From contig JAFTWG010000012.1 in NCBI GenBank assembly GCA_017465405.1, positions 3,692-67,691 on the forward strand: a stretch of 64,000 nucleotides of DNA, read 5' to 3'. This document shows, piece after piece, positions 1-64,000 of the stretch. Numbering within the stretch: position 1 is the stretch's first letter; every line of letters starts with the position of its first letter. The DNA comes from Alphaproteobacteria bacterium. Lineage in GTDB: Bacteria > Pseudomonadota > Alphaproteobacteria > RF32 > CAG-239. The position numbers and the translations under genes were made by a program. The notes under the pieces were generated by a model, which saw only the letters and a list, made by a program, of their open reading frames with translations, had not been told where the DNA came from and did no database searches.

Positions 1-1240
1 TAGAATAGTCAGGAACAATTTTATCCAAATTTTCAACCGTTATCTTAGCGTTTCCGACAACATAATCCCCTGCTTTTTTGGTTGCCGCAACAAAATTTAA
101 ATTTGCATCTTCAAAAACTCCGTTTACCTGCATTTTAAATTCCATTTTTGCAAGAACATCATCAACAACCAACATAAGCTCCTTTTGATACTTGTCATCA
201 ATTTTGGTCATATCTGCATTATCTTTATTTGCAAGAGCTTCTTCCATCATTTTTTCTTGTACTGATGATATTTGTTTTACGGCATCAACAGGAATATCCT
301 TAAACAAATATTTAATCACAAGTCTGTTCAATTTAAATTCGCTCAATAGCGGAGACGATATATTATACAAATCGGTTCCGGCACTAATTTTCAAACTGTC
401 ATTTGCGATATCTTTTTCAGTTTTTGTGATAACTTTCATATCCATAGTTATCGGAGTCCCCATTGCTTCAACGCTAAAACCGTTTACATTCATCACTGAT
501 GATGAATCCAAACCGGCACCGGCATCCATTATAAGTTTTGAATATTCTTTTTGACCGTTATCTTCATAAACTGCCACCATTTTGTTCACAATAGATTTAA
601 TGGACAAAGAGAACATCATGTGTTTAAAATTCAAACCGTCGGCATTCCAGTCAACACTGTATGTCATTTTTCCATCCGATGGAACCATGGTCGAATTAAA
701 ATTGAGTGATTTTAAATTGGCTATTTCACTTTTTAAACCGGTAGAGCTATCTTTTTCGGCATAAATAACATTTTCAGCTTTTATATGTTGAGCAACAATT
801 TCCTTAATTTCCGGAACAAAGTGTAATTCTTCCGAATATTTTGTCGGCACAAAATTGTGAAAAGAAAACAAATTATGAGCAATATTCTGAAGTCTGGACG
901 GAGAATTTGAAGACAGTTTGTAGCGAGATTTTCCGTTAAAATCTTCAATTTTAATCACATCCATTTCCGAAGCTGAAATTTTTTCACTTATCTCAACAGG
1001 TTCGCCTTTTTCATCAAATTTCGGCAAACCGAGTTCATCAGTTGCAAATGTTATAACCTCGTTTTCAGGAAGTTTTACTTTCCATCCGGAACCGAAATCC
1101 TCTACGGTAACAGTTTCATATATGTCAGAAAAAGTTTCTGCAAGACTTTTTTGTAATTCTTCCGTTGTTAAGTCAGCTGCATAAGAATATCCCGACAACA
1201 AACAGGCTATTGCAACGGTTGATAAAAATTTTCTACTCAT
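1..1240 (-). CDS. secreted protein of unknown function, N-terminally complete, 3' end beyond window
   Basis: Reverse-strand reading from ATG at 1240 gives MSRKFLSTVAIACLLSGYSYA|ADLTTEELQKSL..., a signal peptide with AxA cleavage site. A GGAGGTG RBS sits 4 nt upstream. The frame stays open to position 1. It is absent from the ORF track only because it lacks a stop in the window. Confidence 0.55.
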   Translation of the reverse strand, partial: MSRKFLSTVAIACLLSGYSYAADLTTEELQKSLAETFSDIYETVTVEDFGSGWKVKLPENEVITFATDELGLPKFDEKGEPVEISEKISASEMDVIKIEDFNGKSRYKLSSNSPSRLQNIAHNLFSFHNFVPTKYSEELHFVPEIKEIVAQHIKAENVIYAEKDSSTGLKSEIANLKSLNFNSTMVPSDGKMTYSVDWNADGLNFKHMMFSLSIKSIVNKMVAVYEDNGQKEYSKLIMDAGAGLDSSSVMNVNGFSVEAMGTPITMDMKVITKTEKDIANDSLKISAGTDLYNISSPLLSEFKLNRLVIKYLFKDIPVDAVKQISSVQEKMMEEALANKDNADMTKIDDKYQKELMLVVDDVLAKMEFKMQVNGVFEDANLNFVAATKKAGDYVVGNAKITVENLDKIVPDYS

Positions 1241-1379
1241 AAGCACCTCCAAATAATATTCGCCCATATTATAATCAGTAAAAAACAATTAAACAATAAC
1301 TTTAAGTAATATATTGACAAAAAACAACTTGCCAATATTGCTAAAATATGGTATAAGGTTACGCATTGCATGAAACATT

Positions 1380-2462
1380 ATGATGTTTTTGCGACTGTTT
1401 TTATTAACAATTTTAGGAAAAATAATGACACAAAACAAAGATTTGATATCAGCCTATCATACTATTGATAAGGAAATTGAAGCTTTGAATATGATGAAAT
1501 CAGAGCTTGATGCGTCTTTAACCGCAGCATTGGATTTAATGCAATCAGCAAAAGGTCGTGTTATCGTTACGGGTATGGGCAAGTCCGGTCATATCGGCAA
1601 AAAAATTGCCGCTACCATGGCTTCAACCGGCACTCCTTCTTTCTTTGTACACCCTGCAGAAGCCAGTCATGGTGACTTAGGTATGTTAACCGGCGATGAC
1701 GTTGTGTTAGCTATTTCAAACGGCGGAGAATCAAAAGAATTGTCTGATATTCTCATTTATTGCAAAAGATATGGAATTCCTTTGATTTCAATGACAAAAA
1801 ATCCTAACAGCACATTAGGCAAAGCCGGCGATATTTTATTAAGATTACCAAATGACGGCGAAGCTTGTCCTTTAGGACTTGCTCCGACATCATCAACAAC
1901 CGCAACCTTGGTTTTAGGTGACGTTTTGGCAATTGCTTTGCTTGAACGCAAAGGCTTTTCGGTTAATGATTACAAACAACGTCATCCGGGCGGAAAATTA
2001 GGTGCTATCCTACAAAAAGTTTCCGATTTAATGCACACCGGCGATGATATTCCTTTGATTGATGAAAATGCAGGAATGCGTCAAATTATTACAACCATGT
2101 CTTCAAAGATGCTCGGTTGTGTCGGAATTATTGACAAAGACGGCAACTTAACAGGTATGATTACTGATGGTGACTTACGTCGTGCAATGGTAAATTCTAC
2201 TGATGATGAATTGTTTACTCGTACAGCAACTCAAATTATGACCAAAAACCCGAAAGTTACATCTGCAGATGTATTGGTTGCTGAAGTTGTAAACTTTATG
2301 AACAGCAAAAGCATTACACAGTTGTTTGTTGTTGAGGATCAAAAACCTATCGGTGTAATTCACTTACACGACTGTTTGCGTGCCGGTTTTACAGTTGGTG
2401 AAAAAGATGAAGCATCTGCCAACGCTAATACTAACGTATATAACCTTCGTAAAGTGGCATAA
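1380..2462 (+). CDS. kdsD: arabinose-5-phosphate isomerase KdsD/KpsF (SIS + tandem CBS domains). True start more likely the ATG at 1425 (MTQNKDL)
   Basis: SIS motif GMGKSGHIGKKIAATMASTGTPSFFVHPAEASHGDLGML and a C-terminal CBS pair. Conserved position upstream of the lpt genes. Confidence 0.9.
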   Translation: MMFLRLFLLTILGKIMTQNKDLISAYHTIDKEIEALNMMKSELDASLTAALDLMQSAKGRVIVTGMGKSGHIGKKIAATMASTGTPSFFVHPAEASHGDLGMLTGDDVVLAISNGGESKELSDILIYCKRYGIPLISMTKNPNSTLGKAGDILLRLPNDGEACPLGLAPTSSTTATLVLGDVLAIALLERKGFSVNDYKQRHPGGKLGAILQKVSDLMHTGDDIPLIDENAGMRQIITTMSSKMLGCVGIIDKDGNLTGMITDGDLRRAMVNSTDDELFTRTATQIMTKNPKVTSADVLVAEVVNFMNSKSITQLFVVEDQKPIGVIHLHDCLRAGFTVGEKDEASANANTNVYNLRKVA

Positions 2463-2466
2463 TTAG

Positions 2467-3648
2467 GTGTTTGATTTAAAACAATTAGATAATCTTTTTA
2501 ATGACGATAGCCTAAAAAAACAAATTAGTGCTAATGAGGCGGTTTTGCAAAAGCAACGAAAACGAATTCGAATTATAAAAATTTGTTTTCCAGCTATTGC
2601 AGCCGCCCTTATTGGTATATTGGCCGTTCTCCCGAATTTACAGGAAAGAGACGAATTTTCCATCCAAATTTCTAAACCCACAAGACAAGAGTTAGAAAAA
2701 TTACATATGGAAAATACGGTTTTATACGTTACCGACAAAGCAAATAGAGTCAATAGCTTTACTGCTGAAAATATTGATGAAACCGCCCCCGGTTCACAGT
2801 TGGTAAAATTTAAAAATCCGGTAGGAAAAATTCCTACATCGGATACCGAATGGCTTGATATTACAGCTCCAACCGGATTTTATAACCAAAAAACCAAACT
2901 CATTTCATTAAATGAAGATGTAAACATAAAACACAATAGCGGAACAGTCGGAAAAACCAGCGAAATGTTTTACGATTCTAACAAATCTCTGGCGTACGGA
3001 AGCAAACCCACCATAATTGAGGGAGATTCCGGCACGATAAATGCTCAAGGTTTCAAATATTACACCAACAAAGAACATATTATTTTTACCGGAAAAACCG
3101 AAATTCATACATCACCGACTTCATTCGGTGAAAAAACGGATATATATGCAGATAAAACTGTTGAATATTTCAAAACCGAACAAAAACTAATCGCCAAAGG
3201 TAATGCCATTGTTAAAAGAAGCGGTATGAATATCAATGGCGAAATTATAACCGCCGTATTTATAAAACAAAATGATAAAACACAAATAAATGATTTTACG
3301 GCTCAAGAAAATGTTTCGGTTGATAACAATAAAAATAAAGTATATTCAGACTATCTGAAAGCATTTTTTAAGTTATCCGAAAAGAAAGAAAACGTTATTG
3401 ACAGAATTGAAATGACAGGTAACGTAAAAACCAAAACCGCTGACGGAGAAGTATATGCAGACAAGGCAATATACTATCCCAACACAGGAAAAGTTGAACT
3501 TTTTGAAAATGTTGTTATTGTTAAAGACGGAAATAGAATGCAGGGAACTAAAGCTGAAACAAACCTTAATACAGGGGCAAGCAAAATTTTTGCCGGCAAG
3601 AAGAATCGGGTATCCGGTGTATTTTATGAAGGCAGTATAGAAAAATAA
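2467..3648 (+). CDS. OstA-family LPS export protein, LptC-like N-terminal membrane anchor plus extended LptA-like periplasmic domain (393 aa, possible LptC/LptA fusion)
   Basis: Single N-terminal TM ([18 protein letters not shown]), then a long beta-rich periplasmic region. It occupies the lptC/lptA slot between kdsD and lptB. Confidence 0.55.
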
Positions 3649-3665
3649 TACTTGGGAAAAACAAG

Positions 3666-4406
3666 ATGTTTGATAAAAAACAAAATTCTACTCTTGAAGT
3701 TTTTAATATCGGAAAAAAATATAAAAATCGTCCGGTATTGCGTAATGTTTCTTTACATGTAAAACGAGGCGAAGCTGTCGGACTACTCGGTCCTAACGGA
3801 GCCGGAAAAACAACTTGTTTTTATTGTGTAACCGGTCTCATTACTCCTGATTATGGCGATGTACACATTGACGGACAGGATATTACAACTTTGCCTATGT
3901 ATCGTCGTGCACAAATGGGTATCGGCTATCTTCCGCAAGAGGCGTCTATTTTCAGAAGCTTGAGTGTAGAAGATAATATTAAGGCAATTTTGGAAATTGT
4001 TATTGATAACGAAGATAAAAGAGAAAATATGCTTGAAGAATTGTTATCAGAATTTTCAATTTCACACTTAAGAAAATCTCCTGCAATGGCTTTATCCGGC
4101 GGTGAGCGTCGCCGTTTGGAAATTGCAAGAGCTTTGGCAAGTCAACCCAATTTCATTCTGCTTGATGAACCCTTGGCCGGAATTGACCCTATTGCCGTAG
4201 GAGAAATCAGAAATTTGGTCTCACAGCTCAAACACCGAGGCTTGGGGGTATTAATTACTGACCATAACGTCAGAGAAACCCTTGATATTACTGACAGAGC
4301 ATATATTTTACATGGTGGTACGGTTCTAATGGAAGGAACTCCGGAAGAAATTGTTGCCAACGAAGAAGTACGCAGAGTATATCTCGGCGATAATTTTTCT
4401 ATGTAA
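3666..4406 (+). CDS. lptB: LPS export ABC transporter ATP-binding protein LptB
   Basis: Walker [10 protein letters not shown], signature [15 protein letters not shown], Walker B ILLDEP. Position after lptC/A. Confidence 0.85.
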
Positions 4407-4514
4407 TTTAACTTTTTTTTAAGTGTATTAGTCCAAAACTTGGCTTGTATTCTCTCAAAAATATGATACAATGAGAGTTCAAGGTTACAATTTATATTTT
4501 GCAAGGAAAAAATT

Positions 4515-5081
4515 ATGAAGATTACATTTACAGGTAAACAAGTTGATATCAGTGACAGATTGCGCACTCATATTGAAGGAAATGTTTTGAACGCAGTAAC
4601 AAAATATTTTAGTGACCCGATAGGTTGCAATGTTGCTTTCTCTAAAGAAGGTGAAGATTTTTCAGCTGAAGTTACCGTTCACCCTGCAAAAAACATCGTA
4701 TTAAAAGGTACAGGTAAAGGTAGCGATCCTTACACCGCTTTTGATGATGCTAATGCTCATATCGTTGTCAGATTAAGCAAACACAAAAATCGCTTAAAAG
4801 ATCATAAAAGCAAAATCGGTTTAGCTGAATTGGCAAGTGAAGCTGTTTTACCGATTATTGAAACAGAAGAAGAAATGGACGTTAACGTTGATGCTCCGTT
4901 GACTATTGCAGAAACAGGTGCAAATGTTCCGGTATGTTCTGTAAGCGAAGCTGTAATGTATATGGATTTGGCTAATGAATGTGCTTTGATGTTCAGAAAT
5001 GCTACAAACAATCGCATCAGTATGGTATATCGTCGCAAAGACGGTAACATCGGTTGGGTTGAACCGAAAGCAGACAAATAA
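4515..5081 (+). CDS. hpf: ribosome hibernation promoting factor, long form (188 aa)
   Basis: Sigma-54-modulation/RaiA-family N-domain plus a C-terminal dimerisation domain. Conserved neighbour of lptB and ptsN. Confidence 0.8.
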   Translation: MKITFTGKQVDISDRLRTHIEGNVLNAVTKYFSDPIGCNVAFSKEGEDFSAEVTVHPAKNIVLKGTGKGSDPYTAFDDANAHIVVRLSKHKNRLKDHKSKIGLAELASEAVLPIIETEEEMDVNVDAPLTIAETGANVPVCSVSEAVMYMDLANECALMFRNATNNRISMVYRRKDGNIGWVEPKADK

Positions 5082-5096
5082 TACAAGGTATTTTAT

Positions 5097-5540
5097 ATGA
5101 AAATTTCTGATATATTGAATATTGCAGACGTTATCACTTTGGATAAAATTTCATCTAAACGTGAACTTTTGCAAAATTTAACAACTCAAGCCGCTAAGAC
5201 TGCTAATGTTGACGGTCGTACCTTGTTTGATGTTGTTTTAGAACGTGAAAATTTAGGCACAACCGCTTTCGGAAAAGGAACAGCTCTTCCGCATGGACGT
5301 ATTCCTGAATTGAACAAAATTCAAACTGTATTTGCAAAGGTTAACGGCGGAGCTGATTTTGATGCTGCTGATGGTCAAAAAGTAGATTTAGTATTTATGC
5401 TACTATCTCCGGAGAATAGCGGTGCAGATCATTTGATGGCTTTGGCAGAAATGTCAAAACTGATTAAGAACGAAAATATATGTTCCCAATTACGAAAAGC
5501 AACAAACTCATCAGAAATATATAAAATTCTTACAGAATAA
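5097..5540 (+). CDS. ptsN: PTS EIIA (fructose/mannitol type, PtsN-like nitrogen-regulatory IIA)
   Basis: 147 aa with the phosphorylatable His in GTALPHGRI. Canonical position after hpf. Confidence 0.7.
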   Translation: MKISDILNIADVITLDKISSKRELLQNLTTQAAKTANVDGRTLFDVVLERENLGTTAFGKGTALPHGRIPELNKIQTVFAKVNGGADFDAADGQKVDLVFMLLSPENSGADHLMALAEMSKLIKNENICSQLRKATNSSEIYKILTE

Positions 5541-5575
5541 AAAAAACTCCGAACGACAGTTCGGAGTTTTTCTTT
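5541..5575. terminator. bidirectional rho-independent terminator between ptsN and the 326-aa minus-strand gene
   Basis: AAAAAA CTCCGAAC gaca GTTCGGAG TTTTTC. Perfect 8-bp stem flanked by an A-run and a T-run. Confidence 0.8.
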
Positions 5576-5589
5576 CAGAGGTAAATGCC

Positions 5590-6570
5590 TTAATCTTTTA
5601 ATACATTTACTTTTTCGTCACTGTATAGATTGAGCAAATCAACGACAAACCTTTCAGGTGTGGTCAATTCCTCATCCGTACGACGTTCCAAGTGCCATTT
5701 TTCGTGCAGTCTCCTAACTTTAAAGAAAACGACACTCCCCATTCCCAATTTTTTAAGTACGGGATAAGCATCGGTCAGCAGGTCATAAGTTTCTTTAGAA
5801 ACCCAATCATCAAGGAAAAGCCAGTTAATCAGGGTAACATTACCGGTAATGCTGGTCAAAACTTCACGGATGAAGTCAAAACACATTTGCTTTACCAACA
5901 ATGGTTTGTCCAGCTTGCTATCATAAATATGATATACAACCAAACTTTGTTCCTGAAGAATCTTCTGATTGTTCGAAAACTCGGTATCCAAAGCTATTTT
6001 CAACAACTCCAGAGGAATAGGTTTTTCATATTCCTGAAGATTGCGAAGATGCTTTAACACCTGTAACTGAAACAATCTGTCTTCATCAGCCCTGCGAGTC
6101 TTATCCTCTTCTTCTGCGACTTTGTTTTTCAACCCCTCCATATCAAAGTTTTTGATATATTCTACCGCATAACGATAAAACTCATCATACTTACGAAGGT
6201 AGTTCTTAACATAGTCCATAACCTGCCCCAAAATGCGACTTGGTCGGTGTCCTTTACTTTGTTGCAAATAGTTACGTCTCTCAGCCAAAGCTACAACTTT
6301 GTCCAGATTAACATCTTTCTCGTTGCGGATTTTGAGAACAAGCTGATACGCATAAGTTTCCGGATCAACTCGAAGATCGTTGATGTCTCTTGACATCTTC
6401 AGAAACCACTTGTCATACAACGCTTTTTCAAACTCCGCGAAAGGAGCCAACAAATCCAAAACGATATCCGTATCTTTCTCTAACTGAGAGAGAATAACCG
6501 CAACTTTTCTGGTTGCACGAGGCATTTTTGCATTAGCGATTTTTTCGCCTACTTCTTTTGATATTTCCAT
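5590..6570 (-). CDS. hypothetical protein, 326 aa, no recognisable domain. First gene of an atypical-composition trio
   Basis: Long clean ORF. By eye it has higher G+C and more C/G-ending codons than its flanks. Mostly helical, charged sequence with no motif I can name. Confidence 0.6.
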   Translation of the reverse strand: MEISKEVGEKIANAKMPRATRKVAVILSQLEKDTDIVLDLLAPFAEFEKALYDKWFLKMSRDINDLRVDPETYAYQLVLKIRNEKDVNLDKVVALAERRNYLQQSKGHRPSRILGQVMDYVKNYLRKYDEFYRYAVEYIKNFDMEGLKNKVAEEEDKTRRADEDRLFQLQVLKHLRNLQEYEKPIPLELLKIALDTEFSNNQKILQEQSLVVYHIYDSKLDKPLLVKQMCFDFIREVLTSITGNVTLINWLFLDDWVSKETYDLLTDAYPVLKKLGMGSVVFFKVRRLHEKWHLERRTDEELTTPERFVVDLLNLYSDEKVNVLKD

Positions 6571-6619
6571 AATAGTACTTGTTTAACTTTAGAAGTTTAA
6601 CATTTTTTCGAATTTTCGT

Positions 6620-6657
6620 CAACAAAAAGACGTTTCCCCCTATGGAGGAAACGTCTG
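6620..6657 (-). terminator. rho-independent terminator downstream of the 252-aa gene (minus strand)
   Basis: Minus strand reads GACGTTTCC-tccataggg-GGAAACGTC followed by TTTTTGTT. Confidence 0.7.
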
Positions 6658-6672
6658 ATAACAGATTTCTGA

Positions 6673-7431
6673 CTACCACTCTACATCATATCCGAATGTA
6701 TAGAGCAAAGTCTGAAAGTAGTACAACCTTCTGGCTCTTCTGCCTGCCTGCGAAGTCCTTTCAGGATCCTGCATTTCAAGCTTTCTGGCTAAAGCCAATC
6801 TCTCTTCCTCTTTTTTGAGGTGCTTGCGAATCTTGTTCACAAGCAGCGGCATCATCTCTCGGAATGCCTCAACCGGTGCATGCCTACCTGTATCCCCCTC
6901 GTGCTTAATCATAAGACGAATGGCATCCAGAGGCACAAAGTCACGATTCCAAAGCTGAATCCACATTGAAACTGATGGTTCTGCTCCTGCCTCATACCTT
7001 TTCTCCAAATATTTGAAACAGAATTTGGCGAGGTCATGGTCTTTTTCAGGATACTTCAGACCATCAATGAGAAGATTCTCTGTCTCAAGAGAGAAACCGG
7101 GAACTCCTTCATATCGAAGGATAAACTCCTTGAATTTTTCTCTTTCCTCTTCAGAGAGAGCTGCCTGCTCAAGGTTACGGTGAATAAGGTATTCGTGACG
7201 TCGATTGTAGATATAATTCCACAAATCCATCATTTCCTTTTTCACTGCATCCTTATCGCTGTCAGTAAGAAAGAACGGGATAACGTCTTCAATGTTCTCA
7301 CCCTCTTCTCTCTCCAAACTAACAGGATTTCTCTTTGCCTCTCTACGAGCAAACTCCTCAGGATGGCGTGCTTTCCACTGGTTGCGAAGTTCTTCAATCT
7401 GCTCCGCTGTCGGTTTAAACTTTTTCTTCAT
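6673..7431 (-). CDS. hypothetical protein, 252 aa, unknown function
   Basis: Clean ORF with the same atypical composition, followed by its own terminator. No motif recognised. Confidence 0.6.
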   Translation of the reverse strand: MKKKFKPTAEQIEELRNQWKARHPEEFARREAKRNPVSLEREEGENIEDVIPFFLTDSDKDAVKKEMMDLWNYIYNRRHEYLIHRNLEQAALSEEEREKFKEFILRYEGVPGFSLETENLLIDGLKYPEKDHDLAKFCFKYLEKRYEAGAEPSVSMWIQLWNRDFVPLDAIRLMIKHEGDTGRHAPVEAFREMMPLLVNKIRKHLKKEEERLALARKLEMQDPERTSQAGRRARRLYYFQTLLYTFGYDVEW

Positions 7432-7443
7432 CTGCTGTTGTTT

Positions 7444-7749
7444 TTACTTGTGTGACAAAAACTTGCTCTCGAAAGAACTGATTGCTTGCAACATTGTGCT
7501 GTTGTCTTTTGCACAGGCACGAGCTACCGCCACGAAGGTCTTGTAGGCGTCACGCGTTGTTGCATCGACGTGAGGCTTCTTGTTGTGGATGATGGCCTCG
7601 GCCTTGTACTTAATGATAGGTTTTCTGAAACCGCTCATACGCATATCCTCGGTTACTTCGTTTACTACCACGAGGATTTCCTCTACTGTTGCAGTCTTCA
7701 AGCTCTTCTTGAACTCGTTAGATGCCTTTTTAGCTTCTTCTTTTGTCAT
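7444..7749 (-). CDS. hypothetical protein, 101 aa. Start codon of the trio operon
   Basis: ORF 12 nt upstream of the 252-aa gene. It shares the atypical composition. Confidence 0.5.
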   Translation of the reverse strand: MTKEEAKKASNEFKKSLKTATVEEILVVVNEVTEDMRMSGFRKPIIKYKAEAIIHNKKPHVDATTRDAYKTFVAVARACAKDNSTMLQAISSFESKFLSHK

Positions 7750-7923
7750 TTTAAAAAAAGTTTTAAATTAATAATTATCTAAATGCTTAAATAGCTCTTT
7801 TTAATATAGACAAAAAACGGACATATTGCAAGTAAAAAATTTTATAAAAATTATAGATTTTTTGAACTTTTATAATTATTATTTCGTTTTAGAGGTATGA
7901 GTAAATTTTTATAGGATAAAAAA

Positions 7924-9069
7924 ATGATTAAAAAAATTGTTATAATCGCTACCATCGGTGCTATTGCTTGGTATGGATTTTCTTTTTATAAAAAGGATAA
8001 TACAAAAGATAGCTTTATAACTCACAAACTCTCTCGCGGAAACATCACCGAAATGGTTTCTGCTTCGGGAACAATTAATCCTATTTCAAGTATTGATGTC
8101 GGTACACAAGTTTCGGGGCGTATTCAAAAAATTTATGTCGATTATAACTCTATTGTAAAAAAAGACCAACTTTTAGCCGAAATTGATCCATCTTCTTTTG
8201 AATCAAATGTTGCAAAAGAAAAAGCTAATCTTGACGTTGCTAAAGCACAAGTTATGAGTGCTAAAGCTGCAAGAGACTATTATAAAAAACATCTCGCCAG
8301 AATAAGCAAGCTGAACAAACAAAACTACTCTGCCGATAAAGAACTTGATGAAGCACAGAGAGACTATGATACCGCCGTTGCAAATGTTGCTTTACACGAA
8401 GCTCAAGTTGAACAAGCACAAGCTGCTCTTGATTATAACAAAATTCAACTCGGTTATACCAAAATTATATCTCCGGTTGACGGCATTATCGTATCTAAAA
8501 GTGTAGAAGAAGGACAAACCGTTGCTGCAAGTTTTGAAACCCCTACCCTATTCAATGTTGCCGAAGATTTAACCAAAATGCAAATAGAAGCAACGGTTGT
8601 AGAAGCCGATATTTCAAAAGTTAAAGAAGGTCAAAAAGTTCTGTTTAATGTTGACAGTTTTCCAAACGAAACTTTTGAAGGAATTGTAACTCAGGTTCGC
8701 AATGAAGCGGTTACAACTTCCAATGTCGTAACCTATGAAGTAGTTATTTCAGTCAATAACTTGGAACATAAATTCAAACCCGGAATGACCGCTAACGTAG
8801 AAATCATTACGGCAAATGAAAAAGATATTTTAGTAGTGCCCAACAAAGCTCTACGTTTTTCAATGGGAGATGACATTCGTTATCAACAAAAAGGTGTATG
8901 GATTTTAAAAGACGGAAAACCGCAACGTATAAATGTTGTTGCCGGTGTTTATGATGATAACAATACCCAAATAACCAGTAATGAATTACACGAAGGAACG
9001 GAAATTATTGTTGAAAAAGCTGATACCGTTCAAAGAAGCGGTCGTAAAATGCCGATGAGGATGAGATAA
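7924..9069 (+). CDS. HlyD/MacA-family periplasmic adaptor (membrane fusion protein)
   Basis: N-terminal TM, coiled-coil region (ANLDVAKAQV...HEAQVEQAQAALDYNK) and a biotinyl-lipoyl-like beta-barrel. It precedes the ABC ATPase and permease. Confidence 0.8.
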   Translation: MIKKIVIIATIGAIAWYGFSFYKKDNTKDSFITHKLSRGNITEMVSASGTINPISSIDVGTQVSGRIQKIYVDYNSIVKKDQLLAEIDPSSFESNVAKEKANLDVAKAQVMSAKAARDYYKKHLARISKLNKQNYSADKELDEAQRDYDTAVANVALHEAQVEQAQAALDYNKIQLGYTKIISPVDGIIVSKSVEEGQTVAASFETPTLFNVAEDLTKMQIEATVVEADISKVKEGQKVLFNVDSFPNETFEGIVTQVRNEAVTTSNVVTYEVVISVNNLEHKFKPGMTANVEIITANEKDILVVPNKALRFSMGDDIRYQQKGVWILKDGKPQRINVVAGVYDDNNTQITSNELHEGTEIIVEKADTVQRSGRKMPMRMR

Positions 9070-9758
9070 TGTCATTAATAAAGCTCGAAAATATCAAAAA
9101 AAGTTACCCTCTGGGCGATGAAATGTTAGAAATATTAAAAGGTATTTCGTTAGAGATAAATGCCGGAGAATTTGTTGCAATTATGGGACCTTCCGGCTCA
9201 GGAAAATCGACATTGATGAATATTTTGGGCTGTCTTGATAAACCGACTTCCGGAAGATATTTTTTAGATAATAAAGAAGTAGGAACTCTGGAAAATGATG
9301 ATTTAGCAACTATTCGCAATCAGAAAATCGGCTTTGTTTTTCAAGGTTTTAATTTGCTCTCTCGCACCTCGGCACTTGAAAACGTCGAACTTCCGATGGT
9401 CTATGCAGGTGTTCCCGATTTTGAAAGACACAAAAAAGCAATTAAAGCTCTTAAAGCTGTTGGTCTGGAAAAACGTATGGACCATCAACCAAACCAATTA
9501 TCCGGTGGACAACAACAACGTGTTGCAATAGCACGAGCTCTCGTAAACGAAGCTCCGATTATTTTTGCAGATGAACCGACCGGAAATTTAGACACTAAAA
9601 CGAGTATTGAGGTTATGGAACTCTTCACAAAATTTAATAAAGAATTGGGAAGAACCATAATTTTGGTTACCCACGAAGAAGATATTGCGATGTATGCCGA
9701 TAGAATTATCAAAGTTGTTGACGGAGAAATTTTAAGCGATACGAGGAACAAAAAATGA
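9069..9758 (+). CDS. ABC transporter ATP-binding protein, MacB/LolD/FtsE-like
   Basis: Walker A GPSGSGKST, signature LSGGQQQRVAIARAL, Walker B IFADEPTGNLD. The ATGA start overlaps the adaptor's stop. Confidence 0.85.
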   Translation: MSLIKLENIKKSYPLGDEMLEILKGISLEINAGEFVAIMGPSGSGKSTLMNILGCLDKPTSGRYFLDNKEVGTLENDDLATIRNQKIGFVFQGFNLLSRTSALENVELPMVYAGVPDFERHKKAIKALKAVGLEKRMDHQPNQLSGGQQQRVAIARALVNEAPIIFADEPTGNLDTKTSIEVMELFTKFNKELGRTIILVTHEEDIAMYADRIIKVVDGEILSDTRNKK

Positions 9759-10984
9759 TAGAATTAAAAACCATAACCAGTATTGCAATACGAGCCATAA
9801 AAGCTAACAAAATGCGTTCATCACTGACCAGTTTAGGCATTATTATCGGTGTTGCAGCCGTAATCGTGATGTTAGCAATCGGAAACGGAGCTCAAGTTTC
9901 AATTCAAAAAGATATGAAAAGTATGGGTTCAAATTTAATGATGATTCGTTCAGGTTCTTCTACATCAAGCGGGGCTCGGGGCGGGCGTGGATCTCTTCCG
10001 ACAATGAAAGCCGGAGACGGAGATGCTATACAAGAAAAAATAAGTAAAATCAAATTAGCTGCACCGGTTTTAGAACAAACCAATCAAATTGTTTATGGCA
10101 ATGCTAACTGGGCAACATCTACAACCGGAACCGACAATCGATATTTTCAAATAAAAGAATGGGAACTCGATTATGGGCGTAATTTTTCCGAAAGTGATGT
10201 AAAAAATGCCGCAAAAGTTACTATTTTAGGAAAAACCGTAGTAACCGAACTTTTTGGCGATGTTGATCCTATCGGTAAAACAATTCGCATAAAAGGTATG
10301 CCGTTTACCGTCATCGGCGTCCTAGATAAACGTGGCGAAAACGGTATGGGACACGACCAAGATGACGTTGTTTTTATTCCTATTACTACTGCACAGAAAA
10401 AAATTATCGGAATTACCTTTCCCGATCAAGTAAATATGGTAATGTTGCAAGCTGTTGATAGCGAGGCCACCTATTCATCACAAGAAGAAATTACGCAGCT
10501 TTTAAGACAAAGACACAATTTAGGCGAAAATAAAGATAACGATTTTATCATTATGAATATGACCCAAATGCAAGAAATGATGGAAAGCTCAACCCAAATT
10601 ATGACAATTTTACTCGGCTCAATAGCTTCTATTTCTTTGCTTGTCGGCGGTATCGGAATTATGAACATAATGTTGGTATCAGTAACCGAACGCACCCGAG
10701 AAATCGGTATAAGAATGGCTATCGGAGCAAAAGCTTGGGATATCCGATGGCAGTTTTTAATGGAATCCATCGTATTGTCATTAATCGGTGGTTTAGCAGG
10801 AATCATAACCGGGTTGTTGGGTGTTCAGATTATGAAAACAATCACAACCTTTACCCTTATAATTGACTGGGCTTATGTTATAATTCCCTTTGTATTTTCA
10901 GGTATTGTCGGTGTGCTGTTCGGATTTTATCCGGCATATAAAGCTTCTCTCCTAAATCCGATTAATGCCTTAAGATATGAATAA
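9755..10984 (+). CDS. ABC transporter permease, FtsX/MacB-like, with large periplasmic domain
   Basis: 409 aa with an N-terminal TM, a periplasmic MacB_PCD-like region, and three C-terminal TMs with an FtsX-like signature. Confidence 0.8.
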   Translation: MIELKTITSIAIRAIKANKMRSSLTSLGIIIGVAAVIVMLAIGNGAQVSIQKDMKSMGSNLMMIRSGSSTSSGARGGRGSLPTMKAGDGDAIQEKISKIKLAAPVLEQTNQIVYGNANWATSTTGTDNRYFQIKEWELDYGRNFSESDVKNAAKVTILGKTVVTELFGDVDPIGKTIRIKGMPFTVIGVLDKRGENGMGHDQDDVVFIPITTAQKKIIGITFPDQVNMVMLQAVDSEATYSSQEEITQLLRQRHNLGENKDNDFIIMNMTQMQEMMESSTQIMTILLGSIASISLLVGGIGIMNIMLVSVTERTREIGIRMAIGAKAWDIRWQFLMESIVLSLIGGLAGIITGLLGVQIMKTITTFTLIIDWAYVIIPFVFSGIVGVLFGFYPAYKASLLNPINALRYE

Positions 10985-11011
10985 GTAATAATTACAAGCT
11001 CTCATAAAGCA

Positions 11012-11046
11012 CAAAAAAAGAGTCCGGCAGTGCCGGACTCTTTCAA
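11012..11046. terminator. bidirectional terminator after the macAB-like operon
   Basis: AAAAAAAG GAGTCCGGC agt GCCGGACTC TTTC. Confidence 0.8.
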
Positions 11047-11062
11047 AATATCTCTTGCGAGT

Positions 11063-11836
11063 TTAGTAGTTACGAGCTTTCTTATGGAAGACACCCTTAA
11101 CGTAGAATGTCAAGCCAACGAAAAATCTTTGGTCTTTGGAGTTTTTAATAGTCTCTCCATTGACTTTGAACTCGTGCTTTACGTCATATGTGTGAGCAGA
11201 AGCCTCAATACCCCATCTAACGGCCCCCATAAACTGACGGTGTTCATAACCGATTTTAAGTCCATAGGCCAAACCCATCGAAGTAGGTACTGAAGTTCCA
11301 TTGACGATAATGTGGTCATCTTCGTAGTTAAACTGCGAATCATTACGAGCTTCCTGCAAACCAACTTTAGCTCCAACGTAGAACTTATTAGTCTGTAATC
11401 CATTCTTACCCCACTTTGCTACTGCAATGCTAGGCTCAAAGAATGCATTAAAAGCTCCATAACGTTTGCCGGAAGCATCTGAAATCTGAGAGTAACCTGC
11501 GGTTACATCCCAGTCCATCAACTTGCCACTATATCCGAACACAACACCGAAGTTGTATCCGATAATAGATCCGGCTCCTTGACCGCAATCAAAGCCGCCA
11601 CCAACTTTACCGCCTAATGAGAAACCTTCTATGGTTTCTGCTTTCCAGACAATTGAGCTATCGGGAAGAATCATAACTAGCTCGTCATGTCTCATACCTC
11701 CAAGCTCTTCTATATATTCGAGTTTATAACTTTGGATATCGTTAGCTTTTGCAATCTGCTTTACCTCTTGGGCATTTGCAGCGAAAGCTGACACTACCAT
11801 TAATACACTCACGAAAATATTTCTTATATTTGCCAT
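11063..11836 (-). CDS. outer-membrane beta-barrel protein (OmpA-N/Opa-like 8-strand barrel family)
   Basis: Signal peptide MANIRNIFVSVLMVVSAFAANA|QE. Alternating amphipathic beta strands rich in G/Y/F. Confidence 0.55.
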   Translation of the reverse strand: MANIRNIFVSVLMVVSAFAANAQEVKQIAKANDIQSYKLEYIEELGGMRHDELVMILPDSSIVWKAETIEGFSLGGKVGGGFDCGQGAGSIIGYNFGVVFGYSGKLMDWDVTAGYSQISDASGKRYGAFNAFFEPSIAVAKWGKNGLQTNKFYVGAKVGLQEARNDSQFNYEDDHIIVNGTSVPTSMGLAYGLKIGYEHRQFMGAVRWGIEASAHTYDVKHEFKVNGETIKNSKDQRFFVGLTFYVKGVFHKKARNY

Positions 11837-11984
11837 TTTTGTAAGAATTTAAGTTATAAAAAATCTCCGCCGAGGTGCTTGTTGCACCTCGTGGGGAGAA
11901 TAGTTATTTTAAGATTAAACCTACTCCGGTCTTGCCGTTTCGGATAATAAGAGAGTACTTCCTAATGAACATAATGACAAAACA

Positions 11985-14219
11985 TTAACGCAGGCTCAAG
12001 CTTGAATCTGCAGTTGTCTTACCATTGTTCACAGCATACTTGATAGTAATGGTATTACCCTCAATCTTGTATGACTGTGCCTTAGGAGTAGGAGTAACGT
12101 CAACACCGATACCGAGAGAAATCGCATTGTTCTCCATTACGGTGTGATCCCAGCTAGCATTAGTACCTGCGTAGATCCAACGACCATTGCTGGTGATGAT
12201 CTTTGCAGGAGCCCACTTGCTACCGGTCCAAACACCGCTGTAAGAAGCGTTCTTTGCACACTTGCTTACACCGTTAGCTGATGCTACTGTCTGGTCGAAA
12301 GCATAGACAAGACTCATATCTACCTTACCGTTAGGAGCCATAACGACACCATTCTCGTAAGTAAACACGATCATATCCATGAAACGATCGCCAGTGTTCT
12401 TCTGTACGCGAGTGTACTTCGCTGATACAGGAGCACCCAGCCAATGAGGAGTTTCACGCTCTTCATCGTCAGAACCGCTTTCAATTTTTACCCACAACTC
12501 TGCAGGAGCCTCAGCAGATGCGTTGCGACCATTGAAGGTTGCAGACATCGTGTGAATATAGCTCTTGCGATTGTACTGGTTACCACCATCCTGAATCTTC
12601 GACATGTCAGACATGTTAAATCCGTTATCTGACACATTCTCATACTCCTTGTAGAGCATGTTGTGCTTCATAGGATTGTAAACAGCCTTCTCATAGCGAA
12701 GCGTAAAGCCTCTGTTGAACTTATTGTTGCCAACAGTGTAGTTACGCTCAAATGTCTGAATAGTGAAGTCACCAGTAGTATGGGTGTTAACCAAAGTCTC
12801 GTTGCCGAGTGAAGCGCCGTTCTGTGTCAGCTCAAAGTTGTCAACAATGCGAGTGATTGAAGCCGGAGCATCAATTGCATTCACAAGGTTAACAGACTTT
12901 GTATACTTCTTCTCACCAGATACACTCCAGATTTCAGTAATCTCGATCCATGTCTTTGAAGTGCTTTCATTGATATAGTCGATACCCTCATCTGTAATTG
13001 TTTTTGAGAGAAGCTCATCCTGCTCAGCAGTAACGCGGATTTCAGTTTCTGCAGCTGCATTTACGTTACGACCGTTGAAAGTCGCTGAAATGCTATGAGT
13101 ATTTAACATACGATCGTACTCGTAAGTTGAGCTCATATCAGTCATAGTGAAACCGTTATCTGCAATACCTTCAAAACATGCCTTAGGCATATCGAAAGTA
13201 TTATTACCATCTGACCAAACAGCAGTCTCGTGAGAAAGAACAAAAGTCTTTGTGAAGACATCGTTACCTACTACGAAATTCTGCACGTGCTGGCTGATGG
13301 TAAAGTTACCCTCAGTGCGAGTACCTGCCTTTGTCTCATCGCTCAAGCTAGAATTGATCTGATTAAGATCGAAGCTAGGAAGAACTTTGATATCGTATGC
13401 AGGAGAGTTAGCAGAGAAGTTAAGAATAACCTCGTACTTGCTAGTAACAGCACCGCTTACAGCGTATGTGCGTGTTACTTCAATCCAAGACTTAGCTGTT
13501 CCGGTACCATTCTCGAAAGAAATGATATCAAAACCCTCATTAGTCTTTGTGATTGAAATAAGCTCATCCGCAGCATTAGTTGCAAGTGTCATATAACCAA
13601 GCTCATTGCTCTTGTTACCCATGAAAGAAACTTCGTAAGTAGTAGTAGCAAGAGTATAGTTATAGTTCTTATCTGCACCATTGTCAGCAGTTGCCACATT
13701 GTTGTAAGCAACATTTCCATTAGCTGCAGGGAAATCACAACGCACTCCCCATACATAAGTATAAGCGTCCAAGTAGCTGATAGAACCAGTCTTGGTATAC
13801 TTATCGTATGCATCAACGAACTCACGAACTGATTTTGTGTAATAAACACCGCTCTCGTCGTAGTTTGTTGTCTTAGGAGCTGAGATTGTGAAATCTCTGT
13901 GCTCAACAGAGTTGTTTGCCACATAGATAGTGTCGTTCTTTGAAACCTCAAAACGAACACCACCGAGAGGAACTACCACTGTTGTGTCCTTTACGAAAGT
14001 ACCATCCTCGAACATTTCTGCTTTGATTGTACCGTTCTCACCATCGCGGGTGATAGTGGTTTTAATCTCGGTGTCAGTACCAGGTACTACCACGCCTCCA
14101 TTACCTTTTACGGTGTACTCGATTTCCTCCATGGTGTCATCACATGAAGTGAACGATACCATACTTACCATTGCCATGATAACAATGATTAAATTTCTAA
14201 AGATGTTTGCCTTTGCCAT
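11985..14219 (-). CDS. large surface lipoprotein (744 aa) with two internal ~180-aa repeats
   Basis: Lipobox ...VSFTSC followed by the acidic stretch DDTMEEIE, a Bacteroidetes-type lipoprotein export signal. Repeats end ...SATFNGRNVNAAAE and ...SATFNGRNASAEAP. By eye the gene has higher G+C and codon bias than its flanks. Confidence 0.65.
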   Translation of the reverse strand: MAKANIFRNLIIVIMAMVSMVSFTSCDDTMEEIEYTVKGNGGVVVPGTDTEIKTTITRDGENGTIKAEMFEDGTFVKDTTVVVPLGGVRFEVSKNDTIYVANNSVEHRDFTISAPKTTNYDESGVYYTKSVREFVDAYDKYTKTGSISYLDAYTYVWGVRCDFPAANGNVAYNNVATADNGADKNYNYTLATTTYEVSFMGNKSNELGYMTLATNAADELISITKTNEGFDIISFENGTGTAKSWIEVTRTYAVSGAVTSKYEVILNFSANSPAYDIKVLPSFDLNQINSSLSDETKAGTRTEGNFTISQHVQNFVVGNDVFTKTFVLSHETAVWSDGNNTFDMPKACFEGIADNGFTMTDMSSTYEYDRMLNTHSISATFNGRNVNAAAETEIRVTAEQDELLSKTITDEGIDYINESTSKTWIEITEIWSVSGEKKYTKSVNLVNAIDAPASITRIVDNFELTQNGASLGNETLVNTHTTGDFTIQTFERNYTVGNNKFNRGFTLRYEKAVYNPMKHNMLYKEYENVSDNGFNMSDMSKIQDGGNQYNRKSYIHTMSATFNGRNASAEAPAELWVKIESGSDDEERETPHWLGAPVSAKYTRVQKNTGDRFMDMIVFTYENGVVMAPNGKVDMSLVYAFDQTVASANGVSKCAKNASYSGVWTGSKWAPAKIITSNGRWIYAGTNASWDHTVMENNAISLGIGVDVTPTPKAQSYKIEGNTITIKYAVNNGKTTADSSLSLR

Positions 14220-14544
14220 AATTGTTATTGTTTTAAATTTATAATTCAGTGAAAAGCAATCCCTTACTCTTTAAAAAAACTATTTATAACTCTTTCATTA
14301 ATACAAAAAATGAAAAAGATTTTTCTAAAAATTAAGTCTCTAATTGAATAGAATAATTGCTTGTATTGTTAAAATAGCACATTTATTTTTTAATAGCAAC
14401 ATTTTTTTGCGAAAATTTACAAAAAAAATCATATAAAAATTAACTTTTTTATCCCCTAGTCTTTACGGGCTTTAATTTTCAAGGTTTTGGATATTTTTTA
14501 TTGTTTTTGTCTAAAAATTTTCAAATGGTTAAAATTTATGTTCA

Positions 14545-15183
14545 CTATAAAGCGTATTGTTTTTCGGCAGAAACCGTAAGTAATTCAAAATCTTCCAAAA
14601 ACCACTCCATTTCTTCATCGGCAATTTTTATCATTTCGTAAAATTTATTACGATATGACAATATCAGCGAACTTTCTCCTATTTTTATATCGGTAATTTT
14701 TATAGCATCTTTTACTTTGTGCATTCTAAACTCAACAACAAACTGCATCGGCTCCCCATGCTGATTTTGCTGATATTTTATATTTGCAGTTACAAAGACA
14801 TCTTTTTTTTCGCTTCGGCTTCCGGTTATGTCAAAGCTCAAGCGGTTTTCAAAAGTAAGAGGAAATCCTTTATAAACATTTATCGAATATCGTTTGAATA
14901 GCCCCATATATTGCGTACGTTGTTCCGGTGTCATTTGACGCCAATATTTACCGACTACGAATTTGCCGATATAGTCCAAATCAACATAATTTATAAACAT
15001 ATTATCAAGTTTTTGATATTTGGTCTCAATATCTTTTTCGGCAAAGAAAGACAACAAATTATTACCCTGTTCCAAAGCAAATTTTTCCGCTTCTTGCAAC
15101 GATAAGTCAGCAGACTTTACAGGTTGAGCAAATAACAATATTCCACAAAAAAGAATAAAATATAAAAAATAGTTACTTTTCAT
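14545..15183 (-). CDS. mlaC: MlaC/Ttg2D-family periplasmic phospholipid-binding protein
   Basis: Signal peptide, then the family motif DLDYIGKFVVGKYWRQMTPEQRTQY. Confidence 0.7.
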   Translation of the reverse strand: MKSNYFLYFILFCGILLFAQPVKSADLSLQEAEKFALEQGNNLLSFFAEKDIETKYQKLDNMFINYVDLDYIGKFVVGKYWRQMTPEQRTQYMGLFKRYSINVYKGFPLTFENRLSFDITGSRSEKKDVFVTANIKYQQNQHGEPMQFVVEFRMHKVKDAIKITDIKIGESSLILSYRNKFYEMIKIADEEMEWFLEDFELLTVSAEKQYAL

Positions 15184-15230
15184 AAAGAATTACCTTATAT
15201 ATTAATGTTATAGGACTAATCATAACATGA

Positions 15231-16271
15231 ATGGTAAAAAAAATGAAACTAAAATTGTGGTTATGCTGTTTTTTATTAACATTTTATAGCGGAACAGCTT
15301 TTGCATCAGCATCATCAGATGCCGGCTTATATTACATAAACAACAGAGGCGTTGTTCGTTGCGGAACCCCAAGCGACAACAAAATTTTTGCCTATAAAGA
15401 TGACGAAGGAAAATGGCAAGGTATTAGCCCGGAAATATGCCGCATTATCTCTACGGCAATTTTTGGACGCAGCGACAGAATTAAGATGGTTTTCGTTCCG
15501 GAAACCATGGTTTCAAAAGCTTTAAGCACCAACAAGATAGATGTTATGATTGGCGGAATGCCCTATTCTGCAACAAACGAATCATCAACCAAAGCTGCTC
15601 CCGTTGCCCCCATTTATTATGACCGTATGGTATTTTTAGCCAGAGATGCAGCTAAAGCAAAATCAATGAAAGATTTCCAAGGAGAGAAAGTTTGTATAGT
15701 TGATGATGTTGATGACTTAAGTCGTCTTAATGCTTTTAATGACAAACATCAGCTCAACTTCAAAATTATGAACTACAAACTATCAAGTCAAGCCAGAGAG
15801 TCGTTCTTATTAAAACGTTGTCGTTTATTTGCCGGTAATGCGATGTTGTTACAAGATATGCTTATCAACACTCCCAGTGGAATGAGCGGTGTTGAAATGC
15901 TACCGGAAACTATTGATACCCGCCCGTTTTATTTGTATACCGACAAAGCCAATACTACATTACGCAGTGCACTAAAATGGATTATCAATGCTACCAAATT
16001 GGCTGAAGAAGTCGGATTAACTCAAGAAAATTATACGATGAATCTGACAACAAAAGATCCGTCTATGCGAAACCTTTTGGGAATCGATGAAAAATTATGG
16101 AGTCGTTTCAAATTAGAACCGACTTGGGTTCAAACCTTATTAAAAGAACGTGGACACTACGGAGATATTTTTGAAAATACATTAGGCTCAAAGTCTCGCT
16201 TCAATCTAAAAAGGGGAAAAAACCATTTACTTAAAAATGGTGGTTTAATGTTCCACGAACAATTTTTATAG
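15231..16271 (+). CDS. periplasmic solute-binding protein, family 3-like
   Basis: Signal peptide plus a two-lobed SBP_bac_3-like sequence. No ABC partner genes adjacent. Confidence 0.45.
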   Translation: MVKKMKLKLWLCCFLLTFYSGTAFASASSDAGLYYINNRGVVRCGTPSDNKIFAYKDDEGKWQGISPEICRIISTAIFGRSDRIKMVFVPETMVSKALSTNKIDVMIGGMPYSATNESSTKAAPVAPIYYDRMVFLARDAAKAKSMKDFQGEKVCIVDDVDDLSRLNAFNDKHQLNFKIMNYKLSSQARESFLLKRCRLFAGNAMLLQDMLINTPSGMSGVEMLPETIDTRPFYLYTDKANTTLRSALKWIINATKLAEEVGLTQENYTMNLTTKDPSMRNLLGIDEKLWSRFKLEPTWVQTLLKERGHYGDIFENTLGSKSRFNLKRGKNHLLKNGGLMFHEQFL

Positions 16272-16280
16272 GATAAAAAT

Positions 16281-18161
16281 ATGCAGCCCTCAATATCTGT
16301 TATTATTCCGGTATATAATGCCGCTGAATATTTACCTCGTTGTATCAATAGCATTTTAGAACAAAATTATGCCGGTATTGAAATTATATGTATTAATGAC
16401 GGTTCCACCGATGAATCGCTCAAAGTTTTAGAAAGATATGGCGATAAAATAAAAATAATTAATCAAGAAAACAAAGGTGCTGCAGCTGCACGTAATGCCG
16501 GAATAAAAACAGCTTCAAAAGATTATATCACTTTTATTGATGCCGATGACTATATTGATAAAGGACTATTTCAGCATTTTGCCGATTCTGTCGGAGAAAA
16601 TGATATTGATATATTTATGTATAATGGCAAAATTATTACCTCTCAACAAGAAAAAACGCATTTTTTCTTTAATGAAAGTATGTTCAAACCAAATGTGACG
16701 GAACAGAGTGTAATTGACCATTACAGTATTGCTAACTACTTTTACGGAAACCAGTCTGTTTGCAACAAAATATATCGCCGTGCATTTCTACAAGAACACA
16801 ATATCTTATTAAATGAAGGTACGATTTTCGAAGATACTCCTTTTTATTTCAAAAGCTTAATACATGCAAAAAAAATCAAATTTACTCTCAAACCTTATTA
16901 TAACTACTTGTCTGACAATGTTTTATCCGTTACCAAGACCGTAGGAGATAATGCTTTCGGGCTATTTGATACATTTCTTGCAATGGAGAATGATGTTCAA
17001 GAGTTAAAATTATGGGATTTCTTCTGTTATGCACTGTTTCAGCTTGAATATGAAAAACTCATCTCGGTAATGAGCGAAATGAAAGAAGAAAAACGAGCCG
17101 AGTTTTTTGCTAAATCTAAAGAATTTATTATTGAACGAGTACAAAAATTAAAACCGGAAATATATTGCAGACTTATCAATATAAATTATTGCCAAGCACT
17201 GATAAACTATACATTTGAACAATTCAGAGATACATTATTGCTTTCAAAATCCGAATATAATTTCCAAAATACAACCTTTGAGAAACCTTTGTTTTCAATT
17301 ATTGTTCCGGTTTATAATACCAGACGATTTTTGCCGTTATGTTTAAAAAGTTTAATCAACCAAACTTATGGCAATTTTGAAATTGTATGTGTTAATGACG
17401 GTTCTCCCGATAATAGCGGTGAATTTTTGCAGGATATTGCACAAAAAGATACTCGTATCAAAGTTATCACTCAAAACAATAAAGGACTTGGAGGAGCTCG
17501 CAATACCGGAATCAGAAATGCGACAGGAGAATATATATTATTTTTGGATAGTGATGATTGGTTGGCACTGGACACATTACAAAAAATATCCGAAACCATA
17601 AAAGAAAAACCCACAGATGTCGGAATTTTCGGTTTTAATGAGTTTATAGATGATAATATGCACTTGTTACCGACAAATTATATCAATCAATTTGATAAGT
17701 TTGATGTATGTAAATGTACGGATATAAAACCGCTGATGTATTTATTTCAATGTGTTTGGAATAAATATTACAAAAGAGAATTTTTGATAAACAATCGTTT
17801 GTTCTTTGCAGAAAACGTCGTATTTGAAGATGTTATTATACACACCAAAGCTATGATTTTAGCAGACAGTATAACATTTTGCCGTAATAATTTTTATTAT
17901 TATCGTATTCGTCAGGACAGCATTATAAAATCTCAATATTCTCATAAAAAAATTGATGATTTGGTATATGCCTTTGCAAGTACGATTCGTTGGTTGAAGA
18001 AAGACGGTTTCTATAATGAATATAAAGACGTATTATTTGCTTTTGCAAACAACATATTGGGAGTTCATCAACAACGTGCAGGACAAACTTTCGGTAAAAT
18101 ATTGGTAGAACGAGTTAAAGAATGTTCTGAACTGCGAGAATTGTTAGGAATTAGCAAGTAA
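16281..18161 (+). CDS. bifunctional glycosyltransferase with two tandem GT2 (GT-A) domains
   Basis: Two copies of the GT2 N-terminal motif: SVIIPVYNAAEYLPRCINSILEQNY...INDGSTDES and SIIVPVYNTRRFLPLCLKSLINQTY...VNDGSPDNS. Each has a DxD (DADD, DSDD). Confidence 0.85.
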   Translation: MQPSISVIIPVYNAAEYLPRCINSILEQNYAGIEIICINDGSTDESLKVLERYGDKIKIINQENKGAAAARNAGIKTASKDYITFIDADDYIDKGLFQHFADSVGENDIDIFMYNGKIITSQQEKTHFFFNESMFKPNVTEQSVIDHYSIANYFYGNQSVCNKIYRRAFLQEHNILLNEGTIFEDTPFYFKSLIHAKKIKFTLKPYYNYLSDNVLSVTKTVGDNAFGLFDTFLAMENDVQELKLWDFFCYALFQLEYEKLISVMSEMKEEKRAEFFAKSKEFIIERVQKLKPEIYCRLININYCQALINYTFEQFRDTLLLSKSEYNFQNTTFEKPLFSIIVPVYNTRRFLPLCLKSLINQTYGNFEIVCVNDGSPDNSGEFLQDIAQKDTRIKVITQNNKGLGGARNTGIRNATGEYILFLDSDDWLALDTLQKISETIKEKPTDVGIFGFNEFIDDNMHLLPTNYINQFDKFDVCKCTDIKPLMYLFQCVWNKYYKREFLINNRLFFAENVVFEDVIIHTKAMILADSITFCRNNFYYYRIRQDSIIKSQYSHKKIDDLVYAFASTIRWLKKDGFYNEYKDVLFAFANNILGVHQQRAGQTFGKILVERVKECSELRELLGISK

Positions 18162-18164
18162 AAC

Positions 18165-18198
18165 AAAAAAAGAGTTGTTATAAGACAACTCTTTTTTA
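18165..18198 (+). terminator. rho-independent terminator after the GT2 gene
   Basis: AGAGTTGT-tataag-ACAACTCT followed by TTTTTATTTT. Confidence 0.75.
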
Positions 18199-18324
18199 TT
18201 TTATGTCTTGACATTTCAGTCAAAAAGTACGAAGTTCTTTTTCGAAATCGTCAATGAGGGGGATTTCGATGTGGATTTAACCTAACTTGTCCCGCAACAG
18301 AGGACTAAACAAGGAGAATTAATT

Positions 18325-19332
18325 ATGCAAAAAACTGCTGAAGCGGTGTCTCTCGGACATCCTGATAAAATTTCCGATTATATTTCAAGTTACATTTTAG
18401 ACCGTATGATTGAACAAGATTCTACGGTTAAATATGCTGTTGAAGTTATGATAAAAGATAATAATGTTGTTTTGGGTGGAGAAATTAAAGGAAATGTTTC
18501 TCTCAAAAAAATAAAAGAATACATTTTATCTGCTTTAGCTGAAATCGGCTATTCTGAAGACTATGCAAAAATTTGGGGCAATTTCGCTATTGAACCATCA
18601 AAAATTAATGTTATCAATATGATAGGTCAACAATCTGCTGATATTAACCAAGGTGTCGAACAACAAGACGGTTGGGGTGACCAAGGAGTATTTGTAGGCT
18701 ATGCTTGCAAAGGCGAAGGTCTGGTGAACAGAGAATTATTTTTGGCCAGAAAGCTCAATAATGCACTATATGAAAAAGCTCGCCAATCCGACAATTTGGG
18801 ACTTGATATAAAAACACAAATTACCCTAAATGATGAAAAAATCGAAACTGCCATTGTTGCAATTCCAATGCTTAAAGATGAAGATTTAACCGATTTTATT
18901 ATCGAAACTTTAGGAGAAACTCCTAAAAACATCATCATAAACGGTACCGGACGCTACACTTATCATGCGTCTATAGCCGATTGCGGAATTACCGGTCGTA
19001 AATTAGCTTGTGATTTTTATTCTACCGCCTGCCCTATCGGTGGCGGAAGTCCTTGGACCAAAGACGGTTCAAAAGCCGATTTAACCCTAAATGTCTATGC
19101 TCGACAATTAGCAATAGAAAATTTGCAAGATAATGACGAATGTTTTGTTTACTTGTCATCTTGCATCGGCAAATCAGAACTTCCCAGCGGTTTGATAAAA
19201 ACTATTAAAAATGGTAAAGAAGAAAATAAAACTTTTTGGTGTAATCAAAAGCCGAACGATTTAGTAAAATTTTTAGGACTTGATAAACCGATATACGCAA
19301 AATTATGCCGAAATGGTCTTATAGGACTATAA
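18325..19332 (+). CDS. metK: S-adenosylmethionine synthetase (MetK) family protein, unusually short and divergent (335 aa)
   Basis: GHPDKISD, SADINQGV, GWGDQGVFVGYA, CGITGRK and GGGSPWTKDGSK align with the E. coli MetK motifs GHPDKIAD, SPDINQGV, GAGDQGLMFGYA, CGLTGRK and GGGAFSGKDPSK. About 50 aa shorter than canonical MetK. Strong RBS AAGGAG. Confidence 0.7.
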   Translation: MQKTAEAVSLGHPDKISDYISSYILDRMIEQDSTVKYAVEVMIKDNNVVLGGEIKGNVSLKKIKEYILSALAEIGYSEDYAKIWGNFAIEPSKINVINMIGQQSADINQGVEQQDGWGDQGVFVGYACKGEGLVNRELFLARKLNNALYEKARQSDNLGLDIKTQITLNDEKIETAIVAIPMLKDEDLTDFIIETLGETPKNIIINGTGRYTYHASIADCGITGRKLACDFYSTACPIGGGSPWTKDGSKADLTLNVYARQLAIENLQDNDECFVYLSSCIGKSELPSGLIKTIKNGKEENKTFWCNQKPNDLVKFLGLDKPIYAKLCRNGLIGL

Positions 19333-19344
19333 AAATAACATTTT

Positions 19345-19377
19345 TTAAGAAGCCGTCCGTAATAGACGGCTTTTTTC
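19345..19377 (+). terminator. rho-independent terminator after the metK-like gene
   Basis: AGCCGTC-cgtaata-GACGGCT followed by TTTTTTC. Confidence 0.8.
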
Positions 19378-19428
19378 TTGCATAAAAATTAATTATAATA
19401 TAAAATAGACAAAAATGAGGAACAAAAT

Positions 19429-19917
19429 ATGACCAATGAAGCATTTTTCAATACACTGAACAAAGTATCAAACCAAGAATTTGAAGATACACATTCTTTC
19501 AAAATGGCTTGTCGCAGTGTGGAAGAAGCTGCTTTGCATGATCCCAGACTGTCCGAAGAAGTTTTAACTGCTTTTGACGACCTTATGACCAAAGGAAATA
19601 TACCTCAAGATGTTTCTAATGAAATATGCTATTCATTCTCTGAGATGGCGCATTTTCAGCCGGAAATGAAAAAACAAATTTCCGGAATAGCAAAAAAACA
19701 CAGTTCAAAAATCACAGAATATTTGGATAATTATAGCACCCCTTACTCTGACGAACTTAAAGATATGGTCAAAGTTCAAGAAAAAATCAATGAATTGCGA
19801 AAAAATAAAGGAATTGAAAAAACTTCTTCCCAATCACAACAAAATCAAACAAATAACTTATCTGATAATCAAGCTTTCGCTTCGTTTATAATGGACAGAT
19901 TTACTAACGTTAAATAG
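19429..19917 (+). CDS. hypothetical protein, 162 aa
   Basis: Clean ORF with a plausible RBS. No motif recognised. Gln/Asn-rich C-terminus. Confidence 0.5.
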   Translation: MTNEAFFNTLNKVSNQEFEDTHSFKMACRSVEEAALHDPRLSEEVLTAFDDLMTKGNIPQDVSNEICYSFSEMAHFQPEMKKQISGIAKKHSSKITEYLDNYSTPYSDELKDMVKVQEKINELRKNKGIEKTSSQSQQNQTNNLSDNQAFASFIMDRFTNVK

Positions 19918-20376
19918 TTAAACATCTAAATATTCCAAAAATCTTTTGCAACCTTCAACAATATCTTGATAAGTTTCATCAAAATTTCCGGTGTACCAAG
20001 GGTCTCTGATATTTCGAGGACTATCCGTAAAATCTAACAAACGAAAAATTCGGCCCTCGGTATCAAAACCGACTATTGTTTGAATATCCGTCACATTAGC
20101 ATCATCCATCGCCAAAATATAGTCATAACGCACATAATCCTCGGGCCGAATACAACGCGAATAGTGTTCGGTAAAAGGTATTTTTTTATCAATCAATATC
20201 TTTTTTGTTCCATGATGAATGCCGGCATGGCACATTTCATTATATTTTTCGGTAGCTGCGGAATCTATTATAAATTCATCTGCCAAACCTTGTTCCTCCA
20301 CCATTTGCTGAAACACAAATTGAGCCATCGGAGAACGACATATATTACCTAAACAAACAAATAAAACTTTTATCAC
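19918..20376 (-). CDS. low-molecular-weight protein-tyrosine phosphatase (LMW-PTP / ArsC-like fold)
   Basis: N-terminal P-loop VLFVCLGNICRSPMA (CX5R(S/T)) and the DPWY motif near the C-terminus. Confidence 0.85.
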   Translation of the reverse strand: MIKVLFVCLGNICRSPMAQFVFQQMVEEQGLADEFIIDSAATEKYNEMCHAGIHHGTKKILIDKKIPFTEHYSRCIRPEDYVRYDYILAMDDANVTDIQTIVGFDTEGRIFRLLDFTDSPRNIRDPWYTGNFDETYQDIVEGCKRFLEYLDV

Positions 20377-20491
20377 AATAACCTCTCTTTATCAAAGCAT
20401 ACATAATTATAAAAATATTTCACTAATTTTTCACAATTTATTATCAAAATATGTGTTAACATATACATATATTGATAATTAGAGGATAGAT

Positions 20492-21562
20492 ATGAATATT
20501 TTTTTGTCAGAAGAATGGTGGAAGACTGCAACCATTGAAGATATAAGAACAGAACTTAATGACGGAGCCGATGCCCAAAAAAGAAACGACAACGGTATGA
20601 CCCCACTTATGTATGCTGTATCAAGCTGGCAAAACAACAATCCCGAAACAATTAAAATTCTTATAAAACACGGAGCAGATGTCAACGATAAAGACAATGA
20701 CGGAACTACGGCTTTAATGTATGCCTGCAAATATAACAGCAATCCGGAAATTATCAAAACATTGATAGATTGCGGAGCTAATATAAACGAAAGAAACGAA
20801 AGTCGCACAACTCCGTTTATGTATGCTTGTGAATATAACCCTAATCCGGAAATTATTAAAACACTGGCAAAATACGGAGCAGATATTAATGAAACAAACG
20901 AATATGGACGAACTCCGCTTATGTATGCAAGCTCAAGCTGGTGGAATACCAACCCTAGAATTATAAAAACCTTGGTTGAAATGGGTGCTGATGTTAATGC
21001 CAGAGATAAAAATGGTATGACTCCGCTTATGTACGCTTGCGAATATAATGAAAATACCGAAATTATAGAAACTTTAGTAAAATTGGGAGCTAATATTCAC
21101 ACCCAAAACGAATATGGAATTACCCCGTTAATGTATGCTGCAACCAGCGAATGGAACGACAATATCGCAACATTAAAAACTCTGCAAAAATTAGGAGCAG
21201 ATATAAACTCCGCTAACGAAAAGGGAACTACTACCCTTATGTATGCAAGTTATCGTAGTGAAGATACCACAATTTTAACTACATTAATCGAACTAGGTGC
21301 CAATATCAGAAAAAAAGATTATTCCGGAAAAACTGCTCTAATGTATTCTGTCTTGTATAATAACAACATAGAAATAATCAAAACCATAATTAAACTGGGT
21401 GCCGATGTAAATAATCGTGATAATGATGATATGACCGCCCTTTTATATGCAAGTATTGATAATAAAAATCCGGAAATTATCAAAATTTTGATTGAAAACG
21501 GAGCTGATATAACCGCTAAAGATAAACACGGAAAAACAGCTATCGACTACGCCCAAAACTAA
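20492..21562 (+). CDS. ankyrin-repeat protein, ~10 tandem 33-aa ANK repeats, no signal peptide
   Basis: Iterated G(M/T)TPLMYA....NPEIIKTL(I/V)..GADVN..(D/N)..G repeats with 99-bp periodicity at DNA level. Confidence 0.85.
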   Translation: MNIFLSEEWWKTATIEDIRTELNDGADAQKRNDNGMTPLMYAVSSWQNNNPETIKILIKHGADVNDKDNDGTTALMYACKYNSNPEIIKTLIDCGANINERNESRTTPFMYACEYNPNPEIIKTLAKYGADINETNEYGRTPLMYASSSWWNTNPRIIKTLVEMGADVNARDKNGMTPLMYACEYNENTEIIETLVKLGANIHTQNEYGITPLMYAATSEWNDNIATLKTLQKLGADINSANEKGTTTLMYASYRSEDTTILTTLIELGANIRKKDYSGKTALMYSVLYNNNIEIIKTIIKLGADVNNRDNDDMTALLYASIDNKNPEIIKILIENGADITAKDKHGKTAIDYAQN

Positions 21563-21744
21563 AAAAATTTTATATTGAATTTTATAAAAATTTTGTCTAT
21601 AATGAATCCATATTTAAATTATGTTGGATACTATTGTGCGTTGTTCGTTTTGTTTTGGTTTTATGACCATTGCTTTTCGTTATCGTATTAACAGTGGTCC
21701 GACAAATAGAAAACTTTTTTATTAACTTATAAATTCAAAACATT

Positions 21745-22368
21745 ATGAAAATCGGAAAAATTAACGTGAACGTTAAAGTAGGTGATGTAACTGCAGAGAA
21801 TGTGGATTGTATCGTAGTACCCCAGTTTAGAAGCGAGGCTTCGTATGGTGGTGTCGGTCGTTCAATCTATGGCGCCGGAATGCGTAGAGGACTTGAGCTC
21901 TATGACGACATTGTCAATGCAAATCCAATCAATTACGGAGATGCAGTCATTACAGAATCAGGACGAGACGGTGTATGGCTTGCCCATGTTGCAACTGCCG
22001 GTGCTAATAAAGACACGCTCTTCAAGGCGGTTTTCCAAGCAGTTTTCAATGCCCTTAAGGTTGCAAGAGCCAAAGGTGTTAAGTCGATTGCTATTCCCGA
22101 GTTAGGAACCGGCGTCATCGGCTCGCTGACACAGGAACAGTCGGCTAAAGCTATCCTCGGCGCCGTAGTGCACTTTACCAGCATTTTTGAGAATGCCGGC
22201 ATTGAAAACATCACTGTCTGCGTATTCCGTGGCTCAACTGCTCCGGCTGAGAAAGTCCTCACCCGTATTTCGGAGATGGATATAAACCTCTTCGAGAAAG
22301 GCGAGAAAGAGTTTGACTTCGAAGCTTGGGCGGTAGAGATGTGCTTGAATGCATCCATGAATCAGTAA
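21745..22368 (+). CDS. macro-domain (ADP-ribose-binding/processing) protein
   Basis: VDCIVVPQF...GGVGRSIYGAG resembles the macro-domain core (D-x-IVNAAN...GGGV..AI). The gene is visibly GC-rich (~50% by eye) relative to the ~33% flanks. Confidence 0.5.
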   Translation: MKIGKINVNVKVGDVTAENVDCIVVPQFRSEASYGGVGRSIYGAGMRRGLELYDDIVNANPINYGDAVITESGRDGVWLAHVATAGANKDTLFKAVFQAVFNALKVARAKGVKSIAIPELGTGVIGSLTQEQSAKAILGAVVHFTSIFENAGIENITVCVFRGSTAPAEKVLTRISEMDINLFEKGEKEFDFEAWAVEMCLNASMNQ

Positions 22369-22388
22369 ACGGTTACGTAAGTTTTCAA

Positions 22389-22414
22389 AGAGAGGCCAAG
22401 CCTCTCTTTTTTTA
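22389..22414 (+). terminator. terminator after the macro-domain gene
   Basis: AGAGAGG-ccaagc-CCTCTCT followed by TTTTTTT. Confidence 0.75.
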
Positions 22415-22484
22415 TTTATTGTCAAACAGCAAAAAATATGTTATATAAAACTCCTATTTCAAATTATTCTAAACTTATTAGCCT

Positions 22485-22955
22485 ATGAAAAAAATTATCG
22501 ATTTGCTACAAGCAAAAGATTATGAAACGGCAAAAAAAGTTGCTAAAGAGCGAAAAATCAAGAGAAGTATAGTTCACGAAAATCAGCTTCTTAATATGAT
22601 TAAGCATTGCTCTCTGATTTCACCCGAAGCAGAGATTATTCGTATTCTCAGCTACCGCAAACTTTTTTGCCATGATTATAGTCAAGAAGTAGAAGTAATT
22701 GAACAATTTGCAATTACTATGCACAACTGGAAACAGGTTCAATCTCTTATCAGAGAATATCCTCTTTCCTTTAATGCGCTATTTTTGTTTATCTGCAAAG
22801 TGTATCACAATGTGAACAACAAAAAGGCCATGGAAACATTTTTCCTCTACAACGAGCTTTATGACTTCAACAAGGTTGTGTGGCCGGAAGTTTATAAAGA
22901 ACTCTGTCAGGAGATTGTTGCACAAATTGCAATTAAGCACAGTTTACGTAAGTAA
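22485..22955 (+). CDS. hypothetical protein, 156 aa
   Basis: Clean ORF followed by a terminator (GGCTCCC-tccaaat-GGGAGCC-ATTTTTT at 22961-22989). No motif recognised. Confidence 0.5.
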   Translation: MKKIIDLLQAKDYETAKKVAKERKIKRSIVHENQLLNMIKHCSLISPEAEIIRILSYRKLFCHDYSQEVEVIEQFAITMHNWKQVQSLIREYPLSFNALFLFICKVYHNVNNKKAMETFFLYNELYDFNKVVWPEVYKELCQEIVAQIAIKHSLRK

Positions 22956-23043
22956 TTCAAGGCTCCCTCCAAATGGGAGCCATTTTTTGTATATTGATAT
23001 TATATTTTTTATATAATATTATCTTAAAAAAAAGAGGTAGAAA

Positions 23044-23511
23044 ATGATAATAAGAAATTTTGCCAAAGAAGATTTATCCCAAATTTTAGAACTTTGCCGA
23101 GAAGTAAGACAACACCATATTGATATTTTAGACGGATATTTTACCGAACAAGATGACAATTTTGAACAAATGGCATTTTTAGCTTCTCTTGAAGATGAAA
23201 ACACTATCGCTTTAGTTGCTGAGGAAAACGGAACAATTTGCGGATATTTGCTGGCAGATATAAAAACCGCACCTTATTTGATAGCCCCCCATATTGCTCA
23301 TATCGGAAATTTTGGAGTTAAGAAAGAAATCAGACATCAGGGTATCGGTAAAAAATTGATGAACCATTTTTTTGAAATATGCCAAAAACGCAATATTGAT
23401 GAAATAAGGCTCGGTGTTTATAACAAAAATGTTGATTCATACAAATTTTATGTAAATTACGGCTTTGAACCGATGGAACAAAAAATGGTATTCAAATTAC
23501 CTAAGCAATAA
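23044..23511 (+). CDS. GNAT family N-acetyltransferase
   Basis: Acetyl-CoA-binding motif (R/Q)xxGxG/A in IRHQGIGKKLMNHF. 155 aa. RBS AGAGGT. Confidence 0.8.
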   Translation: MIIRNFAKEDLSQILELCREVRQHHIDILDGYFTEQDDNFEQMAFLASLEDENTIALVAEENGTICGYLLADIKTAPYLIAPHIAHIGNFGVKKEIRHQGIGKKLMNHFFEICQKRNIDEIRLGVYNKNVDSYKFYVNYGFEPMEQKMVFKLPKQ

Positions 23512-23566
23512 TATTCAACAAAAAACCTCCCCTGCTACAAAACAAGAGAGGTTTAATTTTATATTT

Positions 23567-23926
23567 TTACTTAACACATTTATAAGCAACAACAGCATCA
23601 ACAAGTTTATCATTATTGAATATATTTTTATGATAACTATCTATAACAACAAAATCAGCCCCTTGTTCTGCTGCAACTTCTTTAATTTGATTTACAGAAG
23701 ATTGTAAATCCCAAGCCCACTTACCAAATAGCCATCCTTTATTAAGAGGATTATCAACTAATGCTATTTCCTTATATTTACATGTCGGCATTGTTTTATA
23801 ATAAACAGCAACCTTTTCCGGAGAATTCGGTTCGTGATATATGTTAGGATTACCTAGTCTTACCGTATGAACTTGACAAGCATTTAGAAACAACATCGTT
23901 GCTATTACAAAAAAAGATTTTTTCAT
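23567..23926 (-). CDS. small lipoprotein, 119 aa
   Basis: Lipobox MLFLNAC following a hydrophobic signal region. Confidence 0.55.
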   Translation of the reverse strand: MKKSFFVIATMLFLNACQVHTVRLGNPNIYHEPNSPEKVAVYYKTMPTCKYKEIALVDNPLNKGWLFGKWAWDLQSSVNQIKEVAAEQGADFVVIDSYHKNIFNNDKLVDAVVAYKCVK

Positions 23927-24324
23927 GAAACTTCCTTTCTAAATAAAATTAATCGCCTTGATGAGAGGCGACCGGAAGTTCATACCTATTACAAGAATAG
24001 TGCAGTATATTCGACATATTCTACTGCCTTCCGGCCAATCAGACCAAAAGGCAGTTTTACGCCTGTTAACAGACAACTTGTAGAGGGTATGAAACCTCAC
24101 ATAGGTAATCAACCTATGCAGAATTAGGCTATTTTATTTGTTATCTATTGTCAAATACAATTTTTATTTAGAAACATATATTTTATTCTAACATTGATAT
24201 AAAAGACGGAGAATGCGGCAAATAATAAGAAATGAAGAAAAAATTTTTTGAGCGTACAAAGAGGTACGTAATAAAAATTTTTATCTGATATTTCTGTATT
24301 TAGTTGCCCATTATACGTCTTTTA

Positions 24325-24855
24325 TCAGTCTTGTATAGGCTTGCACCCGCAATACCTTTGATTATAAAGATTTAAATCTTTTGTGAGAAAAAGTCGACGC
24401 TCTTGCATTCCTGATTTGCGGGCTTCTATTTCTATGTAGGGTACAGATGTTTTTTGTGAGGCTCGCTGTGCAGCTCGATTTACTTGTGCCAAATCTTTCC
24501 AACGAGAAGCCCCTAAAACAGAAGCAACTGCATCAAATCCGTTAGATTTTGCATATTCCATGACTCTGATAAGACGCATTTCAAAGCATATATCACAGCG
24601 TTTACCTCGCTCCGGTTCGTTTTCCAGACCTTGAGTTAAAGAACACCAACGTTCGTTATCATATTCCAGAGATATAAAATTCACCCCATATTTTTCGCAA
24701 ACAGTTTTATTTTCTTGCAAACGTTTTTCATATTCGGCAAAGGGACGAATATTAGGATTATAAAACACCACTGAAAAATCGGCTTTTTCTTGTGCCATTT
24801 TTTCAATTACGGCACAAGAACAAGGGGCACAACAAGATAACAATAAAATTTTCAT
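24325..24855 (-). CDS. queH: epoxyqueuosine reductase QueH (DUF208 family)
   Basis: N-terminal MKILLLSCCAPCS motif and downstream Cys pairs typical of QueH. Confidence 0.75.
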   Translation of the reverse strand: MKILLLSCCAPCSCAVIEKMAQEKADFSVVFYNPNIRPFAEYEKRLQENKTVCEKYGVNFISLEYDNERWCSLTQGLENEPERGKRCDICFEMRLIRVMEYAKSNGFDAVASVLGASRWKDLAQVNRAAQRASQKTSVPYIEIEARKSGMQERRLFLTKDLNLYNQRYCGCKPIQD

Positions 24856-24943
24856 TATATTCTCCTATCGCCAAAATACCAAAAAACAAAAAAAAAGCAA
24901 AAGGTTTTAGTGCCTTCTGCTTTCTTTTAATTTCTTTTCAGAC

Positions 24944-25360
24944 TCAAAACAGATACACAAGGGCATCTGAAAGTTTTGAGAAAATAGCTACGGGAGCACC
25001 GCTCACGCGATCCTGCAATTCATAGGTTGACTTTGCCGGAAGATAAACCAAGTAATCAAACTCCGTCTCTCCGAGAAATACTTTCTCAAGAGAACGATTC
25101 TTCTTGTTGGCCTTAACAATATCCGTAAAGTAACCGGACTTGCCCTTTGCGTAAAAAGCGTAGAGCTCTGCACTGTCATTGCGAATACCGTTGATTTGAT
25201 GCGCTAAAGCATAAAACTCCTCGGGGAAGGCTAATTTGCCGGCCATTTTTTTGCGGATACCGTTCAAAATTTTGATATCGGCAAGAATACCATAAGCTAC
25301 ACCCTCGTCTTTTTTGATTCGTTCTACAACAACCTGCAGATCTTTTATTTTCTTGTCCAT
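24944..25360 (-). CDS. SUKH-like (SMI1/KNR4-type) immunity protein, paralog 2
   Basis: 138 aa cytoplasmic protein with the motif FPEEFYALAHQINGIR. Paralogous to the adjacent 137-aa gene: FPDEYFSLVKYSNGLR, shared ...GET(E/S)(F/Y)DYLVY....YEL/YQLRD. Confidence 0.55.
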   Translation of the reverse strand: MDKKIKDLQVVVERIKKDEGVAYGILADIKILNGIRKKMAGKLAFPEEFYALAHQINGIRNDSAELYAFYAKGKSGYFTDIVKANKKNRSLEKVFLGETEFDYLVYLPAKSTYELQDRVSGAPVAIFSKLSDALVYLF

Positions 25361-25447
25361 AACGTAAAATAATTAAGGATTAGTAATCTGAATATCGAGA
25401 TAATACTAATCCTTTTTATTTTTTATGTCAAGCTTTTTTGTCAAATT

Positions 25448-25861
25448 TTACAAAAACATATATTCGACAGCTTGAATTATTGACGAAAACGAAAACACAA
25501 CATCATCTTTTATTTTGTCACGTAATTGATATTGCGAAACACTATTATCATAAACTAAATAGTCATAAGAGGTTTCACCTAACACCGAAACAGTATCGTA
25601 GTCTTCTCTGTCAAGCTCTTCGTTCATACGCACGGCATCTTTGAAATTACGATTATCGTCAAGCGGAAGTATTGCATAAAGCTCCCCCTTATCGCTTCGT
25701 AATCCGTTTGAATATTTTACCAAAGAAAAATACTCATCAGGAAAAACTGCCATTTCTTCTTCAGCCAAATATTTTCTGGCATCAATGTTATGGTGAACAT
25801 CAGCACGTCCGCCCATAACAATCACACCTGAAGCTTTCAGTTTATCAACTAAATCTTTCAA
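25448..25861 (-). CDS. SUKH-like (SMI1/KNR4-type) immunity protein, paralog 1, translationally coupled to the upstream toxin
   Basis: 137 aa. Its start overlaps the stop of the 470-aa gene by 4 nt. Motif VFPDEYFSLVKYSNGLRS. Confidence 0.55.
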   Translation of the reverse strand: MKDLVDKLKASGVIVMGGRADVHHNIDARKYLAEEEMAVFPDEYFSLVKYSNGLRSDKGELYAILPLDDNRNFKDAVRMNEELDREDYDTVSVLGETSYDYLVYDNSVSQYQLRDKIKDDVVFSFSSIIQAVEYMFL

Positions 25862-27270
25862 CGTCCGCCCTCCCTATCTACGGCAAAATCTCTGTAGGTT
25901 TTACGGTCTGTATAATCATTACGACGAGGAGTTGTATAGCTTTCGGTACCGACTTGCAAATATACGGTTTCTTTTTCGGTATCATGCAAATTAACCAAAC
26001 GAAAAGCTGTATCGTCTCTTATGGTATCAACTGCATGCTCAAAACCCTCGTGATTCTGCTCATTCGGAAAATCTACCACTGCTGCAAAATTTTCAAGATC
26101 ATCAATTTTCATAGCATTTTCTTTTAATAACGCTGCATCTTGAACATACATCTTATGGTGAACAGACAATTTTGGATGAGGTTCAGGATATTTATTTACA
26201 TTTAACGTTGTTGTTCCTCTTTCTTTTATTTGCTCAAACAAGTCATTAATATATTCTTTGCATACACCACGACTTTCCAAAACTTTCCTTAGGCTTGACA
26301 TTTTTTCATTGTCTTTTCCAAACTCTTTCCAAAATTTGATACGCGCCCCTTCATCACATTCTTCATTCAATCGGTTAAACTGAATTTTTTGGTTATCTGC
26401 CGGAGCTTGTCCGCCATTTTTCTCTTTATAAAGGATATGTGCAACGTCTGAAATTGTCATACCGTCAACTACTTCTTGCGGAATATGTTGATTTTTTATT
26501 GCCGCTTTCAAATCCGGAATAAGTTTAGACATATTTTCACTTAAAGACATAGCTTGAATTGCAGGATTGCTTTCCCAATCATAGTTTTCCGGTAATTTAC
26601 CACCGGCAATAAGACCGCTTGTATTATTACCATGCGGATCAGCAAATTTTACATATCCGTGAGAATAACCTTGACCACTTTGGGTTGATACTTCCGTCGG
26701 AGTTGTAAACTCTCCCTCAAAAGCAGCTCTAATAACCATTTGAACATTGTGTTCGGTTTTAACATCGGGAATTCTTTCAATTTTACGACCATGAGCTTTT
26801 AAAATTTCATTATAAGCTATTCTTTTTTCTTCTGTAGGATTGTGTCTAAAATCTTCAAGAATAACTCTCACAATTTTTTGTCTCATTGCTTCACATGCTT
26901 CTCTTAAAGCATTCGGACCTTTTCGAGAGTCAAAATTACGAGTGTCCATTTTCAGCTTATGTCTAAGATACGGACTATAATCTCTATTTTTATTAATAAG
27001 TTCTCCGCACATTTTAAAACTGTCGTCGTCGTATGCGTGAACTCGTAAAAAAGAATCTAAAAGCTTGATATCTATAACATCAGTTTCCGAAAAGCCTCCG
27101 GTACCTACTCCTGAACCACCGCTCGGAGGTGTACCTCCCCCTCCACCAGCCATTGCTCTGTGAGCTATGCCAACTGGAGTTGCATTACTCACCGAAACTC
27201 TAATTCTTTGGCGTTTTCTTTTGGGAGCTTCTTCACCACTATTTTCTTTTTTGTAAACATTATCGACCAT
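25858..27270 (-). CDS. putative polymorphic toxin (470 aa). Basic N-terminus, Gly-rich linker, C-terminal effector domain of unrecognised type
   Basis: No signal peptide. KRKRQR patch, then MAGGGGGTPPSGGSGVGTGG linker, then a ~400-aa domain. Two SUKH-like immunity genes follow immediately. Confidence 0.5.
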   Translation of the reverse strand: MVDNVYKKENSGEEAPKRKRQRIRVSVSNATPVGIAHRAMAGGGGGTPPSGGSGVGTGGFSETDVIDIKLLDSFLRVHAYDDDSFKMCGELINKNRDYSPYLRHKLKMDTRNFDSRKGPNALREACEAMRQKIVRVILEDFRHNPTEEKRIAYNEILKAHGRKIERIPDVKTEHNVQMVIRAAFEGEFTTPTEVSTQSGQGYSHGYVKFADPHGNNTSGLIAGGKLPENYDWESNPAIQAMSLSENMSKLIPDLKAAIKNQHIPQEVVDGMTISDVAHILYKEKNGGQAPADNQKIQFNRLNEECDEGARIKFWKEFGKDNEKMSSLRKVLESRGVCKEYINDLFEQIKERGTTTLNVNKYPEPHPKLSVHHKMYVQDAALLKENAMKIDDLENFAAVVDFPNEQNHEGFEHAVDTIRDDTAFRLVNLHDTEKETVYLQVGTESYTTPRRNDYTDRKTYRDFAVDREGGR

Positions 27271-27416
27271 ATCAAACTCACTTTGTTGTCATTTTTTGTC
27301 TAAAATTAGATTAACATAGTTTTTTTAATATTACAATCATAAAAATTAAAAAAATCTTGATTAAATTTTCACAAAAAGCCATAATCGGCTCAACATAACA
27401 AATACAAGGATATAAA

Positions 27417-28484
27417 ATGAAAATATTAGTAGGGTTAAGCGGAGGTGTCGATTCGGCAGCAACGGCCTATTTGTTGAAACAAGCCGGACACGACGTAATC
27501 GGTGCCACAATGTCAATATGGGACAAAAACACCAATTTCCGCGGCAACGAAAGTGCTGACGGTTGCTTTAGTCCGCATATTGAACAAGATATCGAATCTG
27601 CTCGCAAAATTTGTAATATTCTTGATATTCCTTATTATGTATTTGACTGTGCTGAAGAATACAAAAAAACGGTTTTGCACAATTTCAAAACCGAATATAT
27701 GAGCGGTCGCACCCCTAATCCTTGCGTTTTATGTAATTCAACAATTAAATTTGATGCCCTGCCAAATACTGCTCGTGCAAACGGATTGGAATTTGAAAAA
27801 TTTGCTACCGGACATTATGCCCGTTTAGAACTGAACAATAATGGACGCTACCAAATTATGAAAGGATTAGATCCTAAAAAAGATCAGTCTTACTTTTTAT
27901 ATCGCCTTTCTCAAGAACAGCTTTCACGCATTTTGTTGCCCATCGGCGGATATTCAAAATCCGAAGTTCGTGATTTTGCCCGACTTGCCGGTCTGGAAGT
28001 TGCAGACAAAGCTGATAGCCAAGATTTTTATTCCGGCAACATTAATGACATTTTGCAAAATGAACCTAAGGAAGGAAATTTTGTAGATAAGAACGGAAAA
28101 ATTTTAGGTAAACATAGCGGATTTTGGCAATTTACCATCGGACAAAGACGTGGCATGGGTGTTTCTGCCGAAAGACCGTTATATGTAATCGGTATAAACA
28201 AAGACAAAAACGAAGTAATTTTGGGATTTGATGAAGATACCTTACAATCATCACTTGTCTGCAACAATCTTTCATGGATGGCCATTGAGGGAATAAATTC
28301 ACCTAAAAAAGTTATGAGCAGAATACGTTCATCTCAAATACCTACTCCGGCAACAATTACACCTTTGGAAAACGATGAGGTGTTGGTTGAATTTGACACA
28401 CCGCAAAAAGCTATTGCCCCCGGTCAATCAGTCGTATTTTATGATGAAGATATTGTATTAGGCGGCGGTTTTATCTGCAAATAA
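27417..28484 (+). CDS. mnmA: tRNA-specific 2-thiouridylase MnmA
   Basis: PP-loop SGGVDSA at the N-terminus. Conserved Cys (CNSTIKF) and the C-terminal domain. Confidence 0.9.
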   Translation: MKILVGLSGGVDSAATAYLLKQAGHDVIGATMSIWDKNTNFRGNESADGCFSPHIEQDIESARKICNILDIPYYVFDCAEEYKKTVLHNFKTEYMSGRTPNPCVLCNSTIKFDALPNTARANGLEFEKFATGHYARLELNNNGRYQIMKGLDPKKDQSYFLYRLSQEQLSRILLPIGGYSKSEVRDFARLAGLEVADKADSQDFYSGNINDILQNEPKEGNFVDKNGKILGKHSGFWQFTIGQRRGMGVSAERPLYVIGINKDKNEVILGFDEDTLQSSLVCNNLSWMAIEGINSPKKVMSRIRSSQIPTPATITPLENDEVLVEFDTPQKAIAPGQSVVFYDEDIVLGGGFICK

Positions 28485-29945
28485 CTACTGCAATTTTTCG
28501 GAAAGAATTTCAAAATTAAGCAACTGCGGTAAAATAATGTATTTACCTTTGTCAGAATAATAAACATATAAAGGAACGCTGCTTCTGCCATATTTTGAGA
28601 GAGCCTCCCCTATTTCTTTGTCTTTTGAAGTCCAGTCAGCCTTGAAGAGGTGTATTTTTCTCTCTTTAGCCAAGTTTGTAAAATCATCGCTATATAATAC
28701 AACTTCTTCATTTGCCAAACAGGTCAAACACCACTTAGCCGAAAAATCTATAAATACTTTCTCATTGTTTGCAATCAAGGTTTCTACTTTTTCCGAATCA
28801 TATTTTTGCCAAATTTTATCATTAACGTTTATATTTCCCCACAATACCCACAGCAACCATGCACAGGTAACAAACATCGGTAACGCAAAAAATCTTTTTA
28901 ATATCAACATCCATTTTCCCGGTCTGGGTAGAATTTTCTTCATAAATTCGGGGAAAAATCCGGCTAAAGTAAAAGGTAAAGAATACCCTAATGCCAAAGC
29001 TCCAAACACCGTAAAAAATACACTTGCAGGCACATTAGAGGTCAAAACAAAACCTATTGCAGCTCCCATAAAAGGTGCTGCACAAGGACTGGCAATTAAA
29101 ACCGATAACAGTCCGGTAAAAAACGAATTTACCGGCATTGTTTTTATTCGGATATTAACTCGTATAACATCAAGAAACATCAACCCCAGAACAAAAAACA
29201 CGATCGCCATAATTGTTACAAAATAAGCTGATTGCAGTTGAAATCCCCAACCTAACATTTGTCCTTGTTGCTTAAAAATCCGCAAAATAAGAGCTATTAT
29301 CAAAAAGCTGAAAACAACTCCAAACATATAATTCAAACCATCAACAATACTTTGTTTTTTATTTTTTATTCGAATAATTCCGATTATTTTTATAAATAAA
29401 ACCGGAAAAACGCAGGGCATTAAATTTAATATCAAACCACCGACAAAAGCAAAAAGAATCGCATGCCAAAATGTTTCTTTTTCTTGCGATGTAAATTCCA
29501 ATTTGTCTTGCACAAAAACTTCAGGTGTAAGAGTAAAATGTATCTCTTCGGGAACACATTCATCTTTACAAGACATAAAGGAAACTTCAAATTCAGGAGT
29601 AACATTGTTATCAGCTTTAATCATAGCATGATACTCACCGAAATTTTTATACGCATTTATTCCAAATCCGTGATACAGAATATCCTCGCCGATGCTCCAA
29701 CTTTCATCAATAATATCATAATCCCCTTTGCTCCATTTTACTTCAGCCGGCATCCCGAATTCTCCCGGATTATGAGAATGAATATACCAACCGTTTTTAG
29801 GTTTAAGGATTAAATTGATAACAACATTTTCTTTATCCGTTGATGCTGTCAACTCTGCAACTGCTTGCGGTGTCTGCTTTTCAATGGCAGACACCGTTGC
29901 ACAATAACAACATAAACAAAAGATAAAGAATATTTTTTTTATCAT
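28485..29945 (-). CDS. dsbD: thiol:disulfide interchange protein DsbD
   Basis: Signal peptide, N-terminal DsbD-alpha domain, central multi-TM core, and a C-terminal thioredoxin WCLTC. Confidence 0.8.
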   Translation of the reverse strand: MIKKIFFIFCLCCYCATVSAIEKQTPQAVAELTASTDKENVVINLILKPKNGWYIHSHNPGEFGMPAEVKWSKGDYDIIDESWSIGEDILYHGFGINAYKNFGEYHAMIKADNNVTPEFEVSFMSCKDECVPEEIHFTLTPEVFVQDKLEFTSQEKETFWHAILFAFVGGLILNLMPCVFPVLFIKIIGIIRIKNKKQSIVDGLNYMFGVVFSFLIIALILRIFKQQGQMLGWGFQLQSAYFVTIMAIVFFVLGLMFLDVIRVNIRIKTMPVNSFFTGLLSVLIASPCAAPFMGAAIGFVLTSNVPASVFFTVFGALALGYSLPFTLAGFFPEFMKKILPRPGKWMLILKRFFALPMFVTCAWLLWVLWGNINVNDKIWQKYDSEKVETLIANNEKVFIDFSAKWCLTCLANEEVVLYSDDFTNLAKERKIHLFKADWTSKDKEIGEALSKYGRSSVPLYVYYSDKGKYIILPQLLNFEILSEKLQ

Positions 29946-29947
29946 CT

Positions 29948-30652
29948 TTATTTCTTTGCCATAATTACAAAATTGTAATATGCAGCGACAATTACACTAA
30001 ATGCCTTTATCAAAGAAAGGACACCGAGAATAATGGCCAAAGGAACAAACCATTTCGGCATTAAACACAACAAAATTAAAACCACCAAAGTTTCCGAACC
30101 TTGAGCAATTCCTCCCAAATAAAACGGCGAATTGTCCAAATTGAGCTCTTGTTTAGAATTAATTTTATACGCTACGACCGAATATGCCAACATTGCACAA
30201 GCCGCTGCCGAAAAACCAAACATCAAAAAGCTTGCAGCTCCTGCATTTTCTGCATTTCCCAACGCAAAACCCCAGATAATTGCACCATAAAAAATATAAT
30301 CAAGTGTCGCGTCTAAAAATACACCGAAAGTCGTAACTTTTGTAGCTCTGGCAATTGCACCATCCAAACCGTCACAAAAACGATTGAGCAAAATTGCAAC
30401 CAATGCCCATCCGTACATTTCCATTGCTAAAAAATTAACCGCAAACAAACCTATACCGAAACCAACCCAACTTACGGCATTGGCCTTTATTCCTATTTTT
30501 CCCAATTTAGTACCGGCGGCATTAAAAAAATTATATGCCTTGCCATAAATCTTCTGACATACGGAAACAACTCCGGAAGTTGCATTTTTCATTTTTTCAA
30601 AAACTTGCTTTTCTTCCGCTTTTTTCTTTAAATTTTGTAGATATTCTTTCAT
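29948..30652 (-). CDS. CDP-alcohol phosphatidyltransferase family membrane enzyme
   Basis: DGLDGAIARATKVTTFGVFLDATLD matches D-G-x2-A-R-x8-G-x3-D-x3-D. Multiple TMs. Confidence 0.8.
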   Translation of the reverse strand: MKEYLQNLKKKAEEKQVFEKMKNATSGVVSVCQKIYGKAYNFFNAAGTKLGKIGIKANAVSWVGFGIGLFAVNFLAMEMYGWALVAILLNRFCDGLDGAIARATKVTTFGVFLDATLDYIFYGAIIWGFALGNAENAGAASFLMFGFSAAACAMLAYSVVAYKINSKQELNLDNSPFYLGGIAQGSETLVVLILLCLMPKWFVPLAIILGVLSLIKAFSVIVAAYYNFVIMAKK

Positions 30653-30736
30653 AATGGGTTGCCTTTCAAAAAATGGATTTTATTATAATATAAACATTAA
30701 ATATAAAATAATTACTAATTTTATGGTTTTTAAGTT

Positions 30737-31756
30737 ATGCGTATATTAAAATTTTTTGCACTTTTCATATTTTTAACCGCCGTTGTTTGGTTTTTTATCG
30801 GACCGAAAAAGACCTATCACATAGTAACCGGCAAAATTTTCGGTACATATTACACCGTAAAAATTCGCAATTCTGACGAAAATAAATTACTTCAAAAAAG
30901 TATAAATGACGAATTGTCAAAAATAAATGCGAGAATGTCTGTTTTTGACTTAACTTCCGAAATATCCGAAATCAATAAAGCCGAAGCCAATCAATGGATT
31001 GAGCTATCGGAAGATATGCAATTTTTGCTCAAAAACTCTTATAAAATATATCAAATGAGTAATGGAGCATTTGACCCTACCACAGGAAAACTGATTGATT
31101 TATGGGGCTTTGGTACTACCGGAAAAATCAAAAAGATACCGAATGAAGAAGATATTGCCAATATGTTGAAGACAACCGGATTTGATAAAATTCAGTTTAA
31201 TAAAGATTATAGCCAACTGAAAAAACAAGATAAAGATATTATGATAAACCTTTCGGCTATAGCCAAGGGATATGGTGTTGACAGATTGGCTAAACTTCTA
31301 AAATCGTTGGGATATACCGATTTCATAATTGAAGTCGGCGGTGAAGTTGTCGCTTCCGGCAATAAATCAAAAGAAATAAAAGGATGGAACGTCGGAGTTG
31401 TAAAACCCAGTGAAACTACAAACGAAAATGCTTTTATCGTTACCTTAAAAGATTATGCCGTAGCAACTTCGGGAGATTATCGCAATTTCTTTTATATCGG
31501 TGAAGAAAAATATTCTCACACCATAGACCCTAAAACCGGATATCCGGCAAAAAATAATCTGTTATCGGTTACGGTATTCCATGAAAGCTGTATGATTGCA
31601 GACGGTTTGGCAACTGCAATAATGTCTATGGGAGAAGAAAAAGGACTGAATTTTGCAAATAACAATAAACTGGCAGTTATTATGTTTGTAAAAACAGAAG
31701 ACAACCAAATCAAAAATATTGTTTCTCAAAAAGCACAAAAGTTAATAGGACAATGA
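30737..31756 (+). CDS. apbE: FAD:protein FMN transferase ApbE
   Basis: 339 aa with an N-terminal TM/signal. ApbE-family length and composition. Located immediately upstream of rnf, whose G and D subunits it flavinylates. Confidence 0.7.
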   Translation: MRILKFFALFIFLTAVVWFFIGPKKTYHIVTGKIFGTYYTVKIRNSDENKLLQKSINDELSKINARMSVFDLTSEISEINKAEANQWIELSEDMQFLLKNSYKIYQMSNGAFDPTTGKLIDLWGFGTTGKIKKIPNEEDIANMLKTTGFDKIQFNKDYSQLKKQDKDIMINLSAIAKGYGVDRLAKLLKSLGYTDFIIEVGGEVVASGNKSKEIKGWNVGVVKPSETTNENAFIVTLKDYAVATSGDYRNFFYIGEEKYSHTIDPKTGYPAKNNLLSVTVFHESCMIADGLATAIMSMGEEKGLNFANNNKLAVIMFVKTEDNQIKNIVSQKAQKLIGQ

Positions 31757-32157
31757 CAGAAATAGCACACAGCGGAATTATAACCGCAATAAAACAAAAC
31801 ATTATAACCGTAGAAATAGCTCAAAAAGAAGCTTGTGGCAGTTGTGCATTGAAAGATGCCTGCTCGCAAACAACCAAACAGCACAAAATAGAGGTAGAAG
31901 CTGAAACTCCCGAAAATTATAAAACAGGGCAAAAAGTGGAAGTTATAATCAGTAGCAAGCAGGCTTTTTATGCCGCCTTATATGGTTACATTATCCCATT
32001 GTTTTTAGTGGTTTTTAGTTTATTTTTGAGTTTTATATATACAAAGAATGAGACCATTTCGGCATTATGCGGATTGTCAATATTGTTCCCATATTATATT
32101 TTGTTGTGGATTTTTCGTAATAATTTGAAAAAAAGTTTGATTATTAAGATAAGATAA
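31753..32157 (+). CDS. rseC: RseC/MucC-family protein (SoxR-reducing system component)
   Basis: N-terminal GSCALKDACSQ Cys motif and two C-terminal TMs. Sits directly before rnfB. Confidence 0.7.
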   Translation: MTEIAHSGIITAIKQNIITVEIAQKEACGSCALKDACSQTTKQHKIEVEAETPENYKTGQKVEVIISSKQAFYAALYGYIIPLFLVVFSLFLSFIYTKNETISALCGLSILFPYYILLWIFRNNLKKSLIIKIR

Positions 32158-32229
32158 ATACAAAAAATAGCTTTCAATAAAAAAAAATGATGCTATTTTA
32201 TCGCCAAGTTTAACAATAGAAATACGGAT

Positions 32230-33066
32230 ATGACAGAGATAATATTATTTAACATCGCCATTTTATCGGTTATTGCCGTCATTGCTGCGATTGTATTGTA
32301 TTTTACCGCCAAAAAATTTAGAGTAGAACCTAATGTATTAGCAGAAGAAATTGCCGAAATTTTACCGCAAGCAAACTGTGGAGCCTGCGGTAGCGCCGGT
32401 TGTCAAGATTTCGCCAATCGTTGTGCAACCTCCACCGCTGAAGAATTTCGTTCATTATATTGTCCGGTCGGCGGGCGTAATGTAATGACAAAAATTGCTC
32501 AAAAATTAGGTTATGCTGCCGAAGACCACGAGCCTACGGTGGCCGTTTTGCGTTGTAACGGCAGTTGTGAAAATGCTCCCGACAAGGTAGAATATGTAGG
32601 GTTAAAAAATTGTCGTTTGGCATCAAGAGTCTTTGTCGGCAAGACCGGTTGCCCTAACGGTTGTCTTCGTCTGGGAGATTGTGTTCGTAATTGTCCTTTC
32701 GGTGCTATTGAAATGAATCCCAAAACAGGCTTACCCGAAGTGAATCCCGATAAATGTACATCTTGCGGAGCATGTGTTCGTATCTGTCCGAGAGGATTGT
32801 ATGAAATCAGACCTGTGGGTCCGAAAGGCGTTCGTGTATATGTTGCATGTAACAACAAACAAAAAGGCGCAACCGCACGTAAAAACTGTAAAGCAGCATG
32901 TATCGGTTGCATGAAATGTACAAAAGTTTGCGCAGATGTAAAAGTTGAAAACAATTTATCATATATTCCTACATCTGTCTCAGCCGAACAATATGGTGCA
33001 GAACTTGCTTCTGCTTGTCCGACAGGTGCTATTGTTTATACAGGAGAAAAGAATGAGCAAAATTAA
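32230..33066 (+). CDS. rnfB: Rnf complex subunit B (polyferredoxin)
   Basis: N-terminal TM followed by multiple CxxCxxCxxxCP 4Fe-4S motifs. Confidence 0.85.
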   Translation: MTEIILFNIAILSVIAVIAAIVLYFTAKKFRVEPNVLAEEIAEILPQANCGACGSAGCQDFANRCATSTAEEFRSLYCPVGGRNVMTKIAQKLGYAAEDHEPTVAVLRCNGSCENAPDKVEYVGLKNCRLASRVFVGKTGCPNGCLRLGDCVRNCPFGAIEMNPKTGLPEVNPDKCTSCGACVRICPRGLYEIRPVGPKGVRVYVACNNKQKGATARKNCKAACIGCMKCTKVCADVKVENNLSYIPTSVSAEQYGAELASACPTGAIVYTGEKNEQN

Positions 33067-34372
33067 AACCTTCACAACAGGAGGTATCCATCCTGATAAA
33101 TTTAAATTGTCCTCAGATGTTGCCATTGAAGATGCAGGAATCCCTGAAGTTGTTACCATTCCGGTAAGACAACACATTGGTGCTCCGGCAAAAATTTTAG
33201 TAAAAAAAGGTGATAAAGTTAAGGTAGGAACACTTATTGCCGATGCCGACGGTATTGTTTCTGCCGATGTTCACTCTTCCGTTTCCGGTGAAGTAATAAA
33301 GGTAGAAGAAAACGAAACCGGCGGCGGATATCTTGAAAAAATGATAACGATTCGAGTAGAAGGCGACGAATGGGAAGAAAGTATTGATAAAACTCCCGAT
33401 ATTGTCAGCGAAATTACCTCTTCTGCCGAAGAAATAGTACAAATTATCCGTGGTGCAGGTATTGTCGGCATGGGCGGAGCAGGATTCCCTACCCCGATAA
33501 AAGTAACTGTTCCCGAAGGCAAAAAAGTTGATTGCCTTATCTTAAACGGAATTGAATGTGAACCGTATTTAACCGCCGATGACCGCCTGATGCAAGAATG
33601 TGCTGAACAAATCGTTATCGGTGCTAAAGTAATAAATAAAGCTCTAGGCATTCAAAATGCAATTATCGCCGTAGACGAAAACAAACCGGAAGCGATAAAA
33701 GCTCTGCAGCAAGTAACTCGTCGCTATGTGGGAGTTAATGTTCAAGTATGTGCCACAAAATATCCGCAAGGAGCAGAGAAACAACTTATTGCCGCAGTTA
33801 CCGGTCGAGAAGTTCCTCCGGGATGTTTACCGATAGATGTTCATTGCGTGGTACAAAATGTTGGAACGGCATTTGCTATTTATGAAGCTGTTCAAAAGCA
33901 TAAACCTTTATTTGAACGTATTGTAACAGTTAGTGGCGATGACGTTAAAAAAGCCGGAAATTTCCGTGTTCGTATCGGAACTCCGTCATCTTATTTAATT
34001 GAAAAAGCAGGAAAGAAAAGTGAAATCGGAAAAATCATATTCGGCGGTCCGATGATGGGTATTGCCGGAGTCAATTTAGATGCTCCGATTACCAAAATAA
34101 GTTCGGGAATTTTGATATTAAAAGATGAAAGTGCATACAAACCGGAAGTTAACCCCTGTATCCGCTGTGCAACTTGTGTTGATGTATGTCCGCAAGGTCT
34201 TGAGCCATATCTCATACATAGTTTAATTCGCAACGGAGAATATCAGGAAGCTAAAAAAATTCACGTACTTGATTGTATTGAATGCGGTTGTTGTGCATAT
34301 TCTTGTCCGGCTCGCATTCCGTTGCTTGACTATTGTAAATTGGCTAAATATGAAATAAGAAAAAACAAATAG
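33053..34372 (+). CDS. rnfC: Rnf complex subunit C. Start set at MSKIKTFTTGG (track ORF starts earlier at 32945 inside rnfB)
   Basis: RnfC N-terminal and NADH-binding-like domain plus C-terminal 2x[4Fe-4S] motifs (CIRCATCVDVCP, CIECGCCAYSCP). Confidence 0.85.
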   Translation: MSKIKTFTTGGIHPDKFKLSSDVAIEDAGIPEVVTIPVRQHIGAPAKILVKKGDKVKVGTLIADADGIVSADVHSSVSGEVIKVEENETGGGYLEKMITIRVEGDEWEESIDKTPDIVSEITSSAEEIVQIIRGAGIVGMGGAGFPTPIKVTVPEGKKVDCLILNGIECEPYLTADDRLMQECAEQIVIGAKVINKALGIQNAIIAVDENKPEAIKALQQVTRRYVGVNVQVCATKYPQGAEKQLIAAVTGREVPPGCLPIDVHCVVQNVGTAFAIYEAVQKHKPLFERIVTVSGDDVKKAGNFRVRIGTPSSYLIEKAGKKSEIGKIIFGGPMMGIAGVNLDAPITKISSGILILKDESAYKPEVNPCIRCATCVDVCPQGLEPYLIHSLIRNGEYQEAKKIHVLDCIECGCCAYSCPARIPLLDYCKLAKYEIRKNK

Positions 34373-34383
34373 GACTATAAACT

Positions 34384-35367
34384 ATGCTAAAAGTTTCGAC
34401 TGCCCCTCACATGTATTCTCCGACAAACACCATGTCAATAATGCGTGATGTTATTATCTCATTAGTGCCTGCAGGACTGGTTGCAATTGCTTTGTTCGGA
34501 TTGAATGCTTTGATAACCATTGTTACCGCCGTTGCCGGTTGTGTGGTAATGGAATATATTGCCTGTAAATATATTTTGAAAGTAAAACCTTCAACAAAAG
34601 ATTTATCTGCGATTGTTACCGGTTTGTTATTGGCGTATAATTTACCTTGCAATATGCCTGTATGGATGACGCTCATCGGTTGTTTTGTTGCAATAATAAT
34701 TGCTAAAGTTGCCTTTGGCGGAATAGGTAAAAATCTATTTAATCCTGCATTAATCGGACGTGTATTTTTGTTCATATCATTTCCGATTCAAATGACAACT
34801 TGGGTAAAACCTAAACTTTTCGATTTTATGAATGCAGATGTTTCTACTTCGGCAACAACTTTAGGAATTTTGAAGCACGCAGATGCGGGAACTTCCGCAA
34901 CATCTTTAACATCTAATATTCCTAATTATTTAGAAATGTTTTTAGGTTATACCGGTGGTTCAATGGGAGAAGTATCTGCCGTAGCTTTGCTTTTAGGTTT
35001 GGTTTATTTATTATATCGCAGAGTAATATCTTGGCATATTCCGTTCTATTATGTCGCAACATTTTTTGTTTTAACCGCCGGTTTTGCCTATTATACCGGA
35101 GATGCTTCTCTTGATCCGCTTACCCATTTGTTGTCCGGCGGTTTATTCTTAGGGGCATTTTTTATGGCTACCGATTATACAACTTCTCCGATGAGTAAAA
35201 AAGGTAAAATTATTTTTGCCATCGGTTGCGGTGTTTTAACTTTTGTTATTCGTCGTTACAGTGCCTATCCGGAAGGTGTTTCTTTTGCAATTTTGATTAT
35301 GAACGCATTTGTTCCGCTTATTGATAAGCTTGCTAAACCTCGTATTTTCGGCACAGGGAGAAAATAG
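34384..35367 (+). CDS. rnfD: Rnf complex subunit D (NqrB-like membrane subunit)
   Basis: Polytopic membrane protein of 327 aa. Contains the S/T FMN-attachment region TGGSMGEVS. Confidence 0.85.
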   Translation: MLKVSTAPHMYSPTNTMSIMRDVIISLVPAGLVAIALFGLNALITIVTAVAGCVVMEYIACKYILKVKPSTKDLSAIVTGLLLAYNLPCNMPVWMTLIGCFVAIIIAKVAFGGIGKNLFNPALIGRVFLFISFPIQMTTWVKPKLFDFMNADVSTSATTLGILKHADAGTSATSLTSNIPNYLEMFLGYTGGSMGEVSAVALLLGLVYLLYRRVISWHIPFYYVATFFVLTAGFAYYTGDASLDPLTHLLSGGLFLGAFFMATDYTTSPMSKKGKIIFAIGCGVLTFVIRRYSAYPEGVSFAILIMNAFVPLIDKLAKPRIFGTGRK

Positions 35368-35949
35368 ATGAAACCTGTAAAATCAAGTCTTTTTAATATG
35401 ATTATGGCGATGACTGTCGTCTCAGTATGTTCGGCTGCATCAATCGGTTATGTATATCAAAAAACCAAAGAACCGATAGAAGCATCTAAAACAATGAAAA
35501 TTTCTAAAGCCATCGAAGAAATGGTCGGCAATTTTGATAACAAGCCTTTTGATGAAAGAACCGCTCTTTCGGGAGGAGACTTAGAACTTTATCCGGCCAG
35601 AGAAAACGGAACAATTACTTCTGTTGCCATAAAATCTTACAGTAACAACGGCTTTGGCGGAAAAATAGAATTGATTATCGGTATCTTAATGGACGGAACG
35701 GTAACCGGATATAAAATCATCCAACAAAACGAAACACCGGGATTAGGAACTAAAATTACCGAAAATAAATTCAGCGAACAGTTTGTCGGTCTCAATGCTC
35801 ATGATGACAATTTTGAACTGAGTAAAAATGGTGGCGAAATTGATGCTCTTACCGGAGCAACAATAAGTTCAAACGCAGTTGTAGAAGCTGTAAAAAAGGC
35901 CGTAACAGCATATAAAAAATTTGCAGGAGGAGCCGGAAATGACCAGTAA
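35368..35949 (+). CDS. rnfG: Rnf complex subunit G
   Basis: N-terminal TM plus an FMN-binding domain. The flavinylated Thr lies in the motif TGATISS. Confidence 0.85.
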   Translation: MKPVKSSLFNMIMAMTVVSVCSAASIGYVYQKTKEPIEASKTMKISKAIEEMVGNFDNKPFDERTALSGGDLELYPARENGTITSVAIKSYSNNGFGGKIELIIGILMDGTVTGYKIIQQNETPGLGTKITENKFSEQFVGLNAHDDNFELSKNGGEIDALTGATISSNAVVEAVKKAVTAYKKFAGGAGNDQ

Positions 35950-36538
35950 AAGCATGCAAAATTTAACTCGAGGTATTTTTAAGGAAAACCCCGTATTTGT
36001 TATGATGCTCGGAATGTGTCCGACATTGGGGGTTACAACCTCAATGGCAAACGGTATCGGAATGGGACTGGCTACATTATTTGTTTTAGCTTTATCAAAC
36101 ATGGCTATCTCTCTGGTTAAAAACTTAATTCCGGCCATGGTTCGTATTCCTTGCTATATCGTTATTATAGCCTCTTTTGTAACTATCATCAATTTGCTGA
36201 TGGAAGCTTATTTGCCGGCATTACATGCTCAACTCGGAATTTATATTCCGTTGATTGTGGTTAACTGTATCATTCTGGGTCGTGCAGAAGCCTTTGCTTC
36301 CAAAAACAATATATGGCAATCATTTTTAGACGGTTTAGGCATGGGTATCGGATTTACCATTGCTTTAGCCTTGTTAGGCGGTATTAGAGAAATTTTGGGT
36401 GCCGGTTCTATTCTCGGGTGGAATTTTGTTGGCGAAGACGGCTACCCTATCCTGCTGTTCATTATGCCTCCGGGAGCATTTTTAGCCTTAGCCGGTTTGA
36501 TTATGGTATTTAACAAAATTAGTGGAGCAAACAAATGA
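35939..36538 (+). CDS. rnfE: Rnf complex subunit E (start at MTSKSMQNL)
   Basis: NqrD/RnfE-type membrane protein. Confidence 0.8.
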
Positions 36539-37116
36539 GTTTAACTATGATTTTTATCTCTGCCATTTTGGTAAACAATATTGTTCTTTCGCAATTTTTA
36601 GGAATTTGCCCGTTTTTGGGAGTTTCCAAAAAAATATCTACCGCAGCCGGAATGGGTTTGGCCGTTATGTTTGTTATGACCATCGCCAGTATTGCCACAT
36701 ATTTGGTATATTATAAGCTTTTGGTTCCCAACGGATTAGAATTTATGAATACGGTTGTGTTCATTTTGGTAATTGCTTCACTGGTTCAAATGGTTGAAAT
36801 CATCATAAAGAAAACATCTCCTGCGCTCTATCAGGCATTAGGTATTTTCTTGCCGCTCATCACAACCAACTGCGCCGTTTTAGGTATTGCCATATTATCA
36901 ATTCAAAAAGAATACAGCCTGATATATTCGGTATGTTTCAGTTTAGCAAATGCAATGGGCTTTACCTTAGCTATTATCCTATTTGCCGGACTCCGTGAAC
37001 GCTTAAACGCTTCTATGGCAAGTATGCCCAAAGCCGTAAGAGGTGTTCCTATCGTATTGATAACGGCAGCCCTGCTATCCTTAGCATTTATGGGTTTCTC
37101 CGGAATAGGAAGATAG
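36535..37116 (+). CDS. rnfA: Rnf complex subunit A
   Basis: NqrE/RnfA-type six-TM protein. Start overlaps the rnfE stop. Confidence 0.85.
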
Positions 37117-37120
37117 AAAA

Positions 37121-37996
37121 TTAAATACATACATATAATAGAAATAAAACTAATAAAGCAGCCCAAAGCAATATTGACTGCTTTATTTTTTTGCGTAATT
37201 TATAAATCTTCTTCTCTATTTTCTCAAGCATTTTAATATGATTTATGTTTACACTAACCTTTACTTCTTTTTTAACAACAGGGGTATTAAATGCTTTATA
37301 GAAAAAATCGTTATGGTTCAGATATAAAGGTATGTGATTCATAAAAAGTTTTTTGTATAAAAGCGGTTTATTAGAGTCCGCCCTATCAGTTCTCGACTGA
37401 ACAAAATGTCTGCGATAATTAAATAAAATATCTTCAATTCGGTATACTCCGACACCTTTTTCTATTAGTGAAAGCCAAAAATCCCAATCCTCCCAACCTT
37501 CTTTCATATTTTCATTATAACCACCAACAGCAACAAAGTCCGACTTTCTAAACAAAGCACTACAAAAAATGCAATTGGAATATAAAAACTTATCTAATAA
37601 AAAAGGAGGTAAATTCCACTCTTTATTTTCTGCACCAAACATTCTGGCTTTACAATAAACTATTCCGATATCAGGTTTTTCATCTAAAACTTTAACCGCT
37701 TTTTCAATATATGTCGGTTCAATTACATCATCTGCATCAAGTGGTAAAATATATTCTCCGGTAGATTTTGCGATAGCCTTATTGCGAGCATATATCACAC
37801 CATGATTTTCTTTTTCATCAATAAAAACAACTTTTTTGCCAAAGCTTTTGATAATTTTTCGGCTGTTATCTTTTGAAGCATCATTAAAAACTACAATTTC
37901 AATATTTTTATATGTTTGATTGAAAACAGAATTAATTGCTTCAGCCACATATTCCCCTTGATTATAACAAGGTATTATTACAGACACTTTTCTCAT
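37121..37996 (-). CDS. GT2 family glycosyltransferase with C-terminal membrane anchor
   Basis: VSVIIPCYNQGEYVAEAINSVFNQTY...FNDASKDNS and DADD. Confidence 0.8.
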   Translation of the reverse strand: MRKVSVIIPCYNQGEYVAEAINSVFNQTYKNIEIVVFNDASKDNSRKIIKSFGKKVVFIDEKENHGVIYARNKAIAKSTGEYILPLDADDVIEPTYIEKAVKVLDEKPDIGIVYCKARMFGAENKEWNLPPFLLDKFLYSNCIFCSALFRKSDFVAVGGYNENMKEGWEDWDFWLSLIEKGVGVYRIEDILFNYRRHFVQSRTDRADSNKPLLYKKLFMNHIPLYLNHNDFFYKAFNTPVVKKEVKVSVNINHIKMLEKIEKKIYKLRKKIKQSILLWAALLVLFLLYVCI

Positions 37997-38055
37997 TTAT
38001 CCCTCCTGTCGTAATTATTATTACTATAATTACGCAAAAGATACAACCAAAATAC

Positions 38056-38092
38056 GAAAAAAACAGTCTCTCAAATGAGAGACTGTTTTTGT
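38056..38092. terminator. bidirectional terminator between the GT2 gene and the 265-aa gene
   Basis: AAAAAAACAGTCTCTC-aaat-GAGAGACTGTTTTTG. Confidence 0.8.
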
Positions 38093-38109
38093 ATCAACTA
38101 CATAATCAA

Positions 38110-38907
38110 CTAAAAAATATTTTTCAAAAAGCCTTTTGCTTCTTCTTTTAAGCTGTCTGCTTTATCGTTGAGAGCCTTAATACCGTCGTTTGCAACATCT
38201 TTCAAACCGCCTAAACCTTTTTCGACGACTGTTTGATAAGATGTGTTCAAAATCTTTTTCAAGATAACAACAACAGTTTCTGATAAACTCTTTCCGTTAT
38301 CGCCTTTTTCTTTTCCTATATCTTTGATTTCGATAGTCGGCAAAGGAATGGCCGCTCCAGCTCCTTTTCCGGCAATAGATGCCGCAATATTAACCTGTCC
38401 TTCGCTGACACTAACCAAGTCAACAATAACCTTTTTGCCTTCTCCGGACTTTTCTTCCTTTTTAACTTCTTCCTTCGGAGTTTCCGTTTTATCAGCAGAA
38501 GCAGTATTTTTATTAATATTTGCCAGCAAATCGGAAACATTATTATTGGTAACATTTTTCAATTCATACGTAACTTCAGGTTTAACAACGCTGACTTTTT
38601 CAACAACAATAACCGGCTCGGTCAAAGATTTTACATTAAGTTTTACAAAAATTTCCCCTAAACTGATAATATACGGTTTTGCATAACCCTTTGGATTTGC
38701 AACGGTCAAATCGCTCAACTTAACTTCACCTTTGAGCGGTGCAAAATAAAATCCGCCTAATTTAACTTCGGTACCGGTAACTTGACTGCCATATTTATTA
38801 ACCGCAGATTTTACAATATTTTCTAAATTATGTGAAACATAATAAACTCCGCCGGCTATCGCTCCGATTACAGCCGCAAGAACTATATATCTTTTTTTCA
38901 ATTTCAT
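38110..38907 (-). CDS. membrane-anchored protein, 265 aa, Lys/Glu-rich (AsmA/DUF748-like assignment tentative)
   Basis: N-terminal TM YIVLAAVIGAIAGGVYYV, then a beta-rich region and a KE-rich low-complexity tract. Confidence 0.4.
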   Translation of the reverse strand: MKLKKRYIVLAAVIGAIAGGVYYVSHNLENIVKSAVNKYGSQVTGTEVKLGGFYFAPLKGEVKLSDLTVANPKGYAKPYIISLGEIFVKLNVKSLTEPVIVVEKVSVVKPEVTYELKNVTNNNVSDLLANINKNTASADKTETPKEEVKKEEKSGEGKKVIVDLVSVSEGQVNIAASIAGKGAGAAIPLPTIEIKDIGKEKGDNGKSLSETVVVILKKILNTSYQTVVEKGLGGLKDVANDGIKALNDKADSLKEEAKGFLKNIF

Positions 38908-39033
38908 TATTTTATCTTTCTTATAAAATTAAACCTGATTATAGTTATATGCAAAATCATATTTTTTTCAATATTTTTATTATGTTGGATTTATTTTTAT
39001 TTGTGATATAATACCGATGCGGAGGGTAAGAAA

Positions 39034-39498
39034 ATGGATTTTTATTATAGCAAAAAAGAATTGAGAAAAATTTTTACAATCAGTTTAGTGGTTTTTATCA
39101 TTTCACTGACAATAACATTAACCGCATGCAACAGTGTAACAATGTCACTGATTTTAATGTTATTCCCTACCCTGTTTATGATAGCAACAAGTTTCGTTTT
39201 ATTTGTTCCGCAAAGGCTTGCTCACATTGACGAAAGAGGGATACAAATTGACCACGCGGTACCATTGTTATGGATAGATGTGGTACAAGCCCGCAAAATT
39301 AAAGCAAAAGTTATGTGTGGCGGACGAGAAGCTATTATTTTTGACCTAAAACCACGTGTTGTTTATCCGCTTACTTTTATGCAAAATCTATGTAAAAATT
39401 GCGAATTTACCCCATTTTCTATCCCGCTTTATGCAATGGAAGAAAAAGATAAAACGGCAATTTGCGAAGAAATTGCAAAATATTGTAAAATCGATTAG
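39034..39498 (+). CDS. hypothetical membrane protein, 154 aa
   Basis: Two predicted TMs. RBS GGAGGG. Confidence 0.5.
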   Translation: MDFYYSKKELRKIFTISLVVFIISLTITLTACNSVTMSLILMLFPTLFMIATSFVLFVPQRLAHIDERGIQIDHAVPLLWIDVVQARKIKAKVMCGGREAIIFDLKPRVVYPLTFMQNLCKNCEFTPFSIPLYAMEEKDKTAICEEIAKYCKID

Positions 39499-40115
39499 TT
39501 GATAGAGTTTATCCAACTGATAATTTTGTTATCCACGGCTTTGTTGTATTTTTCCGGCAAATTATTAAACGATTCTGACGGACGAAGTTTAGCATTATAA
39601 GCCATTTTATTAAAATCAACAAAGAAACTGCCATAATTGCTGCCTTGAGTAGAAAAAGGCACTACTTTTTTGGTTTTGAAATCCGCTTTTTTCAAAAATG
39701 CCAACAATGGAGTTGCCGGAGCATACCACCAAACCGGACCACCGACAAAAACTGTATCATATTTCGAAAAATCAGGTAATGGCTCTACGATTTGAGGGTA
39801 TCTTCCCTTTTTGAGCTGTTTGCGTACATTTATATAAAACGTAGCATCAATCTTAAATTTTTCGGTGGTTTGAATTTCAAAAATATCAGCATTGGTATAA
39901 TCAGCAATTTTTTCGGCAATTTCTTTGGTGTGACCGGTAAGAGAATAATAAACCACCAAAGTTTTTCCGGTTTTAGGCTCGAGTTTAATATCCGTATTTT
40001 CAAATTTTGCCATTTCATAAGCATTTTTTTGCGCAACACGATAAAGATGAATACCGCTTCCCAACAAAACTAATAAAGCAACAATCACCACAACCAAAAC
40101 AATTGCCTTAATCAT
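39495..40115 (-). CDS. membrane-anchored flavodoxin-like protein
   Basis: N-terminal TM, then the flavodoxin signature LVVYYSLTGHTKEIAEKIA. Confidence 0.7.
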   Translation of the reverse strand: MIKAIVLVVVIVALLVLLGSGIHLYRVAQKNAYEMAKFENTDIKLEPKTGKTLVVYYSLTGHTKEIAEKIADYTNADIFEIQTTEKFKIDATFYINVRKQLKKGRYPQIVEPLPDFSKYDTVFVGGPVWWYAPATPLLAFLKKADFKTKKVVPFSTQGSNYGSFFVDFNKMAYNAKLRPSESFNNLPEKYNKAVDNKIISWINSIN

Positions 40116-40174
40116 ATCAAATTCTCCTCTTATTTTGTTTTGATAATATTATATATAAGAAAAAATTCAAACAA

Positions 40175-40203
40175 AAAAGCCCTGTTAAAAACAGGGCTTT
40201 TAT
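40175..40203. terminator. bidirectional terminator
   Basis: AAAAAA GCCCTGTT-aaaa-AACAGGGC TTTTATTT. Confidence 0.8.
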
Positions 40204-40731
40204 TTATTCTGCAGCTAAAACATTATATGTTTCCATATTAATATGCGGAATCTTATATGAATAGATACAACAATCATCCTTATCGCCATAATATCCTTTT
40301 AGGCAAGCCTCCTGCATAAAACCGCAAGATTCATAAAACCGACGTGTCGGTAAATATTGTTCCGTTCCGTCTGTTTTTACAAACAATTTTGTACCTCCTG
40401 ATTGCGAAATTTTATCAATCAGTTGCCGCATTAATAAACGTCCTACACCACAACCTCGATATTCGTTATGAGTTGATAACCAATATAACTCATAAGATGA
40501 CTCCGTTGTCGGAATTTTTCCGAAACAAGCATAAGCAATCGTTTTCCCTTCCATTTCGACCAAAAGGAAATCTACATCGCATTTTCTATTGTTTTGGTTG
40601 GTTTTTATCCAATCATGAGCTAATTGATAGTTTGTATCAATATCTTCTTTATCAAAAAATCCGGTCGATGCCGCAATGTTTTTAATGATTTGAGGATCGT
40701 TATCATTTAAACCTTCTCTGAAAGTAAGCAT
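40204..40731 (-). CDS. GNAT family N-acetyltransferase
   Basis: RGCGVGRLLMRQL acetyl-CoA motif. 175 aa. Confidence 0.8.
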   Translation of the reverse strand: MLTFREGLNDNDPQIIKNIAASTGFFDKEDIDTNYQLAHDWIKTNQNNRKCDVDFLLVEMEGKTIAYACFGKIPTTESSYELYWLSTHNEYRGCGVGRLLMRQLIDKISQSGGTKLFVKTDGTEQYLPTRRFYESCGFMQEACLKGYYGDKDDCCIYSYKIPHINMETYNVLAAE

Positions 40732-41032
40732 AATTACACTCCTTTCAGAACAGTTTTGCCCTCACATGATATAAAAGTTGAACAAAAAACAGCAAACTGT
40801 TTTGTCTGCTTAAAAATGCTGTATTTAGCTACAGCGGGCCTTACAAATAACATAAAAACTCCATACTTGTTAATCCAACGTAAGCCGATTTTTTACAAAA
40901 ACCATACTTACGAAAAATAGAATAACACTAAAAAACAAAAATTTCAAGATGTATAAATTAATAAACTATTTACAAGCTATGATTATTATGTAACTATTGT
41001 AAGTATGATAACATAATAATGCGGAGAATATT

Positions 41033-42049
41033 ATGAAAAAAAGTATACTGTTTTTAGGTTTATGTATGTTAGCCTTAAATGCAAATGCTCAAAATTTTGG
41101 CGGAAAAACGAACACTAATATGACGGCAAACGCTAAACCTGAGGAAGAAATGGGATTGATAAAACCCCACCCATTGTTGTCACTTTCAATTCCTGAAAAA
41201 TACAATTTTGATGATCATTTAACCCAAAATATGAAAACACAAAATGGTGAAAGCTTAAATTGTAAAGAACAAAATGAGGTTATTGTTTGCGTGGATAAAA
41301 ATCAAAAACCATTTACAGGTATTGCAAACGGCAGTGATTCTAAATTAAAGCTGACAAGTCAGGCTAATTACAAAAATGGCATGCTTAACGGATTATCTAG
41401 AATTATGTATGATAATAATAAAATTGCTTTCGAAGCTAAATATATCAATGGCAAAAGAAACGGAGTAGCTGTTGCTTATTCAAGGTTGGGACCTAAACAA
41501 AGCGAAACTCACTATAAAAACGGTAAAAAAGATGGACGTTACACTCTGTATTATTTAACAGGCATTAAAACCGTTGAGATGACATTTAAAAATGATAAAG
41601 CAGAAGGAATGGCAAGATCATGGCATCCTAATGGAAAACTACAATCCCAGGCTCTTTTTGTAGATAATTTGATGGAAGGAAATGTAACTTCTTATTATCC
41701 GCACGGAAAAATAGCATATCAAGAAGTATACAAAAACGGAAAAAGAAATGGTATTGTAAAACACTACGAGGAAAATACCGGAAAAATGGATATTGAAGCT
41801 CCTTACATAGATGGAAAAATTCATGGAACGTTGAAAATTTATGATAACGGCAGAATTATTTTTAAAACAGATTATGAAAATGATGTAGCTAATGGAGAAT
41901 ATATCGGATACAATGATAATGGAACAATCTCAATGAGTGCAACTATCGTAAATGGTAAATTAGAAGGAATGGCAAAGGTTTTCGATGACTATGGAAAATT
42001 GGAAAGTATCGAATATTATAAAGACGGAGAAGCAGTAGACCAACCATAA
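41033..42049 (+). CDS. secreted MORN/YwqK-type repeat protein
   Basis: Signal peptide MKKSILFLGLCMLALNANA|Q. At least 8 iterated Y(K/I)NGK(K/R)(D/N)G...Y units. Confidence 0.75.
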   Translation: MKKSILFLGLCMLALNANAQNFGGKTNTNMTANAKPEEEMGLIKPHPLLSLSIPEKYNFDDHLTQNMKTQNGESLNCKEQNEVIVCVDKNQKPFTGIANGSDSKLKLTSQANYKNGMLNGLSRIMYDNNKIAFEAKYINGKRNGVAVAYSRLGPKQSETHYKNGKKDGRYTLYYLTGIKTVEMTFKNDKAEGMARSWHPNGKLQSQALFVDNLMEGNVTSYYPHGKIAYQEVYKNGKRNGIVKHYEENTGKMDIEAPYIDGKIHGTLKIYDNGRIIFKTDYENDVANGEYIGYNDNGTISMSATIVNGKLEGMAKVFDDYGKLESIEYYKDGEAVDQP

Positions 42050-42080
42050 AAAAGGGAGCGTAATGCTCCCTTAATTTTTA
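42048..42080 (+). terminator. rho-independent terminator
   Basis: GGGAGC-gtaat-GCTCCC followed by TTAATTTTT. Confidence 0.75.
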
Positions 42081-42090
42081 GATTAGGATA

Positions 42091-42471
42091 TTAGTAATTT
42101 ATCCAAACAACTCTGTCACGAGAGATTCTGTCCGCATGCAAAGCTTTAGCCGCAAGCACGAGAAAAAGAATTACCCACATAACAAAAAAAGCCACCGGTC
42201 CTACAAAAGCAATAGACAGCCAGTTACCGGCAATCACTTCAGGCAGAGCACAAAAAATGAGTACAATCATCATAAGAGCCAGCGGCCACAGATACCATAC
42301 CATCATCCAACGAATGATATTCTGACAGGTTTTGTAGGCAACAATTTCTTCTTTAGAATGTGCGTACAAAAAAGCACTCTGCTTCTCATAAATGCCTATT
42401 TCGGCAAGACCGCACTCTTTCGGTGTTTTTTTATACACAGCTACAAATTTTTCCGTAGCTTCGTCAATCAA
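42091..42471 (-). CDS. small integral membrane protein, 126 aa
   Basis: Three hydrophobic helices. No recognised family. Confidence 0.45.
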   Translation of the reverse strand: MIDEATEKFVAVYKKTPKECGLAEIGIYEKQSAFLYAHSKEEIVAYKTCQNIIRWMMVWYLWPLALMMIVLIFCALPEVIAGNWLSIAFVGPVAFFVMWVILFLVLAAKALHADRISRDRVVWINY

Positions 42472-42754
42472 TCTTTGTTACATTTGATTTGTATTTTAAA
42501 TAGTTAGACATAATTATTTCAATTTTGCTTTATATAATAACGATTTTACACAAAATGCAATAAAAAACTTTGGGCGTTTTTTTATTTGAACTAAAATTAA
42601 TTATTAGAAATACGCTATTTTTGCAGAAAATATTGACAAAAAAACTTTTAAAATTTAATATAAAAACATGATTAGAATAACTAATATTTATTGTGTATAT
42701 CCCTGATGCCTTAGGCAAGTATCAAATCGGGATTAATGCCTAAAAATAACAACT

Positions 42755-43309
42755 ATGATACAAGCAATTAAAGGCTTAGAAATTGAGAACAAGGCTCCCA
42801 GAGCCGTAGTATGTAACCGCATTCCTTCAGACAATTTCTTCGGATGGAACAGCAACAAGGATATGCTCAAACTTGGTAGAGTATATCACATTGAGCGTCT
42901 GGTTGTACACAAGTGCAACACCGAAGTATTTTTGAAGGAGTTCCCCGGTTTTTCGTTTAATTCCGTTTGTTTCGGCGAAGTCGAAAATTCGAAGGCAGCA
43001 TCTCGTTTGCAATCAATTATTGACACGGCGAAAAACCGAGGAAGAGTCATAAAAAAACTCCGGCATCTGTCTTCTCCGAGAGCTGTCAATATTCAGATGT
43101 CTCGTTTCCACGTGAAGTTGACATCTGAACGTATGTCACTTTTGAAAGATGGTGATATTTTGGTAATCGGACGCGACGCAAGCTGTGACATCAACATCAC
43201 GAAGACAGATAGAGGTGTATCAAGATATCACTGTGTAATTGTGAAAAATTCACAGGGATATGACTTGTACGATATGTCTCTCTCGGGAACTACCGTGTGG
43301 TTTGACTAA
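42755..43309 (+). CDS. FHA-domain protein
   Basis: C-terminal FHA core GRDASCDINITKTDRGVSRYHCVIV...YDLYDMSLSGTTV. Confidence 0.7.
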   Translation: MIQAIKGLEIENKAPRAVVCNRIPSDNFFGWNSNKDMLKLGRVYHIERLVVHKCNTEVFLKEFPGFSFNSVCFGEVENSKAASRLQSIIDTAKNRGRVIKKLRHLSSPRAVNIQMSRFHVKLTSERMSLLKDGDILVIGRDASCDINITKTDRGVSRYHCVIVKNSQGYDLYDMSLSGTTVWFD

Positions 43310-43349
43310 GACAAAGGACCTCGTTGCATAGGCAATGTTATTTAAACGA

Positions 43350-43380
43350 AGAAGCACTCTCACAAGAGAGTGCTTTTTTA
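43350..43380 (+). terminator. rho-independent terminator after the FHA gene
   Basis: GCACTCTC-acaa-GAGAGTGC followed by TTTTTTA. Confidence 0.85.
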
Positions 43381-43403
43381 TGGTAGGCGTGTGGGGGCTT
43401 GAG
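43381..43403 (-). repeat. partial direct copy (21/23 nt) of the tRNA-Lys 3' end, att-like
   Basis: tggtaggcgtgtgggggcttgag here versus tggtaggcgcgtgggggctcgaa at 43625-43647. Confidence 0.6.
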
Positions 43404-43580
43404 GAAAGAAAACAGTCCTGTGAACTGTTTTCTGACGAAAGGCGAACATTTGTTAGTTTGCAAACAAGATAACATCGCAGATTGCAAACGTTACAAATGG
43501 AGTGACCTAAGCGAGTTAGCGAAAGTATTGAGCTTATGAGCAAGAAGAACCCTCGGGTTCGAGCCCCGGAATATTTTGAT

Positions 43581-43613
43581 AAAAATAAAAGACCTTCAAA
43601 CTTGTTGAAGGCC
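43581..43613 (-). terminator. terminator downstream of tRNA-Lys (minus strand)
   Basis: Minus strand GGCCTTCAA-caagt-TTGAAGGTC followed by TTTTATTTTT. Confidence 0.7.
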
Positions 43614-43624
43614 TTCATTTATTA

Positions 43625-43700
43625 TGGTAGGCGCGTGGGGGCTCGAACCCCAGACCCACTGATTAAGAGTCAGTTGCTCTACCAACTGAGCTACGCACCC
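43625..43700 (-). tRNA. tRNA-Lys (anticodon CTT), 76 nt with encoded CCA
   Basis: Reverse complement folds as a cloverleaf. Acceptor GGGTGCG/CGCGCCT. D-arm GCTC-AGTTGGTA-GAGC. Anticodon stem ACTGA/TCAGT with loop CTCTTAA. T-arm CTGGGG-TTCGAGC-CCCCA. 3' end ACCA. Confidence 0.85.
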
Positions 43701-44161
43701 ATAATCTTTCTTACGGGAATATAGACCGCTAATATTTTTTTTGCAACAACTTTTTTATATAAACTTGCATTTTTTTTCTTGACATACACCGGCAAAAAAA
43801 TTAGAAAGCAGTCATTCAGTGATTTTTTAGATAATTTTTTTGTTTGTTTCCATAGGTTTTGTTTTTAATTGAGAACAATTAACTCCTTCTTTCGTTTTTA
43901 GTTGGTTGTACTCACGGACAGTATGGGCTGTGAAGTTCGTACTGTTTTCTCAAAGAAAATACGTTACCTGATATAAGCCGGTTGTTTAACCCGCTACAAA
44001 TACACTTTTTTGCTTGTGTCTGATAGGGATAGGGATGCTTTTGCATATTGTATACCTTACCATAGTGATGAATAATTTTATACCCCTATCCTACTCTTGC
44101 GAAGGCGACTTTAATCTTTTATGGTTAATGTCGCCTTTTTTATTCTCCATTCATAAAAAAA

Positions 44162-44183
44162 GGCTTTGCATTGCTGCAAAGCC
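44162..44183 (-). terminator. copy A of the conserved hairpin+U-run element, acting as the terminator after the immunity gene of cassette 1
   Basis: Minus strand GGCTTTGCA-gcaa-TGCAAAGCC followed by TTTTTTT. Confidence 0.7.
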
Positions 44184-44205
44184 GATTAAAGACTAACACA
44201 ATATT

Positions 44206-44694
44206 TTATATATCAATTTTCCGGTATACTACATAATGTATACTTTCTGTTATAATAACTATCGGAAGCCAAAACAAAACAACCCCCAAAAAAGATGTCC
44301 ATAACAACATTCCATCTATCCCTATCATAGTTACGGACAAAAGACATAACCAATTACATATTATCCAAAAGATAAACTCACCTGCTCTGATAATCACAGA
44401 TGAAAAACTTAATATTTTTTTGCGAAGATAATCATATAAAAAATATATCGGTCCCCAAAAAATATACAAAATATAAAATTTAACAGAAAAAACACAAGGC
44501 ATATCATGCCACACCCATTGATAAATAACACCATATTGCCACACATTATAATCACAAACTTCTCCATTGGGATTTGTTCCAAAACCGACTTGGAAAACCA
44601 TAGCAAAAAGAAACGTTACGCATAAAAAACATAGTATATATAATATGCTCTTAACAAATTTCTTGTTATAATATAGTCTCATTTTTCCTCCCAT
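44206..44694 (-). CDS. polytopic membrane protein, 162 aa. Candidate immunity protein for toxin 1
   Basis: 4-5 TM helices. Start overlaps the toxin 1 stop by 16 nt. Confidence 0.5.
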   Translation of the reverse strand: MGGKMRLYYNKKFVKSILYILCFLCVTFLFAMVFQVGFGTNPNGEVCDYNVWQYGVIYQWVWHDMPCVFSVKFYILYIFWGPIYFLYDYLRKKILSFSSVIIRAGEFIFWIICNWLCLLSVTMIGIDGMLLWTSFLGVVLFWLPIVIITESIHYVVYRKIDI

Positions 44695-45443
44695 GGTTTT
44701 GTTTCGTATGCAGTCTTAACTCTGGCTCCGACATTATTAATTATATATGCTCCGGTATCATTCCATAAAGTTCCTATTTTATCCGGTGTAGGATTATCAA
44801 TAGAACCATATAGTTGTTTTATAAGCCTTACTCCCAATTCAATATTTTGCTCTGCATCATAAGTATCATAATATTTACCCTGAAAATTTCCCCAAGTTTT
44901 ACCTTGTATATTCATCGGCATCTGACTACCTGACATAGAAAATAAATCGGCTAAATTATTAGCTCCCCCCTTATGTCCGGTTGCGGCTTCATTGTACATA
45001 ATAGCCTTAACTATGTCCGGAGATATGTTATATTTATTGGCATATTTTTCAATGCTGTCACTATATTTATTAACATAATATTTTCCTAGCCAATCCAAAG
45101 TATACCAAGGCCAATTATAATTTGCCTTATCATTATTTTTTATATTCAATTTAAGATGTTGCCCATTTTTTAACGCCATAATTCGTTGTCGTTCATCTAA
45201 ATTATTATCTGAAATACTTCGATATTTATCTATATCACTCATAACATTTGGATTATTATTTTGAGCATATAATATCCGTTTGTGTTCATAATCATTGTTT
45301 AGTTTTTCTCTCTCAACTCGGGCAAATTGATATTCCAATTCGTCTCGAGTAGTAAAGTTTTTATGATTGACACCATAGCTATCAATACCGTCATTATTGA
45401 TATAATAACCCGATTTTGATTTATATTGAGGATACATACTCAT
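44679..45443 (-). CDS. polymorphic toxin 1: conserved N-terminal domain plus lysozyme-like (SLT/lytic-transglycosylase-like) C-terminal domain
   Basis: N-terminus MSMYPQYKSKSGYYINNDGIDSYGVNHKNFTTRDELEYQFARVEREK is shared with toxin 2 at ~85-90% nt identity over the first ~200 nt. C-terminus has IMYNEAATGHKGG...SQMPMNIQ, reminiscent of the SLT ES...GLMQ core. No signal peptide. Confidence 0.55.
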   Translation of the reverse strand: MSMYPQYKSKSGYYINNDGIDSYGVNHKNFTTRDELEYQFARVEREKLNNDYEHKRILYAQNNNPNVMSDIDKYRSISDNNLDERQRIMALKNGQHLKLNIKNNDKANYNWPWYTLDWLGKYYVNKYSDSIEKYANKYNISPDIVKAIMYNEAATGHKGGANNLADLFSMSGSQMPMNIQGKTWGNFQGKYYDTYDAEQNIELGVRLIKQLYGSIDNPTPDKIGTLWNDTGAYIINNVGARVKTAYETKPWEEK

Positions 45444-45530
45444 TTATTTTTTTCTTTCATAAAAAAAAGGCTTTGCATTGCTGCAAAGCCGGTTAAAACA
45501 ACTTTCTTGACTTAATATTTTTTCAAACTA
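45230..45530. repeat. repeat unit copy B (toxin 5' region + hairpin/U8 + promoter-like segment)
   Basis: Matches the units at 47650-48017 and 48590-48960 across the toxin 5' region and the hairpin GGCTTTGCATTGCTGCAAAGCC at 45469-45490. Confidence 0.7.
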
Positions 45531-45570
45531 TTCTATATGAAAATACGACACAAATTTTATAAGGAAAACA

Positions 45571-46317
45571 ATGTTAAAAAAAATACTCATAATCATTTTT
45601 GCAACCTGTATTTTTTATAAAACAGCTAATGCCGATGTCTGTTATTATATAAATAAACAGACAATAAAAAATGCTGTTGAAATTATAAAAAAACAAAAAG
45701 AGGTTTTTAAGTATTGTTCAATATGTCCTTCTGCAGAAGCTCTAAAAATCGCAGTAAAAAATATCTCTGAAACATCCCCCATTGCAATAAATGGAACGAA
45801 TGTCGACATTGCTCACCTTTATTACTTCAAAAATAACAATTTTATAAATATCGGCATAGAAGCGGGTTGCATTAAAAACGGACAGTATGGTATAGAAAAA
45901 TCATTAAATAAACTTCCCATATTGTATGATTCTAAAGAAAAAAATATGGAATTGATTGAAGCTAAAATACAAAAAATTCATAATAAATGCTCGTCATTAT
46001 CAAAAAACAAAAATAATATTACTACAAATGACATGATTGATTATAACAGTCAATGCAGTCAATACTTTATTGAAGAGATAAAGAAAGAAATCAAGACAGC
46101 CTTCTCACCCCATGAACAAACAAAAATGTTAGAATATTTATCTCAATCTGAAAATGCCATTTTTAATTTTTATAATAATATATATTCCGCCAATAAATAT
46201 TGTGATGGACAATGTGGAACTATGGCAACCTACCTCCCATATATTGATAAAATCTCAATGTTGGAAAAAATGTTAAAAAAACTACTTTATCTTAATCTGA
46301 CAAAGAACGGATATTAA
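45571..46317 (+). CDS. secreted protein, 248 aa, unknown function
   Basis: Signal peptide MLKKILIIIFATCIFYKTANA|D. Lys/Asn-rich. Promoter lies in the repeat-derived segment (TTGACT...). Confidence 0.55.
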   Translation: MLKKILIIIFATCIFYKTANADVCYYINKQTIKNAVEIIKKQKEVFKYCSICPSAEALKIAVKNISETSPIAINGTNVDIAHLYYFKNNNFINIGIEAGCIKNGQYGIEKSLNKLPILYDSKEKNMELIEAKIQKIHNKCSSLSKNKNNITTNDMIDYNSQCSQYFIEEIKKEIKTAFSPHEQTKMLEYLSQSENAIFNFYNNIYSANKYCDGQCGTMATYLPYIDKISMLEKMLKKLLYLNLTKNGY

Positions 46318-46350
46318 ATAATATCCGTTTTTTTTAATTACTTTATTCTA

Positions 46351-46450
46351 ATTTGATTTATATTGAGGATACATATTCATTTATTTTTCCTTTCATAAAA
46401 AAAGGCCTTGCATTGCTACAAAGCCGATTAAAACAACTTTCTTGAATCAA
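46351..46450. repeat. repeat unit copy C: degenerate hairpin plus a 9-codon remnant of a toxin start (MNMYPQYKSN*)
   Basis: Minus strand ATGAATATGTATCCTCAATATAAATCAAATTAG. The hairpin GGCCTTGCATTGCTACAAAGCC has mismatches. Confidence 0.65.
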
Positions 46451-46466
46451 TATTTTTCCGCAAATA

Positions 46467-46901
46467 TTACAACCAACAATCACCTTTCATTTGTTGAATA
46501 TAGTCTTTTGCAATTTGTCGAAATATGTAATTAGCACGACTAATAGCCTCTGTATTGCGCATAGTTGCATGATCTGCCATGTCACTATATTGTGATATAT
46601 TATGACAATTCTTATATATATTAACAACCAATTTGTTAAAATCCTCTTTGACCTGCTTATTTCGTTTTGTATAAAAAGTATCAAATATTTTATATACAAC
46701 AGCAATAATACAATCAGCAGACTTATACGTAGCCTCATTCATATCTGCTGTTGATGGATTATTAGTCATATCAATTTTACAATTATTCAATTCTTCTTCA
46801 ATAGAATAAATGCTATTTATTATCGCAGTTGAACATATAGAATCATCTGCAAAAACACTAAAAGGCATTAATAAAAACAGCAAAAAAATAATCTTCTTCA
46901 T
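46467..46901 (-). CDS. secreted (periplasmic) protein, ~144 aa mature. Candidate immunity protein for toxin 2. Start taken at MKKIIFLL
   Basis: Signal peptide MKKIIFLLFLLMPFSVFA|DD, then a Cys-containing domain. Lies 10 nt downstream of the toxin 2 stop. Confidence 0.55.
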   Translation of the reverse strand: MKKIIFLLFLLMPFSVFADDSICSTAIINSIYSIEEELNNCKIDMTNNPSTADMNEATYKSADCIIAVVYKIFDTFYTKRNKQVKEDFNKLVVNIYKNCHNISQYSDMADHATMRNTEAISRANYIFRQIAKDYIQQMKGDCWL

Positions 46902-46911
46902 TGTTTTCCTC

Positions 46912-47796
46912 TCATTTCCCTGTATAGTACTGATGATACTTATTAAAAATATAATCGTCAACTCTATCTTTATATAGTTTTTCAAATTCATTAAAATTAC
47001 TATAATAATTCTGTAAACGATTATACCAACCTCTTAAATTATTAATATTTTCATGTGGATACTTATCTACACTATCAAAATATCTGCTCATTCTTTTTCT
47101 GGATAATAAATCATTAAACGGAACTATTTCATTTTCCTGAAATGAATTTATATAATTTGCTAATTTTTGTGAAACTCTTGTATTTCCAGCAAAGTTAGTA
47201 TTTTTATATTCATTAACAGCTGAAGCTAAATCATATCCAGCTATAGTTCCTTGATTCATCAATCCGTCAAAAACATTCCTTGCAATAGATACATTATCAA
47301 TCTGATTTATACCATACCGTTGATAGTACATTTCATCCAATATTTGTTTAGCCTGTTGAGGTTTTAGGTGCTCAACATATTTAGGAAAATTACTTCCTTT
47401 TTTTAATGGGTGATTCCATAAATTATATTCATTTAATGAATTCTGCGTAATTCCATAATTAGTAGGACCGCCTAAATCATTTTCACGATTAGAATACCCC
47501 ATTTCATGATCTGCTGTTCCTTTATATATAAAATTATTATTATCATCTTTTTTTGAATAATAAATATCGTCAAAATTATATTCCATTACATCACTCATAA
47601 CATTTGGATTATTGTTTTGAGCATATAATATTCCGTTTTTATTATTGTTAATCTGTTTTTCTCTCTCAACTCGGGCAAATTGATATTCCAATTCATCTCG
47701 AGTGCTAAAATTTTTATGATTAACTCCATAATTATCAATACCGTCATCATTAATATAATAACCCGATTTTGATTTATATCGAGGATACATATTCAT
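46912..47796 (-). CDS. polymorphic toxin 2: conserved N-terminal domain plus GH108-family muramidase C-terminal domain
   Basis: N-terminus MNMYPRYKSKSGYYINDDGIDNYGVNHKNFSTRDELEYQFARVEREK. C-terminus HEMGYSNRENDLGGPTNYGIT...IARNVFDGLMNQG matches the GH108 core (EGGYVNDPxDPGGxTxxGIT...AVFDxxVNxG). Confidence 0.7.
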   Translation of the reverse strand: MNMYPRYKSKSGYYINDDGIDNYGVNHKNFSTRDELEYQFARVEREKQINNNKNGILYAQNNNPNVMSDVMEYNFDDIYYSKKDDNNNFIYKGTADHEMGYSNRENDLGGPTNYGITQNSLNEYNLWNHPLKKGSNFPKYVEHLKPQQAKQILDEMYYQRYGINQIDNVSIARNVFDGLMNQGTIAGYDLASAVNEYKNTNFAGNTRVSQKLANYINSFQENEIVPFNDLLSRKRMSRYFDSVDKYPHENINNLRGWYNRLQNYYSNFNEFEKLYKDRVDDYIFNKYHQYYTGK

Positions 47797-48017
47797 TTAT
47801 TTTTTCCTTTCATAAAAAAAAGCTTTGCATTGCTGCAAAGCCGATTAAAACATCTTTCTTGACTTGATAATTTTTCGATACTATGCTCCTTTTATATAGA
47901 GAGGAGCTTTTACAATGAAAAAACATATTATATTATGCTTGACATTCTTATTATCTGCCTGTTCTCTTTTTAATTCTTATGATAAAGAGTTCAAAAACCC
48001 TATTTTTTACCAACCTA
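47650..48017. repeat. repeat unit copy D (~370 bp): toxin 5' region, hairpin/U8, sigma70-like promoter, RBS and first ~35 codons of a lipoprotein gene
   Basis: Near-identical to 48590-48960. Hairpin at 47822-47842. TTGACT-17-TATGCT. RBS GAGGAG. Lipoprotein N-terminus MKKHIILCLTFLLSAC. Confidence 0.8.
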
Positions 48018-48328
48018 TGCGTCCTCTTTCAACACGTACGGGATGGACATATTTAACTCCTACTTCCGTCAATTTTAGAACACCATTGGATAAAAATAAA
48101 ATCAATTCAACCGGAAAATGCGACCTCATTGAAAACGAACAAGATAAAATTACCTTAAAATGTAAAATTTTTAGGAGAGACGGATATGTCACAACTGAAT
48201 ATTTGACTTACGTAATAACTGATCTGTATCTTTTTGATCGTTTAAGAATCGAAGAAAGAATAGATGGTGGGGGAACCTATTCTCTTAGTGTAACGCCTCA
48301 TTATTTAATCTCTCCAACACACCATTGA
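47915..48328 (+). CDS. lipoprotein paralog A, 137 aa
   Basis: Lipobox LLSAC. N-terminal 35 aa and 5'UTR identical to paralog B. Shares the internal KCDLIENEQDK(I/V)TLKCK. Confidence 0.65.
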   Translation: MKKHIILCLTFLLSACSLFNSYDKEFKNPIFYQPMRPLSTRTGWTYLTPTSVNFRTPLDKNKINSTGKCDLIENEQDKITLKCKIFRRDGYVTTEYLTYVITDLYLFDRLRIEERIDGGGTYSLSVTPHYLISPTHH

Positions 48329-48740
48329 ATTTAATTTGCTTCGTGCCCAATCATTTCTACCTGCGTGAACATCTTTGCGATGAACATTATTTCTGATATC
48401 ATTAACATTACATTCTTCTATCACCCTAAATAAATTAGGCCAATACTTTGGGGTTAACTTTCCGGTATTATACTGAATATCAAGCAATACCTCTTTTAAT
48501 TCTATCGGAAATTTATCAAAATCATTAAATTGTCGACGCAAATGAGCTAAGTCATTATTCATATGTTTTTGTGCTAAAGAGCGGGCATAATCATCTGTTT
48601 TTCTCTCTCAACTCGAGCAAATTGATATTCTAATTCATCTCTAGTAGTAAAGTTTTTATGATTAACTCCATAGCTATCAATACCATCATCATTGATATAA
48701 TAACCCGATTTTGATTTATATTGAGGATACATATTCATTT
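48305..48740 (-). pseudogene. degraded toxin copy 3: 48-codon N-terminal remnant, stop, then out-of-frame T4-lysozyme-like C-terminal half (85-aa ORF 48305-48562)
   Basis: MNMYPQYKSKSGYYINDDGIDSYGVNHKNFTTRDELEYQFARVEREKQMIMPAL* then a frame change. The 85-aa ORF EVLLDIQYNTG...RNDWARSKL resembles the C-terminal lobe of GH24/T4 lysozyme (ALINMVFQMG...NRAKRV). The catalytic N-lobe is missing. Confidence 0.55.
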
Positions 48741-48960
48741 ATTTTTTCCTTTCATAAAAAAAAGGCTCTGCATTACTGCAAAGCCGGTTAAAACAACTTT
48801 CTTGACTTAATATTTTTTTGATACTATGCTCCTTTTATATAGAGAGGAGCTTTTACAATGAAAAAACATATTATATTATGCTTAACTTTTTTGTTATCTG
48901 CCTGTTCTCTTTTCAATTATTATGATAAGGAGTTCAAAAATCCTATTTTTTATCAACCTA
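48590..48960. repeat. repeat unit copy E (~370 bp)
   Basis: See copy D. Hairpin GGCTCTGCATTACTGCAAAGCC at 48764-48785. Confidence 0.8.
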
Positions 48961-49307
48961 TACAAAACACTTTATACTACTCAAGAGGGGCTATCGAAGA
49001 AATTATAATATATACATACTTGACACCTACAAGTTTTACTTTTAAGGATGTTTCAAAGAATATTGTACTCAGTACCCCAAACAAATGTGATCTCATCGAA
49101 AATGAACAAGATAAAGTAACCCTAAAATGCAAAGTTGATAAGTTTGGCGAACCCGCTATTTATTATTTGCAATTTAAAATTAAGAACACCAAAGATAGTG
49201 ACTGCACAAAAATCGTAACTTATTTGGCTTATAATGATATCAAAAAGCTAGATTCACATATTTCCGGATGTGTTGTCCATTCTGATAAACAGGCAGATAA
49301 AAATTAA
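48858..49307 (+). CDS. lipoprotein paralog B, 149 aa
   Basis: MKKHIILCLTFLLSACSLFNYYDKEFKNPIFYQP... Lipobox LLSAC. Confidence 0.65.
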   Translation: MKKHIILCLTFLLSACSLFNYYDKEFKNPIFYQPIQNTLYYSRGAIEEIIIYTYLTPTSFTFKDVSKNIVLSTPNKCDLIENEQDKVTLKCKVDKFGEPAIYYLQFKIKNTKDSDCTKIVTYLAYNDIKKLDSHISGCVVHSDKQADKN

Positions 49308-51568
49308 AATCTGTTACTGTTTATATTTCCTTTTAATATTGCCGGAATATCGTTAAAATTGCTCACATTTTGCCAGATGGAAGCAACTCTTTCTGCCGAA
49401 TAAGTTTTATAACAAAAATCTACCCGATAAAAATCTGCTTTTATCTGTTTGGCTTCTTTAGCAATGCAAAACGGCTTCTCATCAAATACAAAAGTTTGAC
49501 AATTTTTAGATAATGCCCAATAAGTTTTTCCGTCTTTTTGCAACATCATCCAACGAGTACCTTTCAAGCATTTTGCACACGGATTTTCTCTAATACAAAC
49601 TGCACTAGAAAATAGCGGAATATCCTGATAAATCGGCAAAACCACCGCTAACGGAGATTTTTTTGCTAAATCTTTCATATTATCAATAGTATCTTCTACC
49701 GACATAGATATTCTAGATACAGATATTTCTTTCGCCATATTAATAGCCTGTGTATTCATCATATAAAGACTATTATCAAAAGCCAAATCTATCCCTTTAT
49801 TCGGTAAAACTTCTAATCCCCACCAATTACCGATAGTCCATTTTTTATAGCCTTGAGCTAGGATTTTTTCGGCAACTTTAGCCAATACGGCAGAATTACG
49901 AGCTAATGCCGGCAAAACAATTCTTACTTTGGTTTTGGGAAGTTTTTTTAAGCACTCAATATCAAAATCGGCATTTATCAAAACTTCTACTTCTGCAACA
50001 GTTTCTAAATCTATTTTTGCCAAATTATCAACATTGTCTGTTCTGATAATCCATTTAGGTTCGTTTACTTTTCTTGGCTCTGAAACCTCTGGCAATTCGC
50101 CCTTTTTACCGTTAATTTCTATTTTAGTGTATAAACCGCGTCGCAATTCGTTTAACATTGACATTGGCACAAAAAGATGCTGCAAGTTATTGATATGCAA
50201 GTTTTTCAAGGTAAAAAGTGTATCTCCGGTTTTATTAAAAGCCTTTTGTACGGCATCATTCATCTTTTCAACATTTTCGGTTGGAGAAAACTCTCCTTCG
50301 ATACAAAATTCTGCCCCATTACCGCTTGCTTTTATAACATTCGGCAAAATACTGACCTCAACATCTATATCATAGCGGCGGCTATACTCCCCTGACTTCG
50401 GACGAGAATAATCATAACTACCTTTTACTTCACTTGCCGAAGCTAAATATATTTTCTGCCCTTTTTCTATGCCGAAAGTTTTTGCGGGAAGTTGCACAGT
50501 CACTTCATCGCCTACATTAGCCTCAAAAACTCTTTGCCCTTTTACCGTCATATTTTGCAATGAAAATCCGAATGGTTTTTCCTGTCCCGGAATATCAATT
50601 TGCAATCCATCGTGACGAGCTATTTTGTGATATGCTTTAAAGACAATTTTACCTTTTACAATTTGATTAATTTTTCCGATATGCAAACCACGATGACCGA
50701 CAAAATCTCTATCCACAACTTCCTTATTTTTGCCGTTGAACATAAATTTGCACCAAGGGCGAGAGAATATTTGTTTAATGTTCTCTTCTTTTTGAGCGAT
50801 AGCACCTTTACCATCTAAAATATTTCGATAATAATCAGTAACGGCAGCAACATACAAAGCATTTTTCTTACGTCCCTCAATTTTTAGTGATGTTACCGGC
50901 ATCTTCAATATATCTTGTTGTAAAGCCATATCTTTCATTGAAAAATAGTGCATTTCACCGGCTTCACCCATAAACAACGAACGACAAGGATATAAACATT
51001 TTCCCCTATTGGCGCTACGACCGCTATCTATTGACGAAAACAAACATAACCCGCTATAAGAATAGCATAATGCACCATGTATAAATGCTTCTGTTTCCAA
51101 TCCCTTAATTGAGGCAATATCCTTAATTTCGGCCAGTGAGAGTTCTCGAGCCAACACTACTCGCTTAAACCCGAGTTTTTGCAAGGCTAATGCCCCCTGT
51201 TTATTGTGTACCGCCATTTGCGTACTTGCGTGTAACTCCAATTCCGGATATTTATCACGAATAACTTTTGCCACACCTAAATCTTGTAAAATTACACCGT
51301 CAACTCGACAATTTGAACATATGTCCAAGCTTTTTATCAACTCCGGAAGCTCATTTTCTTGAACCAAAGTATTGATAGCTGCATATACTTTACGCTTCAA
51401 ACTATGAGCATATCCGACAAATTCGCTCAATTCTTCTTCGCTGAAATTAACCGCAGTGGCTCGTGCCGAAAAATGTTTTAACCCTAAATATACCGCATCA
51501 GCACCATAATATATGGCCGCATAACCTGCTTCAATATCTCCGGCAGGAGCTAATAGTTCTTTCTTCAT
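49304..51568 (-). CDS. U32 family peptidase, double-domain (754 aa)
   Basis: N-terminal LLAPAGDIEAGYAAIYYGADAVYLG U32 signature. Second U32-like half. Confidence 0.8.
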   Translation of the reverse strand: MKKELLAPAGDIEAGYAAIYYGADAVYLGLKHFSARATAVNFSEEELSEFVGYAHSLKRKVYAAINTLVQENELPELIKSLDICSNCRVDGVILQDLGVAKVIRDKYPELELHASTQMAVHNKQGALALQKLGFKRVVLARELSLAEIKDIASIKGLETEAFIHGALCYSYSGLCLFSSIDSGRSANRGKCLYPCRSLFMGEAGEMHYFSMKDMALQQDILKMPVTSLKIEGRKKNALYVAAVTDYYRNILDGKGAIAQKEENIKQIFSRPWCKFMFNGKNKEVVDRDFVGHRGLHIGKINQIVKGKIVFKAYHKIARHDGLQIDIPGQEKPFGFSLQNMTVKGQRVFEANVGDEVTVQLPAKTFGIEKGQKIYLASASEVKGSYDYSRPKSGEYSRRYDIDVEVSILPNVIKASGNGAEFCIEGEFSPTENVEKMNDAVQKAFNKTGDTLFTLKNLHINNLQHLFVPMSMLNELRRGLYTKIEINGKKGELPEVSEPRKVNEPKWIIRTDNVDNLAKIDLETVAEVEVLINADFDIECLKKLPKTKVRIVLPALARNSAVLAKVAEKILAQGYKKWTIGNWWGLEVLPNKGIDLAFDNSLYMMNTQAINMAKEISVSRISMSVEDTIDNMKDLAKKSPLAVVLPIYQDIPLFSSAVCIRENPCAKCLKGTRWMMLQKDGKTYWALSKNCQTFVFDEKPFCIAKEAKQIKADFYRVDFCYKTYSAERVASIWQNVSNFNDIPAILKGNINSNRF

Positions 51569-51577
51569 TTCTTATTC

Positions 51578-53341
51578 CTATTTAAGTTGGCTTTTGTACA
51601 GTGAAGCATAAACACTATCTTCTTTGTTAAGCAGCTCTTCGTGAGTACCTGTTTCAACAATTTCGCCATAATTTACCACCACAATTCTATCTGCGTTGCG
51701 GACAGTAGAAAGGCGGTGAGCAATGATAAATACGGTTCGGTCTTTCATTAAATTGTCGATGGCTTGTTGAACAACAGCTTCCGATTTATTATCAAGAGCA
51801 GAGGTTGCTTCATCCAAAATAACTATCGGAGCATTTTTCAGAAAAGCACGAGCTATTGCAATACGTTGTTTTTGTCCGCCGGAAAGTAAAACTCCTCTTT
51901 CACCGATTTCAGTATCAAGCCCCTTATCCAGAGAAGCAATAAATTCGCTTAAACAAGAACTCTTAATCGCATTATTTATTTCTTCTTCCGTAACATTTTC
52001 TTTGCCCAACAAAATATTTTCACGAATAGTTCCGGCAAATAAAAAATTATCTTGGAAGACGATTGCTATTTTATCACGCAAACTGTTTAAATCATATTTT
52101 CTTACGTCGACACCATCAATCATAACGCTTCCGCTTTTTACATCATAAAAACGTGGCAATAAATTTACCAAAGTTGTTTTACCACCGCCGGAATTACCGA
52201 CAAAAGCGATTGTTTGACCGACATCAATAGACAAGTTAACATTCTTCAAAACAGGTTTATTTTTTACATAAGAAAAAGATACATCTTTATATTCGATTTT
52301 ATTCTTAACTTCTTTAAGCTCAACGGCATTAGGGGAATTATGAATGGCAGGAACACTTTTCATCAATGAAAATACCCTGTCCATCGCCATAAACGCTAAT
52401 TGAACATGATGAAAACTGTTACCGATAGATTTAATCGGGTTATATAGCATAATCAATGCAGTAATGAAAGAAACAAAGTTACCGGCAGTAATTTCCTGAT
52501 GAACAATCAAATAACTTCCGGTCCAGATAACGGCAGCTATTCCCAAAGACACGATAAAGTGCATCAGCGGAGACATCATTCCCATACGCTGCACCATCTT
52601 AATCCCCAGTCTGAACACCGATTTTAATGTAGAACGAAAACGCTTTCTTTGATAATCATACAAGTTATACGAAGTAATGATACGGTTACCGCTGAAAGTT
52701 TCATTATAGTGGCTCATTACCGCCGCACCGGAAAATACGGTCTTATCCATAATTCCTTTAATTCTGCGACGAACCGTAGTTAAGGGATATAAAGCACCAA
52801 ACAAAACTGCAACAGCAATCAAGGCCAACTGCCATGAGTTATAAAATAAAACACAGATTAGAGATATAGATGAAAATACACGAGTAGTAAAAAGTTTGAG
52901 GTTAGATAAAAGGCCGTTACATGCGGCATCAACATCATTATTGTAGCGAAACATAACATTTCCTGATGTTGTAGTGTCAAAAAACTTGGCATCGCATAAC
53001 ATCAATTTATCAAACAAATCCATTTTGACATCATTGGCAATTTTGCGTCCGACCCAAGTATTGAGATAAGTTGCGGCATAGTTTAAAGAACTTTGCAAAC
53101 AGCTGAAAACAATAATGAGAATAGGAATATAGTTAGTTGCACTGGTAGTTTTTTCAACCATAACCACATCCATATATGGTTTCAATGACCAAGCAATAAC
53201 AGCATCCATGGAACCGATAGGAATAGTAATTAAAACTGACACCAATCCTCTTAGCCAATAAGGTTTTACATATGGCCACATATTGCGATAGTTCCGCACA
53301 AAATTGAGTGTCATCAATTTATCTTTAATTTTCTTGAACAT
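51578..53341 (-). CDS. msbA: ABC transporter permease/ATPase, MsbA-like (lipid A/lipid flippase family)
   Basis: Six-TM domain plus NBD with GNSGGGKTT, LSGGQKQRIAIARAF, ILDEATSALD. Confidence 0.75.
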   Translation of the reverse strand: MFKKIKDKLMTLNFVRNYRNMWPYVKPYWLRGLVSVLITIPIGSMDAVIAWSLKPYMDVVMVEKTTSATNYIPILIIVFSCLQSSLNYAATYLNTWVGRKIANDVKMDLFDKLMLCDAKFFDTTTSGNVMFRYNNDVDAACNGLLSNLKLFTTRVFSSISLICVLFYNSWQLALIAVAVLFGALYPLTTVRRRIKGIMDKTVFSGAAVMSHYNETFSGNRIITSYNLYDYQRKRFRSTLKSVFRLGIKMVQRMGMMSPLMHFIVSLGIAAVIWTGSYLIVHQEITAGNFVSFITALIMLYNPIKSIGNSFHHVQLAFMAMDRVFSLMKSVPAIHNSPNAVELKEVKNKIEYKDVSFSYVKNKPVLKNVNLSIDVGQTIAFVGNSGGGKTTLVNLLPRFYDVKSGSVMIDGVDVRKYDLNSLRDKIAIVFQDNFLFAGTIRENILLGKENVTEEEINNAIKSSCLSEFIASLDKGLDTEIGERGVLLSGGQKQRIAIARAFLKNAPIVILDEATSALDNKSEAVVQQAIDNLMKDRTVFIIAHRLSTVRNADRIVVVNYGEIVETGTHEELLNKEDSVYASLYKSQLK

Positions 53342-53416
53342 TTACATTCTTCATAAAAGTTAACTTTGTCCGCATACTATACAATTTTTAATAATTTGCC
53401 AAGACATTTTATATAC

Positions 53417-53647
53417 TTATTTACACAGCTCTAATTCTTGTCTTAACTTATTAATTTTTTCAAGCCATTGCCACAAAAAAGGAGCCTGCTCAAAACTGAT
53501 TTGAACAAGCTCTTCTGCAACTTTTACTCCTGCTTTCGGATATACGGGACAATAATACTCATAATTGGTTTTTGCGCATGAGTTCAAGCAAATTGTTACG
53601 ACCGATATTAGGACTGCCGTATATTTTTGATTTTTTCTTTTCAACAT
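53417..53647 (-). CDS. o-spanin-like small lipoprotein (Rz1-like), embedded/overlapping arrangement
   Basis: Lipobox ICLNSC. 76 aa. Overlaps the 3' end of the preceding TM-protein ORF in another frame. Confidence 0.45.
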   Translation of the reverse strand: MLKRKNQKYTAVLISVVTICLNSCAKTNYEYYCPVYPKAGVKVAEELVQISFEQAPFLWQWLEKINKLRQELELCK

Positions 53648-53861
53648 ATTTTATTACCTCTATTTGTTCGGTTATAATTTTAGTTTTGGCATGAGAGCGT
53701 CCCAAAAAATATGAAAACAATACAAGCGCAAAAATAAATATTAAATATGTCACAATCCTAACCACGATAAAACATCCCTCCCCGCCAAACACAAAGCCAG
53801 TATCATACCCCATAAAAGCCAATAAATTTTTTTGTGTTTTATCGCCAAAGCAAATAACCAT
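53559..53861 (-). CDS. i-spanin-like protein (Rz-like), N-terminal TM plus charged periplasmic tail. Start uncertain (ATG 53861 or TTG 53867)
   Basis: TM IVVRIVTYLIFIFALVLFSYFLG then ITEQIEVIKYVEKKK. Overlapped by the lipoprotein ORF. An alternative-frame 59-aa ORF with a strong RBS also exists here (see rejected). Confidence 0.4.
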   Translation of the reverse strand: MVICFGDKTQKNLLAFMGYDTGFVFGGEGCFIVVRIVTYLIFIFALVLFSYFLGRSHAKTKIITEQIEVIKYVEKKKSKIYGSPNIGRNNLLELMRKNQL

Positions 53862-53909
53862 CGCCAAAACTTATAACAACAATTTTGATGTTCCGTCATA
53901 ACTTCCTCC

Positions 53910-53941
53910 AACAAAAAAGACACGAAAAAAATTTCGTGTCT
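53910..53941 (-). terminator. intrinsic terminator inside the lysis region (minus strand)
   Basis: Minus strand AGACACGAAA-ttttt-TTCGTGTCT followed by TTTTTTG. Confidence 0.65.
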
Positions 53942-54095
53942 TTATTAAAAAAAATATCTTATAATCAAGGTAAGTTTTTTATCTCACCCGTTAAAAATAA
54001 AAATATGATTCCAATAACCCACAGGCAAAAATAAATAACTATTATCCAAGCTAAAGTTAATGATATATATTTAGGAGCTTTATATATATATTTAG

Positions 54096-54524
54096 TTATT
54101 TTTTCCATACATTATTCTTCCAATCCAAATTACTTAGCCATATTCTACAATCTTTATAAGGATTATTCAATCCCCAATTTATACCTTCCATATTATTTTT
54201 CATATCCTTATAAGAATCTTGTATACTTTCACTCCAAGGCATATCTCCTACAACAGATTTATTATAAATATCATATGCTTCTTTCAGCATTCCCAGAGAC
54301 CACCCCTTAGTTGGAGCCATAATATCACCTTTTCCCAGTCTTTGTCCAACTTCACACATTCCTAATCTATGATAATAATTATCAAGACCATTTGCTGCTC
54401 CTGAACCATATTGTCGAACAAGTCTTTTTCCCTCATTTTTCAATTTTACTTGATTGTCATTTAAAATTTTATATTCCGGCATCCAACCTAATACAACATC
54501 TGCTACTCTTTTTATATTTGTCAT
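54096..54524 (-). CDS. hypothetical protein, 142 aa, within lysis cassette
   Basis: Clean ORF between the endolysin and the spanins. Trp-rich. No motif recognised. Confidence 0.5.
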   Translation of the reverse strand: MTNIKRVADVVLGWMPEYKILNDNQVKLKNEGKRLVRQYGSGAANGLDNYYHRLGMCEVGQRLGKGDIMAPTKGWSLGMLKEAYDIYNKSVVGDMPWSESIQDSYKDMKNNMEGINWGLNNPYKDCRIWLSNLDWKNNVWKK

Positions 54525-54534
54525 AACTTCCTCC

Positions 54535-54976
54535 TTATTTTATATCATTGTAAAATAAATGATTTTTAGTTTCATAACACGGGCTATGATGTTTAGCCCA
54601 TTTCGGTTTTATCTGTTTGGTATGATAAAAAGTCGCATTATTGGTAAAATCTGACAACTCGCCATCAATCGCTTTTTTTGCTATTTTAATACAACAGACA
54701 AAAGCTTTGTCTTTTTCATTTACCGTCATCAGTTTAGAATAATTTACATCGTTTTTATTCCAACAACTGAATTGTGCTTTTTTCAAACAGGTTGCTTTTA
54801 TATCCGCAACTTTTTGACCTTCTTCAATCCTATATCCCGTAAACCATTTTTTTGCCTTAAAACGATTAATTATCACTCGAGCAACGGCCTCTATCCCCTC
54901 TGCTCCGTCCCCCCTTGCTTCTCCCCACAAAGTTCTGGCCATAATTTGCAAATCACCCCACTCGTCAATTTTCATT
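54535..54976 (-). CDS. endolysin, SleB/CwlJ-type cell-wall hydrolase (Hydrolase_2 family). Track ORF extends to 55026
   Basis: ARTLWGEARGDGAEGIEAVARVIINR family signature. Confidence 0.75.
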
Positions 54977-55264
54977 TTTACCGACCTTTCTTTTGCAATT
55001 AAGCAACAAATCAAGTTTGCTTTCAAAACTGTCGAACTTACTTTCCAGTTTTGCCAACATAATATTTTGGTGATTTTGCATCATCATAATTGAAGCTGTT
55101 TCTTTATCTGTCTTATCCACTCTCTGCATAATCCCTGACAAACGTTCTTCCAAACGTCCTTTCCAAGTTCCGACTTTTACTAAATTCCACAACATTCCCG
55201 CCAAAGCAGAAATTCCGGAAACAGCACCGATCACATTTATAAATTCCATTTGTTTTCTCCACAA
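54965..55264 (-). CDS. holin candidate, 99 aa, single TM
   Basis: TM FINVIGAVSGISALAGMLWNLV followed by a charged tail. Immediately upstream of and overlapping the endolysin. Preceded by a terminator/promoter gap. Confidence 0.55.
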   Translation of the reverse strand: MWRKQMEFINVIGAVSGISALAGMLWNLVKVGTWKGRLEERLSGIMQRVDKTDKETASIMMMQNHQNIMLAKLESKFDSFESKLDLLLNCKRKVGKNEN

Positions 55265-55287
55265 AAAAAAGGGGCATTTCTGCCCCG
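55262..55287 (-). terminator. terminator separating structural genes from the lysis cassette (minus strand)
   Basis: Minus strand GGGGCA-gaaa-TGCCCC followed by TTTTTTTT. Confidence 0.75.
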
Positions 55288-55575
55288 TTATTCTTTCGGA
55301 TAATCTGTTTTTATTTTACTTATTGTATCCGCCCATATATTAGTTTGATTTACTTTATCCCAATAAATCATATCAAGTTGTTCTCCGATATCAGGATACG
55401 CCATTCGACGTTTGGCTTGATAATCGGGTTCTTTTTTTTCTGACTTTTCCGCAAAATAAAAATCTCCTTTCTCTACAATTTTATATTGATTTTGATTACA
55501 CCACTCCGCCCATTTTTGATAAATTTCCGTATTAAACTCTTTTTTTTTCATAACAAAATTTACAAAATCAATCAT
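55288..55575 (-). CDS. hypothetical phage protein, 95 aa
   Basis: ORF in the structural block. Confidence 0.45.
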   Translation of the reverse strand: MIDFVNFVMKKKEFNTEIYQKWAEWCNQNQYKIVEKGDFYFAEKSEKKEPDYQAKRRMAYPDIGEQLDMIYWDKVNQTNIWADTISKIKTDYPKE

Positions 55576-55584
55576 TTTTATCTC

Positions 55585-56307
55585 CTAAAATCCTATTGCC
55601 AACCAATGCCAAGCTGACGTTGCAAAACAATAATATGAAAACCCAGTAGTTTGCAGTTCCCTTATTATCAACGTAGCAACTTGATTTGTGCTGGCTGTCG
55701 AATATCTTGAAGTCGTCAAAGTATACACCGTTGTGTTAAACGGTTGCGGATAACTTATGCTTCCTTCTGTTTCGGTATACACTTTTCCCCATTGAATCAA
55801 AAATCCGTTGGCAAACTTCAAATGGTTAGTTCCTTTTTCAACTAAATTGAAGCCGTTTATAAATTCCGTCGTTGCCACATTGTTTGAAATATCGTCAACC
55901 GCAGGTGTTACTGCTTTTAACAAGCCCAAAAATTCTTTATCCCCCAAAATTGTTTGTCCATCTTCAACAGTTACTATTTTTTCCAATCTGGTATCAATAT
56001 CTGCAATTCCGCTTTCAACCACCGAATTAATATCATTACGCCCTTCTGCCACTATTTCAGCTGCTTCTTGCACATAATTTTTAACTTCCTGTTTTGAATT
56101 TTCTAATTCATCAAACAACAATTTTTCTTTATCTGCCACATAGTCGTCAATTTCAGGTTTAGATTTTTCATCTACATAATATTGAATTTCTTCTTCTCCC
56201 GATTTTATGTAGCTGACATCAACTTCAGTTTCTAAACACACCTCATTTTGAAAAAAAACATCAAAATCTTTTGAGGCATAATTTTCAAAAATATTAATTT
56301 CCGTCAT
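55585..56307 (-). CDS. phage structural protein, 240 aa (possible fibre/receptor-binding protein)
   Basis: Acidic N-terminal half and beta-rich C-terminal half. Position beside the tail-collar gene. Confidence 0.4.
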   Translation of the reverse strand: MTEINIFENYASKDFDVFFQNEVCLETEVDVSYIKSGEEEIQYYVDEKSKPEIDDYVADKEKLLFDELENSKQEVKNYVQEAAEIVAEGRNDINSVVESGIADIDTRLEKIVTVEDGQTILGDKEFLGLLKAVTPAVDDISNNVATTEFINGFNLVEKGTNHLKFANGFLIQWGKVYTETEGSISYPQPFNTTVYTLTTSRYSTASTNQVATLIIRELQTTGFSYYCFATSAWHWLAIGF

Positions 56308-56656
56308 CGCCTACCTCTGCACTAATTTGAAATATTGCATTTGAAGTTAAATCTTGCGGAAAAATTGTATGTACATCTCCATTTTTGAAAATAATTTCAA
56401 TGTTAGCAGCATAAATACCCGCCTCTTGCTCAGAGTGTTTCGGCAAAATTTTAATTCTGGCTTTTCCGTTTACGCCATCAATTATTTCTCCGATAATTTT
56501 GAATTTTAGAATTTTATCCTTATCCTGTACGGTTAAAAGTATTTTGCTTTCACTTATATCAATCGGAGTTCCGTTTTTATTCTTAAATTGCATAACAATA
56601 TCAAAACTGTCACCCTGTCTGACTAAAATACTGTTAGTAGTCATAATTCCTGCCAT
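56294..56656 (-). CDS. hypothetical phage protein, 120 aa
   Basis: Clean ORF whose start overlaps the collar gene's stop. Confidence 0.45.
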   Translation of the reverse strand: MAGIMTTNSILVRQGDSFDIVMQFKNKNGTPIDISESKILLTVQDKDKILKFKIIGEIIDGVNGKARIKILPKHSEQEAGIYAANIEIIFKNGDVHTIFPQDLTSNAIFQISAEVGDDGN

Positions 56657-56657
56657 A

Positions 56658-57431
56658 TCAATCCTCCTTTGCCTTAATAAAGTAATTTAATGCAATATTT
56701 TTCATTCTTATTTCCGAAGAACGCCCATAAACCGAGTTTGATTTCGTTGCACTAAAATTAACGATTGAAAAATTTTTACCGGCATCAAGACCGCCGTCAT
56801 ATTTTCCGGTTACTGAAGATGAACTGAATGCTCCGGTTAATGACGAAGAATATTCTGCCGCACCTCCGGCAAAACGACCGCCGATATTCGGAGCACCATC
56901 TTGTTGATAGCTTCCAAATTTTCGGTCGGCATCCAATCCTCGTCCTTTATCAAGACCTCTGACAACCACACCTCGACAATCGGGAAGGTTAAAAGTAGTT
57001 ACGCCATTTCCCTTACCAAAGGCCGTTCCTATCGCCTCAAATAATATCTCATATTCTTCACGTTCAACTTCACGACCATCGCATAACAACCAGTTTTTAT
57101 GGTCTTTTTGCAAAGCAGAGCATTTGATGTCACCTACACATAATGTTTGATTTATTTTGTCGGTAACATCGTTTTTTGCTTCTTCTAATTGTTGTTTATT
57201 AATTGCATCGTTTACAGAAGTTGCTTTTCCGACATTATTAATTCTGAAACCGCCCAAATTTAAATTTGCTTCCATCGGAACTAAGCCGTTACGTAACAAA
57301 CACTCGTTTAATCCTTGTGCAAAATTATCATCTTCTTCATCATGATGATCACTGACAATATCAATATCGTCTATTCTGTCTTGTTCCCAGTTATGTAAAC
57401 GATAAAATTTTCCTTGTGAATCAAAAGGCAT
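56658..57431 (-). CDS. tail fibre protein with phage tail-collar domain
   Basis: LLCDGREVEREEYEILFEAIGTAFGKGNGVTTFNLPDCRGVVVRG matches the tail-collar (Phage_T4_gp12-like) motif. Confidence 0.7.
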   Translation of the reverse strand: MPFDSQGKFYRLHNWEQDRIDDIDIVSDHHDEEDDNFAQGLNECLLRNGLVPMEANLNLGGFRINNVGKATSVNDAINKQQLEEAKNDVTDKINQTLCVGDIKCSALQKDHKNWLLCDGREVEREEYEILFEAIGTAFGKGNGVTTFNLPDCRGVVVRGLDKGRGLDADRKFGSYQQDGAPNIGGRFAGGAAEYSSSLTGAFSSSSVTGKYDGGLDAGKNFSIVNFSATKSNSVYGRSSEIRMKNIALNYFIKAKED

Positions 57432-57434
57432 TCT

Positions 57435-58496
57435 TTATTCCTCCTCTTTTTGACAAGCAATGTCATATCGAACCGACAAATAGCCGTCTTCGTTTTCAAA
57501 AACCGCTTCAGGTTTAGTTTTAGCAACTTCTTGTGCCAATAAGCCGATTTGCGGCATATTGGAACCGACAAAATTAAAACAATAAACCGTTAATCCGTTA
57601 TCAAGTTTACCGACTGCTTTAACATTTTCTTTTAATCTTGCATCAGAAAACATCGCTGCCACTTGTGCTGCTGTTAATGCAGCATTTAATCCGGCTTGAG
57701 CCTGATCATTAGAATTTATTTGCTCTGCATTGGATATTCTATTATCTATCCCATGCCTTACTCCATAAATATTCATCGCATTGTCATATCCCGAATACGA
57801 ACCTTGTAATTGCGAGAGTATTTGGCTGATATAATTACTTCGAGCATTATTATTGAAATTTCCGGCAGTTATGGAATCAGCTAAACTTTTTGAATAAGCA
57901 TTTTGACCATTTAAAACCGAATTGTATGCAGCTTGGTTATATGCACTATTTTGCGAATTTTGCAGATTTGTCATCGCATTGTTATAGGCATCACTACCAA
58001 CCATAATTCCTTGATTTTGCAATCGGCTTTCCAAGTCATTTGTTTGTTGCGAAAATTGTGGTTGAAGCTTATCAATATACGATTGATATGTTGCTTGCTC
58101 TGCCCTTTTTCTTGCCTCATCAGAACCGTTTACATTAAAAGTATAATTATTTGCATTTGGCAAATTTTGACTCATCATATATGCGTTGTTTACCAAATTT
58201 TTTAAAGTATTATCATAGAGTTGCGTGTCATAATTATTCAAATATTTTAATATATTTCTTTCCGACCCCAACATGGAAGTATTTTGCGATCCCACACCCA
58301 ACATACTCCCGATAGTTTTAAAACCGCTCGACATTTTATTTCTCCTTTTTAGAATTATTGATAAATTTACATTCATTGCGTAACATTCCGAAAACGAACA
58401 CATCTTGTCCGTTATCTCGAAATTGCCGCATTTTTCCTTCTTTTTTAAAACCGCACCTTTTAGCCAAAGATATTGAGGATTTATTTCTTGTATCAA
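57435..58496 (-). CDS. tail fibre/spike protein with C-terminal peptidase-S74 intramolecular chaperone domain
   Basis: C-terminal SDARLKENVKAVGKLDNGLTVYCF...IGLLAQEVAKTKPEAV...GYLSVRYD matches the endosialidase-chaperone autoproteolytic domain. Confidence 0.7.
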   Translation of the reverse strand: MIQEINPQYLWLKGAVLKKKEKCGNFEITDKMCSFSECYAMNVNLSIILKRRNKMSSGFKTIGSMLGVGSQNTSMLGSERNILKYLNNYDTQLYDNTLKNLVNNAYMMSQNLPNANNYTFNVNGSDEARKRAEQATYQSYIDKLQPQFSQQTNDLESRLQNQGIMVGSDAYNNAMTNLQNSQNSAYNQAAYNSVLNGQNAYSKSLADSITAGNFNNNARSNYISQILSQLQGSYSGYDNAMNIYGVRHGIDNRISNAEQINSNDQAQAGLNAALTAAQVAAMFSDARLKENVKAVGKLDNGLTVYCFNFVGSNMPQIGLLAQEVAKTKPEAVFENEDGYLSVRYDIACQKEEE

Positions 58497-58791
58497 TCAG
58501 TGCATTAATACGCCGACATTTAAGAACTTCAAAACCTGTTCCAAAAATTTGTTTAAGAGTTTTTTGTGAACACCAATGTTTGTCATCGGTGTATATATTT
58601 ATCCAAGTTGACGTTTTGTCTTGATAATCACAATAAACCACACCGCCGACAATTTTATTTTGATAAACTATCCCAAGAGCCAAACAATCATTAACATCAT
58701 CAAAATTTAGTCCCAGACCTTTAGCTACATACGTTTTTATATTTCCGCTTTTATCATAAAAAACCTCAGACAATTCCATCTCCCGTTTCAA
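58336..58791 (-). CDS. GNAT-family acetyltransferase embedded in the tail gene block (RimJ/RimL-like)
   Basis: 151 aa with a GNAT fold signature (...LAKRCGFKKEGKMRQF...). The annotated ORF overlaps the fibre gene by 160 nt, so the true start is probably an internal Met. Confidence 0.5.
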   Translation of the reverse strand: MKREMELSEVFYDKSGNIKTYVAKGLGLNFDDVNDCLALGIVYQNKIVGGVVYCDYQDKTSTWINIYTDDKHWCSQKTLKQIFGTGFEVLKCRRINALIDTRNKSSISLAKRCGFKKEGKMRQFRDNGQDVFVFGMLRNECKFINNSKKEK

Positions 58792-60376
58792 AACGAAAAC
58801 CGGTATTGTACCATTCGATTAAATTGCCTTTTGTTTTAGTTTTAAAAACCAGTGACGCCTTAAAACCGGTTGCCGAATTTCCAATCCATTGACTGCGAAT
58901 ATGTCCTCTTAAAGTTTCCCATTTTGTACCAATCGGATTTTTAGTGCTGCTCCACTTATATTTATTCCATTTTGTTCCGTTTGAACCACCCAGATTCTCA
59001 ATATAATCCAATTCATTATCATCAAAATCCATATTGGTATAAATGCTTAAAGCGAACGAGCTCAAGCTTCTTGTTCTCGGATTTAACATTTGAATTTTTT
59101 TCAAACCGGTAATCCCAAGATTACAATAAGCTTGATGTACATTTCCCAAAATCGGCAACCCATTATCGGAATATCCGTCATCAAAACGAAAAACCCCTCC
59201 GCTTGAGCCAAAATAAAGCCTACCGTCAAATAAACACCAACATAGTGAATTTATACCGGTAAAACGGCACCAAGCACCGGAACTGATGTTTATAACATGT
59301 TGTTCAAAACGACTACGTACCGGAACATTAAAAAGCGCATATCCTCCTCGTGGATAAATTATTCCTTGCCAACCGCTCAATTTTTTATTGTCTCTAATGC
59401 GTGATAAAACAAGCCCTCTTATCTTATCACTATATGCAACCTTGCCATTTTGTCCTTCAGGTAAGGAAATAACCGTTGATAAAGGAACATATCCTTCTTC
59501 ACATATGACAATTATGTCTCCGCCATATTGAAAAGTACAATATTCTCCCACCGGCGGAGAAATAAAATATTTTCCTTTTAATTGCCAGTCATCAGAATTT
59601 GACGGATTGCTACCGGAATATACCAGAACCTCTCCCTCTGAGGTTATAAAAACGGTCAAATCATCTATTCCCTGTCCCCCGTCTTGTGTCCAACAAGCAA
59701 TAGCTTTCAAATAACCGCCTTTTGCCGTCAAAAGTGACAAATCGACCTTGTTTAAATTTCCCTGAACTTCCCCAACACCTTCAGAGAACCAATAATTCAG
59801 AGAATTTTTCTCAATAAAAAATAACCGTTGTTTTGAAACGGTTACATCACATAACATTGATTTATCAAGATTATCTCCCTGTAATTCGGTTTCTTGCCAA
59901 ATCCAATTTTCATCACTGTCCTGAAAATAACTCAAAGGTTCATCAACCCCGTTACACATAATTAAACGATTGCGAAATTGAACATAATGCCAACGATTGT
60001 TAAGCAACCCTTCTTTTTCAAGCTTATTATTTGCAGAAGTTGCATCAAATATTTTGCCGTTACCGACTGCAAAAATACGTTTATTCAACGGTGAATGAAA
60101 TGCTATTAATGTTTCAACTTTAATATTTCGTTCGTTTAAGGCATAAATTTTATATCCCCCTCGCAAACAAACTTTTGTTTCCGCCGGATAATAATTATCC
60201 ATTACAATAGCATCATTAGGAGACATATTATCCAATCCGTCTCTTTGATTTAATCCTCCGATTGGAGCCGACAAGATATAATTTTGTGTTCGATTAAGCA
60301 TTCGATTTAACATAAAACACCTCCTCGCTTTCTGCCAAATTATTTCTGCCGCCCAAAAAAATATTTTCACCGGCAA
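58766..60376 (-). CDS. large phage structural protein, 536 aa (tail/baseplate candidate). Start probably at an internal Met (MLNRMLNRTQ)
   Basis: Beta-rich, W/Y/G-rich. No motif I can name. Confidence 0.4.
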   Translation of the reverse strand: MPVKIFFWAAEIIWQKARRCFMLNRMLNRTQNYILSAPIGGLNQRDGLDNMSPNDAIVMDNYYPAETKVCLRGGYKIYALNERNIKVETLIAFHSPLNKRIFAVGNGKIFDATSANNKLEKEGLLNNRWHYVQFRNRLIMCNGVDEPLSYFQDSDENWIWQETELQGDNLDKSMLCDVTVSKQRLFFIEKNSLNYWFSEGVGEVQGNLNKVDLSLLTAKGGYLKAIACWTQDGGQGIDDLTVFITSEGEVLVYSGSNPSNSDDWQLKGKYFISPPVGEYCTFQYGGDIIVICEEGYVPLSTVISLPEGQNGKVAYSDKIRGLVLSRIRDNKKLSGWQGIIYPRGGYALFNVPVRSRFEQHVINISSGAWCRFTGINSLCWCLFDGRLYFGSSGGVFRFDDGYSDNGLPILGNVHQAYCNLGITGLKKIQMLNPRTRSLSSFALSIYTNMDFDDNELDYIENLGGSNGTKWNKYKWSSTKNPIGTKWETLRGHIRSQWIGNSATGFKASLVFKTKTKGNLIEWYNTGFRFETGDGIV

Positions 60377-61043
60377 TACCGGCTCCTAATCTTTTGCGAC
60401 ATTCTTTTTCATATTCATTAAATTCTTCCTGATAAGCTTGTCCGTTGCGAGCCTGCAATCGCCATCTTATAGCCAACTTTACCAAATATTCATCAAACAG
60501 AGGAATATCGCTGTCTTTAGTTATTTCTGTTTTTTCAACAAATAATCCTTTATCAAATGCTACCACCGCTGAACGATATTGAAAAACAATCTTAATTCCG
60601 TCTGGCGGAGGAGTTAAAAAGCGAAACATAGAATTTTGGATTTTAAATTTTATTTTATTGCTCGTATCACACAAAAATTTTTCACGTTGCCATTGTTCCG
60701 GAGTAATTGCTCCGATAACTTTTTCGTTTACATCTTTGATATAAACCGTATTATTCAAAAGCTGAAAAAAATCAGGGCAAAAAGACTTAAGCAGATAATC
60801 TGTTTTTCCTCTTATGGTTTTCAGTTCTCCATCTTTTATCAGCTCTTGCCAATCTCCAAAACGCAATAAACCGTTCAAAGCATCTTTAGCCACACTCAAA
60901 AAAATTTTATCATTTTGACTATTACTTTCAAACAAAGATTGTGGAGCTTGAACACAGGCTAAACTAGCTACGTCTTTGCATATTTCTAATATACTTTTCA
61001 TTGTTATTGCTCCTTGTTGTATTTTGTTGTTGTAACGCTTCAA
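60294..61043 (-). CDS. hypothetical phage protein, 249 aa (start likely internal)
   Basis: ORF overlapping both neighbours. Confidence 0.4.
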   Translation of the reverse strand: MKRYNNKIQQGAITMKSILEICKDVASLACVQAPQSLFESNSQNDKIFLSVAKDALNGLLRFGDWQELIKDGELKTIRGKTDYLLKSFCPDFFQLLNNTVYIKDVNEKVIGAITPEQWQREKFLCDTSNKIKFKIQNSMFRFLTPPPDGIKIVFQYRSAVVAFDKGLFVEKTEITKDSDIPLFDEYLVKLAIRWRLQARNGQAYQEEFNEYEKECRKRLGAGIAGENIFLGGRNNLAESEEVFYVKSNA

Positions 61044-61551
61044 TTTTTGACTCTAGTGTTTTGATTTTTTGAAGATATTGTTGTTCTTTATTTTGCCATT
61101 CGGCCAAACTTAAATTACCTTTAGCCCGTTCAACAAATTTGCGAGCTAAATCACGTTCTTTATTAAGTTGTAAATTTTCGGTCCGTTCATCACCTAAATT
61201 AGCCAAAGCTTCAACCGTAAAAATCCCGCGAAGTTTTAGCCCTGCAATTTCTGCAACATCAAGAAATGCAAAATGCTCTAACGGCGTGCCGTCTTCCACC
61301 TGTTTCTTATTTTGCTTATAACGTTCATATTCAAGCGGAAAGCGTCTTATTTTCTCACTGTCCGCAGGCTGATTAAAAATTTCGGAATTATTATCTTTAA
61401 TTCGTATCTCACAAAAACATTTAAGCTTGAACTTCGGCAAACCGTCAGCACTTAATTCGTCGGTTTTAACAGCCTTATCGTAAAAACGAGCGATTACCCC
61501 GTCTTCTGAGTTTGTATTACGAGTAAACTTTTCAAAAGTTGCAAAATCCAT
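60964..61551 (-). CDS. hypothetical phage protein, 195 aa, coiled-coil C-terminus
   Basis: Clean ORF immediately downstream of the capsid candidate. Confidence 0.45.
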   Translation of the reverse strand: MDFATFEKFTRNTNSEDGVIARFYDKAVKTDELSADGLPKFKLKCFCEIRIKDNNSEIFNQPADSEKIRRFPLEYERYKQNKKQVEDGTPLEHFAFLDVAEIAGLKLRGIFTVEALANLGDERTENLQLNKERDLARKFVERAKGNLSLAEWQNKEQQYLQKIKTLESKIEALQQQNTTRSNNNEKYIRNMQRRS

Positions 61552-61614
61552 TTTATTTCTCCATATAAAAAGGCGGCACCGTTAAAGCACCGCCCTTATT
61601 TATTATTCTAAAAA

Positions 61615-62586
61615 TTATTCGGCATTATTAATTAATACCCCTTGCAGAGCCGCATTAGACATTGTCATATTACCGGCCCATCCGATGATTTTATAAATTG
61701 CATCTTGGTTAACCGACATTCTCTCCCCACCGATTACTTTCATATTGCGATCTTGATGCGAGCGCAGATATAGATAATTGGTATTCAAGAAATACATTCT
61801 ATCTTCCGGACAACAACCGCCCTGTCCTGCATCACAAACAACATCTGCCCCCTTAAAACGTAATGTTTCAAAACCTGCTTCTGCCAATTTGCTGTCGGTA
61901 AATCTTTGTTGAGCAGTTAAAGATTGTTCAAAAAGAGAATATAAATCATTTCCGGTAACAATCAAATCAGGTTTATCGGTTCCACGATTTAATGACATAT
62001 ACATCTTATCCATTGCCGGACGAATTGAATCTATTGTCAATGGGTTAGCAACAGTTGTTGATTTATTACGCCAAAATTCGTTACCGGCAGTTGAACGATC
62101 AATACCTCCTACAACACCGGTTTCCGGAGCATCTGCAATTAAAAGTTTCAAACCGCCGATAGCTTTTCCCCCTGCTGATGTTCCATCTCCATAAACAGCC
62201 TCAGCCATTTTGTTGCTCATCGTTTTAACTGCGTTTTCAATTCTTTTTTCAAACAAATCCATCATCTGAAAATGACCGGAATTTTTGAGCATATCTTCAC
62301 CGGATATGGCAACGGGAACAGCACATAGTTTGAGAGAATATTCTGCTGCAGTAAAAAGTTGTTTGGGAGTATATTCGATTGTATCATAACCGGAATACCA
62401 AGTCATATCACCTTGTCCGTATTCCAGCTCTTCCACAATTTTTGAACCACCGGATATATTGCGACTATGTCCTTTTTCTTGCAATCGCTTCAATAGTGCA
62501 TTGTTGTTTGAAACCACATCTGCCAATTGACCGCTGCGATTTTTCAAAGTAGTTGTAAAAATATCATTATAATCTGAATTTGCCAT
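61615..62586 (-). CDS. putative major capsid protein, 323 aa
   Basis: Positional: follows a scaffold-like gene. Mixed alpha/beta, Gly-rich loops. Assignment by context only. Confidence 0.4.
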   Translation of the reverse strand: MANSDYNDIFTTTLKNRSGQLADVVSNNNALLKRLQEKGHSRNISGGSKIVEELEYGQGDMTWYSGYDTIEYTPKQLFTAAEYSLKLCAVPVAISGEDMLKNSGHFQMMDLFEKRIENAVKTMSNKMAEAVYGDGTSAGGKAIGGLKLLIADAPETGVVGGIDRSTAGNEFWRNKSTTVANPLTIDSIRPAMDKMYMSLNRGTDKPDLIVTGNDLYSLFEQSLTAQQRFTDSKLAEAGFETLRFKGADVVCDAGQGGCCPEDRMYFLNTNYLYLRSHQDRNMKVIGGERMSVNQDAIYKIIGWAGNMTMSNAALQGVLINNAE

Positions 62587-62621
62587 TTTATATTTTCCTC
62601 TAAAAATTAAGTTATTACAAA

Positions 62622-63176
62622 TTAATAATCCAATGCCGCAAATTGACGCTCTAACATTTCTCGGGTTGTCAATTTACCGCTGTCATCACCGCTTTTGCGA
62701 TGACCTTTAACAACAAAAGCCGCATCTTTTGCTGCCTTTGCTTCCTCTGCTTTTGCCAAAATTTTATTATCGCTTTGAACCTTAGCCATAAAATCAGCTC
62801 GCAAAAAACGAACTTCATTAATCAAATTTCCGATTGCCTCAACGCAAAAAGCCAACAATTCATTATTTTGATTTTGCGGAGGACAAAGTTCAATTCCATA
62901 TGAACGAGCTAAAAATTGCAAAGCTCCCGCCGGATTTTTTTCAATTAAATCTTCGGCTTCAATAAGCTTTTCAATCCACTCCTTTACATTTTTAAAACCT
63001 CGCTTATGTCCTTTGCTTTTAAACACCTCATCTAAAAAACGAGGAGCATCTTCCCAAACAAAAACGGCAGCTTGTTCTGAGCTGCCGTTTTGATTTTCAA
63101 ATTCATCTTCCGGTAATTTTCCGGTCATTTGTTTCATTCCATATTCTCCTTTTATAGTTATTGATAAATTCCGCAA
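62622..63176 (-). CDS. putative scaffolding protein, 184 aa
   Basis: Highly charged, helical, Ala/Lys/Glu-rich C-terminus (EEAKAAKDAAF). Located immediately upstream of the capsid candidate. Confidence 0.35.
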   Translation of the reverse strand: MRNLSITIKGEYGMKQMTGKLPEDEFENQNGSSEQAAVFVWEDAPRFLDEVFKSKGHKRGFKNVKEWIEKLIEAEDLIEKNPAGALQFLARSYGIELCPPQNQNNELLAFCVEAIGNLINEVRFLRADFMAKVQSDNKILAKAEEAKAAKDAAFVVKGHRKSGDDSGKLTTREMLERQFAALDY

Positions 63177-63375
63177 ACATAACTTTGCGAATTGCCTTTT
63201 CCCGATTATATTTCACATTTCGGCGGAAGGCCTCCGAATAATCACCTGCGGCAACCAATCCGTTTTCGTTCAAATATTTATCTACGTCTTGCTTACAACA
63301 GGCAATACCGCCATCAGGAAGTTGTATTTCTTCCATCCATTGTTTGTTAAAATAAGTCATAAAATTACTCCGCAA
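63103..63375 (-). CDS. hypothetical phage protein, 90 aa
   Basis: ORF in the head-gene block. Confidence 0.35.
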   Translation of the reverse strand: MRSNFMTYFNKQWMEEIQLPDGGIACCKQDVDKYLNENGLVAAGDYSEAFRRNVKYNREKAIRKVMFAEFINNYKRRIWNETNDRKITGR

Positions 63376-63961
63376 GTTTTATCGCCGTTTTTAGCTGTAA
63401 CTCCTTTTCCGCCAGAGCTAATTTATCAGCATCATTTTTTGCCTTCAACATTAACTCTTTTTCTTTTAACGAATTTTTTTGTTGTTCCAATTCCAACACT
63501 TTATCAGGTTGAGGAGGTAGCGGAGGAGCAAAAAGCTCTTTTTCGATATTGCTAAATACATTTTCAATTACCGTTTCAAAACAACGAGCCTTCGGCATTG
63601 TCGTTATTACTGCCTGCATCATATTGCGATATAACGGAAGTAAGTGTTTTTGTTGACTGACGGTAAGTAACGCTTCTTGTATCATTTTTCCGATACACTC
63701 TATTGCCGATAAAACTGCGCTGTTTTCTTCGCTTTGATTTAGAACATTAGCGGTTTCTACACTAAAAATCATTCCGCGTAATTTTTCGGTTTTTAATAAA
63801 TTTATTGCTTCGTCAATTAAGCTCTTATCCTCACGCATTTCTTTCGGTAAAAAAGAAACAAGCTTATCTTTTGAAAAATATTCACAAATGATTTCGGCTT
63901 TAATTCGCAATAAATCCCTTATAAAACTTTGCATCTCATTTTGTCGGTCCTGATTACGCAA
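63365..63961 (-). CDS. hypothetical phage protein, 198 aa, coiled-coil
   Basis: ORF. Another minus-strand gene appears to end near 63975, so the block continues beyond the window. Confidence 0.4.
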   Translation of the reverse strand: MRNQDRQNEMQSFIRDLLRIKAEIICEYFSKDKLVSFLPKEMREDKSLIDEAINLLKTEKLRGMIFSVETANVLNQSEENSAVLSAIECIGKMIQEALLTVSQQKHLLPLYRNMMQAVITTMPKARCFETVIENVFSNIEKELFAPPLPPQPDKVLELEQQKNSLKEKELMLKAKNDADKLALAEKELQLKTAIKLAE

Positions 63962-64000
63962 AGTTCCGAAATTAGTCTTTTTGACTATTGCAGTCGCTGT

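Follow-up and report, generated by a model that had tools for sequence, protein, structure and literature searches.

A conserved cassette of three genes divergent from a putative MacAB-type exporter operon in uncultured gut Alphaproteobacteria: a possible regulatory or accessory module

TetR-family regulators adjoin efflux operons divergently and in Stenotrophomonas macAB is adjoined by macRS; conserved bidirectional gene pairs are reportedly a general sign of co-regulation, often that of a regulator with its target. The MacB-type transporters encoded by operons of this kind collect their substrates from the periplasm. As far as translation is concerned, A-rich start regions that operate independently of a Shine–Dalgarno (SD) sequence have been described for Bacteroidetes. 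The locus considered here lies in a window of 64,000 nucleotides (i.e., the whole stretch of DNA analysed) belonging to clade RF32, for which a literature search yielded 16S survey papers only. The initial annotation had described three minus-strand open reading frames of 101, 252 and 326 codons as a single operon, apparently of foreign origin, inserted between ptsN and a macAB-like operon. The three frames are present as described and are designated A, B and C:

7749 to 7444, minus strand: gene A, first gene of the cassette; 101 aa, product soluble and strongly basic
7431 to 6673, minus strand: gene B; 252 aa, product soluble and all-alpha in its AF2 model
6570 to 5590, minus strand: gene C; 326 aa, product soluble and all-alpha, with 16 helices in its AF2 model
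7924 to 10984, plus strand: partner operon macA-ABC-macB, divergent from the cassette; HlyD-family adaptor, ABC ATPase (9069 to 9758) and MacB_PCD/FtsX permease, as predicted

A, B and C are real genes under purifying selection: dN/dS is 0.03–0.12 over the cassette, similar to that of the flanking genes (0.05–0.11 for A, whose dS is low, 0.27–0.31; 0.09–0.12 for B; 0.03–0.05 for C), and invariant columns are numerous in all three family alignments. The products, 679 amino acids in total, agree with their first description as helical, charged and cytoplasmic-looking, inasmuch as helices are predicted, no transmembrane-like segment is found and 37% of the residues of B are charged. Protein A is basic in 15 of 15 orthologues (pI 9.4–10.2), in the alignment of which K14, L17, A20, V61, T65, R66, Y69 and F72 are invariant. 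Protein B, with 15–17 homologues and 37–54 invariant columns, carries Arg-rich motifs in its N-terminal (LRxxWRxxxPEEAARR) and C-terminal (GRRARRLFFF) parts and its AF2 model has a pLDDT of 83.8 and a pTM of 0.71. Protein C, modelled with a pLDDT of 90.2 and containing three helices 29–37 residues long, has 22 close homologues and 52 clusters in a search of 1.84 billion representatives; (near-)invariance in the broad alignment is limited to E48, E163, L194 and S258, closer relatives alone having the GHRPSR and DPETYAY motifs, and the longer homologues carry no added domains. Comparison of the B and C profiles by hhalign (E 2e-4, probability 47%) points to a common domain of ~70 residues, which on C covers residues ~222–290, and at two loci (L023 and L033) the middle gene of the cassette matches the C profile and not the B profile; on this basis B and C are probably distant paralogues. 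No relationship of A to either B or C was found by hhalign.

None of the three proteins has a motif that can be named, as had been noted from the outset: every match of A, B and C in Pfam-A, NCBIfam and PHROGs falls under the gathering or curated threshold, no match in PADLOC is significant, no family recurs when 15, 17 and 37 members of the families are run against Pfam, and neither Pfam nor NCBIfam yields a significant match to ordinary housekeeping families. Homologues of A, B or C beyond this alphaproteobacterial clade were found neither among 5.8 billion proteins nor, in the case of C, among the 1.84 billion representatives. Foldseek searches with the confident models of B and C (pLDDT 84–90) against the PDB, and with C also against BFVD, gave nothing at E < 0.1 and no fold neighbours in the PDB, the best E of B being 0.34 with a TM normalised to the query of at most 0.33; the top matches of the two proteins were designed repeats, armadillo/importin, CRM1 and C3PO, with a query-normalised TM never exceeding 0.33. 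Run against PDB sequences, the A-family profile comes closest to the sigma-54 C-terminal DNA-binding domain and to the SKA1 winged-helix region (E 0.11–0.14), in both cases over the invariant RKPxVNxxTRxAY segment, and the C profile gives bS21m at a non-significant E of 0.77. The match of B to the PDB protein “E8” (8fje) is spurious, the aligned sequence being an internal repeat, and so is that of the C profile to P0083 (2792 aa), a DUF7623 repeat protein that owes its score to six identical 6-bit repeats. An Rfam scan of the region returned no family, weak matches such as MicC coinciding with a terminator hairpin. The cassette could be assigned to no known kind, a circumstance that does not amount to the demonstration of a new mechanism.

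The position of the cassette is the same in 16 species-level genomes as well as in many metagenome contigs, and the arrangement macA / A B C / ptsN or other genes is held in relatives whose C proteins are 97% to 27% identical to that of the window. C identities of 97, 91, 69, 63, 59, 39 and 27% are found alongside MacB identities of 100, 98, 89, 87, 87, 82 and 76%, and the Spearman coefficient of C identity is 0.96 with MacB and 0.98 with LptB, these being comparisons of identity ranks and not a full tree test. In L017 the genes between C and ptsN are BrkB-SDR-GatCAB, the same set that lies downstream of the cassette in L001. Gene B is missing in L004 and L020 and gene A is absent in L025, so that a strict three-part machine is not required.

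The neighbouring operon has the make-up of a MacAB-type tripartite exporter, as judged from its Pfam matches (HlyD_D23 3.5e-22, MacB_PCD 3e-50 and FtsX 1.5e-20, ABC_tran being recorded for an orthologue), and sits among genes of envelope biogenesis (lpt, mla). The cassette is adjacent to and divergent from macA in the window and at loci L004–L007, L010–L013, L017–L019, L023–L025, L029, L030, L032, L033, L035, L037, L070 and L071; in six deep lineages, in which C is at most 27% identical or is recognised only by a match to its profile (E 4e-35 to 3e-17), macA is still the divergent neighbour, the far flank being formed by ptsN, fmt, PvlArgDC or topA. At L001–L003, L008/L009, L014 and L022 the cassette is found without an adjacent macAB; adjacency is thus not a constant feature and might be no more than inherited synteny.

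The proposal of a single three-gene operon has to be abandoned, a conserved terminator followed by a TTGACr −35 element dividing A-B from C. Two transcription units are predicted from the sequence instead, one leading from promoter P_A through A and B to the terminator and the other from promoter P_C into C, with read-through being possible. The relevant elements are:

7841 to 7888, no strand assigned: macA/A intergenic block of 48 nt, AACGAAATAATAATTATAAAAGTTCAAAAAATCTATAATTTTTATAAA, a candidate shared control region
7803 to 7831, minus strand: promoter P_A, predicted by consensus scan; −35 TTGCAA (7831–7826), 17-nt spacer, −10 TATATT (7808–7803)
6628 to 6656, minus strand: predicted intrinsic terminator downstream of B; stem of 13 bp with a T-tract behind it, −21.2 kcal/mol, z −4.7
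6594 to 6622, minus strand: predicted promoter P_C; −35 TTGACG, 17-nt spacer, −10 TAAACT, upstream TG
5539 to 5574, no strand assigned: predicted bidirectional terminator common to C and ptsN; T-runs on both sides

The other control elements of the initial annotation were found again. The region 7750–7923, regarded as an AT-rich promoter region, has a GC content of ~28% and contains the TTGCAA-17-TATATT promoter, whose block TTTTTGTCTAT is invariant in 11 loci, as far as L023 (C 27% identical). The 48-nt block, which is near-identical in seven loci, i.e., those of closer relatives (C proteins 59–97% identical), includes a TATAAT on the macA strand and an imperfect inverted repeat, I4 (7844–7855 / 7871–7882, 92% complementary). 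The internal terminator expected after the 252-aa gene corresponds to the hairpin at 6628–6656, which is maintained in relatives via compensatory changes of the stem; P_C begins within the T-tract of this terminator and the TTTTTGTTTGACAAAA terminator/promoter arrangement is kept in relatives, including L004, which is devoid of B. Finally, the bidirectional terminator beside ptsN, initially placed at 5541–5575, is confirmed as a hairpin at 5539–5574 that can form on either strand (−21.9 and −23.4 kcal/mol; z −4.7 and −6.6).

Calculation bears out both the higher G+C content and the different codon choice that had been attributed to the trio by eye. The GC content of A, B and C is 0.45, 0.44 and 0.39 vs 0.354 for the window and their GC3 is 0.578, 0.462 and 0.413 vs 0.294 ± 0.062 for the other 63 genes (z 4.6, 2.7 and 1.9; ranks 1, 3 and 7 among 66 genes); compared to the other genes, the trio prefers GAG (0.48 vs 0.20), AAG (0.45 vs 0.18), CAG (0.75 vs 0.22), TTC (0.48 vs 0.20) and ATC (0.44 vs 0.19), and avoids ATA and TTA. 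The GC excess is confined to two-fold codon sites, the four-fold GC being 0.31–0.36 vs 0.30 ± 0.07 (z 0.1–0.8) and following the host; since a GC-richer donor would be expected to show most at four-fold sites, the missing excess there counts against acquisition. Furthermore, the GC3 of the cassette stays at ~0.4–0.6 while that of the hosts spans 0.29 to 0.61 (slope 0.38 on host GC3).

All nine window genes with an NNG two-fold usage of at least 0.33 are devoid of an SD sequence, which is present in 44 of the 46 remaining genes (Fisher p 8.6e-9) and is used by about two thirds of the genes of the alphaproteobacterial host. The trio and six other window genes have A/T-rich start regions and no anti-SD complementarity (gene A, which has no SD, pairs with the anti-SD at a duplex dG of +1.7), and the absence of an SD at these starts is kept in six divergent genomes. 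Most SD-less window genes have no Pfam match; one of them, g744 (11985–14219), has a lipoprotein signal ending ...FTSC/DD, and neither g744 nor g257 gives a match among PDB sequences. TTTTGTCTATAWT, a promoter motif, occurs more often than expected (5 matches vs 0.9); it was rejected as the motif of the SD-less class, being found also upstream of mnmA.

Several explanations of these properties have to be weighed. That the cassette is a recently acquired islet with a novel anti-phage defence system, a form of the original suggestion, would be in keeping with its atypical composition, with proteins that have no known family and diverge fast over long timescales, and with a weak match of A to AbiEi in PADLOC-DB v2 (E 0.022, 12 bits), where B and C have none. 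The insertion, however, does not withstand comparison of the genomes: the location is fixed across the lineages of the clade, the divergence is congruent with that of the flanks at a dN/dS of 0.03–0.12 and there are no island edges, with no direct repeats of ≥14 nt within 5000–8400 and no tRNA or integrase at the borders of the cassette, the sole tRNA of the window lying at 43625–43700. Of the marks of a genomic island, atypical composition was found, whereas boundary marks, absence from close relatives and incongruent divergence were not. Moreover, the only demonstrably mobile element of the window, a prophage at ~54–64 kb, is AT-rich with strong SD sites, the opposite of the trio, which counts against horizontal acquisition of the latter. 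As to defence, there is no PADLOC match under E 0.02, the enzymatic or NTPase domains usual in defence effectors were not found, no relatives emerged from viral contigs (searched with the C-family alignment), plasmid records (B and C) or phage records (C), and the cassette has a non-patchy distribution and housekeeping or envelope genes as neighbours, with no variable island or mobile element adjoining it. Synteny largely refutes the reading as a recent islet and a defence function is extremely unlikely; what survives of the original alternative “defence or regulatory” is its second half. Very unlikely, too, is a derivation of the cassette and of the other SD-less genes from an old layer contributed by an SD-independent lineage such as Bacteroidetes, whose expression signals would have been retained. 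The partition of NNG-rich and other genes by the presence of an SD, the A-rich start regions, the lipoprotein signal of g744 and the scarcity of Pfam matches would fit such an origin, and the two-fold codon ratios of the SD-less genes presumably resemble those of Bacteroides; yet nothing homologous to the three proteins was detected outside the clade in the extensive searches, the contig of a “Bacteroidaceae” bin (L008) displays the alphaproteobacterial ptsN-hpf-lptB synteny and four-fold GC follows the host. In addition, given the saturation of synonymous sites between lineages, the signature of a donor would be expected to have faded unless maintained by selection.

The same codon usage could be taken as the translational adaptation of very abundant structural or nucleoid-associated proteins to high expression. 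Near-consensus and conserved promoters, the low dS of A, a codon bias declining along the cassette (A > B > C) and the preference for C-ending two-fold codons with avoidance of ATA and TTA, as in tuf, fusA, rpsG and rpsL of the same scaffold, go in this direction. On the other hand, these four genes use GAA 0.95, AAA 0.84, CAA 0.88, GGT 0.78, CGT 0.71 and GCT 0.57, whereas the trio has GAG 0.48, AAG 0.45, CAG 0.75, GGT 0.35, CGT 0.31 and GCT 0.27 and uses also GGG (0.24) and AGG (0.14). Its codons being unlike those of highly expressed genes, the trio is not adapted to the optimal codons of this genome; high expression as the sole cause of the bias was rejected in this comparison and the explanation as a whole is clearly improbable. 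A clade-specific cytoplasmic housekeeping role unrelated to MacAB (e.g., in nucleoid, RNA or cell-cycle organisation) deserves more attention, even if we deem it somewhat unlikely. It would agree with a core-like, single-copy distribution, strong purifying selection, the basic nature of protein A, the few invariant residues of C, which favour a scaffold over an enzyme, and the persistence of the cassette without macAB in L001–L003, L014 and L022, whereas adjacency to macA would persist since back-to-back promoters are hard to separate. However, this adjacency outlives every other neighbour in at least six deep lineages, beyond what is usual for neutral synteny, and positive evidence for any particular process is absent.

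The reading that we tentatively prefer, with low confidence and a probability of roughly 0.4 taken as a whole, is that the cassette is ancient, vertically inherited and specific to a clade of uncultured animal-gut Alphaproteobacteria, not an insertion, and constitutes a cytoplasmic module, regulatory or accessory in function, under common control with the exporter. It is from the exporter pairing, kept while the other neighbours change, that we infer this co-control. A near-consensus sigma-70-type promoter would drive A-B as far as the conserved hairpin terminator and a second promoter, overlapping the T-tract of the latter, would drive C to the bidirectional terminator shared with ptsN; translation of all three genes would start from A/U-rich leaders without a Shine–Dalgarno sequence and the shared intergenic region would ensure co-control with macA-ABC-macB. 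A would be the likely nucleic-acid-binding component and B and C could form a heteromeric complex. Since substrates reach MacB-type transporters from the periplasm, a direct role of the cytoplasmic products with the cargo is unlikely and an accessory role would be exerted on the ATPase. Against a regulator, three proteins of 679 aa with near-consensus promoters are unusual for the control of a pump, and the cassette proteins have no significant match to DNA-binding or regulator families, with no Sigma54_DBD or HTH found by Pfam in 15 A orthologues. A more far-reaching and rather improbable proposal is that the cassette represents a new type of cytoplasmic partner of MacB exporters, made of a small DNA/RNA-binder and two paralogous new-fold sensors or tuners, within a separately translated gene set. 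The latter would be defined by SD-less A/U-rich leaders combined with G/C-ending two-fold codons, would be maintained by selection against the mutational bias of the genome and would owe its expression level to translational control, for example through the supply of tRNAs for G-ending codons or the accessibility of the leaders.

Three conserved families, with confident models for B and C and no sequence or fold neighbour in the libraries searched, span the whole of a clade of Alphaproteobacteria common in animal and human guts; if their link to the exporter is functional, they would offer a new way to control or assist MacB-type pumps, of relevance for the export of antibiotics and toxins. 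In composition the SD-less genes are a class apart, with a synonymous make-up that is near-constant over hosts of 35–50% GC, a pattern pointing to synonymous-site selection linked to the way in which translation is initiated, and the practical lesson is that a GC3 outlier alone is no evidence of horizontal transfer.

Among described systems, the pairs formed by regulators and efflux operons resemble the locus in that the cassette stands back-to-back with a HlyD-adaptor/ABC/MacB operon across a short intergenic region with conserved blocks and in that this pairing outlives other neighbours; unlike them, the cassette has no TetR, MarR, LysR or two-component domains, comprises three SD-less genes in two transcription units with near-consensus promoters and is not universally adjacent to the exporter. 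Protein A, small, helical-looking and basic, recalls the sigma-54 C-terminal domain, its invariant RKP...V...TR.AY aligning with ...KRKP...VARRTVAKY of Aquifex; however, the E of 0.11–0.14 is not significant, the SKA1 winged-helix region matches equally well, the RpoN box ARRTVAKYR is replaced by TTRDAYKTF, and A is a stand-alone protein of 101 aa, with Sigma54_DBD matched by 0 of 15 orthologues. In this genome no gene occupies the canonical position of rpoN between lptB and hpf. B and C, two all-alpha paralogues comparable in size, are reminiscent of Translin/TRAX (C3PO), a paralogous all-alpha pair that binds nucleic acids, and C3PO chains turn up repeatedly among the Foldseek matches of either protein; the scores (TM 0.16–0.29, E ~1, rmsd 15–17 Å, no sequence similarity) are indistinguishable from those of generic helical matches and the relationship was therefore rejected. 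With genomic and defence islands the cassette shares a composition that differs from the flanks and uncharacterised proteins, but it is distinguished from them by having neither mobility genes, att-like repeats and tRNA nor defence matches, and by a distribution that is not patchy. Lastly, the SD-less, A/T-rich start regions of the cassette and of six other window genes are like the SD-independent A-rich starts of Bacteroidetes, with the difference that here they belong to a subset of genes only, are coupled to a distinct codon usage and occur in an alphaproteobacterial host.

The three minus-strand open reading frames lying between ptsN and the divergent macA-ABC-macB exporter operon (genes A, B and C, hereafter the cassette) were found at precisely the positions assigned to them by the initial annotation, and are accompanied by the following signals:

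7749..7444, minus strand, gene A, ORF of 101 aa
7431..6673, minus strand, gene B, ORF of 252 aa
6570..5590, minus strand, gene C, ORF of 326 aa
5539-5574, both strands, bidirectional terminator between C and ptsN; hairpin of -21.9 and -23.4 kcal/mol (z -4.7 and -6.6), flanked by T-runs
6628-6656, minus strand, terminator after B; 13-bp stem, -21.2 kcal/mol
7803-7831, minus strand, promoter P_A of the A-B unit, TTGCAA-17-TATATT, within the 7750-7923 spacer
6594-6622, minus strand, promoter P_C of gene C, TTGACG-17-TAAACT, immediately 3' of the internal terminator's T-tract

The bidirectional terminator noted at 5541-5575, the internal terminator after the 252-aa gene and the AT-rich promoter region at 7750-7923 (GC ~28%) are thereby borne out; as to the "three-gene operon", the trio of genes is in place, but the occurrence of P_C directly after the internal T-tract indicates two transcription units, A-B and C. 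The core of P_A (TTG...TTTTTGTCTAT) does not vary among 11 loci, one of them from the lineage whose C is only 27% identical. Seven genomes with C proteins of 59-97% identity also share, in near-identical form, a 48-nt block (7841-7888) in which there are an imperfect inverted repeat and, on the macA strand, a TATAAT. In the relatives the B-C spacer always contains a hairpin with compensatory changes followed by TTTTTGTTTGACAAAA, an arrangement kept even in a locus that has lost B (L004). This spacer, ~100 bp in the window, ranges from ~0.5 to 1.9 kb across samples in a set of human-gut metagenome contigs (L043-L069) whose B genes are all equally similar to the query (35% identity); in the one contig examined closely, L043, it contains a tandem repeat of 163 bp together with CT-rich tracts of low complexity. 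The -10 region of P_A, TTTTGTCTATAWT, occurs five times (0.9 expected), being found also upstream of a Macro-domain gene, of mnmA and of an orphan, and is probably a clade-typical promoter flavour:

7803-7815, 19402-19414, 21591-21603, 27294-27306 and 42629-42641, sites of TTTTGTCTATAWT

Judged from the conservation of their sequences, A, B and C are real, constrained genes. In a collection of 5.8 billion proteins C has 22 relatives and B 15, whereas A has three by word search and orthologues at the same position in 15 loci; a C profile retrieves 52 clusters from 1.84 billion representatives, almost all of them of full length (306-354 aa). Invariant alignment columns number 43 in C, 37-54 in B and 8 in A, and the dN/dS of the trio against the two closest genomes (0.03-0.12) spans the same range as that of KpsF, LptB, HPF, PtsN and MacA/B. 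The make-up of the cassette differs by lineage: L004 and L020 have lost B and L025 has no A, while L029 encodes a B-like protein of 360 aa that is an internal duplication, with a 130-aa orphan ahead of C, and both genes of L033 are matched by the profile of C.

In agreement with the earlier impression that the proteins contain no nameable motif, nothing significant was found for any of the three in Pfam, NCBIfam, PHROGs or PADLOC, nor was a transmembrane-like segment detected in them. A is basic in all orthologues (pI 9.4-10.2). AlphaFold2 yields confident, all-helical models of C and B (pLDDT 90.2 and 83.8, pTM ~0.7), for which Foldseek returned no neighbour in the PDB or, for C, in BFVD (best E 0.15 or worse, query-normalised TM ≤0.33). 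B and C have in common a ~70-residue domain (K..CF.FI ... LI..LF..DW.S.ET..LL; hhalign E 2e-4, probability 47%), and the middle gene of L023 and L033 fits the profile of C and not that of B. In the broad alignment of C, (near-)invariance is limited to E48, E163, L194 and S258, and the motifs GHRPSR and DPETYAY occur in closer relatives only, which favours a scaffolding or binding function of C over an enzymatic one.

The raised G+C content and different codon choice noticed by eye are confirmed by calculation. The GC of A, B and C is 0.45, 0.44 and 0.39 (window 0.354) and their third-position GC (GC3) 0.578, 0.462 and 0.413 against 0.294±0.062 for the 63 other genes (z 4.6, 2.7 and 1.9; ranks 1, 3 and 7 among 66). 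The excess is restricted to two-fold sites (C over T at NNY, z 0.7-4.7; G over A at NNR, z 1.3-3.3), with avoidance of ATA and TTA, whereas four-fold GC is 0.31-0.36 as opposed to 0.30±0.07; the excess is thus absent where the strongest deviation would be expected of a gene coming from a donor of higher GC, which speaks against such a donor. Simple high expression is likewise contradicted as the cause. The highly expressed genes rpsL, rpsG, fusA and tuf, found within 10 kb of the window's left end on the same scaffold of 713,662 bp, share with the trio the preference for NNC and the avoidance of ATA, but use GAA 0.95, AAA 0.84, CAA 0.88, GGT 0.78 and CGT 0.71. In the trio the figures are GAG 0.48, AAG 0.45, CAG 0.75, GGT 0.35 and CGT 0.31, so that the anomaly is not an adaptation to the genome's optimal codons. 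Across lineages cassette GC3 stays at ~0.4-0.6 while that of the host varies from 0.29 to 0.61 (regression slope 0.38), lying above background in AT-rich hosts, including the present one, and at or below it in GC-richer hosts. Since synonymous sites are saturated between these lineages, such stability implies selection on synonymous composition linked to how the genes are expressed; possibly, in an AT-rich genome, the body of an mRNA whose start is set by an unstructured A/U-rich leader has to be less A/U-rich.

The anomaly is shared by a wider class of genes. All nine window genes with NNG usage of at least 0.33 are without Shine-Dalgarno (SD) complementarity (duplex ΔG -0.4 or weaker), whereas the other genes have a median ΔG of -5.5 kcal/mol and SD sites are present in 44 of these 46 (Fisher p 8.6e-9):

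5590-7749, 11063-14219, 21745-22955, 24944-25360 and 42755-43309, the nine-gene class: A, B, C, g257, g744, one Macro-domain gene, one FHA-domain gene and two orphans

In six divergent genomes the SD-less, strongly A/T-rich start regions of the cassette are conserved, the flanking genes there mostly having an SD. Members of the class have A/T-rich leaders behind near-consensus TTGACA-type promoters, G/C-ending two-fold codons and ordinary four-fold GC, and most have no Pfam match. Two of them, g257 (11063-11836) and g744 (11985-14219), convergent to macB, encode envelope-looking proteins with a signal peptide and a lipoprotein-like signal (...FTSC|DD), respectively, and with no match in Pfam or among PDB sequences; both evolve fast, g744 (dN/dS 0.20) being 81-84% identical where MacB is 98-100%. 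In L014 and L022 a 1090-aa paralogue stands in the place of macAB beside the cassette. The real mobile element of the window is a prophage-like block (~54000-64000) encoding a major head protein (PHROG E 2e-107), proteins of tail fibre and collar, an endolysin and an amidase; its genes are the opposite of the trio, being AT-rich with very strong SD sites. The FHA gene adjoins tRNA-Lys(CTT) (43625-43700), followed by a very AT-rich stretch (44200-49300) with duplicated gene pairs (44679-45443 / 46912-47796 and 47915-48328 / 48858-49307, the latter with identical upstream sequences), which together may be an integration hotspot.

The trio is not an insertion, and recent transfer and the proposed defence role are contradicted by specific tests. 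The check on co-occurrence showed the cassette to have a single conserved setting (kpsF-lptC/A-lptB-hpf-ptsN / C-B-A / macA-ABC-macB / g257-g744 / mlaC; blastp synteny and gene tables), and as C identity falls (97, 91, 69, 63, 59, 39 and 27%) so does that of MacB (100, 98, 89, 87, 87, 82 and 76%; Spearman 0.96, and 0.98 with LptB), the cassette having thus diverged alongside its flanks, three to six times faster. The 7 kb separating C from ptsN in L017-L019 contains BrkB-SDR-GatCAB, housekeeping genes that in L001 also lie after the cassette. The trio is not bordered by direct repeats, the sole tRNA of the window is 36 kb away, and no relatives were found in viral contigs, phage records or plasmid records. 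All named records with the cassette are gut MAGs (human, mouse, ruminant) labelled Alphaproteobacteria, Rhodospirillales or "uncultured Azospirillum"; a contig placed in a "Bacteroidaceae bacterium" MAG (L008, CAVIWQ010000015.1) and carrying the alphaproteobacterial cassette with ptsN-hpf-lptB-lptC/A-kpsF at 72-98% identity is probably a binning error. Against the closest relative (L011), dS across 1380-16271 is a mosaic, hpf, ptsN and macA-B having values of 0.08-0.2, the trio together with kpsF, lptC/A, g257 and g744 values of 0.27-0.7, and mlaC 1.2, which suggests homologous recombination between related strains. At 3666-5081, here and in all relatives examined, lptB is directly followed by hpf and ptsN, rpoN, which in Proteobacteria usually lies between lptB and hpf, being absent from this slot.

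What, then, could be the function of the cassette? Gene context provides the strongest clue. Of seven deeply diverged lineages looked up, with a C that shares no more than 27% identity with the window's or is recognised by the C profile alone, six still have the cassette back-to-back with macA-ABC-macB, while their far flank has changed to fmt-def-nusB, PvlArgDC or topA and what follows macB is different too; the seventh (L031) has the weakest homologue. Because conserved bidirectional gene pairs generally signal co-regulation, the reading ranked first, with low confidence, is that the cassette would act in the cytoplasm as a regulatory or accessory module under shared control with this MacAB-type exporter. 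A would probably be its nucleic-acid-binding component, for which the support is weak: the best PDB matches of its profile, over the invariant segment, are the sigma-54 C-terminal DNA-binding domain and a winged-helix region, at no better than E ~0.1, and Pfam gives them no backing. Against this reading, some lineages have the cassette without adjacent macAB, A or B can be missing and no regulator domain is detectable in the proteins. Its chief competitor is a housekeeping role specific to the clade, the adjacency to macA being merely inherited.

The tie to a MacB-type pump, in hosts that are uncultured, is concrete and testable, and so is the class of SD-less genes whose composition is stable. 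Compared with known systems, the three families stand outside every library searched and the two modelled proteins, B and C, have no fold neighbours, so that the cassette is assignable to no known kind, and it is in this sense only that it may be called categorically new.

Follow-up and report, generated by a model that had tools for sequence, protein, structure and literature searches.

The locus analyzed here lies within a stretch of 64,000 nucleotides (the window) and consists of three minus-strand open reading frames (ORFs) wedged between two tRNA modification genes, queH (Pfam, E = 2.6e-54) and mnmA (NCBIfam, E = 8.8e-117); a preliminary description had reported this arrangement, and all of its elements were found where it had placed them (Table 1). 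Comparison with the orthologs at the related locus L005 gave dN/dS ratios of 0.16 for the 470-aa putative toxin, 0.05 for small protein 1, and 0.16 for small protein 2; all three ORFs are under purifying selection, and the order of a toxin gene and two small-protein genes recurs in relatives. Because of these low ratios and this recurring order, the ORFs are regarded as real genes and not as chance ORFs. There was no further ORF within the cassette and no additional copy of the toxin or immunity genes within the window. A prophage is present in the same window, which also encodes ankyrin-repeat and MORN-repeat proteins.

Table 1. Features of the mnmA-queH locus, in window coordinates
Feature	Coordinates	Strand	Basis
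Variable cassette	24904..27253	minus	Segment swapped for a divergent allele in a conspecific genome (blastn vs L013)
Putative 470-aa toxin gene, stand-alone	25858..27270	minus	ORF, homologs, dN/dS 0.16
N-terminal tail, aa 1-58, probably disordered	27097..27270	minus	AF2 pLDDT 24-41
Helical region, aa 60-165	26776..27093	minus	Entirely helical in the model, AF2 pLDDT about 80-87
Conserved middle region, aa 166-299	26374..26775	minus	Alignment of 33 family representatives
Colicin/pyocin-type HNH (His-Me finger) DNase-like region, aa 300-415	26026..26373	minus	Profile comparison
Small protein 1 (137 aa), acidic, SUKH-fold, predicted immunity	25448..25861	minus	AF2 + Foldseek, NCBIfam
Intergenic region with promoter-like site and inverted repeat	25361..25447	minus	Promoter scan, sequence
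Small protein 2 (138 aa), SUKH paralog, putative accessory	24944..25360	minus	Paralogy, NCBIfam
Terminator-like hairpin and T-run after small protein 2	24889..24928	minus	Terminator scan

As first described, the stop codon of the toxin gene overlaps the start of the gene for small protein 1, the TGA and a TTG start sharing 4 nt (cgTTGAaa), and this TTG is preceded by the ribosome-binding site AGGGAGGG. The gap between the two small-protein genes contains a promoter-like TTGACA-17-TAGTAT ahead of small protein 2 (10/12 matches in the promoter scan) and a 10-bp inverted repeat, AGGATTAGTA...TACTAATCCT; the -35 hexamer does not vary, and compensatory changes in L001 preserve the stem. The terminator-like hairpin contains the right boundary of the variable cassette, each allele having its own stem followed by a common T tract. 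No LexA-like box was found within two mismatches in the region upstream of the toxin gene (27271-27416), no lysis gene was found at the cassette, and no secretion-system genes were seen among the window genes scanned, which cover part of the window.

The 470-aa protein, which contains APKRKRQRIRVS and RAMAGGGGGTPPSGGSGVGTGGFS, belongs to a rare family: among 1.84 billion proteins it forms 34 clusters (at 50% identity), and those named by source are mostly from Alphaproteobacteria metagenome-assembled genomes (MAGs). Ten close homologs were identified, and a search with a 33-sequence family profile yielded only the close set plus P0040; JGI metagenomes contributed two close loci only, no copies on plasmids or phages were found by tblastn, and no related loci were found on viral contigs. 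The protein matched no Pfam, NCBIfam, PADLOC, or PHROG model, which argues against a housekeeping enzyme. It had been described as a protein without a signal peptide, with a Gly-rich linker and a C-terminal domain of about 400 aa. The first point agrees with the lack of any hydrophobic signal-like stretch in the first 60 residues, while the other two hold in part: the linker is present but lineage specific, the Gly run being confined to the window protein, P0001, and P0002 while other orthologs carry a different low-complexity linker, and the C-terminal region exists but is not one domain, being divided into helical, conserved middle, and colicin-like HNH regions. A structure model built from an 11-sequence alignment had an overall pLDDT of 47, and Foldseek returned only noise for it; the helical region, the only part modeled with a pLDDT of about 80 to 87, had no meaningful structural match. 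In the middle region R181 and D275 are invariant and F184 is near-invariant among the 33 family representatives, and this region matched neither solved structures nor Pfam families.

The nature of the C-terminal third emerged from profile comparison. Its motifs occur in the order FWKEFGKD ... SVHHK ... N394 ... H407 ... H412, and it is homologous at the profile level to the colicin E7 (ColE7) DNase: hhalign against one ColE7 DNase sequence gave 85% for the whole-family profile and 90.9% (E = 1.1e-6) for a C-terminal subprofile, the alignments spanning about 73 to 118 columns and including FW.E..KD and HH...N...H...H. A PDB profile search with the toxin family likewise matched pyocin S2 and colicin E7 (E = 0.03 to 0.1), as well as AP41. 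Pfam Col-Pyo_DNase was detected in the distant members P0040, P0036, and P0035 (E = 7.7e-4 to 0.017, below the 27-bit cutoff) and Pfam HNH in four family members; all of these family matches lie below the gathering thresholds, and the window toxin itself matched neither HNH nor colicin Pfam models. Residues H371/H372, N394, H407, and H412 align with ColE7 H544/H545, N560, H569, and H573; across the 33 representatives, H371 and H372 never vary, while N394 and H412 are nearly invariant (at least 90%). The structure model has a pLDDT below 50 across this region, too low to resolve a beta-beta-alpha-metal fold, and the region is acidic (pI 5.4), whereas typical DNase toxins are basic. The C-terminal third is most likely a deeply divergent colicin/pyocin-type H-N-H DNase, and the ColE7 homology together with the conserved H-N-H residues supports the nuclease option among the toxin classes considered in the preliminary description.

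The N-terminal tail combines an M-x-D-N-V-Y start, a basic KRKRQRI (R-x-R-I) motif, and the Gly-rich low-complexity linker. R-x-R-[IVFML] occurs in the first 50 aa of 18 of the 33 family representatives, compared with 3 of 281 other 50-aa windows, and none of the representatives has a recognizable trafficking domain. Colicins are translocated through unstructured domains, and by comparison with these the probably disordered tail, in which NVY and R-x-R-I are conserved, is the most promising place for a delivery signal. A secretion signal in the conserved GGR/GRE tail at the C terminus was also considered and rejected, since the same stretch holds the ribosome-binding site of the translationally coupled gene for small protein 1. 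KRKRQRI resembles a classical monopartite nuclear localization signal (NLS), and the basic motif is conserved; PKRKRQRI might therefore carry a genotoxic nuclease to the nucleus of a eukaryotic host cell, with the SUKH proteins only protecting the bacterium before export. The organisms are gut associated and the window encodes ankyrin-repeat and MORN-repeat proteins, as would suit such an effector. However, the motif is missing in about half of the family, no host-delivery secretion system was seen in the scanned part of the window, there is no evidence of an intracellular lifestyle, and an intraspecific swap of matched toxin and immunity alleles, as described below, would be expected of discrimination between bacteria and not of a host effector. 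We therefore consider a host-directed effector very improbable.

The two small proteins, which carry FPDEYFSLVKYSNGLR and FPEEFYALAHQINGIR, are paralogs (34% identity, E = 1e-19). The structure model of small protein 1 (pLDDT 93, pTM 0.88) matched 2ICG, 3D5P, 2PRV, and 2PAG as its top four Foldseek hits, each with probability 1.00 and TM scores of 0.64 to 0.74, and the fifth match had a probability of only 0.07; 2PRV, 2ICG, and 3D5P are named as reference structures for the alpha+beta fold of SUKH proteins (PMC3113570, PMC3482391). This confirms, at the level of the model, that small protein 1 has a SUKH (SMI1-KNR4) fold. Sequence matches are fainter. Small protein 1 reached 17.4 bits for SUKH_6 (cutoff 27) and 14.5 bits for SMI1_KNR4 (cutoff 25.4), both subthreshold; small protein 2 matched no Pfam SUKH family, and SUKH_6 was matched by four of nine relatives of the small proteins (best E = 0.0014). 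A profile of the small proteins found no match among PDB sequences, so that fold comparison alone succeeded. The best family, NCBIfam NF038335 (YrhA family), was matched by small protein 1 with 51.4 bits (E = 1e-13) and by small protein 2 with 38.9 bits (E = 7.6e-10); judged by these scores, which fall below the 55-bit cutoff, the small proteins are close relatives and not formal members of that family. The structural matches of small protein 1, the subthreshold sequence matches, and the paralogy thus agree with the earlier view of both as SUKH-fold proteins. That view would have been at odds with small proteins lacking any SUKH resemblance and with a large protein matching a housekeeping enzyme; both were looked for and neither was found, and the reading of the locus as a toxin with SUKH immunity is supported.

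The small proteins differ in charge and in occurrence. Small protein 1 has a pI of 4.5 and its orthologs are uniformly acidic (4.2 to 5.5), and nuclease inhibitors are usually acidic; small protein 2 has a pI of 9.1, with orthologs ranging from 4.8 to 9.1. In all loci examined, a toxin homolog is followed directly by the gene for small protein 1 in the same orientation, and the pairing of a toxin gene followed by a SUKH gene was found in at least four genomic contexts. The gene for small protein 2, by comparison, is missing from the second allele type (type B), which has a Macro-domain gene in its place. Small protein 2 is unlikely to be an immunity protein for the middle region of the toxin, because alleles without it retain that region.

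The strongest indication of what the locus does comes from its replacement within one species. L013 and L014 are from MAGs of the same species, with flanking proteins 97 to 100% identical, and blastn of the window against L013 gave 98.1 to 98.6% nucleotide identity in the flanks, the left one running down to 27254 and the right one beginning at 24903. Between these points only the gene for small protein 1 aligns, at 70% nucleotide identity; the breakpoints at 27253 and 24904, inspected in alignments, are sharp. The first six toxin codons are common to both alleles, and the entire ORF after codon 6 is replaced together with the immunity gene: the L013/L014 toxin is about 40% and its immunity protein 59% identical to that of the window at the amino acid level, and the second SUKH gene is swapped for the Macro-domain gene. 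Between the window and L005, dS was 0.48 to 0.98 for the flanks, 0.26 for the toxin, and 0.20 for small protein 2; these low cassette values suggest exchange between lineages, and together with the conspecific allele swap they indicate that the genealogy of the cassette is decoupled from that of its flanks. Replacement by a divergent allele in a conspecific genome fits a conflict system. Between species, the cassette diverges at about the rate of neighboring core genes, e.g., DsbD and ApbE, and by this measure is less hypervariable than many polymorphic toxins.

This last observation, the purifying selection, and the conserved gene order between core genes across species would also suit a nutritional or housekeeping nuclease with protective inhibitors, comparable to NucA/NuiA or barnase/barstar, that is not a weapon at all. 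Such a role is, in our view, highly unlikely: two alleles only about 40% identical occur within one species between flanks that are 98% identical, the low dS of the cassette relative to the flanks suggests exchange between lineages, an extracellular scavenging enzyme would here lack its signal peptide, and the family is very rare. Given the allele replacement within one species, the mnmA-queH cassette is instead most likely a polymorphic toxin-immunity locus.

Our results are thus best accommodated by a polymorphic cassette that probably encodes a divergent HNH DNase toxin, a SUKH immunity protein in the form of small protein 1, and small protein 2 as an accessory component. Through H371/H372, N394, H407, and H412 the toxin would coordinate a divalent metal and cut the DNA of target cells. 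Small protein 1, translated by coupling from the toxin mRNA, would bind and block the nuclease in the producer. Small protein 2 would be a SUKH paralog of older origin, preceded by a promoter-like site of its own and serving either as a second immunity function or as a guard against related non-self alleles. Strains of one species carry different toxin and immunity alleles at one mnmA-queH site, which would be expected of a system that discriminates kin from non-kin.

Several of the same observations could be expected of an intracellular toxin-antitoxin or abortive-infection module, in which a nuclease kept inactive inside the cell by one or both SUKH proteins is freed by phage or stress and the mnmA-queH site is a defense hotspot: signal peptides and known trafficking domains are absent from all 33 representatives, no genes for secretion were seen among the neighboring genes scanned, the genes for the toxin and small protein 1 are translationally coupled and sit on the chromosome, a prophage lies within the same window, and strain-level replacement at a fixed site is also typical of defense islands. 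We nevertheless regard this as unlikely. None of the three proteins matched a PADLOC model at E ≤ 1, the alleles are not unrelated systems but diverged forms of a single one, and a conserved linear motif in a disordered tail would have no obvious use in a purely intracellular nuclease. To our knowledge, SUKH proteins have not been reported as antitoxins of defense systems, and they are documented as immunity proteins to exported toxins (PMC3113570, PMC3482391). A bolder form of the toxin-immunity reading, which we hold to be rather doubtful, is that the family represents a new class of colicin-like bacteriocins, made by uncultured gut Alphaproteobacteria and independent of secretion systems, in which the tail is an export/import signal not described before and the recurrent Macro-domain gene and second SUKH paralog mark a further, as yet unrecognized activity of the middle region; the signal could then be M-x-D-N-V-Y plus R-x-R-I, and the invariant R181 and D275 could belong to that further activity.

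Colicin-type HNH toxins with SUKH immunity are already known; what is new here is the divergent stand-alone toxin family, its N-terminal module, its lineage, and the Macro link. The analysis proposes a function for a protein family left blank by every curated library and points to a locus that would serve as a weapon for telling strains apart in a gut alphaproteobacterial lineage known from MAGs alone. It would add to the colicin-type DNases a new architecture in which immunity is of the SUKH type, and a new delivery signal may reside in the conserved N-terminal motifs. With two alleles present in a single species, the specificity of toxin and immunity protein can be studied as a natural experiment, and the mnmA-queH allele could serve as a strain marker in gut metagenomes.

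Among known systems, colicins E7/E9 and pyocins S2/AP41 (Pfam PF21431) share with the window family the profile-level homology, including FW.E..KD and the HH/N/H/H residues, and the window toxin resembles them in being stand-alone, without a signal peptide, with a low-complexity N-terminal tail and an immunity gene immediately downstream. The combination of Tox-ColE7 with Imm-SUKH is documented and has also been recorded in alphaproteobacteria (Zhang et al. 2012, PMC3482391). Unlike the colicins and pyocins, no window-family member reaches the Pfam threshold, the DNase-like domain is acidic, and immunity is of the SUKH type instead of the four-helix Im type; there are insertions between the motif elements, H372 and N394 being 22 residues apart versus 15 in ColE7. 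A lysis gene, an SOS box, a plasmid, and a recognizable Tol/Ton box (by eye) were not found here.

In Escherichia coli YhhZ-YrhA, YhhZ joins an Hcp domain to an HNH nuclease and YrhA is encoded next; the pair belongs to the T6SS effectors of the Hcp-ET1 HNH-DNase class (PMC6099711). The yrhA gene of E. coli K-12 overlaps the yhhZ stop codon by 4 nt, as small protein 1 does for the window toxin; the YrhA family is the best sequence family of the small proteins, and the YhhZ motif NVHHKLSLDDGGTNDFENLVLI aligns to the toxin-family motif (HHK...D.G..ND..N..V). However, Pfam T6SS_HCP is found in YhhZ, whereas neither Hcp nor any T6SS-linked domain is found in the window toxin or its family, which has a large family-specific N-terminal and middle region, and the window locus has two SUKH paralogs, not one.

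Tox-REHH (RehhI) is a recently recognized, deeply divergent HNH DNase toxin that family databases had missed; SUKH immunity accompanies some of its homologs, and neutralization works through an acidic surface (bioRxiv 10.64898/2026.09.22.753552). The window toxin is comparable in being a probable divergent HNH DNase toxin likewise overlooked by databases and in its SUKH pairing. No sequence relationship between the two was detected, and we rejected Tox-REHH as a relative because motif and architecture differ: Tox-REHH has R46, H52-E53, H102, and H121 versus HH...N...H...H in the window family, and it occurs as the C-terminal tip of carriers such as PAAR/Rhs and LXG proteins.

SUKH-associated polymorphic toxin systems, e.g., Bacillus subtilis YobL-YobK (Zhang, Iyer and Aravind 2011, PMC3113570), provide a further parallel, and the fold of small protein 1 matches 2PRV (YobK) as well as 2ICG, 3D5P, and 2PAG. 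In typical systems of this kind the trafficking domain at the N terminus stays and only the C-terminal toxin tip is exchanged, whereas the window allele swaps the whole ORF after codon 6 and has no known trafficking domain. The published SUKH pattern is one of tandem paralogs that are chromosomal, adjoin an HNH-fold nuclease, and vary between strains (PMC3113570); the window locus matches it in each respect, with tandem chromosomal SUKH paralogs beside a putative HNH-like nuclease in a strain-variable cassette.

Our results support the prediction that the locus between mnmA and queH encodes a polymorphic HNH DNase toxin of the colicin type that stands alone, together with a cognate immunity protein of the SUKH (SMI1/KNR4-type) superfamily and a second SUKH paralog as an accessory component; the reading of the preliminary description, a stand-alone toxin with SUKH-like immunity paralogs, is thereby supported and sharpened. 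The three minus-strand open reading frames lie exactly where that description had placed them, all peptides quoted from them occur in the translations, and QueH and MnmA were identified as the flanks. As described, the 470-aa protein lacks a signal peptide (residues 1 to 60 contain no hydrophobic signal-like segment), and its TGA stop codon shares bases with the TTG start (cgTTGAaa) of small protein 1, which is preceded by the ribosome-binding site AGGGAGGG. This site of the coupled gene explains the apparent conservation of "GGR" at the toxin C terminus, which was thus ruled out as a secretion signal. The paralogy of the two small proteins was confirmed (34% identity, E = 1e-19). Relative to the orthologs in the related locus L005, dN/dS was 0.16 for the toxin, 0.05 for small protein 1, and 0.16 for small protein 2; purifying selection acts on all three genes.

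Features of the cassette, its toxin, and other genes discussed (window coordinates unless a related locus or residues are named)
Feature	Position	Strand	Remarks
Toxin gene, 470 aa	25858-27270	-	ORF
Small protein 1 gene, 137 aa	25448-25861	-	ORF, TTG start
Small protein 2 gene, 138 aa	24944-25360	-	ORF
Promoter-like TTGACA-17-TAGTAT overlapping an inverted repeat	25361-25447	-	Between small protein 1 and 2 genes
Toxin N-terminal tail	aa 1-58 (27097-27270)	-	Low model confidence; probably disordered
Toxin helical segment	aa 60-165	-	Confidently helical in model
Toxin conserved middle region	Between the helical segment (aa 60-165) and the DNase-like region (aa 300-415)	-	
Macro-domain gene of window	21745-22368	+	GC 48% locally vs about 33%
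Cassette Macro paralog, L013	7520-8149		
Cassette Macro paralog, L018	5522-6145		
Cassette Macro paralog, L020	1746-2297		
Cassette Macro paralog, L001	10459-11085		
Ankyrin-repeat protein, 356 aa	20492-21562	+	Almost wholly repeats
MORN-repeat protein	41033-42049	+	

The order mnmA, toxin, small protein 1, small protein 2, (Macro), queH is preserved across species, and cassette divergence between species (toxin, 57 to 63% identity; small protein 1, 66 to 77%; small protein 2, 59 to 61%) is similar to that of neighboring core genes (DsbD, 55%; ApbE, 62%). The strongest new result of the analysis is the allele comparison with the loci L013/L014, found via the small protein P0065. Their genome and the window come from one species: identity is 99.2% for MnmA, 98.9% for QueH, 100% for PgsA, and 99.7% for ApbE, and the flanks are 98.1 to 98.6% identical at the nucleotide level. 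Its toxin, of 499 aa, is ~40% identical over residues 134 to 463, with no match between its N terminus and the window toxin; its small protein 1 is 59% identical, and a 209-aa Macro-domain protein takes the place of small protein 2. The high-identity flank alignment stops at 27254, six codons into the toxin gene (M-x-x-N-V-Y), and restarts at 24903, within a terminator hairpin. Against L005, dS was 0.48 to 0.98 for the flanks and only 0.26 for the toxin and 0.20 for small protein 2, which suggests recent cassette exchange between lineages. The conspecific allele swap and this low dS indicate that the cassette genealogy is decoupled from that of the chromosome. Divergent, matched toxin and immunity alleles thus coexist within one species, the signature expected, together with the decoupled genealogy, of a toxin-immunity discrimination system; both observations argue against the alternative that the large protein is a housekeeping nuclease rather than a weapon.

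A second strain-variable segment (window 23557-23917; L013 9296-9883) lies 1 kb from the cassette. There, between flanks 98% identical, a 119-aa lipoprotein gene (23567-23926, minus strand) is swapped in L013 for a 192-aa OMP beta-barrel gene; this may be a surface-protein polymorphism, for example in a phage or bacteriocin receptor.

No match to the 470-aa toxin was found in Pfam, NCBIfam, PADLOC, or PHROGs. This is a rare family, with 10 close clusters and, at 50% identity, 34 clusters in a set of 1.84 billion representatives. Those members that a source names are listed as "hypothetical protein", mostly from Alphaproteobacteria MAGs. Across 33 representatives R181, D275, H371, and H372 are invariant, and conservation is 90% or more at N154, F184, F313, N394, H412, and D415. 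The family profile matched the DNase chains of pyocin S2, colicin E7 (ColE7), and AP41 (E = 0.03 to 1.2, aligned on the HHK motif), and distant members matched Pfam Col-Pyo_DNase (E = 7.7e-4, 0.0044, and 0.017) and HNH, in both cases below threshold. In hhalign comparisons with the ColE7 DNase, whose sequence was checked beforehand against 1MZ8_B, the full profile reached 85% and a C-terminal subprofile 90.9% (E = 1.1e-6), pairing FWKEFGKD with FWEEVSKD, H371/H372 with H544/H545, and N394 with N560; the extended alignment adds H407 with H569 and H412 with H573. Residues 300 to 415 are therefore predicted to form a divergent colicin-type His-Me finger DNase, a call that rests on sequence profiles, the AF2 model being poor there. 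A nuclease had been among the candidates proposed for this protein, and the profile homology to ColE7 supports one of colicin type.

For the small proteins, sequence scores were sub-threshold: 51.4 and 38.9 bits, respectively, against NCBIfam NF038335 "YrhA family" (cutoff, 55 bits) and, for small protein 1 only, Pfam SUKH_6 (E = 0.0065) and SMI1_KNR4 (E = 0.055); a profile of nine relatives found no match among PDB sequences. Structure settled their SUKH identity. The AF2 model of small protein 1 (33-sequence alignment; pLDDT 93, pTM 0.88) matched 2ICG, 3D5P, 2PRV, and 2PAG in a Foldseek search of the PDB (probability 1.00, TM 0.64 to 0.74), with no further match above a probability of 0.21. 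These four served Zhang et al. as SUKH reference structures (PMC3113570, PMC3482391). Orthologs of small protein 1 are uniformly acidic (pI 4.2 to 5.5), and those of small protein 2 span pI 4.8 to 9.1.

A toxin gene with a SUKH gene directly downstream recurs in other contexts, including L009, L008 (two SUKH genes, adjoining metK), and L016/L017 (a single SUKH gene behind a 477-aa protein matching the toxin family at 98.9%), so toxin and small protein 1 constitute the core, with small protein 2 as an accessory. Alleles without small protein 2 retain the middle region, which makes a role for it as dedicated inhibitor of that region unlikely. Expression of small protein 2 may be set separately: in the interval before its gene, the -35 hexamer does not vary between lineages that share only ~60% identity in their proteins, and pairing of the 10-bp inverted repeat is preserved in L001 through two compensatory changes. 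These features point to independent and perhaps regulated expression of small protein 2, or else to partial termination downstream of the small protein 1 gene; the element could act as an operator, as an mRNA hairpin, or as a weak terminator. No LexA-like box was found upstream of the toxin gene. A frequent extra gene, which either replaces the second SUKH gene or follows it, encodes a Macro-domain paralog 32 to 34% identical to the window's Macro-domain protein; it is third in L013/14, L018/19, and L020 and fourth in L001-3. In the metagenome contig L015 (5576-6998), the toxin homolog was called as two ORFs of 167 and 313 aa (L016/L017 counterpart, 5565-6998), followed by an intact SUKH gene; the split reflects either decay of the toxin with immunity kept or an assembly error.

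Neither a signal peptide nor a lysis gene was found for the cassette or toxin family, nor any copy on a plasmid or phage, and none of the 33 representatives (0/33) carries a known trafficking domain. R-x-R-[IVFML] occurs in the N-terminal 50 residues of 18 of the 33, versus 3 of 281 other 50-residue windows, and twice in the homolog P0017; this basic motif is NLS-like. The M-x-D-N-V-Y start belongs to the conserved sequence that flanks the cassette, and both elements lie in the tail modeled at very low confidence. By analogy with colicin translocation domains, the motif and the NVY start together would be the leading candidate for a signal in export or import.

A prophage-like block (54535-63961, minus strand) lies 27 kb away, with no sign of linkage to the cassette; PHROG matches include a major head protein (E = 1.9e-107), endolysin, tail fiber, tail collar proteins, a tail protein, and an amidase-like 536-aa protein, and a portal fragment extends to the window end. 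Ankyrin and MORN repeats, often tied to interaction with eukaryotic cells, are unusual in a presumed free-living gut bacterium.

The locus is of value as an unannotated toxin family, a clean two-allele natural experiment, a putative delivery module, and a Macro association. The closest named pair is in E. coli K-12, where yrhA follows yhhZ ("putative endonuclease") with a 4-nt overlap identical to that in the cassette; YhhZ combines Hcp with a sub-threshold HNH match, and its motif NVHHKLSLDDGGTNDFENLVLI aligns to the toxin-family motif. Hcp-HNH-DNase fusions are a described T6SS effector class (PMC6099711), and Tox-ColE7 with Imm-SUKH, alphaproteobacteria included, was already listed by Zhang et al. 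in 2012 (PMC3482391). Given the YhhZ-YrhA pair and this published pairing, the kind of system is not new; the variant is.

Follow-up and report, generated by a model that had tools for sequence, protein, structure and literature searches.

Analysis of the window (the whole 64,000-nucleotide stretch of DNA under study, from an uncultured gut alphaproteobacterium) revealed an island with a G+C content of 27-30%, compared with 35-38% in its flanks, which contains the following genes and repeated elements:

44142..44225, minus strand: terminal 84-nt element, with hairpin GGCTTTGCAgcaaTGCAAAGCC and T-run (44162-44183) and a remnant of the ribosome-binding region, no N-module coding
44206..44682, minus strand: multi-pass membrane protein of family f6, 158 aa (162 aa from an upstream ATG)
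44679..45443, minus strand: cassette 1 toxin, 254 aa (N-module 1-47, junction ILYAQNNNPNVMSD, C-terminal domain about 80-254)
45449..45532, minus strand: 84-nt element upstream of cassette 1 (hairpin 45469-45490)
45571..46317, plus strand: secreted 248-aa protein of family f49 (signal peptide ...TANA/DV; own promoter-like site and terminator hairpin)
46348..46467, minus strand: vestigial cassette head, an 84-nt element (hairpin 46404-46425) with ATG and 10 N-module codons
46467..46901, minus strand: secreted 144-aa protein (signal peptide ...SVFA/DD; ribosome-binding site GAGGAA 10 nt past the GH108 stop)
46912..47796, minus strand: cassette 2 toxin, 294 aa (N-module and shared junction, followed by a GH108 muramidase domain, 94-183)
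47801..47884, minus strand: 84-nt element upstream of cassette 2 (hairpin 47821-47842)
47915..48328, plus strand: lipoprotein 1, 137 aa, family f1 (lipobox LSAC; predicted 8-stranded beta-barrel)
48305..48738, minus strand: cassette 3 pseudogene (N-module 48574-48738, 54 aa; pesticin/T4-like lysozyme C-lobe 48305-48562)
48744..48827, minus strand: 84-nt element upstream of cassette 3 (hairpin 48764-48785)
48858..49307, plus strand: lipoprotein 2, 149 aa, family f1 (lipobox LSAC), at the island edge and abutting a U32 peptidase gene

The three minus-strand genes that an earlier note on this DNA had described as sharing an N-terminal module were all confirmed at these coordinates, and two are intact, encoding the putative SLT-type lytic transglycosylase of 254 aa and the GH108 muramidase of 294 aa. 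The third is a pseudogene, in which the 54-aa reading frame is followed, out of frame, by an 85-aa one (48305-48562). Alignment to the gene of a sister MAG (L007), which encodes a matching intact 270-aa pesticin/T4-like lysozyme effector, showed that a 379-nt deletion with a frameshift at about 48590-48600 took out the catalytic lobe, with the microhomology CAGATGATTA at both breakpoints. The small membrane protein and the secreted protein downstream of the full-length copies are as that note described them, and so are the plus-strand genes for a secreted protein and two paralogous lipoproteins; these, which it had placed between the cassettes, are not spacers there and are regarded here as convergent cognate or orphan immunity candidates. 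Only one of its two vestigial starts keeps coding sequence (46348-46380, MNMYPQYKSN and a stop codon), the toxin body having been deleted, and the other (44142-44225) is the non-coding terminal copy of the hairpin and ribosome-binding element. The window holds two live pairs (SLT with the multi-pass membrane protein, GH108 with the secreted 144-aa protein), one lysozyme toxin killed by deletion and three orphan immunity candidates. The locus had also been placed next to a tRNA-Lys integration hotspot, which is not supported as the island boundary: the island is located on the 5′ side of tRNA-Lys and contains no integrase, and the only repeat of the tRNA 3′ end (43381-43403) is on the opposite side, so that the island is not bounded by tRNA att sites.

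The 84-nt element is present in five copies (44142-44225, 45449-45532, 46384-46467, 47801-47884 and 48744-48827) and consists of a terminator-like hairpin, a T-run and a ribosome-binding region, followed in three of the five by about 50-70 codons of N-module. A 222-nt repeat occurs three times with 79-95% identity (45302-45523, 47655-47876 and 48597-48818). Twelve terminator-like sites were counted, against 2.1 ± 1.5 in shuffled sequences, and five of them are the hairpin of this element; its position 20 nt ahead of each start codon, with no promoter recognised for these genes, was weighed against reading the region as a toxin island. On the plus strand, the copies upstream of cassettes 1 and 2 carry promoter-like sequences (TTGACT-16-TATTCT and TTGACT-17-TATGCT), pointing at the 248-aa gene and lipoprotein 1, respectively. 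The terminal copy probably ends transcription downstream of the immunity gene and marks the 3′ limit of the homology by which cassettes are exchanged; in a sister MAG (L006), homology to the window restarts exactly at 44142..44225, past a different toxin and immunity pair. At this chromosomal site, each of three sister MAGs has a cassette set different from the others, and homology breaks off within the N-module and at the terminal copy of the hairpin element. This comparison shows that cassettes swap by homologous recombination, from the shared 5′ element and N-module to the next element copy. Such exchange leaves behind orphan immunity genes and dead heads.

The cell-wall hydrolase folds proposed for the three C-terminal domains were recovered by profile search for SLT and GH108, and the third fragment gave only a weak Pesticin match (85 aa, E 0.076); an intact relative of cassette 3 has Pesticin PF16754 (P0256; L047 E 1.2e-6). 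The C-terminal domain of cassette 1 matched Pfam SLT PF01464 (E 4.5e-5, 23.4 bits, cut-off 21.3). The AF2 model of this toxin reached a mean pLDDT of 81.5, the C-terminal domain scoring above 90 over most of its length except for a low-confidence loop at 158-171, and its best Foldseek matches were MltC, MltE, MltF and g-type lysozyme (best E 2.7e-3). The consensus KAIxYNExxxxH is kept in its homologues. These results point to an SLT/goose-lysozyme-like lytic transglycosylase, at marginal Pfam score and Foldseek E-values. The start codon of the f6 gene overlaps the toxin stop codon (ATGA), and its product, which matched nothing in Pfam, NCBIfam or PHROG, is the putative immunity partner of the SLT-type toxin. 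SLT-type effectors are followed by f6 in four of four cases, and a distant full-length f6 homologue (24% identity, E 2e-4) stands after a MuF-like-SLT protein at another locus (L087); the f6-like partner stays with the SLT domain even under a different N-terminus.

The GH108 domain of cassette 2 was clearer (Pfam PF05838, E 5.7e-15, 56.1 bits; PDB 2is5/2ikb, E 1.5e-4), with further matches to the PHROG 315 endolysin (E 1e-18) and, under the cut-off, to the NCBIfam holin-associated muramidase (E 5e-10). Its candidate immunity protein is the secreted 144-aa protein, which had no match in family searches (Pfam, PHROG) and is kept together with GH108 in a sister MAG (L008). An f49 member is located convergently downstream of a GH108 (c13) effector at locus L079; in the window, the f49 gene faces only the 10-codon vestige and may be the orphaned immunity gene of a GH108-type toxin since lost. 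The paralogous lipoproteins have a common 5′ end and promoter region (219-nt repeat, 89% identity). Lipoprotein 1, convergent with cassette 3 and overlapping its 3′ end, is a candidate immunity protein for lysozyme/pesticin-type toxins; having lost the last two of four conserved cysteines, it may be decaying itself. Lipoprotein 2 is a candidate orphan immunity gene. It is because the lipoproteins and the 248-aa protein are partner types of lysozyme- and GH108-type toxins that they are listed as orphan immunity candidates. Across loci, the toxin types are each matched by a distinct family of proteins that are exported or lie in the membrane: c5 with f9 (4/4 cases), lysozyme types with the f1 lipoprotein (5/7), c3 with f4/f21, SAA with f2/f3 and GH108 with f20/f49. 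No immunity candidate belongs to a recognisable family; topology and co-variation suggest that these partners block the toxin in producer and kin.

The module, at residue 1 in all members, was found in 245 protein clusters from 1.84 billion representatives, and at least 121 loci were confirmed, all in MAGs of gut or rumen Alphaproteobacteria, often several per genome and in tandem. The earlier note did not recognise it, and neither Pfam, PHROG nor PDB returned a match; its AF2 confidence is moderate (pLDDT 59-84). The survey of the module on other toxin domains yielded at least 16 unrelated C-terminal clusters in 65 full-length proteins, so that the proposed array of polymorphic peptidoglycan-hydrolase toxin and immunity genes, with type-matched partners, holds at family scale. 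The recognised domains are GH108, PG_binding_3, prok-SAA, Tlde1/YkuD, VgrG3-like C (E 4e-35), SLT, Pesticin, Phage_lysozyme and GH46, and no nuclease or other cytoplasm-directed toxin domain is among them. The Tlde1 and VgrG3-C families were defined on T6SS antibacterial effectors, and prok-SAA has been described as a tip of polymorphic toxins, its predicted action being the cleavage of lipid-carrier head groups outside the cytoplasm (PMC12419801). Judged by these assignments, all recognisable types target the cell envelope; as most C-terminal clusters have no recognisable family, this applies to the annotated minority (about 30 of 88 representatives). Family members are about 170-600 aa long, and most have an N/Q/S/G-rich low-complexity linker of 50-200 residues after the module, which the window copies lack in its long form. 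Whichever delivery route is used, the region is probably an island of polymorphic antibacterial toxins and their immunity genes, and its trafficking module is new.

We propose that a cassette consists of the 84-nt boundary element, an N-terminal trafficking module (about 47-70 residues), a variable C-terminal enzyme and a cognate protective protein. The enzyme would attack the envelope from within the periplasm. A signal peptide is absent from the toxins, which would be harmless in the producer cytoplasm because their substrate lies outside it. The module may serve as an address label for exit from the producer, passage across the neighbour's outer membrane, or both. In cells without the matching immunity protein, glycan strands would be cut by the SLT, GH108 and lysozyme toxins, and the immunity proteins would act in the periplasm or inner membrane of producer and kin.

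No export machinery linked to the island was found, nor secretion-system or phage genes linked to the cassettes. As to delivery, colicin M/pesticin-like import across the outer membrane and T6SS-like contact are each a tentative proposal, and the remaining probability goes to something else. It is conceivable, at rather low odds, that the toxins are diffusible bacteriocins of the colicin M/pesticin class, freed from a fraction of producers and imported across the target outer membrane; module and disordered linker would then, as tentatively, form a translocation region engaging a receptor and the Ton or Tol system. This agrees with the periplasmic action of all recognisable toxins, the small size of the members, the short conserved module ahead of a long linker in most, and the absence of any apparatus linked to the loci. 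Pesticin/pim and colicin M/cmi have convergent immunity genes with their own promoter and terminator sites, as seen here for the lysozyme and GH108 types, and the invariant D-S/A-Y-G-V loosely resembles a TonB box. However, neither a canonical TonB or TolB box nor a recognisable receptor-binding domain is present, the window copies have no long linker, the cassettes have no lysis or release gene, and the loci are chromosomal, with no SOS box identified. Moreover, the high conservation of the module throughout the clade is unlike the receptor-binding parts of bacteriocins, which usually diversify.

Alternatively, the module might be a marker like MIX, FIX or RIX, by which the toxins are loaded on a T6SS spike or tube encoded elsewhere in the genome; this reading is doubtful, and no less so is the injection of the toxins, on contact, into the periplasm of a neighbour. 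The T6SS likeness drawn earlier stays an analogy only: no T6SS gene, adaptor (DUF4123, DUF1795, DUF2169), PAAR, VgrG or Hcp is encoded in the 64-kb window, and no T6SS marker or component recurs among the families that flank 80 related loci at distances of up to about 8 kb. The module is never fused to VgrG, PAAR or Rhs in the 245 clusters, the cytoplasm-acting domains usual in T6SS marker families are missing, most members have the long linker, and the barrel fold is generic.

That the genes are phage-derived endolysin and holin-like cassettes, for particle release or TtsA-like export rather than weapons, is highly improbable. A podovirus-like prophage lies 4 kb from the island and has a lysis module of its own, in which a 142-aa protein is homologous to the toxin tip that is commonest in the family (E 8e-25); GH108 matches the endolysin and holin-associated families, the SLT domain also occurs fused to MuF, and the SLT gene has a small multi-pass membrane protein as its partner. 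Nevertheless, two syntenic housekeeping genes part island and prophage, and related loci stand amid housekeeping genes. None of 2.9 million viral contigs has the module, which appears among phage records only in one 'UNVERIFIED' 5-kb bacterial-looking fragment and is therefore not the phage endolysin domain that the earlier note had named as one finding fatal to its reading. Among the partners are lipoproteins and soluble secreted proteins, which are no holins, and the Tlde1-type toxin does not count as an enzyme of lysis; pairing by type, orphaned partners and the swapping of cassettes are better explained by immunity than by lysis. Least probable of all is a MuF-like packaging signal that loads the toxins into phage-derived particles, such as the neighbouring podovirus-like element or a GTA-like agent: SLT and f6-like pairs do occur under MuF-type N-termini, and two sister MAGs have a phage-like cluster beside the island (86-93% identity, similar to the chromosomal flanks), but phage structural genes do not recur near the 80 loci, viral collections lack the module, and in other genomes the cassettes are far from phage genes.

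As a toxin-immunity island, the region resembles several known systems. It shares with T6SS effectors (Tge/Tgi, Tae/Tai, Tlde1/Tldi1, VgrG3/TsiV3) periplasm-acting toxins without signal peptides, the muramidase, transglycosylase and L,D-transpeptidase classes, periplasmic or lipoprotein immunity partners and even the Tlde1 and VgrG3-C domains themselves, but it differs in having no T6SS genes or known markers nearby and several convergent immunity candidates with their own promoter-like sites. Pesticin, a T4-lysozyme-like muramidase, and colicin M are likewise small, with an N-terminal uptake region, a C-terminal enzyme active only in the periplasm, a periplasmic immunity protein (Pim, Cmi) and no dedicated secretion system; they are encoded in plasmid operons, whereas the arrays here are chromosomal and tandem, with a module unrelated in sequence and lacking the canonical TonB box and receptor-binding domain. 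The MuF polymorphic toxins of temperate phages (Jamet et al. 2017, PMC5576092) have neither the setting nor the head of the window proteins, which lie outside the prophage and have no MuF domain, yet in other bacteria MuF-type N-termini are fused to the SLT-like toxin domain of cassette 1, with an f6-like partner. Shared with the polymorphic toxin systems (Zhang et al. 2012, PMC3482391; prok-SAA lipocone tips, PMC12419801) are a conserved N-terminal trafficking part, hypervariable C-terminal tips, an adjacent type-specific immunity gene, arrays with orphan immunity genes and remnants, and recombination at a conserved junction. The proteins here differ in being short, without Rhs, filamentous or PAAR scaffolds, in their exclusively envelope-directed recognised tips, and in a module without Pfam, PHROG or PDB counterpart that is confined to gut and rumen Alphaproteobacteria. 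In those systems promoter-less 3′ toxin cassettes recombine, whereas here the repeated substrate is the 5′ head with its upstream hairpin element. The island type is already known in bacteria, and its N-terminal head is previously undescribed.

The G+C profile of the window delimited a 5-kb stretch at 27–30% G+C, against 35–38% G+C in its flanks, and a repeat search revealed five copies of an 84-nt element on the minus strand. The element comprises a GC-rich hairpin of 9 bp, seven or eight consecutive T and then ATGAAAGGAAAAAATAA directly before the start codon, and three of the five copies run on into about 150–220 nt coding for the same N-terminal peptide at 79–95% identity (hereafter the N-module). 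The features that flank the stretch and the two remaining copies of the element are:

43625–43700, minus strand: tRNA-Lys(CTT), on one side of the low-G+C stretch
49304–51568: U32-peptidase gene, on the other side of the low-G+C stretch
46348–46380, minus strand: vestige of ten codons ending in a stop, after one of the five elements
44142–44225, minus strand: terminal 84-nt element with no coding continuation

Both of the latter had been taken for vestigial starts in the earlier note, which is correct for the ten-codon remnant and not for the terminal element, a non-coding 3′ boundary element. Genes identical to those of the window are also present on a 713-kb metagenome scaffold. Elsewhere in the window, a 744-aa ORF (11985–14219, minus strand) with no Pfam match on record lies in the sole stretch that reaches 43% G+C.

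An Rfam search of 40–56 kb of the window matched the tRNA alone, which ruled out a known RNA for the hairpin of the 84-nt element. A sigma-70 promoter between the hairpin and the start codon was rejected as well, the gap of about 20 nt being too small, and no convincing match was seen upstream. Strong GC-rich hairpins followed by a T-run also lie 15–40 nt upstream of the start codons or ribosome-binding sites of toxin genes in many lineages (the module-bearing loci L003, L016, L018, L022, L034, L038, L060, L064, L071 and others). Their stem sequences are unrelated and their position is the same, which suggests a conserved role as leader terminator, attenuator or boundary. Another upstream feature is a family of cytoplasmic proteins of about 152 aa, whose genes immediately precede the toxin gene, at a distance of about 100 nt, in at least 14 loci (L012–L015, L017, L020, L030, L044, L051, L056, L072, L073, L076 and others) and absent from the window. 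It has no Pfam or PHROG match, carries the C-terminal motif KLIQLAQANNREFKK and is fused to an XRE-type HTH domain in L073 and L079, and the intergenic regions of these loci contain a long AT-rich palindrome, TTGTTAAAGT...TGCAAAATTTTGCA...ACTTTAACAA. The protein is a candidate regulator or chaperone.

The C-terminal domains of the window toxins were then assigned. In the 254-aa protein, Pfam gave a marginal match to SLT (PF01464; E 4.5e-5, 23.4 bits against a cut-off of 21.3). Most of residues 80–254 are confident in its AlphaFold (AF2) model, with a low-confidence loop at 158–171, and the best PDB matches found by Foldseek were all lytic transglycosylases or goose-type lysozymes at marginal E-values, led by MltC, MltE, MltF and g-type lysozyme (best E 2.7e-3). 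The conserved YNE motif is present in the SLT domain. On the profile, the modelled fold and the glutamate, the domain is predicted to be an SLT/family-1 lytic transglycosylase. The 294-aa protein matched GH108 (PF05838) at residues 94–183 (E 5.7e-15, 56.1 bits against a gathering score of 21.2) and is by profile a predicted GH108 muramidase. For these two proteins, the assignment to peptidoglycan hydrolases made from the first reading was borne out, marginally so for SLT.

The third toxin gene (48305–48738, minus strand) was aligned to its counterpart L007 in a sister genome, the flanks being about 97–99% identical. The L007 copy encodes an intact 270-aa pesticin/T4-like lysozyme, which together with its relatives matched Pesticin in profile searches. 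The window copy has lost 379 nt between two copies of CAGATGATTA, a deletion that shifted the frame and removed the catalytic lobe; a complete two-lobe lysozyme domain (PF16754, PF00959) was not found in it, the C-lobe alone being kept. The third cassette is dead. The array of three toxin genes described in the earlier note was therefore confirmed with one correction, the SLT and GH108 genes being intact and the third a deletion derivative.

Comparison of three sister MAGs showed that the flanking genes (msbA-like, U32 and tRNA-Lys) are held in common and that the cassette contents differ. With neighbour-gene families designated by f and C-terminal toxin clusters by c, the two relatives carry:

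SGB_7587 (L008): GH108 toxin with the 144-aa protein and SLT toxin with f6, nothing else at the site
RGIG9009 (L007 and L006): intact lysozyme flanked by the two lipoproteins, followed by a c3-type toxin whose partner is f4

The c3 toxin and f4 of RGIG9009 occupy the position of the SLT toxin and f6 in the window. Homology between the window and L006 stops inside the N-module coding region and restarts exactly at the terminal 84-nt element, which makes 44142–44225 the repeat that closes an exchangeable unit at its 3′ end. The comparison resolves the recombination boundaries of cassette exchange at the nucleotide level. As in polymorphic toxin systems, cassette exchange, orphan immunity candidates (f1 and f49) and a deletion pseudogene are found together at one locus.

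To define the distribution of the N-module, its profile was searched against 1.84 billion representative proteins, which yielded 245 clusters (50% identity level) of 45–602 aa, with the match almost always at the N-terminus, residue 1. When one genome was scanned for each prokaryotic species, 121 loci were confirmed; all of the 80 retrieved came from gut or rumen Alphaproteobacteria MAGs, often several per genome and some with three or four tandem copies. Searches of Pfam, NCBIfam, PHROGs and PDB sequences returned no match for the module, which the earlier note had not recognised either, and a weak match to PHROG_14385 (E 0.009) disappeared when the consensus module was used as query. It is modelled, at moderate confidence, as a short hairpin followed by a long helix. 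The N-module is a new, clade-restricted module. Most relatives carry after it a second conserved stretch, NYPQYGTNFWG...NNYGFG, and then 50–200 residues of low-complexity sequence rich in N, Q, S and G; the window copies have neither this stretch nor the long linker, and a short common junction, ILYAQNNNPNVMSD, stands there instead. A short motif (Q)TPTPW(S/A/N) is repeated in the disordered linkers just before the toxin domain in L052, L057 and the proteins P0166, P0237 and P0239. It also directly precedes toxin domains in proteins that begin with other N-terminal modules and is possibly a junction, processing or binding motif.

The 65 full-length N-module proteins fell into 16 C-terminal clusters, and 11 Pfam families were recognised across 88 representatives, most of which are unannotated. 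The recognised tips (C-terminal toxin domains) include GH108, sometimes with PG_binding_3; SLT; Pesticin, Phage_lysozyme and GH46-like domains; a VgrG3-like muramidase domain (E 4e-35); Tlde1/YkuD L,D-transpeptidase-type toxins; and, as the largest class, a serum-amyloid-A-like (SAA-like) domain. The last belongs to the Lipocone superfamily as its prok-SAA branch; this branch has been described as a polymorphic-toxin tip and is predicted to cut the head groups of lipid carriers outside the cytoplasm (PMC12419801). Nuclease, deaminase and NADase domains were found in none of the 88, mostly unannotated, representatives. This list of Pfam-recognised tips implies that every recognisable tip would act on the envelope from the periplasmic side.

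A total of 1,021 ORFs from the N-module loci were clustered, and the gene adjoining each toxin gene was tabulated by toxin type. Each type proved to have its own partner family:

SLT: f6, a multi-pass membrane protein, in 4/4
c5: f9, in 4/4
c3: f4 or f21
SAA-like: f2 or f3
lysozyme/pesticin: f1 lipoprotein, in 5/7, convergent
GH108 subtypes: f20 or f49, secreted proteins, convergent

As read from their sequences, all partners bear a signal peptide, a lipobox or transmembrane segments, and they are best read as behaving like immunity genes. This table allowed the plus-strand genes of the window to be re-read. The two lipoproteins (47915–48328 and 48858–49307) belong to f1, one facing the dead lysozyme cassette and the other lying at the edge of the island. 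The family of the 248-aa secreted protein (45571–46317) is f49, a GH108-subtype partner, and this protein faces the ten-codon vestige only. Each has its own promoter-like site and terminator, and the three are best interpreted as retained (orphan) candidate immunity genes. The 137-aa f1 lipoprotein (47915–48328, plus strand) has lost the last two of four family-conserved cysteines, both of which its 149-aa paralogue retains, so this orphan copy may be decaying or diverging. The SLT domain was also found under MuF-type and other N-termini, and a distant full-length homologue of f6 lies downstream of one SLT gene under a different N-terminus; the pairing of SLT with an f6-like protein thus survives a change of N-terminus. 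Taken together, the 16 tip types recovered by the survey, the type-specific partners and the cassette sets swapped among sister MAGs indicate that the polymorphic toxin/immunity reading of the earlier note was essentially right.

A phage origin of the island was considered; the nearby prophage is:

53400–64000 (about 53.4–64 kb), minus strand: podovirus-like prophage

It encodes a portal, a major head protein (PHROG 9953, E 2e-107), tail proteins, an ejection protein, tail fibres, a holin-like ORF and a Hydrolase_2 endolysin. Two housekeeping genes (msbA-like and U32), both syntenic in L008, separate it from the island, and the related cassettes of other genomes are located among housekeeping genes. 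The N-module was absent from the 2.9 million viral contigs of IMG/VR, and its single match in INPHARED was MT838567, an unverified 5-kb fragment with the bacterial gene order of L051. On these results, together with the negative PHROGs search, the island was rejected as part of a prophage lysis module and the N-module as a known phage endolysin domain. In the prophage lysis module itself, 54096–54524 (minus strand) encodes a 142-aa homologue of the commonest toxin tip, prok-SAA/lipocone, with 44% identity to L043 (E 8e-25), and the lysis and tail-fibre end of the prophage is 86–93% identical in nucleotide sequence in two sister MAGs, comparable to the chromosomal flanks.

MT838567.1 (L086) is a 5.1-kb record from human faeces labelled ‘UNVERIFIED: Bacteriophage sp.’ in GenBank. 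Because its genes are arranged as in a bacterial toxin-immunity island and no phage gene is visible, it has probably been misclassified as phage. It also carries a second polymorphic family on its minus strand (774–1580 and 2413–3399), with another common N-terminus (MKNQSxYVWSYAAYGGEPQYIQTPYGxVKNDAAYxKYLAQKG), and differing C-termini. Each of its genes is followed by a convergent gene for a secreted protein, and the signal peptides of these secreted proteins are identical. The IQTPYGLVKNDAAYKQYL motif of this second family also heads the MuF-like-SLT protein P0221.

tRNA-Lys, an integration hotspot next to the locus in the earlier note, was rejected as the boundary of the island, as the island is on the 5′ side of the tRNA, the sole repeat of its 3′ end is on the opposite side and an integrase is absent. 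That repeat is a 23-nt copy with three mismatches at 43381–43403, 220 nt past the tRNA. An adjacent segment of about 1 kb (42565–43618) with a small FHA-domain gene (42755–43309) is missing in L008 and present in L006, and resembles the remnant of a separate insertion on the 3′ side of tRNA-Lys. Further out, 41033–42049 (plus strand) encodes a secreted 338-aa protein with MORN/YwqK-like repeats and a weak match to the NCBIfam LIC20035-family adhesin. Its homologues lie within a few kb of toxin loci in five genomes, a nearness that probably reflects synteny rather than function.

As to the delivery route, no T6SS, T4SS or other apparatus genes, vgrG, hcp, PAAR and adaptor genes included, were found in the 64-kb window, and none of them was recurrent within about 8 kb of the 80 loci. 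The 1,021 neighbour ORFs contained only small membrane, secreted or regulator-like families, and Pfam profiling of 98 large neighbour families returned housekeeping genes, which together ruled out a conserved linked apparatus. The adjacent MsbA-like ABC transporter was dismissed as exporter, not being recurrent at other loci, and the FHA protein as a T6SS TagH, the FHA domain alone matching (23 bits against a cut-off of 120). By predicted domains and topology, a periplasm-acting toxin with a periplasmic immunity candidate suits both a T6SS pair and the colicin M/pesticin class, and two readings are about equally likely. The N-module may serve as a T6SS marker, to which the Tlde1 and VgrG3-C tips point; no T6SS marker or carrier (MIX, FIX, RIX, PAAR, VgrG or Hcp) was matched by Pfam in the N-terminal region of the 88 representatives and the window proteins. 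Equally, the toxins may be imported in the manner of colicin M and pesticin, a reading favoured by targets confined to the periplasm, small protein size, the frequently convergent immunity genes, the lack of linked machinery and the disordered N-terminal linkers of most members, though not of the window copies; inspection revealed no canonical TonB or Tol box, only a loose D-S-Y-G-V, and no PDB sequence relative was found.

Tentatively, and on the unlikely side, the N-module, the NYPQYGTNFWG..NNYGFG segment and the linker of most relatives would together constitute an undescribed delivery route for Gram-negative toxins. The candidates for such a route are secretion-system-independent outer-membrane import of periplasm-acting enzymes only, and an undescribed export machine restricted to gut Alphaproteobacteria. 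In that case the interbacterial arsenal of this clade would consist of envelope-targeting enzymes only, under one address label.

On the toxin-immunity reading as such, the family would add to current domain libraries a toxin-delivery module and about a dozen immunity families that these lack, from an abundant, uncultured lineage of the gut and rumen. It is unusually uniform in having the cell envelope as its sole recognised target, which constrains the mode of delivery. Being short and modular, its proteins would lend themselves to tests of uptake or secretion, and the many unannotated tips, together with their partners, are candidate new enzymes and inhibitors that act on the cell wall.

With one N-terminal region joined to many unrelated tips and an adjacent partner that co-varies with toxin type, the locus belongs to the well-known polymorphic toxin-immunity kind. 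New in comparison are its putative trafficking module, its candidate immunity families and the unusual narrowness of an arsenal directed at the envelope only.
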